DNA of 64,000 nt from Ylistrum balloti. Lineage: Eukaryota. A program made the translations under genes and the position numbers. The stretch spans positions 124,001 through 188,000 of the forward strand of contig NW_026782187.1 in NCBI RefSeq assembly GCF_031769215.1, written 5' to 3'. The notes under the pieces are model-generated. The model saw only the letters and a list, made by a program, of their open reading frames with translations. It did not search any database and was not told the origin of the DNA. Positions 1-64,000 of this stretch are shown in pieces; the first letter of the stretch is position 1; each line of letters opens with the position of its first letter.

Positions 1-159
1 AGTATACCGTTATGTGACCTCAAGATTTATCTGATGTACATCAAAGGAACAAATTAGTCTTTTCGTCTTGTCCACAAGGCGTTGTGCATGGACGTCAATT
101 TTGTCATTACAGGTTCCAATGGTGCAGAGAGCGATCGTAACACTTGAGTATCAAACATT

Positions 160-2140
160 TCCCTCTCTTCGCTATTCCTCCTTCATTCCTCGCAATCCTT
201 CCCTCTCAATCCTCGCTATTCTTCCTTTATTCCTCGTCATCCTTCCCTCTCAATCCTCGTTATTCTTCCTTTATCCTTCGTCATCCTCTCAATCCTCGCT
301 ATTCTTCCTTTATCCCTCGTCATTCGTCCCTCTCAATCCTCGCTATTCTTCCTTTATCCCTCGTCATCCTTCCCTCTCAATCCTCGCTATTCCTGTTCAT
401 CCCTCGTCATCCTTCCCTCTCAATCCTCACTATTCCTCCTTCATCCCTCGTCATCCTTCCCTCTCTATCTTCGTTATTCTTCCTTTATCCCTCGTCGTTC
501 GTCCCTCTCAATCCTCGCTATTCTTCCTTTATCCCTCGTCATCCTTCCTTCTCAATCCTCGCTATTCTTCCTTTATCCCTCGTCATCCTTCCCTCTCAAT
601 CCTCGCTATTCTTCCTTTATCCTTCGTCATCCTCTCAATCCTCGCTATTCTTCCTTTATCCTTCGTCGTTCGTCCCTCTCAATCCTCGCTATTCTTCCTT
701 TATCCCTCGTCATCCTTCCCTCTCAATCCTCGCTATTCCTCCTTCATCCCTCGTCATCCTTCCCTCTCAATCCTCGTTATTCTTCCTTTATCCTTCGTCA
801 TTCGTCCCTCTCAATCCTCGCTATTCCTCCGTTATTCTTCGTCATCCTTCCCTTTCAATCCTCGCTATTCTTCCTTTATCCCTCGTCATCCTTCCTTCTC
901 AATCCTCGCTATTCTTCCTTTATCTCTCGTCATCCTTCCCTCTCAATCCTCGCTATTCCTCCGTTATTCTTCGTCATCCTTCCCTCTCAATCCTCGCTAT
1001 TCTTCCTTTATCCCTCGTCATCCTTCCTTCTCAATCCTCGCTATTCTTCCTTTATCTCTCGTCATCCTTCCCTCTCAATCCTCGCTATTCCTCCGTTATT
1101 CCTCGTCATCCTTCCCTCTCAATCCTCGCTATTCCTCCTTTATCCCTCGTCATCCTTCCCTCTCAATCCTCGCTATTCTTCCGTTATCCCTCGTCATTCG
1201 TCCCTCTCAATCCTCGTTATTCTTCCTTTATCCCTCGTCATCCTTCCCTCTCAATTCTCGCTATTCTTCCTTTATTCCTCGTCATCCTTCCCTCTCAATC
1301 CCCCTATTCCTCCTTCATCCCTCGTCATCCTTCCCTCTCAATCCTCGTTATTCTTCCTTTATCCCTCGTCATTCGTCCCTCTCAATCCTCGCTATTCCTC
1401 CGTTATTCCTCGTCATCCTTCCCTCTCAATCCTCGCTATTCTTCCTTTATCCCTCGTCATCCTTCCCTCTCAATCCTCGCTATTCTTCCGTTATCCCTCG
1501 TCATTCGTCCCTCTCAATCCTCGCTATTCTTCCTTTATCCCTCGTCATCCTTCCCTCTCAATCCTCGCTATTCCTCCTTCATCCCTCGTCATCCTTCCCT
1601 CTCAATCCTCGTTATTCTTCCTTTATCCCTCGTCATTCGTCCCTCTCAATCCTCGCTATTCCTCCGTTATTCCTCGTCATCCTTCCCTCTCAATCCTCGC
1701 TATTCTTCCTTTATCCCTCGTCATCCTTCCTTCTCAATCCTCGCTATTCCTCCGTTATTCCTCGTCATCCTTCCCTCTCAATCCTCGCTATTCTTCCTTT
1801 ATCCCTCGTCATCCTTCCCTCTCAATCCTCGCTATTCTTCCTTTATCTCTCGTCATCCTTCCCTCTCAATCCTCCCTATTCCTCCTTCATCCCTCGTCAT
1901 CCTTCCCTCTCAATCCCCCTATTCCTCCTTCATCCCTCGTCATCCTTCCCTCTCAATCCTCGTTATTCCTCCTTTATCCCTCGTCATCCTTCCCTCTCAA
2001 TCCTCGTTATTCCTCCTTCATCCCTCGTCATCCTTCCCTCTCAATCCTCGTTATTCCTCCTTCATCCCTCTTCATCCTTCCCTCTCAATCCTCGTTATTC
2101 CTCCTTCATCCCTCTTCATCTTTCCCTCTTCCCCCCATTC
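160..2140. repeat. Polypyrimidine minisatellite, 44-bp unit (cctcgtcatccttccctctcaat + cctcgctattcttcctttatc)
   Basis: Period 44 read directly (aatcctcgct at 681 and 725). The + strand unit has no stop codon, which explains the 695-aa and 671-aa ORFs. Confidence 0.95.
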
Positions 2141-5100
2141 CTCTACCACCCATGACTAAACGGTACAGATGAGGTTGAAACATTTTATGTACTTATATGA
2201 GAAAAAGCTAACAATAGAAATTTCGCATGTGGTTTTAATTTATTTAAATTAAAAATTATTTAAACAATATTTAATCTATAAATAAATATAGAATTATAGA
2301 AACACTTATTGAGTCTTAAATTGAATTCAATTATGATTTTGGTTCTGCCTAGAGTTCATTAACCTTCACATCATAACCTCGATTTCGTCCGTCCATCTCG
2401 TACCTCTTCTCACTGCGCATCTTCCCTGAATACTCATTCTTTCTCGCTCTCCTCCTCCAGCCCCCTTCATCCAAACCTGATACATCTATTATGACATTCA
2501 TGTATGCACACACATTATTCTTTATGACTAGCTAACGTTGACTTGAGGCCAACACGGGATATTGACAAAGCATCTCCGAAAAATTGTTTTGACCGAAGTT
2601 TCAGCAATCGTTAGTGGACATCATTAACTGGAATTCTGACATCGGTACATGACGTCATCTAAAGGTAAAACGTTTACCTATTCGTATGAGGTATTTTCTG
2701 TATTTGAGCAATTGTCCGTTTAGAACGTTCTGGAATCACACGTGAGCCTTGTCCTGTTGTGTATGTGATGTCATTTGCTTGGAATCCTGGTTTGTATTTT
2801 ACAAATATAGTTTCATCAAATTTATTTAAACCTAAACCAAAATATGTATAGTTGATTTTTCATTTGCTTATGTTTTATAATCACTATATATGTGTGTTTA
2901 TATCATTGTGTGTGTATTTTTATATTTGTATATTGTTCTTGCAAGCATATATCATATCACAAGTGTTCGGACCTATCTGATGTAGTGTACACAATCAGGA
3001 ATGATTAGTCCTCTAATATGTACACTTATTAGCACTTATTTGTCTTTGAGACATGTGCTTTGTGTAGGAGCTTGATTACAGAAGACAATACCCCATCTAG
3101 CTACAGTCAAAATATCATTTAACAGTGTTAGCGTCTGTGAGAACTTTTGTCTATTACGCCGTCATATTGAGACAGAACAAGTCCTTGGCGTTTATAGCTG
3201 GGATACGGCTGGTACTTATCTCAGCGCCGGAGGGCTAATAAGACATACTGTTGACATTTATAACTAGTAAACACGTTTTGAAAAAAATGTAAACAAATTA
3301 CTACAGCGGATGGTTCTGATAATATTGCTGATTTAATATCCTTTTTATAAAGCGGAATTTGAAAATCCCATGATCGCGAAGGTATTGGAAATCTTGTTTT
3401 AGAAATTATTCTTTAAAAAAAAATTTTTTTACCACATTGCAAGGACGGGAAAAATTTGCGAAAAATAAACAGTATGAAAAAGATAATCTTACCTACTTAC
3501 ATATAACTATTCTGCTTTATGTATATATTACTTCAAGTCATGACAACGGTTTGCACTAAAATTTATATTGCAACGGAATATACTTATTATATATAATATT
3601 AAGTCAATGGGGAAAAAAACGGGAAACAGCGCGTTATTAAAAAAAAAGAAATCAATGAAAAAGTACGTCCAGTTATTAAGTGTTATTTTATTAATGTTAT
3701 CAACTGTTACAAAACTCTGACAGGACTAATTGTTTTATACCTCTTTCAATGTTACATTTTATTTTACAACCGACATCCTCAACAAAAGTTCACACCTTTG
3801 TAAGTAAAAACCCAATCACTATTTTCTTCTTTCCTATCCGCTTTTTCTTTAATTTCGAACTTTGTCGGACATTTCTCAGTTTTGTTCAATCAATGCTTTG
3901 TCTATAAAGTTCTCGGCAATACTGCTTTGATTGATGACAATGAGTTCCACTTGACAAGGAAGCAGTGTGTTATCCTGGATAAACTTATACAGTGCAATTC
4001 TGTAATGTCCTGCAATTGTTAGATATAAATTCTCTTAAATTGCATGTAACTTTGTTGTTAATTCTGTTTTAAACACTGTGTACCGCACAATCAACATACT
4101 GTGAAGAAGACATTTTTCGTGAGTTTTAATTTACGTGGGTTTTTTTACCAACTGTTAAAAACACAATATCTTGGAACATTTTCCTTTGATTTCGATATGA
4201 CACCGTTATCTTCATCAGGCACCTAGTGGTCGTTACTCTGATGAAGATGACAATGTGGTCATCGAAACATCACACAACTTGTACCTTAGCACAGGGTATC
4301 ATGACTTGGACACGTTAAGATGACACCCCAGCCGGAAATCTTATACTGACCATGGACAAGTTAGTCCTTATATACTGAATGAAAAACAGGAAACACTAAA
4401 AACTTTTTTCAGCGGTATGTCGCGGCTTGAGGACAGAACCCTTAATCTTCCTCCTTTTGGGGGACGCTCTACTCAAAAGCCAAAACGATTAGATGGACAT
4501 CAGAGAAAAATATCTTAAAAAAAGAATCTCTATTAGATCGACATTACGATCAGTTTTTACGTCCCACTTACAGGGCAGTTACTGATGTGACAACTTTAGT
4601 GTTACACTTACAGTTACTATGACAACAACTTCATTTTATCTCTAAATAACGTTAATCAGTGAATAAGCAACTAAGTACCAAAGTTTGTTATGAAATACTC
4701 AATAGTGGTATATAACTGGTATGAAAATACAGGCGCGTGCATGCACGTGATATGTGATTATATTTCCCTGGGAATGAATGTTAACGAGGCGTGATCTCTC
4801 AGAGATGACATAATACACCAAAATGTCTCCCAGCCCGCCCAGAAGGTTCGTCACTACCGCCTTGTCTTCTTATTTAATAATGTAGCGTCCTAACATTGCA
4901 GCAGACACCTCTTGTACAGAAATAAAACTAGGTCAATGATGACCCTGTGTCGTTGATTTCATCAGACTACACAAGTTAAACACTTCACTGTATAAGTATA
5001 AATTGCATTTCATTTCTATCTTCTTCCAATGAAGCTAACAGTTTCTACAGAAGGGTATAACAATGCTCATAGTCTCACATTCATAGATTTACACATCATA

Positions 5101-5424
5101 ATGCATATTACCCTGGCACAGTAGTTTTGTTCTCGCTTTTGCCTTGAGAATAGTTTCTGCAATCTGGTTTTAATAACGCTAGCGAGTCACGGGTGTTATA
5201 AGACCAGTTTTTCACTGTTCTGTCTTGTAACACGTATATTAATATATTTGCTATTTATCACTCGACACCACCGATTCCCCGTATGGGGCCTCATCCCAGG
5301 CATCACGTAGACCTGATTAATGCGAGTTTACATGGATGGCATTGTATGGGTCAATTTGACTTGTTATCGCTAAGGTCTCCTGTTAACAGGCGATGGAAAG
5401 AACAAAATAGAGGTAGGTCAATTA

Positions 5425-5832
5425 TCATGTCAATTTCCTAATGAACGAATTAAGGAGGTAATCAGTACTGATGTCTATTACTTGTCCTAAGTATCGACGC
5501 ATCATGGTTGGGGTACATGGAGCCATCAGAAGTAAAGAGTCTACAAGCTTTTGATTAATGTGCGTTATAAATTCATTCTTGTTTTGGATGTTGTTTGTTG
5601 TTATCGTACCTGTATTTCCGCTTCTGGTCACATGCTCTGTCGGACAACTAACCATGTATATTGATTTAAAAACTTCTTGAATGTAAACGATTACTTCCAC
5701 TCTTTGGTTTCGCGACTTAAAAGCTTCGCCGTCAAAATGGCTCTGTGAATATTTCCTTTCGATTTGCTGTGAAATCGTTCTCTGTAGCAAATGACAGTAG
5801 AGGAGTGAATTGGTGTCGTTGCTGTCGCTCAT
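5425..5832 (-). CDS. Uncharacterised 135-aa protein, single coding exon, probable 5'UTR intron
   Basis: Non-repetitive ORF in AT-rich DNA. Acceptor cag at 5842-5840, 7 nt before the ATG; donor aag|gtacgt at 5929/5928 (89-nt intron). CCAAT motifs near 6020-6065. Family not recognised. Confidence 0.5.
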   Translation of the reverse strand: MSDSNDTNSLLYCHLLQRTISQQIERKYSQSHFDGEAFKSRNQRVEVIVYIQEVFKSIYMVSCPTEHVTRSGNTGTITTNNIQNKNEFITHINQKLVDSLLLMAPCTPTMMRRYLGQVIDISTDYLLNSFIRKLT

Positions 5833-7019
5833 AGTTAAACTGATTTTATATCATTATATGTGATGAAAACATTTAAACTGGAGCTTGGTAAAGGTCTGTA
5901 TGTTAATTATATTGAAATACAAACGTACCTTAACCAGTTTTAAAATACAAGCGCGATTCCTCTCATTCGTGTGCTCTAACGGGTGTCATCCTGGTTAACT
6001 ATCTGACTACCAGTTGAAGTGACCAATGGCGAAACTGTTCAAGTTGGGATCTCACTCATTGGTGAGACCAGCTACAGCCGCAGACCACTGACCATTGCGA
6101 AAGAAGGGGGTGATCACGCGCTGGACCCGATTGACACACAAATGATCTATTCTGTTAGTGTTCTAGTTAATAGATAATAAAAATAGCTCAATCTTTAGAA
6201 ATATCTATTGCATGACAGGGAAAAAAATCAAAACAATATGAAAGGTGCATCTTGCCTAAATACATATTAATTAGGGATAATTAGTCAGCCTGACTGTGGA
6301 CAGTGCCTGCAGCTCTAAAACAAAACAAAATTTATTGCGTAGAATTGTTGAAATTGTCATTTATAGATGACGTAAAAAATGTGGATAAACATTTACTAAT
6401 GTTGACATCAAATGTATCGATAGTTTTTCAGCGATATCAATGTTTAATATTGAAGAATTGACAGGGATTCTCCTAAACTTTTTTTCACAACGTAAGGCAA
6501 TATGTTACTACCCAGAAAAAAGAGGCAGAGACGTATTTCTCTACTGTATATATATATATATATGTAAAGGAAATTATTTTAAAAAACACACAAGAAAAAG
6601 TTAAGTTAGTATTTTGCATAACGTTTTCACAGCTTAGCTGCTCCACAGTGCAACTTTTTCTTGTGAGTTTTTTTAATAATTTTCTTTATATTATCACTTG
6701 CGTATCGTCATTAACTATATTTTTAATATATATATACGTTATACATATTTAGGTGAAGGTGCGATACAGTAATTATTTATTAAAGTGTTCATCAACACGT
6801 GTCTGCATAGTTTGTCAGAGTTAATAAGTCCGCCGGTATTGGACTACATCTGTGGCGGTGATAGCGATTTGGCAGCGTGTTCTGTATTGTAAGATGTATC
6901 ACCAGGAGGAGTTCGTACGTACTACCGATACACTGTACACAATATGTTATAGGTGTGTCTAGTGTGAAATGTTGGAGAAACAAGAGAATTATCACACCAC
7001 ATCGACAGCTGGAAAACCG

Positions 7020-7420
7020 TTATACTTCACGATTTAATGCAAGAAGTCGTCAACAGACGGGTAAACTCTAACACAGGGTTTAGAAACATGCAGGTTGAAG
7101 AAATTTATGGGGAGTTGTATGGTTGTCATAGTGATCCACTGTGTGCGATATAAACGTGGATGTGTTTGATGCGTGTTAGTTTGCTTGTTGGTCACGTTGT
7201 TGTATACCTTGTTCTCATTTAAATAGTGACATTACTTGCTTTGATTGATCAAGATTTAGATATTGGGAGTCGGTGAATCAGAAGACGGTTACTCTTCTGG
7301 AACACCTGATCTAATTTTCTTGTTCTTTTTCGGTAGTTTCCGTGTAATTTACTTTGCCCTAGTTTTATTTAATTTAATATTGGATTATGATTATTTGGAC
7401 ATGTTGGTATTTTTTTCAAT
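7020..7420 (+). mobile_element. Degenerate 3' fragment of a Penelope-like retroelement
   Basis: Broken frames give GKL*TQGLETCRLKKF..ELYGCHSD, resembling the C-terminal end of PLE reverse transcriptase as I recall it. Followed by ggttactcttctggaacacctgatc, typical of mollusc PLE 3' regions. Related sequence at 19150-19270. Confidence 0.4.
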
Positions 7421-7800
7421 GTTTAGCTTTTAATATGATTTTGTTTTTCGTTGCAACCGGGTAAACTTTTTTTTATATTTACAAAATCACTATAATTATC
7501 TATTTCCATCAAATATATACTATAAATGTAACGTGGATGCTTTGTCTTTACACAACTAGACATCGGTTTGTATCATCTTAACTAAAATGGCGTGAAAGAA
7601 GTCGTTAATGTATAAGTCTGGCAGTTTACATCTTGGTTAGCTGTTTGTATCATAACCTTAGTTTTTACTGTCTTCTAGAACATAACACAATGATACACAT
7701 GTTACAATACACATGAACAGTCTGTCCAGAAAAGTACTTCTGACTGACATACACGAAAACGACAAATAAGATGACGCGTGTGTATATACAACAATCACAT

Positions 7801-8312
7801 ATGTGAACATACAGTGTAGAAATAGTTCTACACATGTGTGAACATACACTGTAGAAATAGTTCTACACATGTGTGAACATACAAAGTAGAAGTAGTTCTA
7901 CACACGTGTAAACATACAATGTAGAAGAAGTTCTGCACATGTGTGAACATACACAGTAGAAGTAGTTCTACACATGTGTGAACATGTGTGAACATACACA
8001 GTAGAAGTAGTTCTACACATGTGTGAACATGTGTGAACATACACAGTAGAAGTAGTTCTACACATGTGTGAACATACACAGTAGAAGTAGTTCTACACAT
8101 GTGTGAACATACAATGTAGAAGAAGTTCTGCACATGTGTGAACATACACAGTAGAAGTAGTTCTACACATGTGTGAACATACAATGTAGAAGTAGTACTA
8201 CACACGTGTGAACATACACAGTAGAAGTAGTTCTACACATGTGTGAACATATACTGTAGAAATAGTTCTACACATGTGTGAACATACACAGTAGAAGTAG
8301 TTCTACACATGT
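7801..8312. repeat. 35-bp minisatellite gtagaagtagttctacacatgtgtgaacatacaca
   Basis: About 14 near-identical units read directly; each contains a tgtagaa/ttctaca hairpin and an acacatgtgt palindrome. Confidence 0.95.
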
Positions 8313-9024
8313 GCCTGAACATAATTTCACCTGAAATATTTCCCTCTGAATGACACTGATTATTTAGATAACTTTTGATTATCAGCCTATAAATTTTCCA
8401 CAATTCACGAGTTTTTATCACTGACAAGTACTACAAGGAAAAACACAACTGTATTTGACTGTACTGATATATCAGTTTACTTGGGAAGACGTTATTCATT
8501 TGTAACTTTTGTGCAACCACTACATGAAAATCACTCGGATAGGAGCACCATTGTCCCTCTAGCTGCGGTTTTAATCGTGGGGTATGTCGCATTTGAGCGT
8601 GCGATTTTTTTATTTTTGATGCTTGTCATAACTGATATTCATGAGGTTTAATTCAGTGTTTGTTACGATGCCAACATAACGTTAAATTTGTTAACGTTAC
8701 ACTTCTGATTTACTGATACATGAGAATCTTGATTGTCCATCAAACGGACTGTTGTTTTCCTCAATTATTTTTTATTCAAGATATATTTTTTGGTAATTCC
8801 CTCCGTGTATGTTTAAGATTATGAACTTTGACAAATCATTATTTGATTACTTATATATAAGGATTTCGCCTCATCACGCATTTACTAACCATTTATTTTT
8901 ATTAAATGTCCGAAACCACCAAAGTACAATTAAAAGATACACTGGCGAGGTAAATATTACTAACACGTGCTGAACAAAATGTATCGTAATGTTAGCAATG
9001 ACTTTCTGTTACAGGAAACATCAG

Positions 9025-9123
9025 TGACGTCATCTATATACGTAATATGGTGACCGTCGCACGATGACGTCATGTGAGATTGCGTGTAGTGTAGCCATGC
9101 GTGTACTACTCGTGATGGTGAGT
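9025..9123 (+). promoter_or_regulatory. Candidate promoter and 5'UTR exon of the Ig gene: two CRE palindromes, TATA-like motif, splice donor
   Basis: TGACGTCA at 9025-9032 and 9065-9072; tatata at 9035-9040; donor atg|gtgagt at 9117/9118. Matching acceptor cacag|ccaacATG at 10577/10578. Confidence 0.45.
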
Positions 9124-9870
9124 ATTGTAAACTTAAACATCAACAACATGAACGTTTGAAAGTATCTATTTGTTCAGTGTTGATAACTTCAAATCCATTG
9201 ACTTACGTTTCTACAAGATTATAAAGGTTGTTAAAACGACAGCATTTACGGAGAAAGTGTCCGAATCTTTAAGAATGGTTTAATCTTTAACAAAACAAAA
9301 AATTTTATATGGGTCTGTTTTCAAAAGAGTTAAGAGTAGTAGATAGAGGTTATTTAAAACATGTCGCCATCATCATCACCAGACGCAAGCAGATACAGGT
9401 AACAATTTTAGGGGTATCGTCATGCAACAAAGAAACGTAGCAAGTTTAACTCCAGAATAACATTCCTATGATCAATGGTGTTGTGATACTTTATTCAGTA
9501 ATGGTGTATAACTGATATAAGGATGATAAAGGGGTATTAAAACAGGTCTTCATCCTTATCATACGCAAGCAGATACAGGTATCAATTTTTGGGACATCGT
9601 CATGTAGTCTATATAAAGGAAGGGGTCGCTTATTGCATGGACAAACAAAGACAGGGTAACCATCTGACAATGAATGTGGGAATTTCGGTATATTGGTGTC
9701 ATAAATGAATCATTTCTTATTTGAAATTTGTGCTACTTAAATGTCATTGTGTTATAGAAGAAGTATATGTATGTGTTTAATTTGTCGTTTTTATTTTGAT
9801 AAAGAAGTTTCTTCACTCAAATTTGAAAAAAAAATTGTAACGGAATCGGTTATTACGATAGCTTTATTCA

Positions 9871-10230
9871 TATGACATTCTTAACGGCCCATCAACACAC
9901 AAAAGGTCAAGGTCATTAGGGCCGTAAACAGTAAAACACACACCGATGCAAAAGGAAATAACATTATTATTATGACATTCTTAACGGCCCGTCAACACAC
10001 AAAAGGTCAAGGTCATTAGGGCCGTCAACAGTAAAACACACAGCGATCCAAAAAGGAAATAACATTATTATTATTATTATGACATTCTTAACTGCCCCTT
10101 AACACACAAAAGGTCAAGGTCATTAGGGCCGTCAACAGTAAAACACACACCGATGCAAAAGGAAATAACATTATCATTATTATGACATTCTTAACGGCCC
10201 GTCAACACACAAAAGGTCATTAGGGCCATG
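9871..10230. repeat. About 100-bp tandem repeat (about 3.5 copies) of a dispersed element
   Basis: tatgacattcttaac recurs near 9871, 9971, 10079 and 10180. Single reverse-complement copies at about 34480-34545 and 40845-40920. Confidence 0.85.
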
Positions 10231-10582
10231 AAACGAACTAAAATGAAAAAAGCAAATGCTAAAAATTTTAAATGGTTATAGTATCACAAAAGATTAAAAT
10301 TGTATGTCATAGTCTATAATACAGACCAACAATAACCTAGACTTTCATTAATTTCAACAGTTTCAAAAGGGGTCTTTAGACTTGTTACGATAAAAAAATT
10401 CTCGAGTAGACAGAAGGTCAATTCAGTCCATTACGCAAGCCTAGCTTTATAGTATGAACATAGTACATTTCATGTGAAGGTGAGAAGATGATCTAATTCA
10501 CCTACAATAGACTAAACATGTCATTTTTTTCAGAAAAGACACGATTTATACAAAGGTTTTGGATGTCTAAGTCACAGCCAAC

Positions 10583-11281
10583 ATGTTATCGGCAGGAGGC
10601 AGCAATCTTTGGAGATTACTGGTTCAGATATTCTTTCTCGTTCTTGTCATTAACGATGCCTCAATCACAAGCTCTTTGCCTATTCCAAAGAATGTCGAAC
10701 AAAACGTCACTAATATCACCGATACAACCGTCGAATTACATTCCAATAGAGCAGACCGTTGTATACAATGCATTCTGCCATCAGGCGAAGACTTCCAGCA
10801 TAACGCATTTATCAAGAGGCCACCGGAGACCTACGTAGCGCTGAAAGAAAGCACAGCTGTGTTCGAATGCATTCCCAGTTTATTTAACATCTCAAGTGAT
10901 GATGTCACTGTCACGTGGACAATTCCATTTTCAGTCCCGGTGACGTCGTATGATAAACTACATTCCGAGGATGCAACGGGAGCCTTCATAACTCCAAACA
11001 GCTCAATTTTGATTATGAAAAATGTGCAACCAGAGTTCTCCGGAATTTATCAGTGTGTGGTGGAAACTTCCTCTAGCACTATAATAGCTGAAATGAACTT
11101 GGTCGTTCGAATGTATGTAGTCGACATATATAACTGGCTTATCGCTGGAATTCCTGGGTTTTTACTGATATCCATGTGTGTCGTCATAACTTTCTTTTAT
11201 TGTAGAATAGAAAAAAATCGCAGGGAATTCTACCGAGCACGCCGGCTTCTCAAGGAACAACAGGTTTTATATAAATATTGA
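10583..11281 (+). CDS. Single Ig-domain type I transmembrane protein (232 aa), CDS in one exon
   Basis: Signal peptide (LWRLLVQIFFLVLVI), Ig hallmarks (AVFEC, VTW, LIMKNVQPEFSGIYQC), TM helix WLIAGIPGFLLISMCVVITFFYC, short basic tail. Acceptor AG 5 nt before an ATG in ccaacATG context. Confidence 0.9.
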   Translation: MLSAGGSNLWRLLVQIFFLVLVINDASITSSLPIPKNVEQNVTNITDTTVELHSNRADRCIQCILPSGEDFQHNAFIKRPPETYVALKESTAVFECIPSLFNISSDDVTVTWTIPFSVPVTSYDKLHSEDATGAFITPNSSILIMKNVQPEFSGIYQCVVETSSSTIIAEMNLVVRMYVVDIYNWLIAGIPGFLLISMCVVITFFYCRIEKNRREFYRARRLLKEQQVLYKY

Positions 11282-11534
11282 TACCGAAATATTTCAACAA
11301 TTTCTGAAAACAAATCTTAGATGTAGGAAAACGTTCCCTATTTACTTGGATTGAAATTTCGTCTTCTTTTGAAAAAGTACACAGAGAGCCCTTGTCTGTA
11401 AGAGGATTGTGAGGAGACACAATGAAACATATTTCTAAATACTTCAGATGAATAACTTAAAATATGGCACTTTGTGTGCAAAAGAATGTATCTATAAAGA
11501 ATATGTGTATCTATTAATAAGATCATATCGTACA

Positions 11535-12015
11535 ATTTGTGTAATTAGGTCCTATTTTACAATTTTTAAAATTAGGTCCTTTCTTACAATTTTTGTAATT
11601 AGGTCCTATTTTACAATTTTAAATTAGGTCCTACTTTACAATTTTTGTAATTAGGTCCTACTTTACAATTTTAAATTAGGTCCTACTTTACAATTTTTGT
11701 AATTAGGTCCTACTTTACAATTTTTGTAATTAGGTCCTATTTTACAATTTTTGTAATTAGGTCCTACTTTACAATTTTTGTAATTAGGTCCTACTTTACA
11801 ATTTTTGTAATTAGGTCCTACTTTACAATTTTAAATTAGGTCCTACTTTACAATTTTTGTAATTAGGTCCTATTTTACAATTTTAAATTAGGTCCTACTT
11901 TACAATTTTTGTAATTAGGTCCTACTTTACAATTTTTGTAATTAGGTCCTATTTTACAATTTTTGTAATTAGGTCCTACTTTACAATTTTTGTAATTAGG
12001 TCCTAATTTACAGTT
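11535..12015. repeat. 27/25-bp minisatellite aattaggtcctactttacaatttttgt
   Basis: About 18 units read directly. Confidence 0.95.
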
Positions 12016-13009
12016 TTTGTAATAAGATCCTGTATTACAAGTTGTATAGTATTTACTATATTTCCATCTTTGTACGTTTCAGTGTTGTTTACAAGTGAAA
12101 AATATCAGTTAGGTCCTAAACTCTTACTGGATGTCCTGCCTCTAAAACCGTCTAAGGGTATCACTTTTGCCTGTAAGTTTTTATGCAGTATTAATTTTGT
12201 GTAAAAATTCGAATAAGTACACCACAGTCTTCCTGATCCTATCAAATATTCGTATTTCACACTTTACGAATGAGAGACATCGGGATTGTAGCTTTACTTT
12301 TATTACGATTTGACTTTATCACTGAGAATACAGAACTCTTAAACCCTTCTAGCAGATGGAGTAGTGTGTTGATACCATGAAGAAAATCTTGTTATTTTTC
12401 AAGAACTACTAAACTTATAAAATTGGATGGTTTAGCACTGCCTAATTACGGCAGATTTTCTCTGTACGATTTCTTTTCTTATTTTTTAGTGTTGACCATT
12501 TCATGATATTTTCATCCAATTACTTCCTAATTTCGCTGTGGTTTTTGACACATTCAGCCTACGATACTAGTACCACAAGTGTCTCGATTCCTTATTTCCA
12601 TACTTCAGCTATTGAGTGTTGTGTCTATCAAATTACGAAAGAAATTATGTTATGTCCATATTTTGAAAAATGAACTGAATATCTAACAATGAGACATTTT
12701 TCAAAAGAAGCATATAACACAGGATTAAGCTGAAGGTATTTCCTGTACATTCCTTATATATTGTACGCTATCCTGACCTCCATGGAATTCGAAGTAGGGC
12801 ATTCCATGACTTCATCACGTCCTTACAGACTATATCAAGCTGTACTTTCACCAAATCAAATATAAATGTATCTCATTTAATTAACGTTCTCACGGCTTGT
12901 TCGTCTGAACAATAAAACAACTTTGTGATTTTATTGTTGTAAGTGATACATATCCTTAGTCCTCACCGATCTTACCGCGATCCTTCAAAGGACTATAACG
13001 TCTGTTTAC

Positions 13010-14080
13010 TTTATTTTTATTCTCGCACTCTTCCACAAAAAATGACTACTTTTTTCTCACTTCCCCACAAGAATTTTGACTACTCTTTTCTCACTTCCCC
13101 ACAAGAATTTGACTACTTTTTTCTCACTTCCCCACAAGAATTTGACTACTTTTTTCTCACTTCCCCACAAGAATTTTTCTACTTTTTTATTCTCGCTTCT
13201 CAACAAGAATTGACTACTTTTTTCTCACTTTCTCAGAAGAATTTTTCTACTTTTTTATTCTCACTTTCCCACAAGAATTTGACTACTTTTTTATTCTTGC
13301 TTCTGCACAAGAATTGACTACTATTTTATTCTCGCTTCTGCACAAGAATTTTTCTACTTTTTTATTCTCGCACTCTCCCGCAAAAAATTCACTACTTTTT
13401 CATTCTCGCATCCCCACAAGAATTTGACGACTTTTTTCATTCTCGCTTCTGCACAAGAATTTTTCTACTTTTTTATTCTCGCTTCTGCACAAGAATTTTA
13501 CTACTTTTTATACTCTCTTCTCCACAAGATTTTACTACTTTTTTATTTACACTTCCCCACAAGAATTTTTCTACTTTTTTATTCTCGTTTCTTCACAAGA
13601 ATTTGACATTTTAATTTCAAATTCACTACAAGAGTTCAACTGCTTGTTTGACTACATTTTCATTCCCATTTCCCTATGATAATTTGATAATTTTTTTTCA
13701 TCCCTACTTTCCCACAAGATTTTGACCAAATATTTGTACTCTCTTTCTAAAGAAGAAGAATTCGACGACATATTAATTGAAGTACCTTCACAAACACTTC
13801 ACAGCATTTTCATTCAATTTCCCTACTAGAATTTGACCACATTTTTATTCCCATTTCCTTACAAGGATTTGTCTTGATTTTTTATTTACATTTCACCAAA
13901 AGAATTGTCTTAATTTTTCATTCCATTTACCTACAAGGATTCCTCTTGATTTTTCATTCCATTTCCCTACAAGGATTTGTTTTGATTTTTCGTTTCTATT
14001 TCCCCCACAAGAATTCGTCTTGATTTTTCATTCCATTTCAGCGCAATATTTTTTTTACCCGATTCCCCACAAGAATCTGA
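13010..14080. repeat. Degenerate about 33-bp T-rich tandem repeat (…ccccacaagaatttgactacttttttctcactt…)
   Basis: Recurrent cacaagaattt / ctacaaggattt cores; source of ORFs 12943 and 13424. Confidence 0.85.
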
Positions 14081-14429
14081 CATCATTACATATTAATCAT
14101 ACTTGCTTCTACATTTCGTTCACACGATTTACATGTTTTTAGTCAGTAACACAATGCCTTAAATTTTATTCTACAATCTGACAAAATTCCCATTTTCACT
14201 TTTTGATTCCACTCGAATAATTTCTAATTCACATGCATGTACACGTCTCATCAGAATGCTGGCACGTTTTTGAATGTATTTTCGTTCATATTTGTATGTT
14301 ATTGCTTAACAATAAACAGGTAGATACATAGGAGAGATCTATTGAAAATAACGTGACAAGCGTTTTCTAACCTCACTTAACAATATTATATGAAAAATAC
14401 TCGATTAATTCATCGACAAACGTTTATTG

Positions 14430-14570
14430 GTTATTATGGGACACCCTTTTTGCGACACTTTATTTTGGGACACCCCCTTTTTTGGACCCCCTATTTCGGG
14501 ACAGTGTTTTGGAGCACCCTATTTTGGGACACCCTTTTTTAGACATCATATTTTGGGACACCCATTTGTA
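14430..14570. repeat. Short degenerate tandem repeat of ttttgggacaccc
   Basis: About 6 variants at roughly 20-bp spacing. Confidence 0.7.
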
Positions 14571-15379
14571 AATTGGAACAACCGCTGCAGTTTATCCCTA
14601 CCGAACATGATACGGAGAATTATTTAAGAGTATTGAACTTCTTTTTTGTTTTCTAATGTTTAGCTTTTAAGAAGTAAAATTTCACAAAAGTACAAATGTA
14701 TATTGATCTTTATTTGTTTTGTTCCTTCAATCAAGATTTTAGCTACAAGAGAATAAAACTTCAATTGATGTAGGAGATTTTATGAAGACCTGAATGAAAC
14801 ATTGACATACAAATCACTCTGGTTAGACAAGGAAGTTAAAAAAAAATGTCTTCCAAGATCCGAGGTGTAACGCCAAACCACATGGCAGCTTACATATATA
14901 TTGCTTTAGAAGTTTCTCCTCCAGGTGGAACGATAACGTCACGTGTAGATGGATTAAATTTATGTTAACAGTGCATTGTCTGCATGTGGAGCAGAAATCG
15001 ACTTCAAAATATATCGTCAATTTATTTGTAGATAGCATATCCTATCCCATGTGTAGCTTAACTTCAGTGTTTGTTGCCATGTCTGTGATGCGAAAATACC
15101 TGTTTATGTCTTACTGAGATGGTACGTATTTTACAAGGTGGTCATGAAACAACCATTGAGAAGCATAAATAAAAACCATTTAGAAAAATAGCATATACAG
15201 TATAAAAATGGTGTCATGTTTTTTAATCTGAATATGAAGAGATAAAACATGGCTGCTGCAACGTTCTTAGCCACGATTCAGACGTCGATTCAGATTCAAA
15301 ATTTAAACCAAATTGACCAGAAACCCTAAGGAACTCGACTTGGTGCTTTTGACAATTTACTTAGGAGTCGATATTGGAT

Positions 15380-15530
15380 CTATCCAGTTGCACAAACACG
15401 TCTGCATTTACAGTACACAGGTACACTAAATATACAGAAATGCCTTTCTTGGGGTCCGTCTTCTTCTTCAGGTTCAACAAGAAGCCAGACGTAGGCTTCT
15501 TCCATTTCGCAATTTCTACAGCTACCTTCT
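15380..15530 (-). CDS. Spaetzle-like cystine-knot gene, last coding exon (EGSCRNCEMEEAYVWLL...FSVPVYCKCRRVCATG*)
   Basis: Acceptor cttctacttatctattgcag at 15531, phase 2; 151 nt = 1 + 50 codons; contains the C-x-C knot end. Confidence 0.9.
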
Positions 15531-15619
15531 CTGCAATAGATAAGTAGAAGTAAGGGTAATGTCATTGTGAGTTTATCAGGCAACGGAAATTTAAAATCCC
15601 AGCGAGAGGTCCTTAGGGC

Positions 15620-16560
15620 CTTATCAATTAACTGGTTTTGCTTTATTTAAACTAAAGGAAAATTATTCTGAAGATTTGTAGGTTAACCCCACCCCCTTTC
15701 TTGGCCCTGCCCCTACCAAATGCAGACAAAAGACTACCAGTAGTATTTAAGATAATGTGCTCTATATCACCTATTGGCCCTCATCCAGGAAAACAACAAC
15801 CGTCTTTACAAATAGACTCCTTTTCACCCAAGAATGCTTCTGAGAATCCTGGCATCCCTAGTGTAGCAACCCTTCCCTTACTGCCCACGGGGCGGTGCTA
15901 CACTGTTTATTCGAAAAGGATGCTTTAGACCAAAGAAGAGCAGAATCCAGGCATTTCTGCAGAAGAACGATTTAAATTATTTGCTTCATTTCCGCTACTG
16001 GGCCCTGCTCTTTGGTGGACGGGGACCAACCATTTATACAAAATTGTTTCTTCTTCAGTTCAAGGATGCTTCTGACTGGAATGGAACAAAATACAAGCTT
16101 TCCTTCAGAAGGATTTTAAAGAATTCTCCTATTGGACCCGTCTCTCCCGCCCAAGGGGGCTGAGGCCCACCGTTTATACAACATTGATTCCCTTTACCTA
16201 ACCATTCTTCATTTGAAATAAGTACACAATAACATTCCTGCAGAAGAAAAATCATTTTAGATAATTCGCCATATTTTCGTTATTGAGCACTTCCCCTCCG
16301 CCCGATGGGACTTGGGCCCACCATTTTTACAAAGATGATTTCCCTTCACCGAAAATGTTTAAGACCAAATTTGGATAGAAACCAAGCATTCCTGCAGATA
16401 AAGAAGTGTTTTCAAGGATTGACACCATTTCCCGGCTCCGCGCCTCATGTCTCAGTGGGCTGTGATCAACCATTTATACAAAATTGATTCCCCTTCAACC
16501 AAAGATGGTTCACAAGAACTTTGGATGCACAGTCGAGATCTATTCACTTGACCTCAAATG
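15620..16560. mobile_element. Mollusc-type dispersed repeat built of degenerate about 130-bp subunits (intron of the Spaetzle-like gene)
   Basis: ccaccgtttatacaa-attgattc and gaccaaatttgg motifs are shared with 37900-38620 and 47900-48600; transposon class not determinable. Confidence 0.6.
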
Positions 16561-17174
16561 CCCTCATATAAAGAATTTCACACCCCTACTTATATCGTAC
16601 ACAGTGTGTAACTGGCCAATTTGCGTCTCTGTCGGCTATAGAGGAATTATCCTCGTCGGCTTTAACATATACAGAAAGAGGAAACCTGTGAGGTATCTAA
16701 AGCTATCCATGATCCCACCACCATCGTCTTTTAATATCATTATCTCATGTTTTAGTTTGCCTGCGACTGCAATACACCCGACGCCAAGTCAACCATACAC
16801 ATATGGCTGCATGGTGCCGAGTTGGACAGAAATCATGGTGCCTTGGGCTCGCACCTGTGTTGTATCAGACCCGACTCTTTCGACTCCGGATGAGGCAATT
16901 CTAACACCACCCACTTCATCCTCCGCATGTTTAAAGGAACAGACCTTGGACCGGAATGAGGCGACATATACGTTTTAACCCCCTTCCAAACAGAGATCCT
17001 CTATCTCGTACATGTAATATATTGATGAGGCAGTAATCTTTCATTTCACACATTACTGTAAATGTATTTGTTTATGGTGGATCCATATAGGAACTAATCA
17101 AGAATATATATAAATACTTGTAAATACTTTAAAAAAATCACATACCTTGAATTACTGGGGGTTTCATATATGAA

Positions 17175-17960
17175 GGTCATCAGAAAAGTATCTAGGGGGA
17201 GATATATCATATATATGGGGGGATACATATATGATGCTCATTAGAAAGTATCTAGGGGGAGGTTTATCATAGATACATGGGGACACATCAGTTGTTATGC
17301 TGAAAGGATTCAAAGCTTCCAGGATGATGCATCGTGACGAGTTCATTTCTAAAAAATTGCAAATGGGAACTAACTAGTCTTTGGTCCTTCACATACAATG
17401 TGAAGGGAGGTAAGTGTGTAACTCATAGTATGGGTATTAGTGAGTTTTACTTCTACTTTTAAGGTAAAAGAACACACAATACAGGATTATTATATGTCCC
17501 CCTCCCCCTCCCAATATCTAAGTAAATTACCACTATTCTGATAGCCGTCATAAATGTAACCCCCCTCCCAATATTTAAGTAGATTATCTCTATTCTGATA
17601 GCCATCATAAATGTAAACCTCCCCTCCCAATATTTAAGTAAATCACCATTATTCTGATAGCTCCCCTCCCAATATATCAGATAATTGTCCCCTAGATACT
17701 ATTCTGTTACCTATCATCAATGTATGCCCCTAATATATCTAGATAATTGTCCCCTAGTAAATTACTATTCTGTTACCTATCATTAATGTATGCCCCTAAT
17801 ATATCAGATAATTGTCCCCTAGATACTATTCTGTTACCTATCATCAATGTATGCCCCTAATATATCAGATAATTGTCCCCTAGATACTATTCTGTTACCT
17901 ATCATTAATGTATGCCCCTAATATATCAGATAATTGTCCCCTAGATACTATTCTGTTACC
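17175..17960. repeat. 61-bp tandem array (17500-17960) with inverted degenerate copies (17175-17290)
   Basis: Unit cccctaatatatcagataattgtcccctagatactattctgttacctatcatcaatgtatg; the left block contains its reverse complement agaa-agtatctagggg twice. Confidence 0.8.
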
Positions 17961-18740
17961 TATCATTAATGTATCCCTTCTTTCACCATTGCTATTAAGT
18001 AATGTAGAGTTACAGGATAACATTGTTTCTGTTTGATCTATATATCAATCCCCTGAAGAGCTGCCAAACAGCAAGATTCATTGATACTCCAGATCAGTCT
18101 TCTAACATTCCCAACTCCCATCCACTGCCCCTTCATGCATATCTATTAAATGTGTATTATTGTATTATTGTGACCTTTATATTCAAAAATGGTTAATTGT
18201 TCCTGCACAGGTAAATGATTTGTTCAGTTAAGCAATCTATCATTGCCTGCAATATTGACTATATAAAGACAATCAGACAAGCCCTGTCCCACCAGAGTAC
18301 TATCCACCTGACCACGTGTAATCTGTTAACTGGATAAAGTTAAAGTATTGATTTCAGGGAGGGATAGAAATACTATAGGGGATACTTTTATGATGGAAGA
18401 AAAAGTATCCGGGTACTTTTATGATAAGGGATACAAATATGATATGACACCGGTCTGTCTTGCACCAATTTGTCCACCGGCATCTACCTTACCTACGTCA
18501 CCTCAGAGGTCAATAAGGTCACAGACAACCCTTCTTTCTGCAAACTTGAATAAGATTCTAGAATTTTAATTCTATGTATTTCGTTGTGTAACTTACCCTA
18601 GAAGACATACTGTTAACAAACATAGATAAAAAAAGTCCCTTGGATTATAATGATATGTGATAGAAATGACCAGAATAATGATATGTGATAGAAATGACCA
18701 GAATCGTTCATTTCCCAACCAACATTGTTTCTGTGCTCAC

Positions 18741-18854
18741 CCGCATGGCTCAGCTTTCGAAATGGCTTGATAGGTATTGTTGTATTTGACTATAGTTCTC
18801 ATGATTTGGTAGATATCCATCATACGGCCTTCCACCGGATAAAATCTAAATCGT
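18741..18854 (-). CDS. Spaetzle-like gene, middle coding exon (RFRFYPVEGRMMDIYQIMRTIVKYNNTYQAISKAEPC)
   Basis: Acceptor tttgtgtatttcag at 18855, donor gg|gtgagc at 18740; 114 nt, phase 2-2, open and in frame with both neighbouring exons. Confidence 0.9.
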
Positions 18855-19149
18855 CTGAAATACACAAAGTTATTTTTCATTTAAAATCATGTAAATGCTT
18901 ATTAGATGGTTCAACTTATGACTGATTCACGAATACTTGCAGTAAAGAGGATACATTCCTAAAATAGGCCATGTTTCACTATTTGTGTAATTTTATGTGA
19001 GCCGTTTTGGGACTTTATTTAACTTATCAAAAATGAAACCTTTATAGTGGAATAAATATTAGAAGTATAATCACAACATCTAAAAGTAATGCCAAAACAT
19101 TGACAGATCAAACTAAAATCCTTGACTTTAAACAAAGAAGAATAATTTA

Positions 19150-19270
19150 CTGATGCGATTTGAAGCTGGACATCTTTGATGCTTGTTAGTTTGACTGGTG
19201 GTTCCATTATTGTTTACCTCGTTCTCATTGGGAACGTGACATCTCATTCTTGGATTGACCAATGAAGTTA
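19150..19270 (+). mobile_element. Penelope-like 3' fragment related to 7170-7260
   Basis: tttgatgcttgttagtttg...ttgtttacctcgttctcattgggaacgtgacat aligns with tttgatgcgtgttagtttg...ttgtataccttgttctcatttaaatagtgacat. Confidence 0.45.
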
Positions 19271-19274
19271 AGTT

Positions 19275-22170
19275 CTGAGCTAAGTTCGGGATCAGGATTG
19301 GATGAGCTAAGATTGCATGTAGAGCCAGGATCAGGATAGGGTGTAGGTAGAGTTAAGATCAGGATTAGGTGTGGGTAGAGGTAAGATAAGGATAGGGTAT
19401 AGGTAGAGGTAAGATCAGGATAGGGTGTGGGTAGAGGTAAGATCAGGATTAGGTGTGGGTAGAGGTAAGATCAGGATTAGGTGTGGGTAGAGGTAAGATA
19501 AGGATCAGGATAGGGTGTAGGTAAAGATCAGGATTAGGTGTGGGTAGAGGTAAGATAAGGATAGGGTGTAAATAGAGGTAAAATCAGGATTAGGTGTCTG
19601 TAGAGGTAAGATAAGGATAGGGTATAGGTAGAGGTAAGATCAGGATCAGGATAGGGTGTAGGTAGAGGTAAGATCGGAATCAGGATAGGTAGAGGTAAGA
19701 TCGGGATCAGGATAGGGTGTAGGTAGAGGTAAGATCAGGATCAGGATAGGTAGAGGTAAGATCGGGATCAGGATAGGGTGTAGGTAGAGGTAAGATCGGG
19801 ATCAGGATAGGGTGTAGGTAGAGGTAAGATCAGGATCAGGATAGGATGTAGGTAGAGGTAAGATCAGGATCAGGATAGGTAGAGGTAAGATCGGGATCAG
19901 GATAGGGTGTAGGTAGAGGTATCGGGATCAGGATAGGGTGTAGGTAGAGGTAAAGATCAGGATCAGGATAGAGGATGTAGGTAGAGGTAAGATCAGGATA
20001 GGTAGAGGTAAGATCGGGATTGGGCGTAGGTAGAGGTAAGATCGGGATCAGGATAGGGTGTAGGTAGAGGTAAGATCAGGATCAGGATAGGGTGTAGGTA
20101 GAGGTAAGATCAGGATCAGGATAGGATGTAGGTAGAGGTAAGATCAGGATCAGGATCAGGATAGGGTGTAGGTAGAGGTAAGATCAGGATTAGGATAGGG
20201 TGTAGGTAGAGGTAAGATCAGGATATGGTGTAGGTAGAGGTAAGATCGGGATCAGGATAGGGTGTAGGTAGAGGTAAGATCGGGATCAGGATAGGGTGTA
20301 GGTAGAGGTAAGATCGGGATAGGGCGTAGCTAGAGGTAAGATCGGGATCAGGATAGGGTGTAGGTAGAGGTAAGATCGGGATCAGGATAGGATGTAGGTA
20401 GAGGTAAGATCGGGATAGGGCGTAGGTAGAGGTAAGATCGGGATCAGGATAGGTTTAAGGTAGAGTTAAAATCGAGATCAGGATAGGATGTAGGTAGAGG
20501 TAAGATCGGGATAAGGATAGGTAGGTAGAGGTAAGAGGATCAGGGATAAGAGATCAGGATAGGTAGGTAGAGGTAAGATCAGGATATAGGATGTAGGTAG
20601 AGGTAAGATCGGGATAAGGCGTAGGTAGAGGTAAGATCGGGATCAGGATAGGTTTAAGGTAGAGTTAAAATCGAGATCAGGATAGGATGTAGGTAGAGGT
20701 AAGATCGGGATAGGGTGTAGGTAGAGGTAAGATCGGAATAGGGCGTAGGTAGAGGTAGGATCGGAATAGGGTGTAGGTAGAGGTAAGATCGGGATCAGGA
20801 TAGGGCGTAGATAGAGGTAAGATCGGGATAGGTGTAGGTAGAGGTAAGATCAGGATAGGTGTGGGTAGAGGTAAGATCGGGATCAGCATAAGGTGTAGGT
20901 AGAGGTAAGATCAGGATAGAGTGTAGGTAGAGGTAAGATCAGGATAATGCGTAGATAGAGGTAAGATCGGAATAGGGTGTAGGTAGAGGTGAGATCGGGA
21001 TCAAGATAGGGTGTAGGTAGAGGTAAGATCAGGATCAAGATAGGATGTAGGTAGAGGTAAGATCAGGATCAGGATAGGTAGAGGTAAGATCGGGATCAGG
21101 ATAGGGTGTAGGTAGAGGTAAGATCGGGATCAGGATAGGGTGTAGGTAGAGGTAAGATCAGGATCAGGATAGGTAGAGGTAAGATGGGGATCAGGATAGG
21201 GTATAGGTAGAGGTAAGATCAGGATCAGGATAGGGTGTAGGTAGAGGTAAGATCAGGATCAGGATAGGTAGAGGTAAGATCGGGATCAGGATAGGGTATA
21301 GGTAGAGGTAAGATCAGGATAGGGTATAGGTAGAGGTAAGATCAGGATCAGGATAGGGTGTAGGTAGAGGTAAGATCAGGATCAGGATAGGGTGTAGGTA
21401 GAGGTAAGATCAGGATCAGGATAGGGTGTAGGTAGAGGTAAGATCAGGATCAGGATAGGGTATAGGTAGAGGTAAGATCTGGATAGGGTGTAGGTAGAGG
21501 TAAGATCGGAATAGGGCGTAGGTAGAGGTAGGATCGGGATCAGGATAGGTTTAAGGTAGAGGTAAGATCGGGATCAGGATAGGATGCAGGTAGAGGTAAG
21601 ATCGGGATCAGGATAGGGTATAGGTAGAGGTAAGATCAGGATCAGGATAGGGTGTAGGTAGAGGTAAGATCAGGATTAGGATAGGGTGTAGGTAGAGGTA
21701 AGATCAGGATCAGGATAGGGTGTAGGTAGAGGTAAGATCAGGATAGGGCGTAGATAGAGGTAAGATCGGAATAGGGTGTAGGTAGAGGTAAGATCGGGAT
21801 CAAGATAGGGCGTAGATAGAGGTAAGATCGGGATAGGGTGTAGGTAGAGGTAAGATCAGGATTAGGTGTGGGTAGAGGTAAGATCGGGATCAGCATAAGG
21901 TGTAGGTAGAGGTAAGATCAGGATAGAGTGTAGGTAGAGGTAAGATCAGGATAGGGCGTAGATAGAGGTAAGATCGGAATAGGGTGTAGGTAGAGGTGAG
22001 ATCGGGATCAAGATAGGGTGTAGGTAGAGGTAAGATCAGGATCAAGATAAGGTGTAGGAAGAGGTAAGATCGGGATAGGGTGTAGGTAGAGGTAAGATCA
22101 GGATCAGGATAGGGTGTAGGTAGAGGTAAGATCGGGATAGGGTGTAGGTAGAGGTAAGATCGGGGTAGGG
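19275..22170. repeat. 2.9-kb purine-rich satellite, 34-bp main unit taggtagaggtaagatcaggatcaggatagggtg with 28-bp variants
   Basis: Period 34 at 21361/21395; built of about 6-bp subunits; lies in an intron of the Spaetzle-like gene. Confidence 0.95.
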
Positions 22171-22199
22171 TGTTGGATATATAAACTTTTTTTACAACA

Positions 22200-22372
22200 A
22201 TTGTGAAACAAGTAGTTTTTACTTATACTAGTTACTTTTGTTCGCCCTGATGTAAGCGCACGAGGGGAAACGTGAGTATCCGTGGAAAAACCCACGTGGT
22301 CGTGCAGGGAAATCGAACCCCGGACAGCTAGGTGAAAGGCGAATGCGTTACCACTGCGTCACCCGACCACTC
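22200..22372 (-). mobile_element. tRNA-derived SINE with V-type central domain
   Basis: Minus strand has A-box tgacgcagtgg, ctttcac (tRNA-Glu-like loop), B-box ggttcgatttccc, then gtgggtttttccacggatactcacgtttcccc. Confidence 0.8.
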
Positions 22373-22530
22373 AAAGTGATGGTAAAGCTAAGATATCATG
22401 TAAAGTTAGATTGTGGATTTAACAAAGACTTGCATTAAATTGATTTGGGATTTTAGCTAAAAAGGGGTAATTTTGAGTTATGTCAACAAAATGCATGCAA
22501 ACTTTACACTAAACATGGAGGACTACTCAC

Positions 22531-23111
22531 GATGGACAACAGTCATCACTGTCTTTGTAATTTGCTACTCTATAGTTACTAGACAATTTCTGGCGTGTAT
22601 GGTTATGCATTACACGGTCCATTTCTGTTATTTCATTCTTTGTGTGAAATAGACCGGGATATTTTGTCAGGACTGACTCTGTATTCAAAACACTTTGTCT
22701 AGTTGGATGGTGTTGCGAGTGGTCTGTGTTCATTTTTTCCATGTAAATGGCCTTGTGTCTTTCTTCTTTGGTATCATGTCCACTCTCCGCGCCATTAGTG
22801 CGTCCCTTGTCATCGACAGTTGTCACACCATAATCAGGGTCACTTTTGTAATCACCTGGTTGTACTGATTCAGCGTCATTATCTGGCAATGAAGTGACAC
22901 GGTCACGACCTAACAATGCTGTGTCAACATTCGGTTTTGCCTTCTCGATTTCACGATTTGAATTTAAAATTTCACCGACACCTGGACACCAAGGAAGAAC
23001 AACGTTGCATGACGCCAGTTGAGGATTGATTTCAGTTATGTTGCATTCCGCATACATCTCACATGTAGCAATAATCAAAGATGGCAGTGCTAGAAAAATG
23101 AGCGCCATCAT
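22531..23111 (-). CDS. Spaetzle-like gene, first coding exon (signal peptide, prodomain, start of knot DDCCPS)
   Basis: Acceptor ttttttctccacag at 23115, ATG at 23111 (MMALIFLALPSLIIATC), donor tc|gtgagt at 22530; 581 nt, ends in phase 2. Candidate upstream UTR donor aaag|gtaatg near 24308. Confidence 0.88.
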
Positions 23112-24464
23112 CTCCTGTGGAGAAAAAAGATCTATATTACACATCTGAGATACCAACTGGGAGCGTATCTTGAAAACCTCTTTCTCCCGACTACACCCAC
23201 ACAAAAATACAGACACAAACAAACAAAAACGTGAAGAGTATGTTTCGGCATGATTAGCAATAAGGTATATCTGTGATAACTATCAAAACAGGTGAAAACG
23301 CTAGGAACCGAAATGTACTCGTCAGATTTTAGAGTATCATATTTAACGTAGCAGTATATTTTTCCTTGTTTAAAATAGAGGGGCACTTTACACATACTGC
23401 AGATTACCACTATCTGTTACCTTTTTAATAAGAAAGAATTTTTTTATTCATTTTGTGTTTGGTTATTTCTGTTGATTAACTAGTAAAAGACGTTTCGTCA
23501 CTAATGACAAATACCCCTTATACCGCAATACTTTGGGGAATATTATATCTTATTGTCATTTGCTGATAAATGAAGTTGGTTCTGCGTTTTGAATCCATTA
23601 CTGAATATGATGCAACAGTAAGGATTTTCAGCTTAACTAGCACTTTAATTGTATCGAACCATTCAGGTTTGGTTTCCAGTTTTCAGATTTTTTTTCATTG
23701 GTAAAGTAGATCTTCTAGTTCTAAATGTAAATAAATAAAACCTTTTCTGCATGTCGTCATTGTTGATAAAATTACATCTGACCCACGGCGGCTAATCCCA
23801 TGAAACCGACTAGAATTTCATGAAATATGAGAAGGGCATCTTGTTATCGTATCGACTAAGTTCACATTAAGAAATCTCTTTATTTTATACTATTATTACC
23901 AACAATAGTTTGGCATTGTCTCAAAACTACATTTGCCTTCTCGTAATGTTGAAATGGGAGGTCTATTGTGGGGAAAACATATTAAGTAGAACCCCGTAGC
24001 GTGTACATGAATAGATAACTCTTCTCAGCGTTTCAATTTTATCGGTTCAACAAAGATCCCGAAGCAGGAGGCTTCTAGTTCTCACTGAAGCCATGGGACA
24101 GATTTCTGTATTTAACTACATTTCAAGGTTTTCAAACCTTTACCATATTCTGTCCTCGATAATAGCACTAACTAAAACCATGAAATGCTCTACAATCGCT
24201 CTCTTTAATGTCTGAACAAATGCTCAAACGGTTTTAAGGTGTTCAAAACTTCGTCAGTACAATAATGATAATTAAAAGATATTAAAAGACAATGAAATAT
24301 CTCATTACCTTTATCTGAATAAACACATTTGTTACAAGTCTTAAGATAAACAGAGTTTTTGGCATCTTTTTTTTTAATATATTTATATATCGGTTAAGAT
24401 CTAACTACAACACTTAATGTGCAACTTTTGTTTTCATTTCATGATGCAACAATTAAGACCCTTG

Positions 24465-24508
24465 GCATCACTGACGAGTCCTGGAAGGACGAAACATATG
24501 TTTAATGC
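24465..24508 (+). ncRNA. Minimal type I hammerhead ribozyme
   Basis: gcatca CTGACGA GTCC-tggaa-GGAC GAAA catatg tt / taatgc: intact core, 4-bp helix II, palindromic ACATATGT helix III, helix I with 5 of 6 pairs, GUU triplet. Confidence 0.75.
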
Positions 24509-25884
24509 TGTTTAAATCAATTTTAGGCTTTACTGTATCTAAATCTAAATTTGTATTGAAATTTGGTATCACAATCTTTGACGCAATGATATTCAGAAGT
24601 CACCATCAAAGTGCCCGAAGTTTTTAGGTTTACTCGTATGCGAAAAATATCAGTTGCCTGAAAATACATATCTAATTATTGTGTATCGATGTCGTATTCA
24701 CATAACCGTGGTTTAATTACCCGTTAGTTGGACCTACATTAATTATAACTCGCTTAAATCAAGATTTTTAAGTAATTTGGTAGTTAAAATGTTTATAGCA
24801 CACAAACAGGCATGTAAGGTTGAGCTGAAATAAATATAGTACCAACCATTTTCTTCTCCATCCTCATTCTCTTGTCTTTTTCTTCACAAATATTTCGTAA
24901 TGAAGAATTAATCTTATTTATGCTAAAATATTATAGGAATTCCTGATCATGAGATTTGGGTCCTCTTTCCACACGCGTGATTATCCGTGAATCACTAGTC
25001 CTGCTATTGCCGTCAAGTGCAAATAAGGACACCTTAAGAGCTGATGATGTACATATGTATTCGGGTCGGATTAGTCATCTTCGTCTAATTTAAACTGTTT
25101 AATGCTCTTACGAGAAAGTGTAGTTATATTTGCAGAGGATTTTTAAAAAAAGAACTAAAGATATATTTATAATTAGTTCAATGCTTTAAACATGTCACAG
25201 GTAAATATATATTTTAACACAAATTGAAAAATAGATCATCCATAACTATCATTATATTGGTGAATCATATTGACCGATAGGATGATGTATCAATACATAA
25301 GTATAGATTACGGATATTCTCCTCGTTCTTGGATTGGCTCACACAGCTCGTTGCGTCAAAGTGACCGACAGTTTGATTTCTCGTGAATTCAGTTGCGAAA
25401 GACAGAAAGGTGTGATATAAAAATAAAGGTGTCGTGATTCGATATATACACGTTCACACACCATCCATGTATTTTCCTATTGCTAAATACAACTGGTGTG
25501 ATAATATTAGAAAACTAAAACTAGAAACCCTGGCTGTCATTTTTAAATCGAATTAAAATGAAATGCTAGTTAGAAGTAATAAAAGATTTTATTTGAAAAC
25601 GACCTGTCAAACAATACTATTCGTCTCTGATGGATGGTATCAAATGGCGAATAAACAATCGTAGTCGTAGATCGAGATATTAACTTTTCGCTTTTATTGT
25701 CTGAAATTTCCTATGTGGTGCATGTATCTTTTTTTCAATAGAGGCCATACTTCTGATAATAAAAAAATCCAATCGGGATATTTATGAATAAGTTTTTGGC
25801 ATTCAATAAGGCAGATTTAGAGTAAATTGTATTTACTTCATAGTAATAATATTGTGGGGAGTTTTTTTCTGACTAAGATTGACC

Positions 25885-26066
25885 ACACTTGTAAGTCCGG
25901 ATGCAATAGTGCGAGAAGAGCCATGGTGGGAAGAAACCGGAGTACCCGGGGAAATCCCACGTAGTTTGGGGAGGTGAACCCATAACTTTTCACATCTGTT
26001 CCGGGAATCGAACAGGGAAGCCTAAGTGAAAGGTTGGTGCGTTACCATTGCGCTACCCAACCACCC
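25885..26066 (-). mobile_element. tRNA-derived V-domain SINE (more complete copy)
   Basis: Minus strand: tagcgcaatggtaacgcaccaacctttcac...gttcgattccc...gtgggatttccccgggtactccggtttcttcccac. Confidence 0.85.
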
Positions 26067-27987
26067 GGTATGGTATATCAATGTTCGTTATTCGTTAAGG
26101 AAAGGCAGACAGGCGGACGGTCGCCACACACGGACGGACCCGGGGTATTATTGTTAAAGTTGCTGACACCACAAATCGGACTAAAACTCATTCATTATCT
26201 TTACGACTCCATAGTTATATTATCAATATTGACATGTATGTATCTAGCCATGTTCCACAAAAGTTCAACAACCCGAGACACAAAAACCTCTGAAAAGAAT
26301 ATACGTTGACTGATATTTGCGTTATTGAACCTAAAACATTCAAGTGAGTCCCTATGACACAATTCAACTCGAGACTTTATGCTCTAACGAACACATTAAT
26401 CTGAGAAACTATTTCGCGAGTCGAAAGCACGTAAAAACAACTATGCCGTTTTTATGTGACTAATAATAATAGTTTAAGCTAGTAGAACTGTTTTGTTGTA
26501 TTGTTTCCAATAGGACAAAAATAATGTTATAATGTTATAATGTTGAAGAACCTTCTGGGTAGAATAAAACGAATAAGCAAACCAATCAAAACTATAGAAA
26601 AATGAAATTAAAAGTGAGAAAATCAGATTTCATTTTGTCGTTTATTACAACATCAAAAGATTCATTGTCTCTTTATGTTGTAGCATTATCATAATCATTC
26701 ATCTCAGTTATCACATGAAAAAACGGACGTTCTACCTCCACATCATCAAACCTTGGGCTGTTCATATTGCCCTAAGACAGGGTCAATCGTCCGTATGTGA
26801 TCTGTCGTCCGTCATTAAACAATTCTTTTTAGAAATACTGTAGGGATATTTCTCAAACTTCATATGTAGAATTACCTATATCCCTAGCTGTGCCCACTAC
26901 GGTCAGTGAATGAAAAAGGCCGACAGTTGGCCATCTTGGATTCTAATATTTGAAGTTTGTTATCGCTGTTTCTTGGAGTACCGATGGAATATTTCGCAAA
27001 CTCAATGTGTAGGTTTATTAAAGTTTGAACATAACACATCCGCATTATCAACAGTTGATATTCTGACAAGGATACCTCAGAAAAAGATTGTGACTCAGTC
27101 ACACAATCATGCTGCACGTTACAAGATAATTAGCTCATTTCCTTCGGACAAAGACTCATCAACAATGCGTTTTACACACATGAAGTAATTCAGGCATTTG
27201 TTGCACAAGATTAGTTATAGGGTACGGTTCAAGTAAGATATGGGGAAAATTAATTTGTAATCGTTAGACTGTTGAGTTTAGTCATTTTAATATAAAGATA
27301 AAAACATGTCGAAATCGAGATGATTAAACATTCTAAAACACCAGATGTTCGATAGGAACATTGATGTATATGAATCCTTAGGTTTTAATGATAATGGAAC
27401 TCCTCTACATAAAACAAATAAGCGTGTCCCTTTATCTATATCAGATATATATCTAGCAGTCTGATTATTTTACAATATCCGGATATATCAACACTTAAAG
27501 TACCATGTAAAATATTATCTAAAAGATATGAATATATTTTAAAACCATTCTTTTTTATCATAATTTCCTATATATATCTTAGACCTGCTAGCTAGTGATA
27601 CGTAACAAAATCCATGTATCACAATATTTGAATAAAAATCTATTTGGAAAAGGTCACGTGATACCTGGACCTGGTCAGTCGGCGTATGTTTGGGCTCCAT
27701 AATTTTACCAAAGTTTACTTATTCCTTCGAATCTAAAGATGCTAATTTTTGGCCTTGAGTAGTTTGAAACATCAGCGAAGCATATGTTGATGACCCTTTT
27801 CTGTGAAAGTTTGTGGAAAACGATGTTTTAGGAAAAATCGCGTAGGACAATGGACTGACCACCAATAGTGACCACTGTTCGCGCGCACTCGGAGTGTGTT
27901 TATACACTGTACCTTACCTTACCTACACTGGTTTAACTTGTCTTACCTGAACGTACTGGTAGATTTGAGCTGTTATACTTATTAATC

Positions 27988-28812
27988 ATGCCTGGATCTA
28001 GGACCAGTGTGGGTAGCGGGAGGACGGGCAGCAAAGGGAGGACTCTGGATATTGTTAATGAACCCACTGCAGAGAAGGACAGGGTAGATGTCCTTTTTGA
28101 GATGATAGCTACCCTTGTGACCAAATCGGACTTGGACAAGATGATGGATAGAAAACTAGAGCGATTAAGAGAGGATATTAGGGAGGAGAACCGTGTGCTA
28201 GTGGAGCAGCTAGAAGGACGAATTTTCGACCTCGAAAAAGACAACGATGTCTTACGAGATAAAGTGGAAAAGCTAGAAGACCATGTGAGGGAGTCCGAGA
28301 AATTCAACGCTTCTCTTGATTATAAGATGAACGACCTGGAGCAGCAGGGGAGAAAAAATTCTATTCGCATTGTTGGATTGGAGGATACCAACGAACGGGA
28401 ATCTGTAGACGAATGTGTCTATAAAGTTGTGACTTTTGTGCGGAATTCCCTCGAAGTCGACTTAGAGGAAAAAGACATAGACATTGCCCATAGGTTGGGA
28501 AAGTACAGCAGAGATAAGCCACGTACCATAATTTGTAAGTTGACACATAGGAGGAAAAAGACAGAGATCCTCAAAAGCCGCCGGAAGCTAAGGGGGAAGA
28601 GGCAAATTGTGTTTGAAGACCTGACAAGAAGAAACCAAGAGATCCTGAAAGAGGCTTACAGACTTAAGAGCGTCAAACATACTTATAGTGTGGATGGAAA
28701 GCTTTTTGTAGTTTTAGCTAACGATAAGAAACGTAGACTACGTTATGATACAGTGTTAACGGACCAATACCTGGCTGAGGATAACAACTTCAGGACGGGA
28801 CTTTTCGACTGA
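27988..28812 (+). CDS. LINE ORF1 (coiled coil plus RRM/CTD, L1 ORF1p-like), intact, 274 aa
   Basis: Heptad region, then LEQQGRKNSIRIVGL, DIDIAHRLG, PRTIICKL and EDLT motifs. Confidence 0.9.
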   Translation: MPGSRTSVGSGRTGSKGRTLDIVNEPTAEKDRVDVLFEMIATLVTKSDLDKMMDRKLERLREDIREENRVLVEQLEGRIFDLEKDNDVLRDKVEKLEDHVRESEKFNASLDYKMNDLEQQGRKNSIRIVGLEDTNERESVDECVYKVVTFVRNSLEVDLEEKDIDIAHRLGKYSRDKPRTIICKLTHRRKKTEILKSRRKLRGKRQIVFEDLTRRNQEILKEAYRLKSVKHTYSVDGKLFVVLANDKKRRLRYDTVLTDQYLAEDNNFRTGLFD

Positions 28813-29467
28813 AAGGTCTCATATCTCTGGACACAGTGAACACTTAAATGTAGATATCGAATGATGTGATCGATAGTGGACTTGGGTACGACTCAGTACC
28901 ACCAGAGAGGGACTTTCTCTGGTTTATCGATCAATCTTTTATGTTAATTTCTTTTGTGTTTTTTTCAGTGTGTTCATTAAGAGTGCTATTCTTTTTCTTC
29001 TTTTCTTTTATTGTGGATGGTAAACAGTGGAAAAAACATGTAGATCGGTAAGTCTTTTTTTCCTTCGTTTAAAATTGTATTGTTATTGAATTGAAATGAA
29101 ATTCTTTTATCTGCGCGACTTAGGGTATTTTTCTCTCTTTTTGAAAAAAATAATGAAGTTAGCAGAATTTTGGTGTTTGGAAATATTTATAAAATTATTT
29201 CTGTAACGACTTACAGCGTATCCAGAAAATGGTAACGCTGTGTCGTTTTTCTATTTATATTATAGTATACTACTTCCGGTGTACTTCCAATTCCGTTCGC
29301 CGGCATGGTACTGCTAGAGGTGTGAGTGCGTAAGTCGACAGTTGTACTTGTTTTTGATCTTTTTTCGGTATGGTTTTTTATCTCTCATCTTTCCTTTTCT
29401 CTTCTTCTTTACTTTTGCTCTCTATGACTGGGCTAAATATTATACTCCAGAACGCTAAAGATGTAAC

Positions 29468-32400
29468 ATGATGGAGGGCGTATCCATATTGTCTGCGAAC
29501 TGTCAGGGTCTTGGGGACAGTATTAAAAGAAAAGACGTTATGTCTTATCTCAGAGCTAAGAAATGTTGTATTTACTCCCTGCAAGACACACACTTTACTG
29601 AAGAGAATCAAAACATTATTAGAAATGAATGGGGGTTTGAGTGCTACTTTAATTCCTTTAGATCTAATTCAAGAGGGTTTGCAATTTTGTTGAATAATAA
29701 TTTTGAAATTACAGTTAATAAAGAAAAGAAAGATTTGTTCGGAAATTTCTTGGCTCTTGATATTACACTGGAAGGTGCTAAGATTACATTAATTACAGTG
29801 TATGGTCCAAATACTGACTCGCCTAGCTTCTATGATATGGTAGCTGATACTATTGAGGATTTTGACAATGCTAAATACATTATATGTGGTGATTTTAACC
29901 TAGTTATAAGTCCTGACCTAGACTATGATAGTAGCTATAAGACAACAAATAATCAAAAAGCAAGGGAGAAAGTTTTAGAAATTATTGAAAGTCACTCTTT
30001 AGTCGATATTTATAGGAACTGCATTCAGATAGAAGATATACGTGGAGGAGGAAGAACCCATTGAAACAGGCTAGATTAGATTTTTTTTTGATATCAGATA
30101 ATTTACTATCCAGTGTAACTAGTGCAACTATTGAACCAGGATACAGGTTAGATCACTCATTTCCTTTACTTAATTTGAAATTTAATGAATTTAAACGAGG
30201 AAAGGGTCTGTGGAAATTTAATTCCTCTTTGCTGTATGACGAGGTGTATCTTGATTTGGTTAAAAATGTTATTCTACAGACAAAAATGCAGTATTGTCTA
30301 CCTGTTTACAATAAGGATAATATAATCAATATTCCAGATACTGAAATTCAATTTTCAATTGATGATCAACTTTTTTTGAAACATTGTTAATGGAAATTAG
30401 GGGAAAGAGCATATCCTACTCATCCTTTAAAAAGAAACAGCAAAATAGAAATGAAAACATTATAAGAAATGAGATACAAAACTTGGAGGACCAAGAGCAG
30501 GTTGATATTGAAGAATTAGAACGTAAGAAAAAAGAATTAGAAAATATTAGAGTTAACAAGATTAAAGGCAATGTTATAAGATCTAGGGCACAATGGCATG
30601 AAGAGGGGGAAAAACCAACTAAATATTTTTTAAATTTAGAAAATAGGAATTTTATCTCTAAAATAATACCAAAGATAGAGAAAGAAAATGTCATAATATC
30701 ACAGCAGGAAGATATTCTTGAGGAGGTATGTTCTTTTTATGAAAAACTATATGATGACAGATATGAGACAGATGATGTTGATTTGATTGAACTTTTGGAT
30801 GGATGTGATGTTCCAACATTAAAAAATAATGAGGCTGAAAATTTAGAAGGGCTAATTACGATAGAGGAAGCAACAAAAAATTTGAAAAACATGAAGAATA
30901 ACAAAAGTCCAGGTACAGATGGTTTTACTGTTGAATTTTTTAAATGATTTTGGAAACAGCTAGGAATTTTTATTGTCAGATCTATTAACTATGGATATAG
31001 TAAAGGTTTGTTATCGATAACACAAAGACAAGGTGTCATTACTTGTATTCCCAAGGGTGATAAGCCCAGACAGTTTTTAAAAAATTGGCGACCTATAACA
31101 TTATTAAATATAGTTTATAAGATAGCCTCAGGATGCATAGCATGTAGGATTAGAACAGTTTTAGATAAGTTAATTTGTGAGGATCAAACAGGATTTCTTT
31201 CAGGTCACTATATTGGAGAAAATATTAGACTTTGATATTATGCAATATGCAGACGAAGATATATCCCAGGTATGTTATTAATGTTAGATTTTGAGAAAGC
31301 GTTTGACTCAGTATCATGGAAATTTATTGATAATGTTTTGAATTATTTTAATTTTGGTTCTGATATTCGAAATTGGGTTAGATTGTTTCACACTAACATT
31401 ACTGCAACTGTAAATCAGGGGGGGAACTTATCTTCTTTTGTAAATATCAAAAGAGGCTGTCGTCAAGGCGACCCAATTGCACCATACCTTTTCATACTAT
31501 GTGTTGAAATACTAGGAATTAGACTTAGAAATAACAATAAGATTAAGGGTATCATATGAATAACTGTCCAATTCTCCTTTCTCAGTATGCAGATGACACT
31601 TCACTTATTCTAGATGGTTCTGAAATGTCTTTAAAAGAATCTATTGTCGAATTGAAATATTTTGCGAAGATATCTGGTTTAAATCTCAATGTTGATAAAA
31701 CTCAAGTTATTTGGATAGGGAGCAAAAGTTACAGTGAAGATACATTTTTACCTGAATTAGGCTTACAATGGGGAAAAAATAAATTTAAACTGCTTGGAAT
31801 AGATTTTAGTGTTAATTTACATGAGATCCCAAAATTAAATTTTGATAAAAAGCTAATTAAACTTAAAATGCTTGTTAAAACTTGGAGTAGACGAGCACTT
31901 ACACCAATTGGTAAAATAGTCTTGATAAAATCTCTTCTTCTTTCACAATTTAACCATTTATTTATTTCCTTACCTAACCCTGATGAAAAGTTTTTACAAG
32001 ATCTCAATACAGTTTTATTCAACTTTTTGTGGAATAGTAAGGTGGATAAAATAAAGAGAGATATTATCACGCAGAATTATTATGAGGGGGGTCTGAAAAT
32101 GGTTAATGTTAGGGTATTTATAGATTCTTTAAAATTAGGTTGGATAAGAAGGTTATATCAAAAAACATCAAAGTGGCAACATATTTTCAAAACATTCTCA
32201 GACCCACACAAATTATTTATATGTGGCGGTGCCTATATTCAAGAACGTAAAAATAAATGCAAAAATAAATTTTGGAAGGATGTGTTTAAAGCCTGGGAAA
32301 GATTTAATGATTCAGATACAGTAAAGGAAAGAAAGAAAAACTCCATATTGGCATTGCCATTATGGTATAACAGAGATTTACTTATTGGGAAAAAGACTAT

Positions 32401-33277
32401 TTTTTATAAATTGTGGTACAAGAGGGGAGTAACAATAATTTATGATTTGATAAAAGATATTGATACATGCTCGTTCTACACTCTTCAAGAATTTAATGAG
32501 ATTTATCAAGTTAATACAAACTTTCTTCAATATAATGGTGTGATCTCTGCTATTAAATCATATGTAACAAAGATAGGCTATAGAAGGCAGTTAATCTTTC
32601 ACCCTATCATCTCAAGTAACATATTTTTTTTCCTGAAAAATACAAAATGGACTAAGGATCTATATAATTTTATGGTTAAAAAATGTACTGTATCTATAGG
32701 TAGGAAGAAGTGGGAAGACATATTTGAAGATATTGAGTTGACCTGGTCTGATATTTATAAAACTCCATTTAAGGTTACAAAGAATACAAAGCTACAGTGG
32801 TTTCAATACAGAATAGTGCAACATATTTTAAAAACAAATACATATTTGTTTAAAGCTGGATTAGCAAATAGTCCTATCTGTCCTCTCTGCAACTTGGAGA
32901 GAGAGAGACAATAATTCATACTTTGTGGGAATGTCGAGAAACTCAGAAATTTTTGGTTAATGTTGAAACTCTTCTTGATGCACTATTGATTCCATTTTCT
33001 TTTACAAGAAAAGCTTTATTTTTGGGGTAACTTCAGATTATGACAATGCTATGGGAAACTCAGTAGATAATGAAATTCTGATCATGATTAAGTTATATAT
33101 ATATATAAATCAAGATGTATACATAAAATCTTAAATCCAAATATTCTGCTAAACTCAATCAAAGAGTATTACACATTTCAAAAATATATTGCTAACAGCA
33201 AAGGTGATCTTGCACAGCAGAATTTAGAAAATAAATGGAGAAAATGGAGAAGATTATTAGACTTAAGTGATATTTAA
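29468..33277 (+). pseudogene. LINE ORF2 (APE endonuclease, reverse transcriptase, C-terminal zinc motif), disrupted
   Basis: SANCQGL, LQDTH, GDFN, KSPGTDG, NWRPITLLN, LDFEKAFDSV, GCRQGDP, QYADD, CPLC..HTLWEC. Frameshifts near 30014, 30375, 31232, 31262, 31555, 32905 and 33010, plus an in-frame TGA at 30945. Confidence 0.92.
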
Positions 33278-33349
33278 GCTTTAATTGGTATTGATATTAT
33301 TAGCCATCAATTTTTCTTACACTCATGAAATATTAGTTCTCTTTCTTAA

Positions 33350-33384
<35 letters not shown>

Positions 33385-33512
33385 ATTTTCCCTTTTTAAT
33401 GATTGGTGAATTCACTTAGGTATTTTTTTTTTTTCTAAGAACATCTATGAAAAAGGAAATATTTCTCTCTACTTACATATATTTTAGTTTCATCTGTAGC
33501 CCAGTCATTTTT

Positions 33513-33562
<50 letters not shown>

Positions 33563-33946
33563 GACTTAATATTGACTGACTTAATTTATTGGATTTCTTT
33601 TTGTTTTTGCAGAGAGCATGAAATGCGTGTGTGATGATGTGATTGATACATGTACAAAGGTATGCATGTCTATATGTATGTCTATATGTTGGTAGAAATA
33701 GCGGATGTTGATGAAAATGCTGATGATGATATCATTGTGATTATATAATTATTATTGCATTTATTATGGTAATGATAATCGTGTGTGAGGGTGTGGAAGA
33801 TGTGTGACGGCAGGATGATAAATGATGAGTGTGTTGATAAATATTCCGTGAAGATAATGACTTCTACTGATGATGATGTTGAGGATCTTGATGATGATGG
33901 TTGATGATAATGATGATGATGTTGGTTGATTATGAGGATATTGTGG

Positions 33947-33984
<38 letters not shown>

Positions 33985-34080
33985 GGTTGATGATAGTTTA
34001 TGATGAGGATGTTGTTATTTAATGAGATACAGATGATGACGATGGTTGATGATGATGAGGATGAGGATGATGATGATGTA
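33350..34080. repeat. Microsatellites in the LINE 3'UTR: (AT)n, (CT)n, (GAT)n
   Basis: Read directly near 33350, 33520 and 33900-34080. Confidence 0.9.
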
Positions 34081-36619
34081 TGGGAAAGTGTGTTGCACAT
34101 GTAGATGTCAATATCTGTAAAAATTATGAAACTTTTCAAAAATAAAAGAAATGAAAAAAAAAAAAATCTATTTGTTTGTTTTTGATATTTATATCTATAA
34201 ACGTACTGCAATAAAACAGACTCCCTTTTTTAAAGCCATACTATTTTGTTTACAAGTAAACTTCTATTGTATTGGGGTGTAGAGTGCCACCGTTCTGACC
34301 ACTATATCACAAATGATTTCCAGTAATTGACGTAAAATTAGAACTTATAAATCATACACCGTACTTCCATAGACTCGATTCTAAAATTGTAACCAACATT
34401 TTCCTTTTTTTTATTGGTCTTTTTTCTATAAATATTATAACCACTTAAAAAACGGAAATAAAGAATGTCGCGTCGATCGTTGTGTGTTTTATCGGTTGAA
34501 GGCCCTAATGACCTTTTAAGTGTTAACGGGCCGTTAAGAATGTCATAATAATCGTCAAATTTTTAAAAATCAAGCTGTTTTTCTTGTAAATCAATAAAAA
34601 TGTAAATAAATTCATTGTTTGTAACAGGATATAAACAGATGAGTAAACAGAAGAGAAATGGTGAATCAAGATATAAGTTAAGGAGATGACCACGCTGGCG
34701 GAGATGAAGCGTATCTGGTTAGTACTGACGATGGTATAGCCAAGACACGGTTAACAAACCCAACTCTGTGGGAATCACAGATATACAAGAGGCCCAATGG
34801 GCCTGCATCGTTCAACTGGTGTCCAACATTCATCAAAAAATAGAATTGGTTTCCATCATAAATCACTGGCATTCAGTGGGCTCATCCAATCAATGTTTAC
34901 TAGTTTCCACAACAATAGCTTCTAATACTTAATTTTTACAATGACGTCTCCTTGATTATAGCTAAACTTTTATTTTTTGCTCACAATATGTCAGGCTTTC
35001 AACTTTCCACAAAAGATCTAGCTTCTCGGACTTTTACAGGGTTTGAAAATTTGGCCCCTGTTACATTGAATATAGTTCAGGATAATTTCTTTTTGGCAAA
35101 TTTTGTAACATGTATCACAGAGACCTTGCTACCAGCCAAATATTATGCTTCTGGGTCTTTTGGTGTGTCAGAAGAAGTTATTTTGAGGTTACAACAAATT
35201 TGACCCCTATGACATTGAATAAGCGTCAAAATAATTTATATTTACAAAGTAATATCAACATTTAAATGTAAACAGTTGATTCATATTCATATATTAAACA
35301 GGCTTACGTCCGCTATTACGGCCTTTCAGCCTTGCATCAGAAAAGATAAAGTTGACAATTAGGTGTCTGTACACAGCTTACATGAGCAACTAAATATAAA
35401 TATACATATATATATATGGTGTTCCATATTTGTCTATTATAAAATCTCTCTCTCCCTCTATCTCTCTAAATTCCCCCCCCCCCCTTCTCTCTCTCCCCCC
35501 TACCCCGCTCTCTCTCTCTCTTCTTGTATCATTTTATGTGCATCTGCTATTTATATATAGAAACTTAATTCATTTCAACTTATCACTCTTGTTGTAAGCA
35601 CGCGAGGGGTCTTACTATGGGGAAATCAGAGAAAACACATATCAGTTCAGGGAACCGCAGCCTATATATGTACATGTATACATATATCTAAAAACAGTCT
35701 TAAAATAGGCATGAATGAGACTATACTGTACATATATGTAAATAAGCTAGTGAAAGATACGTTATCACTTAAAAGTTATAATGTAGGTGACAACAAAGAA
35801 AATAAAAGGTAAAGGTTATTGCTTTCAAAACTTTTTATTTCATAGATTTGTAATGAAATCATGAAAAGTTCACGGAAACGAATTACATTCCGTATGTTCA
35901 GTTCGCTTCAAAGTAACTATGAGTTCTCCCAATTATTGTTGATATTGAGACAATACAAACTGCAGGTCGAAGGTCAATTAACTACGAGTTGTTTCCGTAA
36001 TCTTTTATCATGTGACATTAAAACCAGTATTTAACATTTATATTACTTCCCTGTATACGACTTCAAGTGAAAGTGTCCACTGTCATACTGAAGTGTTTGT
36101 CAATAATTCGTCGGGATATCGTCAGCGGTGTGAGGCATCTAAGGGAAGCAACTCTGAAAAGGTTGACAAAATGAATGCTGAGACGCATTTACCCCAAACA
36201 TCAATGAATGTAATACTTTGCAATATTGAATGATTCTAAATCAACTTTGAATACAGTTAATTCATTTTGTCGCGATAAAATATCAGATTTTACTGTAAAT
36301 ATATGCGATATTTTCGCTATCTTCACGGAGTGAACATAACAATTTCAGATACAATATTGTATCTTCACTCATTTTTATCAATATTTACAGTACTTTTCTG
36401 TGAAATATCCATTCTAACAGAGTGTATTTAGGACTTGGAGAACGACATCTTGGGTAGAAACTCTAAGTGTAGGAGGACCAATGTAATATATGTGATATAT
36501 ATATATATATATCTACGATATTGTTCATGTAGAGAGGTGAATCAAAACTGACATCGATGAAAGGTTTTAAAAGATAATTGTTCATTTAAAAAAGTCATTG
36601 CTTCTTTATCAATAAAGAA

Positions 36620-36864
36620 GTATTCCATCTCGTGGAGTGGAAATTGTTTTACAATGGAAATTAATGTCCGTTGTGTACGTAGACCAACCCGGGGATGGAG
36701 ACATTTTTCACAAGGGAATTGATGTCCGTTGTGTAAGTATACCAATTCGGGGATGGAGACATTTTTCACAAGGGAATTGATGTCCATTGTGTACGTATAC
36801 CAACTCGGGGATGGAGACATTTTTCACAAGGGAATTGATGTCCGTTGTGTACGTAGACCAACTC
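36620..36864. repeat. 58-bp satellite, short array (about 3.5 units) in copy A
   Basis: Same unit and same right-hand junction (gtagaccaactcacatct) as the long array. Confidence 0.9.
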
Positions 36865-37899
36865 ACATCTAATAATGCTTACATGGAAAGGTACCAATTT
36901 TTGCCAGTCTTATCGTAACACTGTTATAGACAAAAACTAATAATTTTGTAGCAAAAAGCTTGACGTTAGTTTCATGATATAAAAATTGTCCGTTCGTCGG
37001 TCGTGAAGTTTGTCCTGAGATCTCTCAAAGCTGTCAGCGATCTCTTTCAAACAAGGTAGACTTAAATATACCACTATAATGTTGATATGAAGCTGTCTTG
37101 AACAACGTTTGGATTCGACTGTATTTGAGATTACACAACCACAGTTACTGCCCTCTTTTTGATAATTTCATAATCTTATTATTTTTCACTGGGATCTCTG
37201 TTTTCAACTGATCTCTATTTCATGTGTTTATAACTATTGTTCTGGACGGCGACTTCACTGAACAGTTCCTGGAGAAATTGACGTTTGTTTTCCCAATATT
37301 TTTGTACGGAAATTTCTTCCAGTTTTAACTAATTTCTTTGAAGCACGGTACATTGTGTAACCACGATATGAAACTGTTATCCTGAATAGCAGTTTGATAC
37401 AATTTTCGAATGACCTATAGTGTGTTTCAGCATTTAAATTTTGTCCAGACATCCCCTCCCTAAGTTTCTGACCTATCTCTTGGTACATTCTGTAAATATT
37501 AACGTCAATACATATATATATATAATTATGTTGCTTTCGTTCAAATTCGATAGTGCCTATTACAATGAAATTAGATTTTGTTTTCTCAGTGAAATGCTTT
37601 CATTTACATATTCATTAGAATACAATAATGGATTTGTCTGTGGCATAGTACACTTGTTCCTTGCGTAATTTTGCATCATTGACCTCGCGGTAGAGATAAA
37701 TATTACAATGGTATTGAATCAGACTAAGAAAAAAGGATGAACTGTGAAACATGAGGGCTTTCGTTTTCATCTTTAGATGTTTTATCACTTAAAAAAGGAC
37801 GTGTACAGCTAACCTGGCTATGTTCGGCTGAAATAGCTTCATTAGAATTAAAGAAAAAGGAAATCTAAATATTCATGTAAACAACACAAAACATATGTT

Positions 37900-38620
37900 G
37901 TCCTATTGGATACCAACCCTCTGTTCATAGGGGCTCAGCCAAACCATTCATGCTTCAGACCAAATTATTCCTACAGGAAAGTAGGATTTTAACGAATATG
38001 CCCAATTTCCTCCACTTGATCCTGCCCCGAGAGTCCTGACCCACCGTTTATACAAAATTGATTCTCCTTCCCCAAAAGATGTTTCAGACCAAATTTAGGT
38101 AAAATTCAATCATTCCTATAGAAGCATTTAAAAAAATTTGTCCCATTTCTCTAATTAGGCCCGGCCCCTTGCATCCCGGGGGGCTGGCACCCAATAATTA
38201 CACAAAACTGATTCCCCTTAGCCTAAACAATGCTCCGACCAATATTTGGGCAAAATCCAATCATTCCTACAGGAAAGAAGGATTTTGAAGAATATGCTTA
38301 TTTCCCGCATTGGGCTCCACCCCTCAAGACCTGTGGGGCCAATACCTACTGTTTATACAAAAAAAATGATTACATTTCTTCCAAGAATGTATCAGACCAA
38401 ATTTGGAGAAAATTCAATAATTCCTACAACAGTGGGAGGATTTTAAAGAATTTGCTCTTTTTACCCTTTTGAGCCCTACCCCTCAAGCCCCTTGGGGCTT
38501 GGATCCACCATTTATACAAATTTGTGTTTTTCTTCCCCAAGGATGCTTCTGACAAAATTTGGTTAAAATCGCATAGTCATTTAAGACTAGTATTAACTTG
38601 TAGTAAAAAGTTGATAGACA
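37900..38620. mobile_element. Dispersed about 130-bp-subunit repeat (also 47900-48600 and 15620-16560)
   Basis: Repeated cagaccaaattt / aatcattcctac / ccaccgtttatacaaa motifs. Confidence 0.6.
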
Positions 38621-39040
38621 GAGGGACAACAAATACCTTGTATGACAATAGAGATAAAAACGTTTTTTTGTGTGTTGTGTTGGTTTCATATGAGATTGAT
38701 AAAGCAAGTATTTAGAATTTTCTTTTAACAATGACCTCTGTTAAGGTAAAATGCAACTTTTTGACAATTCAGTTTCATTAATCAGATATGAAGAGAGTAC
38801 AAATTTTACATCCTTTTATGAGATAATAATTTTAACAAATATTTCAGAAAATGTGTTTTTTGCTCTCATTCCTGAAGATCTCTCATCTTTACATCTTATA
38901 ATACATGGCCCCTACTGAAACAACATAATGAAGTCTGTGCCATTCCTGTATGCTCTCCTGATGTCACAATAAACAGGGCTTTATTTCAGCAATCATGTGA
39001 TAGTTATCAATATAAGAAATGTACATCATGCATTTCGCAA

Positions 39041-42000
39041 CTCATTAATTATCTTTACGACTCCATAGTTATATTATCAATAATGACATGTATGTATTTA
39101 GCCATGTTCCACAAAAGTTCAACAACCCGAGACACAAAAACCTCTGAAAAGAATATACGTTGACCGACATTTGCGTTATTGAACCTAAAACATTCAAGTG
39201 AGTTCCTATGACACAATTCAACTCGAGACTTTATACTCTAACGAACACATTAATCTGAGAAACTATTTCGCGAGTCGAAAGCACGTAAAAACAACAATGC
39301 CGTTTTTATGTGACTAATAATAATAGTTTAAGCTAGTAGAACTGTTTTGTTGTATTGTTTCCAATAGGACAAAAATAATGTTATAATGTTGAAGAACCTT
39401 CTGGGTAAAATAAAATGAATAAGCAAACCAATCAAAACTATAGAAAAATGAAATTAAAAGTGAGAAAACTAAGATTTCATTTTGTCGTTTATTTTCTCAA
39501 GTAATATAATACTCTAAAACAACATCAAAAGATTCATTGTCTCTTTATGTTGTAGCATTATCATAATCATTCATCTCAGTTATCACATGAAAATGTACAG
39601 GTTAGCCGTTACTGAAATAACGGACGTTCTACCTTCACATCATCAAACCTTGGGCTGTTCATATTGCCCTAAGACAGGGTCAATCGTCCGTATGTGATCT
39701 GTCGTCCGTCATTAAACAATTCTTTTTAGAAATACTGTAGGGATATTTCTCAAACTTCATATGTAGAATTACCTATATCCCCAGCTGTGCCCACTACGGT
39801 CAGTGAATGAAAAAGGCCGACAGTTGGCCATCTTGGATTCTAATATTTGAAGTTTGTTATCGCTGTTTCTTGGAGTACCGATGGAATATTTCGCAAACTC
39901 AATGTGTAGGTTTATTAAAGTTTGAACATAACACATCCGCATTATCAACAGTTGATATTCTGACAAGGATACCTCAGAAAAAGATTGTGACTCAGTCACA
40001 CAATCATGCTGCACGTTACAAGATAATTAGCTCATTTCCTTCGGACAAAGACTCGTCAACAATGCGTTTTACACACATGAAGTAATTCAGGCATTTGTTG
40101 CGCAAGATTAGTTATAGGGTACGGTTCAAGTAAGATATGGGGAAAATTAATTTGTAATTGTTAGACTGTTGAGTTTAGTCATTTTATTATAAAGATAAAA
40201 ACATGTCGAAATCGAGATGATTAAACATTCTAAAACACCAGAGGTTCGATAGGAACATTGATGTATATGAATCCTTAGGTTTTAATGATAATGGAACTCC
40301 TCTACATAAAACAAATAAGCGTGTCCCTTTATCTATGTCAGATATATATCTAGCAGTCTGATTATTTTACAATATCCGGATATACTAACACTTAAAGTAC
40401 CATGTGCAATATCATCTAAAAGATATGAATATATTTTAAAACCATTCTTTTTTTCATAATTTCCTACATATATATCTTAGACCTGCTAACTAGTGATACG
40501 TAACAAAATCCATGTATCACAATATTTGAATAAAAATCTATTTGTTTATTTTTGATATTTATATCTATAAACGTACTGCAATAAAACAGACTCCCTTTTT
40601 TAAAGCCATACTATTTTGTTTACAAATAAACTTCTATTGTATTGGGGTGTAGAGTGCCACCGTTCTGACCACTATATCACAAATGATTTCCAGTAATTGA
40701 CGTAAAATTAGAACTTATAAATTATACACCGTACTTCCATAGACTCGATTCTAAAATTGTAAACAACATTTTCATTTTTTTTATTGGTCTTTTTTCTATA
40801 AATATTATAACCACTTAAAAAAACGGAAATAAAGAATGTCGCGTCGATCGTTGTGTGTTTTAACGGTTGAAGGCCCTAATGACCTTTTAAGTGTTTACGG
40901 GCCGTTAAGAATGTCATAATAATCGTCAAATTAAAAAAAATCAAGTTGTTTTTCTTGTAAATCAATAAAAATGTAAATAAATTCATTGTTTGTAACAGGA
41001 TATAAACAGATGAGTAAACAGAAGAGAAATGGTGAATCAAGATATAAGTTAAGGAGATGACCACGCTGGCGGAGATGAAGCGTATCTGGTTAGTACTGAC
41101 GATGGTATAGCCAAGACACGGTTAACAAACCCAACTCTGTGGGAATCACAGATATACAAGAGGCCCAATGGGCCTGCATCGTTCAACTGGTGTCCAACGT
41201 TCATCAAAAAATAGAATTGGTTTTCATCATAAATCATTGGCATTCAAAGTGGGCTCATCCAATCAATGTTAACTAGTTTCCACAACAATAGCTTCTAATA
41301 CTTAATTTTAACAATGACGTCTCCTTGATTATAGGTAAACTTTTATTTTTTGCTCACAATTTGTCGGGCTTTCACCTTTCCACAAAAGATCTAGCTTCTC
41401 GGACTTTTACAGGGTTTGAAAATTTGGCCCCTGTAACCTTGAATATAGTTCAGGATAATTTCTTTTTGGCAAAGTTTGTAACATGTATCACAGAGACCTT
41501 GCTACCAGCCAAATATTATGCTTCTGGGTCTTTTGGTGTGTCAGAAGAAGTTGTTTTGAGGTTACAACAAATTTGACCCCTATGACATTGAATAAGTGTC
41601 AAAATTATTTATATTTACAAAGTATCAACATTAAAATGTAAACAGTTGATTCATATTCATATATTAAACAGGTTTACGTCCGCTATTACGGCCTTTCAGC
41701 CTTGCATCAGAAAAGATAAAGTTGACAATTAGTTTATTCTGCATATAGACCAGTGTCTGTACACAGCTTACACGAGCAACTAAATATTAATTCTTTCATC
41801 TTGGTGTTCCATCTGTGTCTATGATAAAAAATCTCTCTCCCTCTCTCTCTACCCCCCTCTCTCTCTCTCCCTCTCTCCTCCCCCCTCCCTCTCTCTTTCT
41901 ACCCCCCCTCTCTCTTCTTGTTGTATCATTTTATGTGCATCTGCTATTTATATATAGAAACTTAATTCATTTCAACTTATCACTCTTGTTGTAAGTACGC

Positions 42001-45000
42001 GAGGGGTCTTACTATGGGGAAATCAGAGAAAACACATATCAGTTCAGGGAATCGCAGCCTATATATGTATATGTATTCATATATCTAAAAACAGTATTTA
42101 AATAGGCATGAATGAGACTATACTGTACATATATGTAAATAAGTTAGTGAAAGATACGTTATCACTTAAAAGTTATAATGTAGGTGACGTTTCCCTGAAC
42201 TTGATAGTATTGTATTGAAGTACTTCACCAATCTCCTTAAATTTATGCAACAAGCTCTCTGATTGGCAGAGCCAAGTCTAGTCCCCCAGGTGAAAAAATA
42301 CTGTGCAGACATCGGCATTTTACAAACACTCGACTGTCGCGAAGGTTAAAAAGTCCAAGTCACAGGTGGCTTCAAAATCGCTCTCCCTGTCTATGGTGAG
42401 AATCCACAATTACAAAAAAAAAATAATAGTAATAATAATAACAAAGAAAAAAAGGAAAACGAAAAAGGTTATTAAACTTTCAAAACTAAAATTTTATAGA
42501 TTTGTAATGAAATCACAGTTTTATTTAAAATTTAATGTTATTTTTTTGAAGAAAAAAAAAGGGTAAAGGTTATTGCTTTCAAAACTATTTATTTCATAGA
42601 TTTGTAATGAAATCATGAAAAGTTCACGGAAATGAATCACATTCCGTATGTTCAGTTCGCTTCAAAGTAACTAAGAGTTCTCCCAATTATTGTTGATATT
42701 GAGACAATACAAACTGTAGGTCGAAGGTCAATTAACTACGAGTTGTTTCCGAAATCTTTTATCATGTGACATTAAAACCAGTATTTAACATTTATATTAC
42801 TTCCCTGTACACGACTTCAAGTGAAAGTGTCCACTGTCATACTGAAGTGTTTGTCAATAATTCGTCGGGATATCGTCAGCGGTGTGAGGCATCTAACTGT
42901 AAATATAAGCAACTTCGAAAACGGAGTGAATACAATTTGAATGCTGAGACGCATTTACCCCAAACATCAATGAATGTAATATTTTTTGCAATATATGAAT
43001 GATTACTGTAAATCAACCTTGAATACAGTTAATTACATTTTGATATATATATATATCGATAAAATACAAACAGATTTTACTTATTTCACAATATATGATG
43101 TCCGTTTTGTACGTATCTTCTCGGAGTGACATTTTTCACAAGGGAATTGATGTCCGTTGTGTACGTATACCAACTCGGGGATGGAGACATTTTTCACAAG
43201 GGAATTTATACAAAAAGTGGATGGAGACTTTTTTCACAAGGGAATTGATGTCCATTGTATTAACAACTCGGGGATGAACGAAGAGACATTTTTCACAAGG
43301 GAATTGATGTCCGTTGTGCAAGTATACCAACTCGGGGATGCAGCCATTTTTCACAAGGGAATTGATACAACTCGGGGATGGAGACCTTTTTCACAAGGGA
43401 ATTGATGTCCATTGTGTACGTAGACCAACTCGGGGATGGAGACATTTTTCACAAGGGAATTGATACAACTCGGGGATGGAGACTTTTTTCACAAGGGAAT
43501 TGATGTCCGTTGTGTAAGTATTCAACTCGGGGTTGGAGACATTTTTCACAAGGGAATTGATGTCCATTGTGTACGTAGACCAACTCGGGGATGGAGACAT
43601 TTTTCACAAGGGAATTGATGTCCGTTGTGTACGTATACAACTCGGGGATGGAGACATTTTTCACAAGGGAATTAATGTCCATTGTGTACGTATACAACTC
43701 GGGGATGGAGACATTTTTCACAAGGGAATTAATGTCCATTGTGTACGTATACCAACTCGGGGATGGAGACATTTTTCACAAGGGAATTGATGTCCATTGT
43801 GTACGTATACAACTCGGGGATGGAGACATTTTTCACAAGGGAATTGATGTCCGTTGTGTACGTATACCAACTCGGGGATGGAGACATTTTTCACAAGGGA
43901 ATTAATGTCCATTGTGTACGTATACCAACTCGGGGATGGAGACATTTTTCACAAGGGAATTGATGTCCGTTGTGTACGTATACCAACTCGGGGATGGAGA
44001 CATTTTTCACAAGGGAATTGATACAACTCGGGGATGGAGACATTTTTCACAAGGGAATTGATGTCCATTGTGTACGTATACCAACTCGGGGATGGAGACA
44101 TTTTTCACAAGGGAATTGATGTCCATTGTGTACGTAGACCAACTCGGGGATGGAGACATTTTTCACAAGGGAATTGATGTCCATTGTGTACGTACACAAC
44201 TCGGGGATGGAGACATTTTTCACAAGGGAATTGATGTCCGTTGTGTACGTATACCAACTCGGGGATGGAGACATTTTTCACAAGGGAATTGATGTCCGTT
44301 GTGTACGTATACCAACTCGGGGATGGAGACATTTTTCACAAGGGAATTGATGTCCATTGTGTACGTATACAACTCGGGGATGGAGACATTTTTCACAAGG
44401 GAATTGATACAACTCGGGGATGGAGACATTTTTCACAAGGGAATTGATGTCCGTTGTGTACGTATACCAACTCGGGGATGGAGACATTTTTCACAAGGGA
44501 ATTGATGTCCATTGTGTACGTATACCAACTCGGGGATGGAGACATTTTTCACAAGGGGGATGGAGACATTTTTCACAAGGGAATTGATACAACTCGGGGA
44601 TGGAGACATTTTTCACAAGGGAATTGATGTCCATTGTGTACGTACACAACTCGGGGATGGAGACATTTTTCACAAGGGAATTGATGTCCGTTGTGTACGT
44701 ATACCAACTCGGGGATGGAGACATTTTTCACAAGGGAATTGATGTCCGTTGTGTACGTATACCAACTCGGGGATGGAGACATTTTTCACAAGGGAATTGA
44801 TGTCCATTGTGTACGTATACCAACTCGGGGATGGAGACATTTTTCACAAGGGAATTGATGTCCGTTGTGTACGTATACCAACTCGGGGATGGAGACATTT
44901 TTCACAAGGGAATTGATGTCCGTTGTGTACGTATACCAACTCGGGGATGGAGACATTTTTCACAAGGGAATTAATGTCCATTGTGTACGTACACAACTCG

Positions 45001-48000
45001 GGGATGGAGACATTTTTCACAAGGGAATTGATGTCCGTTGTGTACGTATACCAACTCGGGGATGGAGACATTTTTCACAAGGGAATTGATACAACTCGGG
45101 GATGGAGACATTTTTCACAAGGGAATTGATGTCCATTGTGTACGTATACCAACTCGGGGATGGAGACATTTTTCACAAGGGAATTGATGTCCGTTGTATA
45201 CGTATACAACTCAGGGATGGAGACATTTTTCACAATGGGATTGATACAACTCGGGGATGGAGACATTTTTCACAAGGGAATTGATGTCCATTGTGTACGT
45301 ATACAACTCGGGGATGGAGACATTTTCACAAGGGAATTGATGTCCGGGGATGAGATTTTTCACAAGGGAATTTGTATGTACGTTCAACTCGGGTATGGAG
45401 ACATTTTTCACAAGGGAATTGATGTCCACTGTCATACTTGGAGACATTTTTCACAACTCGGGGTGTGATGGAATTTTTCACAAGGGTACACAACTCGGGG
45501 ATGATCCGTTGTGTACGTACCAACTCGGGGATGGAGACATTTTTCACAAGGGAATGTCCGTTGTGAACGTATACCAACTCGAATGGAGACATTTTTCACA
45601 AAATGTCCATCAATGAACTCGGGGTAATACTTTGCAATATTGAATGACATTTTTCACAAGGGAATTGATGTCCTGTAAATATATGTGTATTTTCACAACT
45701 CGGAGTGAACATAACAATTTGGAGACATTTTTCACATGTCCATTGTTACGTATCAATATTTGGAGTACATTTTTCAAGGGAATTGATGTCCGTTGTGTAC
45801 GTATACCAACTCGGGGATGGAGACATTTTTCACAAGGGACTCATTTTTCACAAGGGAATTGATGTCCGTTGTGTGTATACCAACTCGGGGATGGGACCAT
45901 TTTTCATGTAATATATGACATTTTTCACAAGGGAATTGATGTCCATTGTGTACGTAGACCAACTCGGGGATGGATACATTATTCACAAGGGAATTGATGT
46001 CCGTTGTGTACGTATACCAACTCGGGGATGGAGACATTTTTCACAAGGGAATTGATGTCCATTGCTTCTTTTGTGTACGTATACCAACTCGGGGATGGAG
46101 ACATTTTTCACAAGGGAATTGATGTCCGTTGTGTACGTATACCAACTCGGGGATGGAGACATTTTTCACAAGGGAATTGATACAACTCGGGGATGGAGAC
46201 ATTTTTCACAAGGGAATTGATGTCCGTTGTGTACGTATACCAACTCGGGGATGGAGACATTTTTCACAAGGGAATTGATACAACTCGGGGATGGAGACAT
46301 TTTTCACAAGGGAATTAATGTCCATTGTGTACGTATACCAACTCGGGGTTGGAGACATTTTTCACAAGGGAATTGATGTCCATTGTGTACGTAGACCAAC
46401 TCGGGGATGGAGACATTTTTCACAAGGGAATTGATGTCCATTGTGTACGTACACAACTCGGGGATGGAGACATTTTTCACAAGGGAATTGATGTCCGTTG
46501 TGTACGTATACCAACTCGGGGATGGAGACATTTTTCACAAGGGAATTAATGTCCATTGTGTATGTACACAACTCGGGTATGGAGACATTTTTCACAAGGG
46601 AATTGTATACCAACTCGGGGATGGAGCCATTTTTCACAAGGGAATTGATACAACTCGGGTATGGAGACATTTTTCACAAGGGAATTGATACAACTCGGGG
46701 ATGGAGACATTTTTCACAAGGGAATTGATACAACTCGGGGATGGAGACATTTTTCACAAGGGAATTGATACAATTCGGGGATGGAGACATTTTTCACAAG
46801 GGAATTGATGTCCATTGTGTACGTAGACCAACTCACATCTAATAATGCTTACATGGAAAGGTACCAATTTTGGCCAGTTTTATCGTAACACTGTTATAGA
46901 CAAAAACTAATAATTTTGTAGCAAAAAGCATGACGTTAGTTTCATGATATAAAAATTGTCCGTTCGTCGGTCGTGAAGTTTGTCCGGAGATCTCTTAAAG
47001 CTGTCAGCGATCTCTTTCAAACAAGGTAGACTTAAATATACCACCATAATGTTGATATGAAGCTTTCTTGAACAACGTTTGGATTCGACTGTATTTGAGA
47101 TTATACAACCACAGTTACTGCCCTCTTTTTGATAATTTCATAATCTTATTATTTTTCACAGGGATCTCTGTTTTCAACTGATCTCTATTTCATGTGTTTA
47201 TAACTATAGTTCTGGACGGCGACTTCACTGAACAGTTCCTGGAGAAATTGACGTTTGTTTTCCCAATATTTTTGTAGGGAAATTTCTTCCAGTTTTAACT
47301 AATTTCTTTGAAGCACGGTACATTGTGTAACCACGATATGAAACTGTTATCCTGAATAGCAGTTTGATACAATTTTCGAATGACCTATAGTGTGTTTCAG
47401 CATTTAAATTTTGTCCAGACATCCCCTCCCTAAGTTTCTGACCTATCTCTTGGTACATTCTGTAAATATTAACGTCAATACATATATATATATAATTATG
47501 TTGCTTTCGTTCAAATTCGATAGTGCCTATTACAATGAAATTAGATTTTGTTTTCTCAGTGAAATGCTTTCATTTACATATTCATTAGAATACAATAATG
47601 GATTTGTCTGTGGCATGAGACAGACAAATAGTTCTGTTCTGTATTATAGTTCACTTGTTCCTTGCGTAATTTTGCATCATTGACCTCGTGGTAGAGATAT
47701 ATATTACAATGGTATTGAATCAGACTAAGAAAAAAGGATGAACTGTGAAACATGAGGGCTTTCATTTTCATCTTTAGATGTTTTACCACTTAAAAAAGGG
47801 CGTGTACAGCTAACCTGGCTATGTTCGGCTGAAATTGCTTCATTAGAATTAAAGAAAAAGGAAATCTAATTATTCATGTAAACAACACAAAACATATGTT
47901 GTCCTATTGGATACCAACCCTCTGTCCATAGGGGCTCAGACAAACCATTCATGCTTCAGACCAAATTATTCCTACAGGAAAGTAGGATTTTTAACGAATA

Positions 48001-49046
48001 TGCCCAATTTCCTCCACTTGACCCTGCCCCGAGAGTCCTGACCCACCGTTTATACAAAATTGATTCTCCTTCCCCAAAAGATGTTTCAGACCAAATTTAG
48101 GTACAATTCAATCATTCCTATAGAAGCATTTAAAAAAATTTGTCCCATTTCTCCAATTAGGCCCGGCCCCTTCCATCCCAGGGGGCTGGCACCCAATGTT
48201 TACACAAAAATGATTCCCCTTGGCCTAAACAATGCTCCGACCAATATTTGGGCAAAATCCAATCATTCCTACAGGAAAGAAGGATTTTGAAGAATATGCT
48301 TATTTCCCGTATTGGGCTCCATCCCTCAAGCCCTGTGGGGCCAATACCTACTGTTTATACAAAAAAATGATTACATTTCTTCCAAGAATGTATCAGACCA
48401 AATTTGGAGAAAATTCAATAATTCCTACAACAGTTGGAGGATTTTAAAGAATTTGCTCTTTTTACCCTTTTGAGCCCTATCCCTCAAGCCTCTTGGGGCT
48501 TGAATCCACCATTTATACAAATTTGTTTTTTCTTCCCCCAAGGATGCTTCTGACAAAATTTGGTTAAAATCGCAGTCATTTATGACTAGTATTGACTTGT
48601 AGAAAAAAGTTGATAGACAGATGGACAACAAATACCTTGTATGACAATAGAGATAAAAACGGGTTTTTTTTTTGTGTTGTGTTGGTTTCATATGAGATTG
48701 ATAAAGCAAGTATTTAGAATTTTCTTTTAACAATGACCTCTGTTAAGGTAAAATGCAACTTTTTGACAATTCAGTTTCATTAATCAGATATGAAGAGAGT
48801 ACAAATTTTACATCCTTTTATGAGATAATCAATAATTTTAACAAATATTTCAGAAAATGTGTTTTTTGCTCTCATTCCTGAAGATCTCTCATCTTTACAT
48901 TTTATAATACATGGCCCCTACTGAAACAACATAATGAAGTCTGTGCCATTCCTGTATGCTCTCCTGATGTCACAGTAAACCGGGCTTTATTTCAGCAATC
49001 ATGTGATAGTTATCAATATAAGAAATGTGCATCAAGCATTTCTCAA
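39041..49046 (+). repeat. Tandem segmental duplication, copy B (LINE-empty, satellite-expanded)
   Basis: Starts ctcatt directly after copy A; ends catttctcaa at 49046, matching catttcgcaa at 39040. Confidence 0.9.
43095..46834. repeat. 58-bp satellite gtccgttgtgtacgtataccaactcggggatggagacatttttcacaagggaattgat, 3.7 kb, with 57-bp and 40-bp variants
   Basis: Unit read directly; accounts for all ORF-track entries between 43095 and 46728. Confidence 0.95.
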
Positions 49047-49335
49047 GACCCCAGTGTCTTAATTAGACCGATCCATCAAAACATCACTACAACAAGATAG
49101 GAGCATGTTAATAATTTATTAGGGGTGAAATACATAGTACAAGTAAAATGAGATGAGGGCTGACATTTTCTAGTAGAGATTCATATTTTTACCCTCAATA
49201 AACAAAAATAGGGCCAGCTCATTCCACCTTTTGGTGTATCCATAGCCCTAGAGATATTACACTACAGTTTTCTAGTCCTTGTATCATTCATAGGTAAGTT
49301 TTCCTCTGGTAGGTCCTCTCCATATTGATAGATTT

Positions 49336-49667
49336 TTAGGCTCCGCCTGTGCATGCACTACAACCACATGATGTCGGCACCGTGTAGGTCTTGGCAAATG
49401 TTGTGCCATCAGTGCAATTCAATGTGACATTGCGTGTGATAGTGTGTTGAGGTTGACAGCAATTGCACTTGTTGTCAAAGCCACGCATCAGTGTTGTGTA
49501 CTTAGCACGTGACTGACAGTATCCAGAACATTCAGTGAGATCTTGGATAGGGGCAGAGTTCTGACATATGGTATTGTTTCTTGTAACCTTGAAAAACCCT
49601 ACCGTAGCAGCAGGCTGACCAAACATTAGACGTGGAGAACATTCTGAACACGTCTGACTAGCAGTGG
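49336..49667 (-). CDS. Mucin-like gene terminal exon: C-terminal cystine knot (CTCK)
   Basis: CSGYCQS...CNCCQP...LNCTDG...PTSCGCSAC; aataaa on the minus strand at 49120-49115. Confidence 0.92.
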
Positions 49668-52600
49668 CTAAAACAAAAAAAACAAATCTTATTCAACTAA
49701 CATTCATATACAAGTGATTTTAAGTCAACTTGCACTTGATTTGGATTCTTAGAAATCAAACATACTAAGGTCAGTCTTGTCCTAAGTCTTAGAAATCAAA
49801 CATACTTAGGTCAGTCTTGTCCGAAGTCTTAGAAATCAAACATGCTTAGGTCAGTCTTGTCCTAATTCTTAGAAATCAAACATGTTTAGGTCAGTCTTGT
49901 CCAAAGTCTTAGAAATCAAACATACTAAGGTCAGTCTTGTCCTAAGTCTTAGACATCAAACATGCTTAGGTCAGTCTTGTCCAAAGTCTTAGAAATCAAA
50001 CATACTTAGGTCAGTCTTGTCCGAAGTCTTCGACATCAAACATACTTAGGTCAGTCTTGTCCTAAGTCTTAGACATCAAACATGCTTAGGTCAGTCTTGT
50101 CCTAAGTCTTAGACATCAAACATGCTTAGGTCAGTCTTGTCCGAAGTCTTAGACATCAAACATGCTTAGGTCAGTCTTGTCCAAAGTCTTAGAAATCAAA
50201 CATACTAAGGTCAGTCTTGTCCGAAGTCTTGGACATCACACATGCTAAGATTAAACTTGTCAGAAGTTTAAGAAATTAAACATACTAAGTTTAGTCTTAT
50301 ACTATAGTATTATATGCGAATACTTAGAAATTTGCTAAGGTAATTAACTCTAGTCTGAAGTCAACTACATATCATTCATTCTGTGTTGATATTTTACTGA
50401 AAAAGCATCAAGGAAAACAAAACCAAATAGATAAAAATTCGTCTATAAACTTACCTCTAACAATGCAAGTTTTGCAACATCCAGTGCTGTCATATTTTGT
50501 CTGGTTCTGAAAAAAAAATTCAATAAAGAGAGAACTATTTTCTTGATGTTTACAAATAAAAAAGGACAATTTCTAATCTATGTTTGTCTTAATACATGTA
50601 CATATCAGATTTGTCAAAGCACTGCTGACACAGAACAAATACAATATGCTGTCTGTAAGTTTTTGCCCTGATAAATCACAAAATTTATCAACAATTCTGA
50701 ACAATAACATTTACAAATATATATACCCCAATGTGATTGACTTGTCTCGACCTATCTTTAAGCACAGGCTTGCCACAGGATAAACAGAGTATAAAGAAAA
50801 CTTTCATGAATTGTTTTCATGTTTTATTTATATAAAGCAAAATGATTTTTATTTAAATGTGCCATGGTCAGGCTACCTAACAGCAAGTTCCCTCTCAGAT
50901 TCCAGAAAGTATTATCAACTTACTCCTTGACATGTTGGCAAATTATCAGTGCGACAGTCCAGCTGGGTTTCACGAATCAGATAGCTGGCACTGTTCACAT
51001 CAAACTCGCATACTTTAGAGTAACATTGCTGAGCCCCTGGTATGGATTCTCCACCCTAAAATCATCGAATGTGAATACAAGGTATAGTCAAACCTGACCG
51101 TTAAAGGCAGGTGGTCTTCATAAAGAGGTTTAATTACAATGTGTAGTCTTATGTTTAGGCCTAAGAACCAGTAGCCTTTAAGGTCACTAGACAGATGATT
51201 GAAGCATGAAAGGCTGATATGACCGTGTCATTTCAATTTTACTTAATTCACACAATCCATGAATATAAATATCATAAATTATTAATTTTCTGATATGAAC
51301 ACTGTTGGGAATGAATGAATATTAAGAAATACAACAATGAGGTTAAAGAAATGACAGGAAAAAGGGAAATGAGAACAAGAATTGTAACTGATGTCCTGAA
51401 AACTTCTCATAATTGGATATCATCTCACATCATTGAGGCATACAAAACAAAATGTGTCACTTCCATTGTAAAGTTAACAAAATTGTTGAGATTATGATAT
51501 TGGTGACTGTTGTCCTTACCTTGTAGACTTGACCATTGGCAGCACAGCCAACAGACTTACATTGACCACAGCACTGGTCTGTAGCATTGACTCGTTCTTC
51601 TCCCTGTGAAACAAACATCAGATTGTTAGAGACATGTACATCATCATACAGTTCCTGGGCCATATATGACATCACAAAAACAGATTAAGTCAGACAAAAA
51701 TAAGTGATCACTTCTGTGATTTGATTGAAGAAAATCTCAACCCTCTAGGTAAGATTTTAAAAATCAGCACACAGCGAAATCTCTCTTTAAACTTTATAAA
51801 ATCTTACCGTAAGGATGAAATAACCTTGTCTACATCACTCTGTTGACAATGAATACTGAATCCTTTAGCATGAACAATCATGCACATTAAATGACTTACC
51901 AGTTTACAGTCAGGACATGTCTGCGTGTGACATATGGTCTCACTACTTTCATCGGTGCTTTCAAGGGTACACTGGCATGTTTTACACAGTCCATCTTTCC
52001 AGGTCTCTCCAACCTAAACAAGTATTAAAACTCAATCACTCTTTGTTGTCAAAGCACTTGCACTAAATCAGTTAGGCTGTGAGAGCTCAGCCAGCAGAGC
52101 ATCAAATTTTACAAGGTCAAGATATCCCTACCCAGAACAGTTAGCATGTCTGTCCTTACTGTCTGTAACAAAAGAGAGATAAGTGATGGTGACACACTGA
52201 CTTACATGGTATGTGATTGCATATGGTGTAGAGTTAGGTACGGCAGTTTCATTAACAAACTCCATTGTGTAGCGACAGATTTTCGGTTGCCGAGTGGGAA
52301 TAGGCTTGGGCACTGTAAACATATGATATAAAATTATACAGGAACATAAATAATGGCAAATCTTAAACTTACATATATATTGCTTATCTTAAAATAAACA
52401 GAATAATCCAAAATAGTCATCAGAATTGCCTAACTGACAGAATCGTTTGACTTATGCTGGTAACTTACCACAGGCATAACTTGTGCAATTACAGTCAGTT
52501 TCAATCATTGTGATGGTTGATCCTGAGCGACAAGTAGGACGAGTTGGGGTTGGACAGGAGGTCGGACATTCTGTAAACAACAAAGGAGAGATTGGAAAAT

Positions 52601-55600
52601 GGGCAATGTTATGTAGTACAATCCTGTAAATTGTCTAGGGTTTGTCCTGATCAATTACAAAGCAACAATTAAAAATCAGACAACAATGTACATGTACACC
52701 AGATAGAAACACTTGAAAAAATATATTTCTTTATTGTGAGTCTGATATAGAGGGCTCGAATGGTCCTCAACCACCAATAATCTTGATTTATAGCAACCAT
52801 GATCCTACATAAATACTCACACAGGTTATTAAACATTTTCAAAGCCTAATGTTGACAAACCATGGAATGACCTTTACATGTTAAATTTTGAGATAACTCA
52901 GAACCTGTAAAGTCTCAAGGCAACCTGAGCAGATCAGATCAGAATGATGTTTATACAGCAGAGTTCTCAGAGGTACTCCTTGCGATTACAATTCATGCAT
53001 CTTACACCTAGGAAATTTTGTTGCTATCTCAATGTTTTGTTCACACTCACCACATCTAAAACGAAGGCAGCACTCGCCCGGATTGATGGCAGCCATGACA
53101 TTAGGTGTAGTGCATGTGGTTTGGGAGGTGCTACATTGGTCAGGCTTGCACACCACCTGGTAGCGGTCACAACAGCCATCTTCTGTTTTCACAATCTGGG
53201 CAACCTCACCTTCCTGTAGGAATGGCATTACTACTGGCTGACAGGTAGTTGTCATACAATGGTCTAAAACATGAAGTTGGTAAAATGAATCGCTGGCAAA
53301 CAAAACTGATCTTTATTACAAATAAATTCATAGGAACTTGAACTAGTTGCTAATGTCATCAATGGGTGGTTAAATGATTAGCAAATTATTTTCTATGAAT
53401 AATAACAGCTGCCCTTGATCTTTGAACACCAACAAATCTAAGGCATTAATAAATACTTGTTTAATTTATGAGATTTGATCATAACTTATAAAGAAATACA
53501 TTAACTAAAGTGATGACATCTGTTTGGGATGGAGTAACACTACTAACATTTATAGCAGTGCTCCATAAGGGTACAAATCTCAGTTTTTTTAACATAATAA
53601 CCCTATAATATACAAATTCTCAAAATCTTATTACAAACACTAATATGTAGTTACACCATATCTTTCTTCAAGTTTGTAGATAATCCACAAGACTTTGAAA
53701 AAAAATCCATGAAACCTATCCAATATAGGCCCAGTGACACATTTATCCAAAACAAAGCTGTAAAATATCTCAATACTGGCCTAATAACAATGAGCTATTG
53801 CTGAAGCTGTTCTTACCTGAGGTTGGTGTGGCTGTCACTGCTGGGGTAGGGTTGGGCGTTACCGCTGAAACGGAAAGTATCCATCAAGATCTTATTTCTT
53901 AGGATTATTAAAAGATCAGGAGAAATATTTATCAGGACAGATTTTCCAAAGAAAAAGCTGCAACAAAGAAGAACTAAATAGCAGACATCAGCAGTATTCT
54001 TAAATTTGTAAATCAATTTCATTTTTAATCATTTTTGTCAAAAACATCTTTGAATGTAGATGAACAGGAAAAATTATTTAGATCATGATTCTATGTCTGC
54101 AAGTTTATACCAAATTTCATAAAAAGAAAATGAAAGATATTCTGAATGAGAAAATGGATAGACAAGATTTATTCCTTACCTGTTGAACACTGACAGTGGT
54201 ATCTGATCTTGTAGTTAGAACAAGGTATAGGGAAATTGTCCATATCCTGACACCTCAGGCCAATAGCGGTGGTACACTGAATTACCTCCCCTGTTGAATA
54301 TGACGGAGCATCCATGTCTATAGAGTAACATTCAATGCGGTCCAATGATCCTCCAGCACAGGCCCCAGTATGCTTCTGATACAAAGCAGCAGATGGCTCA
54401 AAGTCTCCTTCAGAGGTCCTATTGTTTTCATTGTACCATGGCAACCAGCCGCTAACACAAGCTGAAAGAGAAAACATCTCAAAGATATTGTCATACTTTC
54501 GAGAACATAAATTCACAATATGTATCCCACTCTCTCACATCACTTCAAACTATTTCCTCTCTACTCACTTTCCTATCTTTTCCTGTCTGCTGAAAGGCCA
54601 AAAGGCCATAAAAGTGGATGTAAAACCCATTAAATAAATAAATGTATAGACAAAGAAAATTAATATATTTGAGTTGTTTAAATATTAATGAGAATTACAG
54701 CAATTTCTAGCAGAATACTAGCTTTGAAGAAATTGTCCCTGTAGTGAAATATAAATCAAGGGCTGGGCTGTCTTTTTATGAATTTTTGAGATATGTCTGG
54801 AGTACTTACTAGGTGGTCCTGGAGTATATAAGTCATGGCCTGGGGGTGGCTTGGTATAAATTCCAGGTGCACGAGTGGGTGTGATCTTGCCAGTATTTGG
54901 TCCTTGTGTGGGTGTTCCTTGAGCACCTCCTGGTGGTGCAGCAGTGGGAGTTCCTGGTAGTGTGAACATTGGGGTTACATCTGAAAACATGGTACATAAT
55001 ATACTGAGTAAAACAGCTTAAACATTTGCACATCAAAATAATTTCCAACTACAATAAAAACATAATACATGTGATTGATCATAGAAGTACATGCAGTATG
55101 ATGAACTTCCTATCATTTCATCCACTACTCATATTTTACTCATATCTGACCTATTTTTGCCAAATTCCCTTCTCGTCAATGCAAGCATTTCACAGCTATT
55201 GATAAGGAATGGTAGGAGACTAGTCCATATTCTCATTATTGCTGAAAGTTGGAAAAATATTACAGGTCTGTGAGGTATTGACACAGGACAGCATCTCTCC
55301 TCAAAAGTATGTTGATAGAATCTCTCTATTCAAAGTAGTGATGTGTCAGTCTCCTACCTTGTTCATCTGTATTAATATTGGTTCTCACAGAATTTTTTTC
55401 CACCTTCACAGCGCCATGTAGATGACGAAAAAAAAATCTATTTAACACAGTCATAATTGATGTGGGTACATAGTGTTTGATCAAGATCGATATGAAATGT
55501 GATAAAAATCAAGCAATATTTTAATTTCAATGCATTAGCCGTCTGCGGTGCAGGCATTTTATCCAATAAGAAGAAGATCATTATCATTGTGTTTGTTTTG

Positions 55601-58600
55601 TCAGACATAACTTTTTAGCAATTTTCATCAAAATCAGACAATATGAATTCACTACCAATTAGATGCTTCCTTCTGCAGCCATTTTGTTAACTCAGAAAAT
55701 GGACTCCAGATCGACTGACTACTTTTTCCTTAAGTAGCAAGCATGTACCCAGATCATTTATTGGGTGCTTGCTTATATAAGGGGAAACAAACAGTTGTAG
55801 CTGTATAGTTTCAAATGTAGAAACATTCAACAGCTTTCAATGTTGCTAACAACGCAAACTGACTGATGGTATGACTAATGACATAGAATCTGAAACCAAA
55901 GGCAATTAATTACTGCAATATTGAAACAAAACCAATACATCTGAATCCAGTTTCCACCAGAATTTGTGTTTACCAGTTCATCAAGGATGTATCTTTATCC
56001 AAGTGTTCCGTTGAAGATCATGGCTAGCGGCATTTATTCCATTAAAACACACGATTTCTTGCATTCCATATTAAATAACACTAATATATAAATACTACGG
56101 GTTAGTTTGTAAGATTACTAATAACAATAAAGATAAAGAGTAAAAACAATAGGTCCCCCCACTTTGTTTGGGGGTGACAATGTCATTAAGGAAATGATGT
56201 TTCTCTTTCCTAAACCAGCTACCCTAGAATGCAGCAGCTGAGAAATGACAAATACTCAAATGAAGTAAGATTGAGGTCATATTGTTAAAGGATATCAAGC
56301 AACCTACCACAATTGTGTTCATCATTAATACAGTCAATGACGCCGTCACACTTGGCCGTTATAGGGATACACTGGCCATTTCCACAGCGGAACTCATCGG
56401 TGTCACAAGTAACACAAGTACATGCACAAGAAGAGGCATTGTAACCCCGGGTGTAGCCCTGTAAGTGAACAAACTCTTCCTGTTAACATCATGCCTCATC
56501 AATGTGTGTTGCTCTTTTTTCTTCCATTCAGGTGAAGGTTGGGGCAAATTTGGAGTCCCATTGTGAGTATCATTTTTTTTAAACAACAATGCATTTTTCA
56601 GTTTCATTGATTTCTGTAGCTATTAGTTCATCACATGGGCCAAAGAATGATCTAAAAATACTCTCACTGGATCATTGGTTTTTTAGATTAGTATATAATT
56701 CAATTATTGTTGTCATAATTTTTCTTTCTAATCATATGCTCATATTTGTGTAATAAAAAGAATTAACTATACTTAATTATTGATATAAAATACCCATATA
56801 GCTGAAAATTTGCATCCTGTCACATTGTGTCATGTGAGAAACAGCATTTCTCTGTACTTTTTATTAGAGGTAAATCTGTTCCATATATGTGGAGGGATTA
56901 CATGTTCCTTGTCCTGTTGTAAGTTTGTGCTTCGGTCGGACACAATGAGGAAGTATTACTAACCTCAGAACATGGTGGGCACTGCACTGGTATACAGGAC
57001 ACTTGTCCAGCAAAACAATGGCAGGTCTCACACTTGGAATTAGTGTGGACGTCCCCAGGCTAAAGGGGAAAATCATCAAAATATCAGTATTTCAACATCA
57101 CAAGGAACTGTCCATGGTCTATACTGTGTCATATTGAGAGAACATCTTTATCTTGTTTACTTCTTATTCACAACAAAGTATTTACAGTGTACTTTTCCTG
57201 CCAGTCCAGCTAAAGCAAATGTCAATCAATCTATCAATTTCTAGGTAAGACATCAAATAAAAATTTGAAAGATCTGATCCGAGTGTGTTAGAAATATGAA
57301 TACTCCTGGTAATGTAATTGTCCATGCAAAGAAAATAAAATAAAATAACTTTTTGTCATGACTAAATTTTGCATGCACTGATTTCATAAGCATTGCTTCT
57401 ATACTGATAGACAACAAATAATTACATGTCAACACTATACAGACAGGTTATGTTTATTTACCCTCACGAGCTTGCCTTCGACAAGACAGGTACATTGTGA
57501 TTTCCTCACACAGGACATGCCATCACACACGTATCCAGGTGCACATCCTTTGACTGGACAACGTGAGGTATTAATGCCGTCGAAACACACAGAACCGTTG
57601 TATTTCAAATCAACAAAAACTGTTGATCCAATTACAGGAGCCATGGATGGGGTAGGATTTGGGATTGGGGGCACTGAAAGTTGATTACATCCAAAACTTT
57701 AACAAAGTTCTATCACACTCCAGAACCTGACCAGCTTGTACAATGTTCTTTGGTCAGAAATTATATGTGGTATGTATTAAAACACAACATGCACATTGTG
57801 CTGCAGAAAAACAGGTATGGCTATAGTCATATCAGTAGATATTTATCTGTGAACAATAAGTATTATAGTTTGTAACAGTTTGACTGTTATATTTATGGAC
57901 TATATATGGAATAAAAAGGAAGCTGTAGTACTGAGAACCTGGTAAAATGTTACCATGGCAGTTTCCCTAAAATTAAATTCCTGTCACACCAATACCAAAG
58001 ATGGCATTTATAAAATGTAACTTCCTTATATATTTTTCCAATGTAAATACCACATAAAATACCATTTGGAAAAATAAAACAACTTTCCTCCAGTACTTAC
58101 CACACTCCGGACTGTTACGTAGACAACCAAGTCTGACCTTGTAATCAAAACAACCATGGCTGTCTGCCTGGTCTGCATCATTACATACTAATCCCTGCCA
58201 CAGATTACAACTGACCACTTGACCAGTCTCATTATATAACACCCCAGTGGCTGTGCGACATTCAATCTTCATCGGACTGTGACAATTCTTGGAAGCTGCC
58301 TTCACACCATCAATCCTTTCATAGTCCCCACCAGTTAGTGGTGTGGGTTGACCAATATTTACCCATCCATCGAAATCTATACAGTTTTCGTCTGTAATAT
58401 CAAACAGTCAAACATCAATTAAATCACAGCTCCGATATGTAAGGTCAGTCTCAACAACAGCATTAATATTGGTAGGAGAAAAAATCAAATCAAATGGACA
58501 AATAAACCTAATGATGACTTTGGTACGGAGACAGGGTGATATCAAATGGACAAATAAACTTAGTGATGACTTTGGTACGGAGACAGGGTGATATCAAATG

Positions 58601-61600
58601 GACAAATAAACTTAGTGATGACTTTGGTACGGAGACAGGGTGATATCAAATAGATAAATAAACCTAATGATATCTTTGGTACGGAGACAGGGTGATATCA
58701 AATGGACAAATAAACTTAGTGATATCTTTGGTATGGAGACAGGGTGATAACAAATAGACAAATAAACTTAGTGATGACTTTGGTATGGAGACAGGGTGAT
58801 ATCAAATAGACAAATAAACTTAGTGATATCTTTGGTACGGAGACAGGGTGATATCAAATAGACAAATAAACTTAGTGATATCTTTGGTACGGAGACAGGG
58901 TGATATCAAATAGACAAATAAACTTAGTGATGACTTTGGTACGGAGACAGGGTGATAACAAATGGACAAATAAACTTAGTGATGACTTTGGTAGGGAGAC
59001 AGGGTGATATCAATTAGACAAATAAACTTAGTGATATCTTTGGCAGGCAGAAGGGATAAATTCAAATTAATTAATAAGCTTACCAACAGCTTTGGTAGGA
59101 ATAGGAGTTGGTACCTTCCCAGGAGTGCTCGGAGTCGTTGCTGTAACAGATTTGTCCAATCATCTCAAGCATTATTTATTTTGTAATCTTTCTGATATTG
59201 TTCCAAGCTGTCTCCACCTAAGTTTTTGGATCATTTATTCTTTTTAGTTTCCATATAATGGTAATTATAAAAAAAAGATCCTTATTCATTCATTAAGCTA
59301 GTATATAATTTGTAAAATCAACTTTAAAGGTGTTGCAGCAAATCAGAAATAGTAAAAATGTTAGAAATTAAGGGTATTGAAATTTGACCACATCATCGTC
59401 CCACACATGAATTATGTAGGAACAAGAAACAGTGCTTACATGGATATGAGAGAAAGCAACCATGGATCTCAAACCTCATGGAAACCTTTCCGTGGTAGGT
59501 CTGTGGATTAATCCTGATGTAGCGAGCTCGTATTGGATTGGAGAAAAAGTGTGTCATTGGCGTGACCGAGTCAAAGTTACCATTGAACAACTGCAATATA
59601 CAGTAATTTCATGTAGCTAGGGTATATTTTGTTACAAATATTTAACAGATGGTTGTTGTAAATGTTCAGCAATAAACCATTCATTGAGGACCACATCAAA
59701 CAAAATATCTTTTTACATGAAAATTCATCGGTTCCTGTTGGTAGTTCTTTGAAACAGTACATTATCTTGGCTTTTGAATGATTGGTTGAATCTTATTACG
59801 TATAACAAGTTGATTCTTATGTTTTCAAAGAAGGCAGATGAAATTGTTTAGTTTATATTAAACCTTATCAGCTCCATCCTCTCGGTAAGTGTTCCAGTTC
59901 TTGCCATCCATGGAGTACCGAACATAATAGGAGGTAACGTAAGATGGCACATTCGGGCGACCCTGGGTCGTTACTCCTGTGATCAGGGATGATTGTAGGA
60001 AATCGACCTGTACAAACAAACCAATCTGACAGTTGACTTTATACCACATCGATATACTACATTCAACAGTGTATACTATCTAAACCTTGGTACATTGATC
60101 TGGTTTGGAGGAAAGTCTGGCTTACAGAGTTTCTTATATGTAAATGAGGATGAAGACACATTACCTACAATCACTGCCTGGTGTTCACAAGACTAGAGAG
60201 CAACTCAGTTCTGCATTACCTGTATAAACTGATTCTTGTTATCAACGGCGGCTGTCCATGCTGTAGGTCCACCGAGACGGGCCTTGTATGGGGCAGAGTT
60301 AGCATCCCGAGATGATGAGGCTGTGATCATGTCATCCCGAATCTGGTGGTTCTGCATGCCCATCTGCTCCTTACAAGCAGCTGTAAAAGATCACATTAGT
60401 TTTAATTATCAGTAATGCTATCAAATTTATCCTGTAACATTCCCAATAATTCAACACAAAATATTTCACTCCATGTCAGGCCTGGCTTACAGCAGAGTCA
60501 GGAAATGTCACCATGCTATTGAATGTGTCAGTTAATTTGACAGAAAACACAAGGATAGACTCAAGTACGGGGCTGACAATGAAATAGTATTTATTACTGA
60601 TAACTAATTGTTGATGAATAAAGGGATGTGGTTGTGAAGTATTACAAGGGGTTACATCTTTTTTTCCTTACAGGATAATTAAAGTTCCATATCAGCATTT
60701 AGCCAATCTATAAACAAAATAGAATCTAGGGAAAAAGCAATAAGTTGGGAGCTATTATCATATGTATGGCAGAAGAAATATTACAGAATAATTGTGATGA
60801 AAGTCGTGAATTGATATGACCATACTGAATTCATGTCATACATCGGTAAAGATACTCTTATTTGTGTTGATACTCATATCTCAACCCAAAGGTCAAAGGT
60901 TTAATACTCAGCAGAGGACTTAAACAAGCTAATTATGCCTCATATTGTGGTAATTAATTACTTTTCATAGTAAAATATTGCAAGTTGTTGTCATGAGCTA
61001 CAGTGTATATTTAATGCATCATCAAAAATAAATTGCATCAAGATGATGACATTAATATGCAATTGTGATATAAGGTTACACTATATAAAAAGATGATGTT
61101 GATTTTACTATGGGTGCTGATGTTGATCTATGTGTCAGCAGTCTTTTTTCTCGAGGAAATAATATCTATCTTTCTCTTTCTAACACAGGAATGATTTTTG
61201 TGAAGTGTGTGAGGATCTGTAATATAAAATCAAATTTTAAAAAGTTATCAGAACAACTGACAGCATGTAAACAAAAGTAAATATGTGAGAGTATTAGTGC
61301 TGACACCAAATAAATATAACCTCCTTATATCAATGACAAAAAATTCTAACATTAGGTAGGTAAGACTTTTCCAATGCACAATATTTAATATCAATCAAGT
61401 AATGGTCTTAATAAAGGGTTATTATATGTGTGTATGTAATTGATCTCATCTATAAACATTAAGGAGTTACCTCCCCTTAACTCTATCACCTTAATGTATA
61501 TATGTCTCTTTCTTACTTTCCTTTCCCTGTATCAATTGTTGTCACTATAAGGAGAGGACTAAGTTAGGCAATGCTTGATGTCCAATCCTATTGACATTTG

Positions 61601-63891
61601 TTTTTGTCAATAAAATTGGTTGAAATTAAATTTGAATGCTAAATTTGGCACAATCAAAATTTTGTCCACTGTCACATCATGGTAAATTTGCACAACACTG
61701 AATCATCACATCCACAATGGAAGCTATATCAACAAAATAATAATGGTGTAATTACTGGGACGTGTAATGATATTCTACAATTGACTACTTTTAGTGAAAG
61801 CATTGAAATAAGGTTAACAGTAATAAAGTAGGTATGTGAAATTAGTTGATTATATCTTTTAGATGCATTCACTGAGTAGTAATCAACTGATTAAAATATA
61901 AGATAGGAATGAATAATGCTTGAGATTTACTATTATTGATTTTAGGGTTCTTTGACAGAGACACACGTTGCAGATTTTTTTTTAATGAGCTTTTTAGGGT
62001 ACACAAATATTGACTGTTAATGTGGGGATTTCTTCAATGGGTATTAGGTTTCAAGAACATGGACTATTGTTGTGGGACTTTCTTGAAATGGTGTTAGGGT
62101 TCACTTACACTGACTATTGTTGTGGGGATTTCTTAAAAGAGTTTTAGGGTTCACTGACAAGGACTGTAGTGGGGATTTCTTGAATGGGTAAGAGAGTACA
62201 TGAAAATATACACTTACTAGGAATGTTGTTGGCTGGAGTAACAGGAGCAGCAGTGGGATACACAGCACTATGAGAGGGTGCTGGTGATGGGAGATCTGAG
62301 GAAAAAATAAACAATTGCTGATAAAAACTCTGCCCCATCAATTCATATAAATGTGGTTATAAATCTATTTTGTGTGTGTGAAAAAAACTCATCTTTATCT
62401 TAATTAATGGGTTTTTTTTATTTCCAGAGTTTGGACAAAATTTGTTTAAAAAAAAAAAAAAGAAATTACCTGCACAGTCACACCAATATCTGACCTTGTA
62501 GTCACTACAAGGAATAGGGAAGTTATCAGCATTGTTACAAGTCAGACCAGTGTCAACATAGCAAGTAGCAATTTCTGCGGCGCTGATAAATTCAATGCCT
62601 TCCTTTGTCATACATTCAATTTTGGTCACATTTCCTCCTGGACAGAACTGTTTCTTCTCAGCAGGGGTCATGGCTTCATGCTCCATGTCACCACTTGTAG
62701 GCTGGTCACGATTAAGCCATTGTGACCAGCGTTTGTCACATGGTGCAGGGGCCGCTGTTGGCATTTTTGTTTGACTGATGGGGGCTACAGTTGGTTGGCC
62801 AGTTTGACCAGATGGCACACGAGTTGGTGTTCCAAAACTGTCTACACCAGGATGAGCTGTTGGTGCTCCTACATTGTTAAAGAAACCAAAGCCAGAAAAG
62901 TCAGATGGTACAAGAATGATTAGGCATTGCATATACTTAATTTAACATTTAACATTAAGTCCCTATGAAACCAGAAGAAGGAAATGTATTAAGAGAGCTA
63001 TGAATGCAGAAAAATTGGTATTGACATTCTAAACACTTGAAAAAAACAAGAAATCATGATGTAGTGCTGCTTTAGACATAATCCACTGTACTGACATTAC
63101 AGACACTTCAGTTCCACAAATATGTATTCAAATCCAATCAAATTAAACTTGGACTACAAATATATCTACAGAATAGCAAATTCCATTTCTGTCAGTTTCC
63201 GAGCAAACATGAATGCTGTTTTACACATCAAAAAACTTGATGCAACAAGTTTGAAATTAGTCTGGCAAGAACATTGCGGAAAATATTTCTCCATCTATAC
63301 ATATATTACAACAATTGAAAAAAAGCTTAAATCTGATATTAATCGTGATAATGTTAGCTTCATTTAGCATCTGAGCATAACACTTTTCATGAATTCTGTC
63401 ATCTTCACTTGGAATTTTCAAACTGACATAAAAAGAAAAATTAACCATAAAGAGACTGTAAGCAGCAAAGCCAACATCAAGGTAATTAATCTCACCTGCA
63501 CAGTCACACCAATATCTGACCTTGTAGTCACTACAAGGGATAGGGAAGTTATCAGCATTGTTACAAGTCAGACCAGTGTTAACATGACAAGAAGCGATCT
63601 CTGCAGCACTTATAAATTCAATGCCTTCCTTTGTCATACATTCAATTTTGGTCACGTTTCCTCCTGGACAGAACTGTTTCTTCTCAGCAGGGGTCATGGC
63701 TTCATGCTCCATGTCACCACTAGTAGGATTGTCACGATTAAGCCATTGTGACCAGCGTTTGTCACAAGCTGCTGGGGCTGCAGAGGGCTTTCCAGTTTGA
63801 CTGATGGGGGCAACAGTTGGCTGTCCTGTCTGTTTTGCAGGTACAGTTGGTAATCCAGAGCCATCGGTGTTAGGTGCTGCAGTTGGTGAAC
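49336..63891 (-). CDS. Giant gel-forming mucin / SCO-spondin / hemolectin-like gene, last 22 exons (about 1256 aa); 5' part lies beyond the window
   Basis: GT-AG exons: 63891-63496, 62868-62470, 62295-62218, 60380-60220, 60007-59864, 59590-59440, 59140-59084, 58391-58101, 57673-57462, 57059-56964, 56458-56308, 54980-54810, 54461-54180, 53864-53817, 53263-53051, 52570-52469, 52312-52206, 52013-51900, 51603-51520, 51055-50924, 50506-50455, 49667-49336. All phases are compatible; total 3773 nt. Confidence 0.92.
49748..50290. repeat. Intronic 40-bp minisatellite cttagaaatcaaacatacttaggtcagtcttgtcctaagt
   Basis: Period 40 (49748/49788), about 13 units. Confidence 0.95.
50455..53263 (-). CDS. Mucin-like gene: Cys-rich / VWC-like exon cluster (7 exons)
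   Basis: VGETWKDGLCKTCQC, DQCCGQC, DSTGCCKTC, DGCCDRY, GECC motifs. Confidence 0.85.
54180..54461 (-). CDS. Mucin-like gene: WxxW (CysD) domain exon
   Basis: CVSGWLPWYN...GDFE...IEC...GLRC..DNFPIPCSNYKIRYHC. Confidence 0.9.
56308..56458 (-). CDS. Mucin-like gene: LDL-receptor class A exon (absent from the ORF track)
   Basis: TCDTDEFRCGNGQCIPITAKCDGVIDCINDEHNC; cag acceptor, gtaggt donor. Confidence 0.9.
58101..58391 (-). CDS. Mucin-like gene: divergent WxxW (CysD) exon
   Basis: FDGWVN...GGDYE...IECR...GQVVSC...GLVC...CFDYKVRLGC. Confidence 0.88.
58489..59040. repeat. Intronic 52-bp minisatellite
   Basis: atcaaatggacaaataaacttagtgatgactttggtacggagacagggtgat; period 52 (58501/58553), about 10 units. 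Confidence 0.95.
59440..60380 (-). CDS. Mucin-like gene: F5/8 type C (discoidin) domain, 3 exons
   Basis: CKEQMGMQNHQIRDDMITASS...AW...QFIQVDF...ITGVTTQGR...FNGN...ARYIRINP...SMRFEIHGC. Confidence 0.92.
62010..62190. repeat. Intronic about 48-bp repeat, about 4 degenerate copies
   Basis: gact-tt-tgtgggga-tttctt-aa recurs four times. Confidence 0.7.
62470..63891 (-). CDS. Mucin-like gene: two near-identical PT-linker plus WxxW exons
   Basis: Both encode CDKRWSQWLNRD-PTSGDMEHEAM...DNFPIPCSDYKVRYWCDCA. Confidence 0.92.
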
Positions 63892-64000
63892 CTAAAAAAA
63901 AAATATAAGGTGTCAGAAATACAAACTGATAGCTTACCTAGGTATACTGATAGTGTTAACAAAGTTCTGTCTTCAATAAAACACATGTTATTGCAAAAGT

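What the first reader, a model, noticed from the sequence alone, without database searches (positions are those of the whole stretch)
15380..23111. Hidden Spaetzle-like (Toll-ligand/neurotrophin-type) cystine-knot gene assembled from three exons
Exons 23111-22531, 18854-18741 and 15530-15380 join with canonical GT-AG phase-2 introns into 281 aa: a signal peptide, a low-complexity prodomain, then ...SSNYR-VANYKDSDDCCPSRFRFYPVEGRMMDIYQIMRTIVKYNNTYQAISKAEPCGEGSCRNCEMEEAYVWLLVEPEEEDGPQERHFCIFSVPVYCKCRRVCATG. The pattern C-x-S..YP..G....IV....YQAI...C...C..C......F.VP..CKC parallels Drosophila Spaetzle C-106 as I recall it, including a possible Arg-Val activation site (NYR|VAN versus SSR|VGG). Nine cysteines (an odd number) would allow a disulfide-linked dimer. 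Molluscs have many TLRs but poorly defined endogenous ligands, so this is a candidate cytokine for a protease-Spz-Toll axis. Function is inference.
Basis: partly seen in the sequence, partly recalled or inferred. Interest (0 to 1): 0.85.

Follow-up and report, generated by a model that had tools for sequence, protein, structure and literature searches.

The report
Possible scallop cystine-knot cytokine gene
Three stretches of scallop DNA can be spliced into a 281-residue secreted, cysteine-rich protein whose tail looks weakly like a cystine-knot cytokine, but it matches no defined family (Spaetzle included), has no detectable relatives and no RNA evidence, so it is only a candidate.

Summary
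Exons 23111-22531, 18854-18741 and 15530-15380 (minus strand) join through two phase-2 GT-AG introns into a 281-aa frame. It has a signal-peptide-like start, a hydrophilic middle and nine Cys in the last 91 residues.

Exon 1 is far beyond chance. Exons 2 and 3 are not, on splice geometry alone. No RNA run holds the locus, and no protein in the large collections resembles exon 1 or exon 3.

The joined domain hits no Pfam family (Spaetzle, NGF, IL17 and PDGF included) and no PDB sequence.

Weak leads converge on a cystine-knot cytokine:
- Language-model features of exon 3 rank Spaetzle clusters first.
- Exon 3 alone folds as a long beta hairpin ending in CxC, and its nearest structures are IL-17A, VEGF and PlGF.
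- Alignment with Drosophila Spaetzle gives z 4.8.

That similarity does not extend to Aedes Spaetzle. A Spaetzle profile scores the domain no higher than human NGF. A mollusc IL-17 profile rejects it. Exon 2 looks helical rather than beta.

Verdict: an unannotated candidate cystine-knot-like secreted protein, family unassigned; a Toll-ligand role is speculation.

The parts
22531..23111 (-). Proposed exon 1 (coding part): residues 1-193 plus two bases of codon 194
   Evidence: The ATG is at 23111 and donor GTGAGT follows 22531. It is part of a 231-codon stop-free frame, 22527-23222. There is no Pfam family, no relative among 5.8 billion proteins and no recognised family by Atlas features.
23067..23111 (-). 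Signal-peptide-like N-terminus (residues 1-15, hydrophobic core ALIFLALPSLIIA, small residue at -1)
   Evidence: Read from the translation. The cleavage position is my inference from the -3/-1 rule; no predictor was run.
22569..23066 (-). Hydrophilic middle region (residues 16-181).
   Evidence: Translation. It has no similarity to Spaetzle (z -0.3). Cleavage is untested.
22531..22568 (-). Start of the Cys-rich domain in exon 1 (residues 182-193, with Cys191 and Cys192, motif CCPS)
   Evidence: It aligns with the first Cys of Spaetzle C-106.
18855..22530 (-). Proposed intron 1 (phase 2), mostly a 2.8-kb minisatellite at 19319-22173 (period 28/34/62)
18741..18854 (-). Proposed exon 2 (residues 194-232 in part; 37 whole codons, ending in Cys231)
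   Evidence: Acceptor TTTCAG and donor GTGAGC. It is one of only two splice-compatible internal candidates in 12-22.5 kb. It aligns with the matching half of Spaetzle at p 0.016. Folded alone by AlphaFold2, it gives a small hairpin plus a helix. A second DNA data set carries two nonsynonymous differences (K to E, Y to F) with the frame intact.
15531..18740 (-). Proposed intron 2 (phase 2), with 57-61-bp tandem arrays and high-copy repeats
15380..15530 (-). Proposed exon 3 (last 49 residues plus stop TAG at 15382-15380). It holds six Cys, including CKC at 272-274.
   Evidence: Acceptor TTGCAG. Folded alone by AlphaFold2, it gives a long beta hairpin with strands at exon residues 7-18 and 30-42, pLDDT 75. 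Atlas features rank Spaetzle clusters first. The nearest structures are IL-17A, VEGF and PlGF, none significant. It is identical in the second DNA data set.
15021..15227 (-). Candidate polyadenylation signals: ATTAAA 152 nt and AATAAA 353 nt after the stop
   Evidence: Such hexamers are common in A+T-rich DNA, so this is weak evidence.

Best explanation
This is most likely an unannotated, lineage-restricted scallop gene for a secreted pre-pro-protein.

Shown:
- A long open exon 1 with a signal-peptide-like start.
- Two downstream pieces that join in frame through good GT-AG sites.
- A Cys-rich last 91 residues with the layout CC, 38 residues, C, 4, C, 2, C, 24, C, 7, C, 1, C, 3, C.

Inferred:
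- The tail forms a cystine-knot-cytokine-like domain. In it, C231-x4-C236 and C272-x-C274 would make the ring. Cys191 or Cys192 paired with C239 would thread it. Residues 240-271 would form the long beta-hairpin finger.
- The odd ninth Cys could link two chains.
- The domain would be released from the hydrophilic middle region and act as an extracellular ligand.

Its family is unassigned. It resembles Spaetzle more than NGF, IL-17 or VEGF in pairwise comparison. It is not a detectable member of any of these families, and its receptor is unknown.
For: Gene-like features:
- The frame and splice sites are as described.
- The exon 1 frame is far longer than chance would give.
- Exons 2 and 3 are the only Cys-rich, G+C-richer, splice-compatible candidates in the region.
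- They lie in single-copy DNA and are intact in a second DNA data set.

Exon 3 alone:
- Atlas features rank two Spaetzle clusters first (0.83, 0.81). An NGF/Spaetzle cluster, a Spaetzle/IL17 cluster and an IL-17B cluster follow, and all ten best family hits share one clan.
- AlphaFold2 gives a 12+13-residue beta hairpin ending at the CxC, pLDDT 75.
- Most of the top 50 Foldseek rows are VEGF, PlGF, IL-17A or IL-25.
- The best of 48,161 chains by VIA-align is IL-17A, with 46 residues aligned at 3.0 A.

Joined domain against D. melanogaster Spaetzle C-106 (the sequence used was confirmed identical to PDB 4bv4 and 3e07):
- Smith-Waterman score 51, z 4.8, p about 0.001, collinear across all three exons.
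- Each exon alone aligns with the matching half, at p 0.016 and 0.029.
- The reversed sequence and the prodomain give z about 0.
- Human NGF, IL-17A and VEGF-A give z -1.3 to 0.1.
Against: - There is no RNA evidence at all.
- No relative of exon 1 was found among 5.8 billion proteins. For exon 3, the search of 1.84 billion representatives gave only a spurious bacterial repeat protein. A conserved cytokine should have annotated orthologues in other scallops.
- The joined domain hits no Pfam family at E<=10 and nothing relevant in PDB sequences.
- The Spaetzle similarity shrinks with other Spaetzle sequences. In profile form it is only 4-5 bits.
- Exon 2 alone is predicted as a hairpin plus a 21-residue helix, pLDDT about 90. 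Its hydrophobic periodicity is helical: moment 2.07 at 100 degrees against 0.51 at 170 degrees. The matching Spaetzle and NGF segments are beta-like.
- The whole-domain fold could not be predicted.
- Splice-compatible short exons arise by chance at appreciable rates.
Confidence: 0.45

Rival explanations
1. The gene model is partly an artefact. Exon 1 is (or was) coding, but exon 2, exon 3 or both are chance open stretches that the reader picked to complete the frame. The real transcript, if any, ends or continues differently. One example is exon 1 joined directly to exon 3, which is also in frame because both introns are phase 2.
For: - No RNA run is available.
- No protein in the large collections contains exon 1 or exon 3.
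- Internal candidates of the same splice quality occur at 0.07 per kb and terminal ones at 0.9 per kb in this window.
- Both differences seen in exon 2 in a second DNA data set are nonsynonymous.
- Atlas recognition of exon 2 is low (1310) with no usable hit.
Against: - Exons 2 and 3 are the only Cys-rich candidates in the region, and the other candidates translate to featureless sequence.
- Six Cys in 49 aa occurs in only 2.5% of stop-free chunks.
- Both exons align collinearly with the matching halves of Spaetzle, at p 0.016 and 0.029.
- Exon 3 alone folds as a confident hairpin with cystine-knot cytokines as its nearest neighbours.
- The Cys at the ends of exons 1 and 2 fall where a knot needs them.
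Confidence: 0.3
2. This is a true, very divergent member of the Spaetzle family. A clip-domain-type protease cleaves it after Arg181. Its disulfide-linked dimer then activates one of the many scallop Toll-like receptors.
For: - Spaetzle gives the best pairwise similarity among the families tested: z 4.8 against D. melanogaster and z 2.5-2.8 against D. miranda and D. biarmipes.
- The Spaetzle profile score is exceeded by only 1.1-2.4% of shuffles.
- hhalign gives P 0.0098, on the F-x-x-P-x-x-CKC motif alone.
- Spaetzle clusters rank first by Atlas features of exon 3.
- The C1-C2 spacing is 38 residues, against 36 in Spaetzle.
- Arg-Val lies 9-10 residues before the first Cys, as in Spaetzle.
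- Aedes Spaetzle-1C also has a C-x2-C after the second knot Cys.
Against: - PF16077 is not matched at E<=10.
- The Drosophila profile gives Aedes Spaetzle 57 bits and this domain 5.0. NGF, a different family, scores 4.0-8.3.
- There is no collinear similarity to Aedes Spaetzle-1C.
- The conserved Trp and the C-x-Q of Spaetzle are absent.
- Exon 2 has helical periodicity where Spaetzle has strands.
- Nothing bears on cleavage or receptor binding.
Confidence: 0.12
3. It is a very divergent member of another cystine-knot cytokine family that is expanded in bivalves. The leading candidate is IL-17, whose invertebrate members keep all six knot Cys; PDGF/VEGF is the alternative. It would then signal through that family's receptor rather than a TLR.
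For: - The spacing C-x4-C ... C-x-C and a Cys-Pro at the first knot Cys are those of invertebrate IL-17 domains (sequences in the S1 Dataset of PMC4517768). That paper states that invertebrate IL-17s form the third knot disulfide.
- IL-17A is the best structural neighbour of the exon 3 hairpin.
- VEGF, PlGF and IL-17A fill the Foldseek list.
- IL17 clusters appear lower in the Atlas list.
Against: - Pfam IL17 and PDGF are not matched.
- A profile of six mollusc IL-17 domains scores human IL-17A at 42 bits and this domain at -3.0 bits, a score that 76% of shuffles reach.
- Pairwise z against six mollusc IL-17 domains is -1.0 to 1.6. Against human IL-17A and VEGF-A it is about 0.
- The C1-C2 segment is about 16 residues longer than in IL-17.
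Confidence: 0.07

Closest known systems
Spaetzle (Pfam PF16077; Drosophila Spaetzle C-106, PDB 3e07 / 4bv4)
   Same: - It is a secreted precursor with the Cys-rich domain at the very C-terminus.
- An Arg-Val pair lies 9-10 residues before the first Cys.
- About 37 residues separate the first and second knot Cys.
- It shares the motifs Y-P, I-V, Y-x-Q-A-I, E-x-C and F-x-x-P-x-x-C-K-C, and both end in T-G.
- It has an odd Cys count.
- Pairwise z is 4.8.
   Different: - There is no PF16077 match.
- The profile score is only 4-5 bits, against 57 for a mosquito Spaetzle.
- The loop between the third and fourth knot Cys is 2 residues instead of 13.
- The conserved Trp is missing.
- It has extra Cys at 264 and 278.
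- The middle segment looks helical.
- It shows no similarity to Aedes Spaetzle-1C.
Invertebrate IL-17 (Pfam PF06083; mollusc IL-17 domains of PMC4517768)
   Same: - It shares Cys-Pro at the first knot Cys, the C-x4-C and C-x-C spacing, and a Cys just before the long hairpin.
- IL-17A is the nearest solved structure to the exon 3 hairpin.
- The IL-17 family is large and divergent in bivalves.
   Different: - It is rejected by Pfam IL17 and by a mollusc IL-17 profile that detects human IL-17A at 42 bits.
- It has a longer first segment and a much shorter loop before the hairpin.
Neurotrophins / NGF (Pfam PF00243) and PDGF/VEGF (PF00341)
   Same: They share the general cystine-knot growth-factor layout: a first Cys, a ring-forming pair, a long hairpin and a terminal C-x-C. 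VEGF and PlGF head the Foldseek list for exon 3.
   Different: There is no Pfam match. Pairwise z is -1.3 for NGF and -0.1 for VEGF-A. The ring spacing also differs: x9 in NGF, x3 in VEGF and x4 here.
Paphia undulata Spaetzle homolog (Yu et al. 2015, cited in PMC7773633)
   Same: It is the only mollusc Spaetzle homolog reported, according to PMC7773633. Like this candidate, its link to TLR signalling is not demonstrated.
   Different: It was found as an expressed cDNA, whereas this candidate has no RNA support.

Membership tests
Spaetzle (PF16077) | Sequence match to the Pfam Spaetzle profile at or above its gathering score | tested here: not met
   The joined 93-aa domain gives 0 Pfam families at E<=10. 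The three exon pieces searched apart also give none.
Spaetzle (PF16077) | Recognisable similarity to solved Spaetzle cystine-knot domains | tested here: inconclusive
   - Against D. melanogaster C-106: z 4.8, p about 0.001.
- Against D. miranda and D. biarmipes: z 2.5-2.8.
- Against Aedes Spaetzle-1C: z 1.6, not collinear.
- Drosophila profile: 5.0 bits, reached by 1.1% of shuffles. The Aedes control scores 57 bits and human NGF 4.0-8.3 bits.
- The PDB sequence search with the domain finds no Spaetzle.
Spaetzle (PF16077) | Six knot Cys plus one for the dimer, in Spaetzle spacing | tested here: inconclusive
   Spacing here is CC-38-C-4-C-2-C-32-C-1-C, with extra Cys at 264 and 278. D. melanogaster has C-36-C-6-C-13-C-29-CC-1-C, and Aedes has C-36-C-8-C-2-C-5-C-28-CC-1-C. 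The outline fits, but the middle loops do not.
Spaetzle (PF16077) | All-beta NGF-like cystine-knot fold of the whole domain | not testable with these tools
Folded apart, exon 3 is a long beta hairpin, while exon 2 is a hairpin plus helix with helical periodicity.
Spaetzle (PF16077) | Activation by serine-protease cleavage after Arg, and binding to a Toll receptor | not testable with these tools
   Only the letters Arg181-Val182 are present. There is no dibasic furin-type site next to the domain.
IL-17 (PF06083) | Sequence match to an IL-17 profile | tested here: not met
   There is no Pfam match. A profile of six mollusc IL-17 domains gives -3.0 bits, a score that 76% of shuffles reach. The same profile gives human IL-17A 42.2 bits.
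IL-17 (PF06083) | C-x4-C and C-x-C pairs flanking a long hairpin, with Cys-Pro at the first knot position in invertebrates | tested here: met
   C231-x4-C236, C272-x-C274 and C192-P193 are present. They were compared with the sequences in the supplement of PMC4517768. Spacing alone does not define the family.
NGF / neurotrophin (PF00243) | Sequence match to the NGF profile or to solved NGF | tested here: not met
   There is no Pfam match. Pairwise z is -1.3 against human NGF, whose sequence was confirmed against PDB 1sg1.
PDGF/VEGF (PF00341) | Sequence match to the PDGF profile or to solved VEGF | tested here: not met
   There is no Pfam match. Pairwise z is -0.1 against VEGF-A. The Foldseek rows for the exon 3 hairpin have E about 1.
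Cystine-knot cytokine superfamily (Pfam clan of NGF, Spaetzle, IL17, PDGF, TGF-beta) | Long two-stranded finger ending in C-x-C, plus a ring-forming Cys pair and a threading disulfide | tested here: inconclusive
   The finger and C-x-C are modelled for exon 3 alone at pLDDT 75. Its nearest neighbours are superfamily members but are not significant. The ring and the threading disulfide cannot be checked without a whole-domain model.

The most novel reading that the evidence does not exclude
The locus encodes a real, expressed founder of a scallop-lineage family of cystine-knot cytokines. The family would descend from the Spaetzle/neurotrophin stock but have diverged beyond profile detection. 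It would carry a compressed knot (C-x4-C-x2-C) and a helical insert in the first finger. It would be activated by cleavage after a single Arg and serve as an endogenous ligand for one of the expanded molluscan TLRs.
Probability: 0.08. Interest if true: 0.8.

Novelty: new variant of a known kind. Interest (0 to 1): 0.35.

Why it matters
Bivalves have very many Toll-like receptors, and whether any of them is activated by an endogenous cytokine, as in insects, is open. PMC7773633 states that outside arthropods a Spaetzle homolog has been described only in one clam, and without a demonstrated link to TLR signalling.

A verified scallop cystine-knot ligand that sequence searches cannot see would show that such ligands can hide from annotation. 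It would also give a concrete protein to test against TLR ectodomains.

As it stands, the evidence supports only a candidate gene. Its value is as a cheap target for RT-PCR and for a whole-domain structure prediction.

Tried and rejected
1. Junction reads. The look-up of sequencing runs returned only one run, of DNA type. Laying it showed contiguous genomic contigs, no joints at the exon borders and no RNA.
2. Relatives of exon 1 among 5.8 billion proteins: none.
3. Exon 3 against 1.84 billion representatives: one hit, P0001. It is a bacterial repeat protein matched on an acidic-loop motif and is spurious.
4. Pfam on the separate pieces and on the joined domain: nothing.
5. PDB sequences with the pieces and with the joined domain: only chance rows (CD276, ClpP, ribosomal protein L36).
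I did not send it to any other remote tool afterwards.
7. Atlas features of exon 2 and of exon 1: no usable family.
8. Paralogues in the window by tblastn: none.
9. Look-alikes in earlier notes by sequence: none.
10. Fetching diverse Spaetzle proteins: the word-based search returned only Drosophila orthologues. The Spaetzle profile is therefore narrow, and I added Aedes Spaetzle-1C from a printed PDB alignment.
11. IL-17 as the better label: rejected by a mollusc IL-17 profile with a working positive control.
12. Hammerhead ribozymes in the intron minisatellite, as noted elsewhere in this genome: no Rfam family anywhere in the window.
13. The full 281-aa protein was never typed into a tool. 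Exact look-ups of the whole product (listing of cluster members, the look-up of encoding contigs) were therefore left out.
Full report
**What is in the sequence**

On the minus strand an ATG at 23111 opens a frame that runs to 22531, where a GTGAGT donor follows. A TTTCAG acceptor precedes 18854, and that piece ends at 18741 before GTGAGC. A TTGCAG acceptor precedes 15530, and the frame closes with TAG at 15382-15380. Joined, the pieces give 846 nt, or 281 aa. Both introns split a codon after its second base.

The product has three regions:
- A hydrophobic signal-peptide-like start (residues 1-15).
- A hydrophilic stretch with four Cys near its beginning.
- A last part with nine Cys, at 191, 192, 231, 236, 239, 264, 272, 274 and 278.

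**Is it more than chance?**

Exon 1 sits in a 231-codon stop-free frame, which A+T-rich DNA does not give by chance. Exons 2 and 3 have only 37 and 49 whole codons.

I counted candidates across the window with equally good splice signals and the required phase. Internal candidates occur at 0.07 per kb and terminal ones at 0.9 per kb. Between 12 and 22.5 kb there is one other internal and two other terminal candidates. Geometry alone is therefore weak evidence.

Content helps:
- The alternatives translate to featureless sequence.
- Only 2.5% of stop-free 49-aa chunks in the window hold six or more Cys.
- The exons have 40-43% G+C, against 28-39% in their flanks.
- In a DNA run of the same species they lie in single-copy DNA between high-copy intronic repeats.

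That run's contigs carry exon 3 unchanged. In exon 2 they carry two nonsynonymous differences, K to E and Y to F, with the frame intact.

**Expression and annotation**

No public RNA run holds the stretch. The one run found is genomic, so the junctions remain untested. Exon 1 has no relative among 5.8 billion clustered proteins. Exon 3 finds only a spurious bacterial repeat protein among 1.84 billion representatives.

The collection does contain NCBI and UniRef eukaryotic proteins. The gene is therefore unannotated here and has no annotated close relative. That counts mildly against a conserved cytokine.

**Family tests**

The pieces searched apart, and the joined 93-aa domain (alignment A1), match no Pfam family at E<=10. 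That includes Spaetzle, NGF, IL17 and PDGF. PDB sequences give nothing relevant.

I then made targeted comparisons with reference sequences:
- D. melanogaster Spaetzle C-106, human NGF, IL-17A and VEGF-A were each typed and then confirmed identical to PDB chains.
- Aedes Spaetzle-1C was copied from a printed PDB alignment.
- Six mollusc IL-17 domains were copied from the supplement of PMC4517768.

Against D. melanogaster Spaetzle the domain gives a collinear Smith-Waterman alignment across all three exons: score 51, z 4.8, p about 0.001. Each exon alone aligns with the matching half, at p 0.016 and 0.029. The reversed sequence and the prodomain give nothing.

The signal weakens with other Spaetzle sequences:
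- z is 2.5-2.8 with two other Drosophila species.
- It disappears with Aedes, at z 1.6 in a non-collinear alignment.
- A profile of 15 Drosophila Spaetzle domains scores the domain at 5.0 bits, which 1.1% of shuffles reach. The same profile scores Aedes Spaetzle at 57 bits and human NGF at 4.0 bits.
- With Aedes added to the profile, the domain scores 3.9 bits and NGF 8.3.
- hhalign keeps only the F-x-x-P-x-x-CKC motif, at P 0.0098.

NGF, IL-17A and VEGF-A give z near zero. The six mollusc IL-17 domains give z -1.0 to 1.6. A mollusc IL-17 profile detects human IL-17A at 42 bits but scores this domain at -3.0.

So IL-17 membership is rejected. Spaetzle membership is not met. What remains is a residual resemblance to Spaetzle of about the size that NGF shows to Spaetzle.

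**Fold evidence**

I did not send it elsewhere. The pieces were folded apart.

Exon 3 gives a long beta hairpin that ends at the C-x-C (strands at exon residues 7-18 and 30-42, pLDDT 75). None of the following is significant by the tools' own standards, but all point to the same superfamily:
- Foldseek finds nothing significant, yet most of its top 50 rows are VEGF, PlGF, IL-17A or IL-25.
- Language-model features of exon 3 rank two Spaetzle clusters first (0.83, 0.81), then an NGF/Spaetzle cluster, a Spaetzle/IL17 cluster and an IL-17B cluster.

Exon 2 points the other way. Folded alone, it is predicted as a small hairpin followed by a 21-residue helix at pLDDT about 90. The hydrophobic moment of DIYQIMRTIVKY is 2.07 at 100 degrees against 0.51 at 170 degrees. 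The matching segments of Spaetzle and NGF are beta-like. An isolated peptide is a poor guide, but this is evidence against a canonical all-beta first finger.

**Architecture and likely mechanism (inference)**

The layout is CC-38-C-4-C-2-C-32-C-1-C, with two extra Cys. It can make a growth-factor knot:
- 231-272 and 236-274 would close a ring.
- 191 or 192 paired with 239 would thread it.
- Residues 240-271 would form the second finger.
- One unpaired Cys would be left for a dimer.

The C-x4-C spacing and the Cys-Pro are those of invertebrate IL-17s, which keep the third knot disulfide (PMC4517768). The C1-C2 distance and several motifs are those of Spaetzle.

The most likely working model is a secreted pro-protein that releases a dimeric cystine-knot-like ligand. 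Its receptor is unknown.

**Novelty**

PMC7773633 states that outside arthropods a Spaetzle homolog has been described only in the clam Paphia undulata, without a demonstrated role in TLR signalling. This candidate fails every family profile, so if it is real it is a divergent variant of the cystine-knot cytokine kind rather than a new member of Spaetzle.

An earlier follow-up note identifies the genome as a scallop. I did not test either.

**Limits**

- There is no RNA and no whole-domain model.
- There are no orthologues, so no conservation or selection test was possible.
- The Spaetzle profile is narrow (Drosophila plus one mosquito).
- The comparison family was chosen after the sequence was seen.

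I put about 0.6 on the model being a real gene of roughly this structure. I put about 0.45 on the cystine-knot-like secreted ligand reading, and about 0.1 on a true Spaetzle-type Toll ligand.

Noticed in passing
window 19319-22173: A 2.8-kb minisatellite (nested periods 28/34/62, about 45 copies of the 62-nt unit, 72-76% matches) fills most of proposed intron 1. On the gene's strand it is pyrimidine-rich. No Rfam family matches it.
   Followed up: partly
window 169-2129: A 44-bp minisatellite of 45 copies at 90% matches, C/T-rich on the + strand. It explains the strong negative GC skew of the first 4 kb and the two long TTG-started frames at 68-2159.
   Followed up: partly
window 17153-17974 and 16355-16551, 18325-18521, 19113-19300: Tandem arrays with 57-61-bp units, together with segments whose contig depth in the DNA run is 130 to over 1000 against about 10 for the flanks. 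These are high-copy repeats inside the two introns.
   Followed up: no
window 34400-38300 versus 40800-48300: A segmental duplication at 96-98% identity, with copies spaced 6.4 kb and 10.0 kb apart. A 58-bp satellite (43270-46540, also at 36529-36886) is expanded in one copy.
   Followed up: no
window 27988-32914 (+): A run of open frames with weak bZIP-like, endonuclease/exonuclease/phosphatase and zf-RVT matches. It looks like a decayed LINE-type retrotransposon.
   Followed up: no
window 62357-62932 and 63257-63712 (-): Two open frames with Mucin2_WxxW domains (E 1e-14 and 2e-9). They are probably exons of a secreted WxxW-repeat gene at the window's end.
   Followed up: no
window 10583-11281 (+): An open frame with a weak immunoglobulin-domain match (Ig_3, E 8e-5, below the gathering score), about 4 kb beyond the 3' end of the candidate gene on the other strand.
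   Followed up: no
window 23112-23146 (-): Directly before the ATG there is a pyrimidine tract and CAG that looks like a 3' splice site. That suggests an untranslated first exon further upstream. An in-frame ATG 33 nt upstream (23144) would add 11 residues if that site is not used.
   Followed up: no
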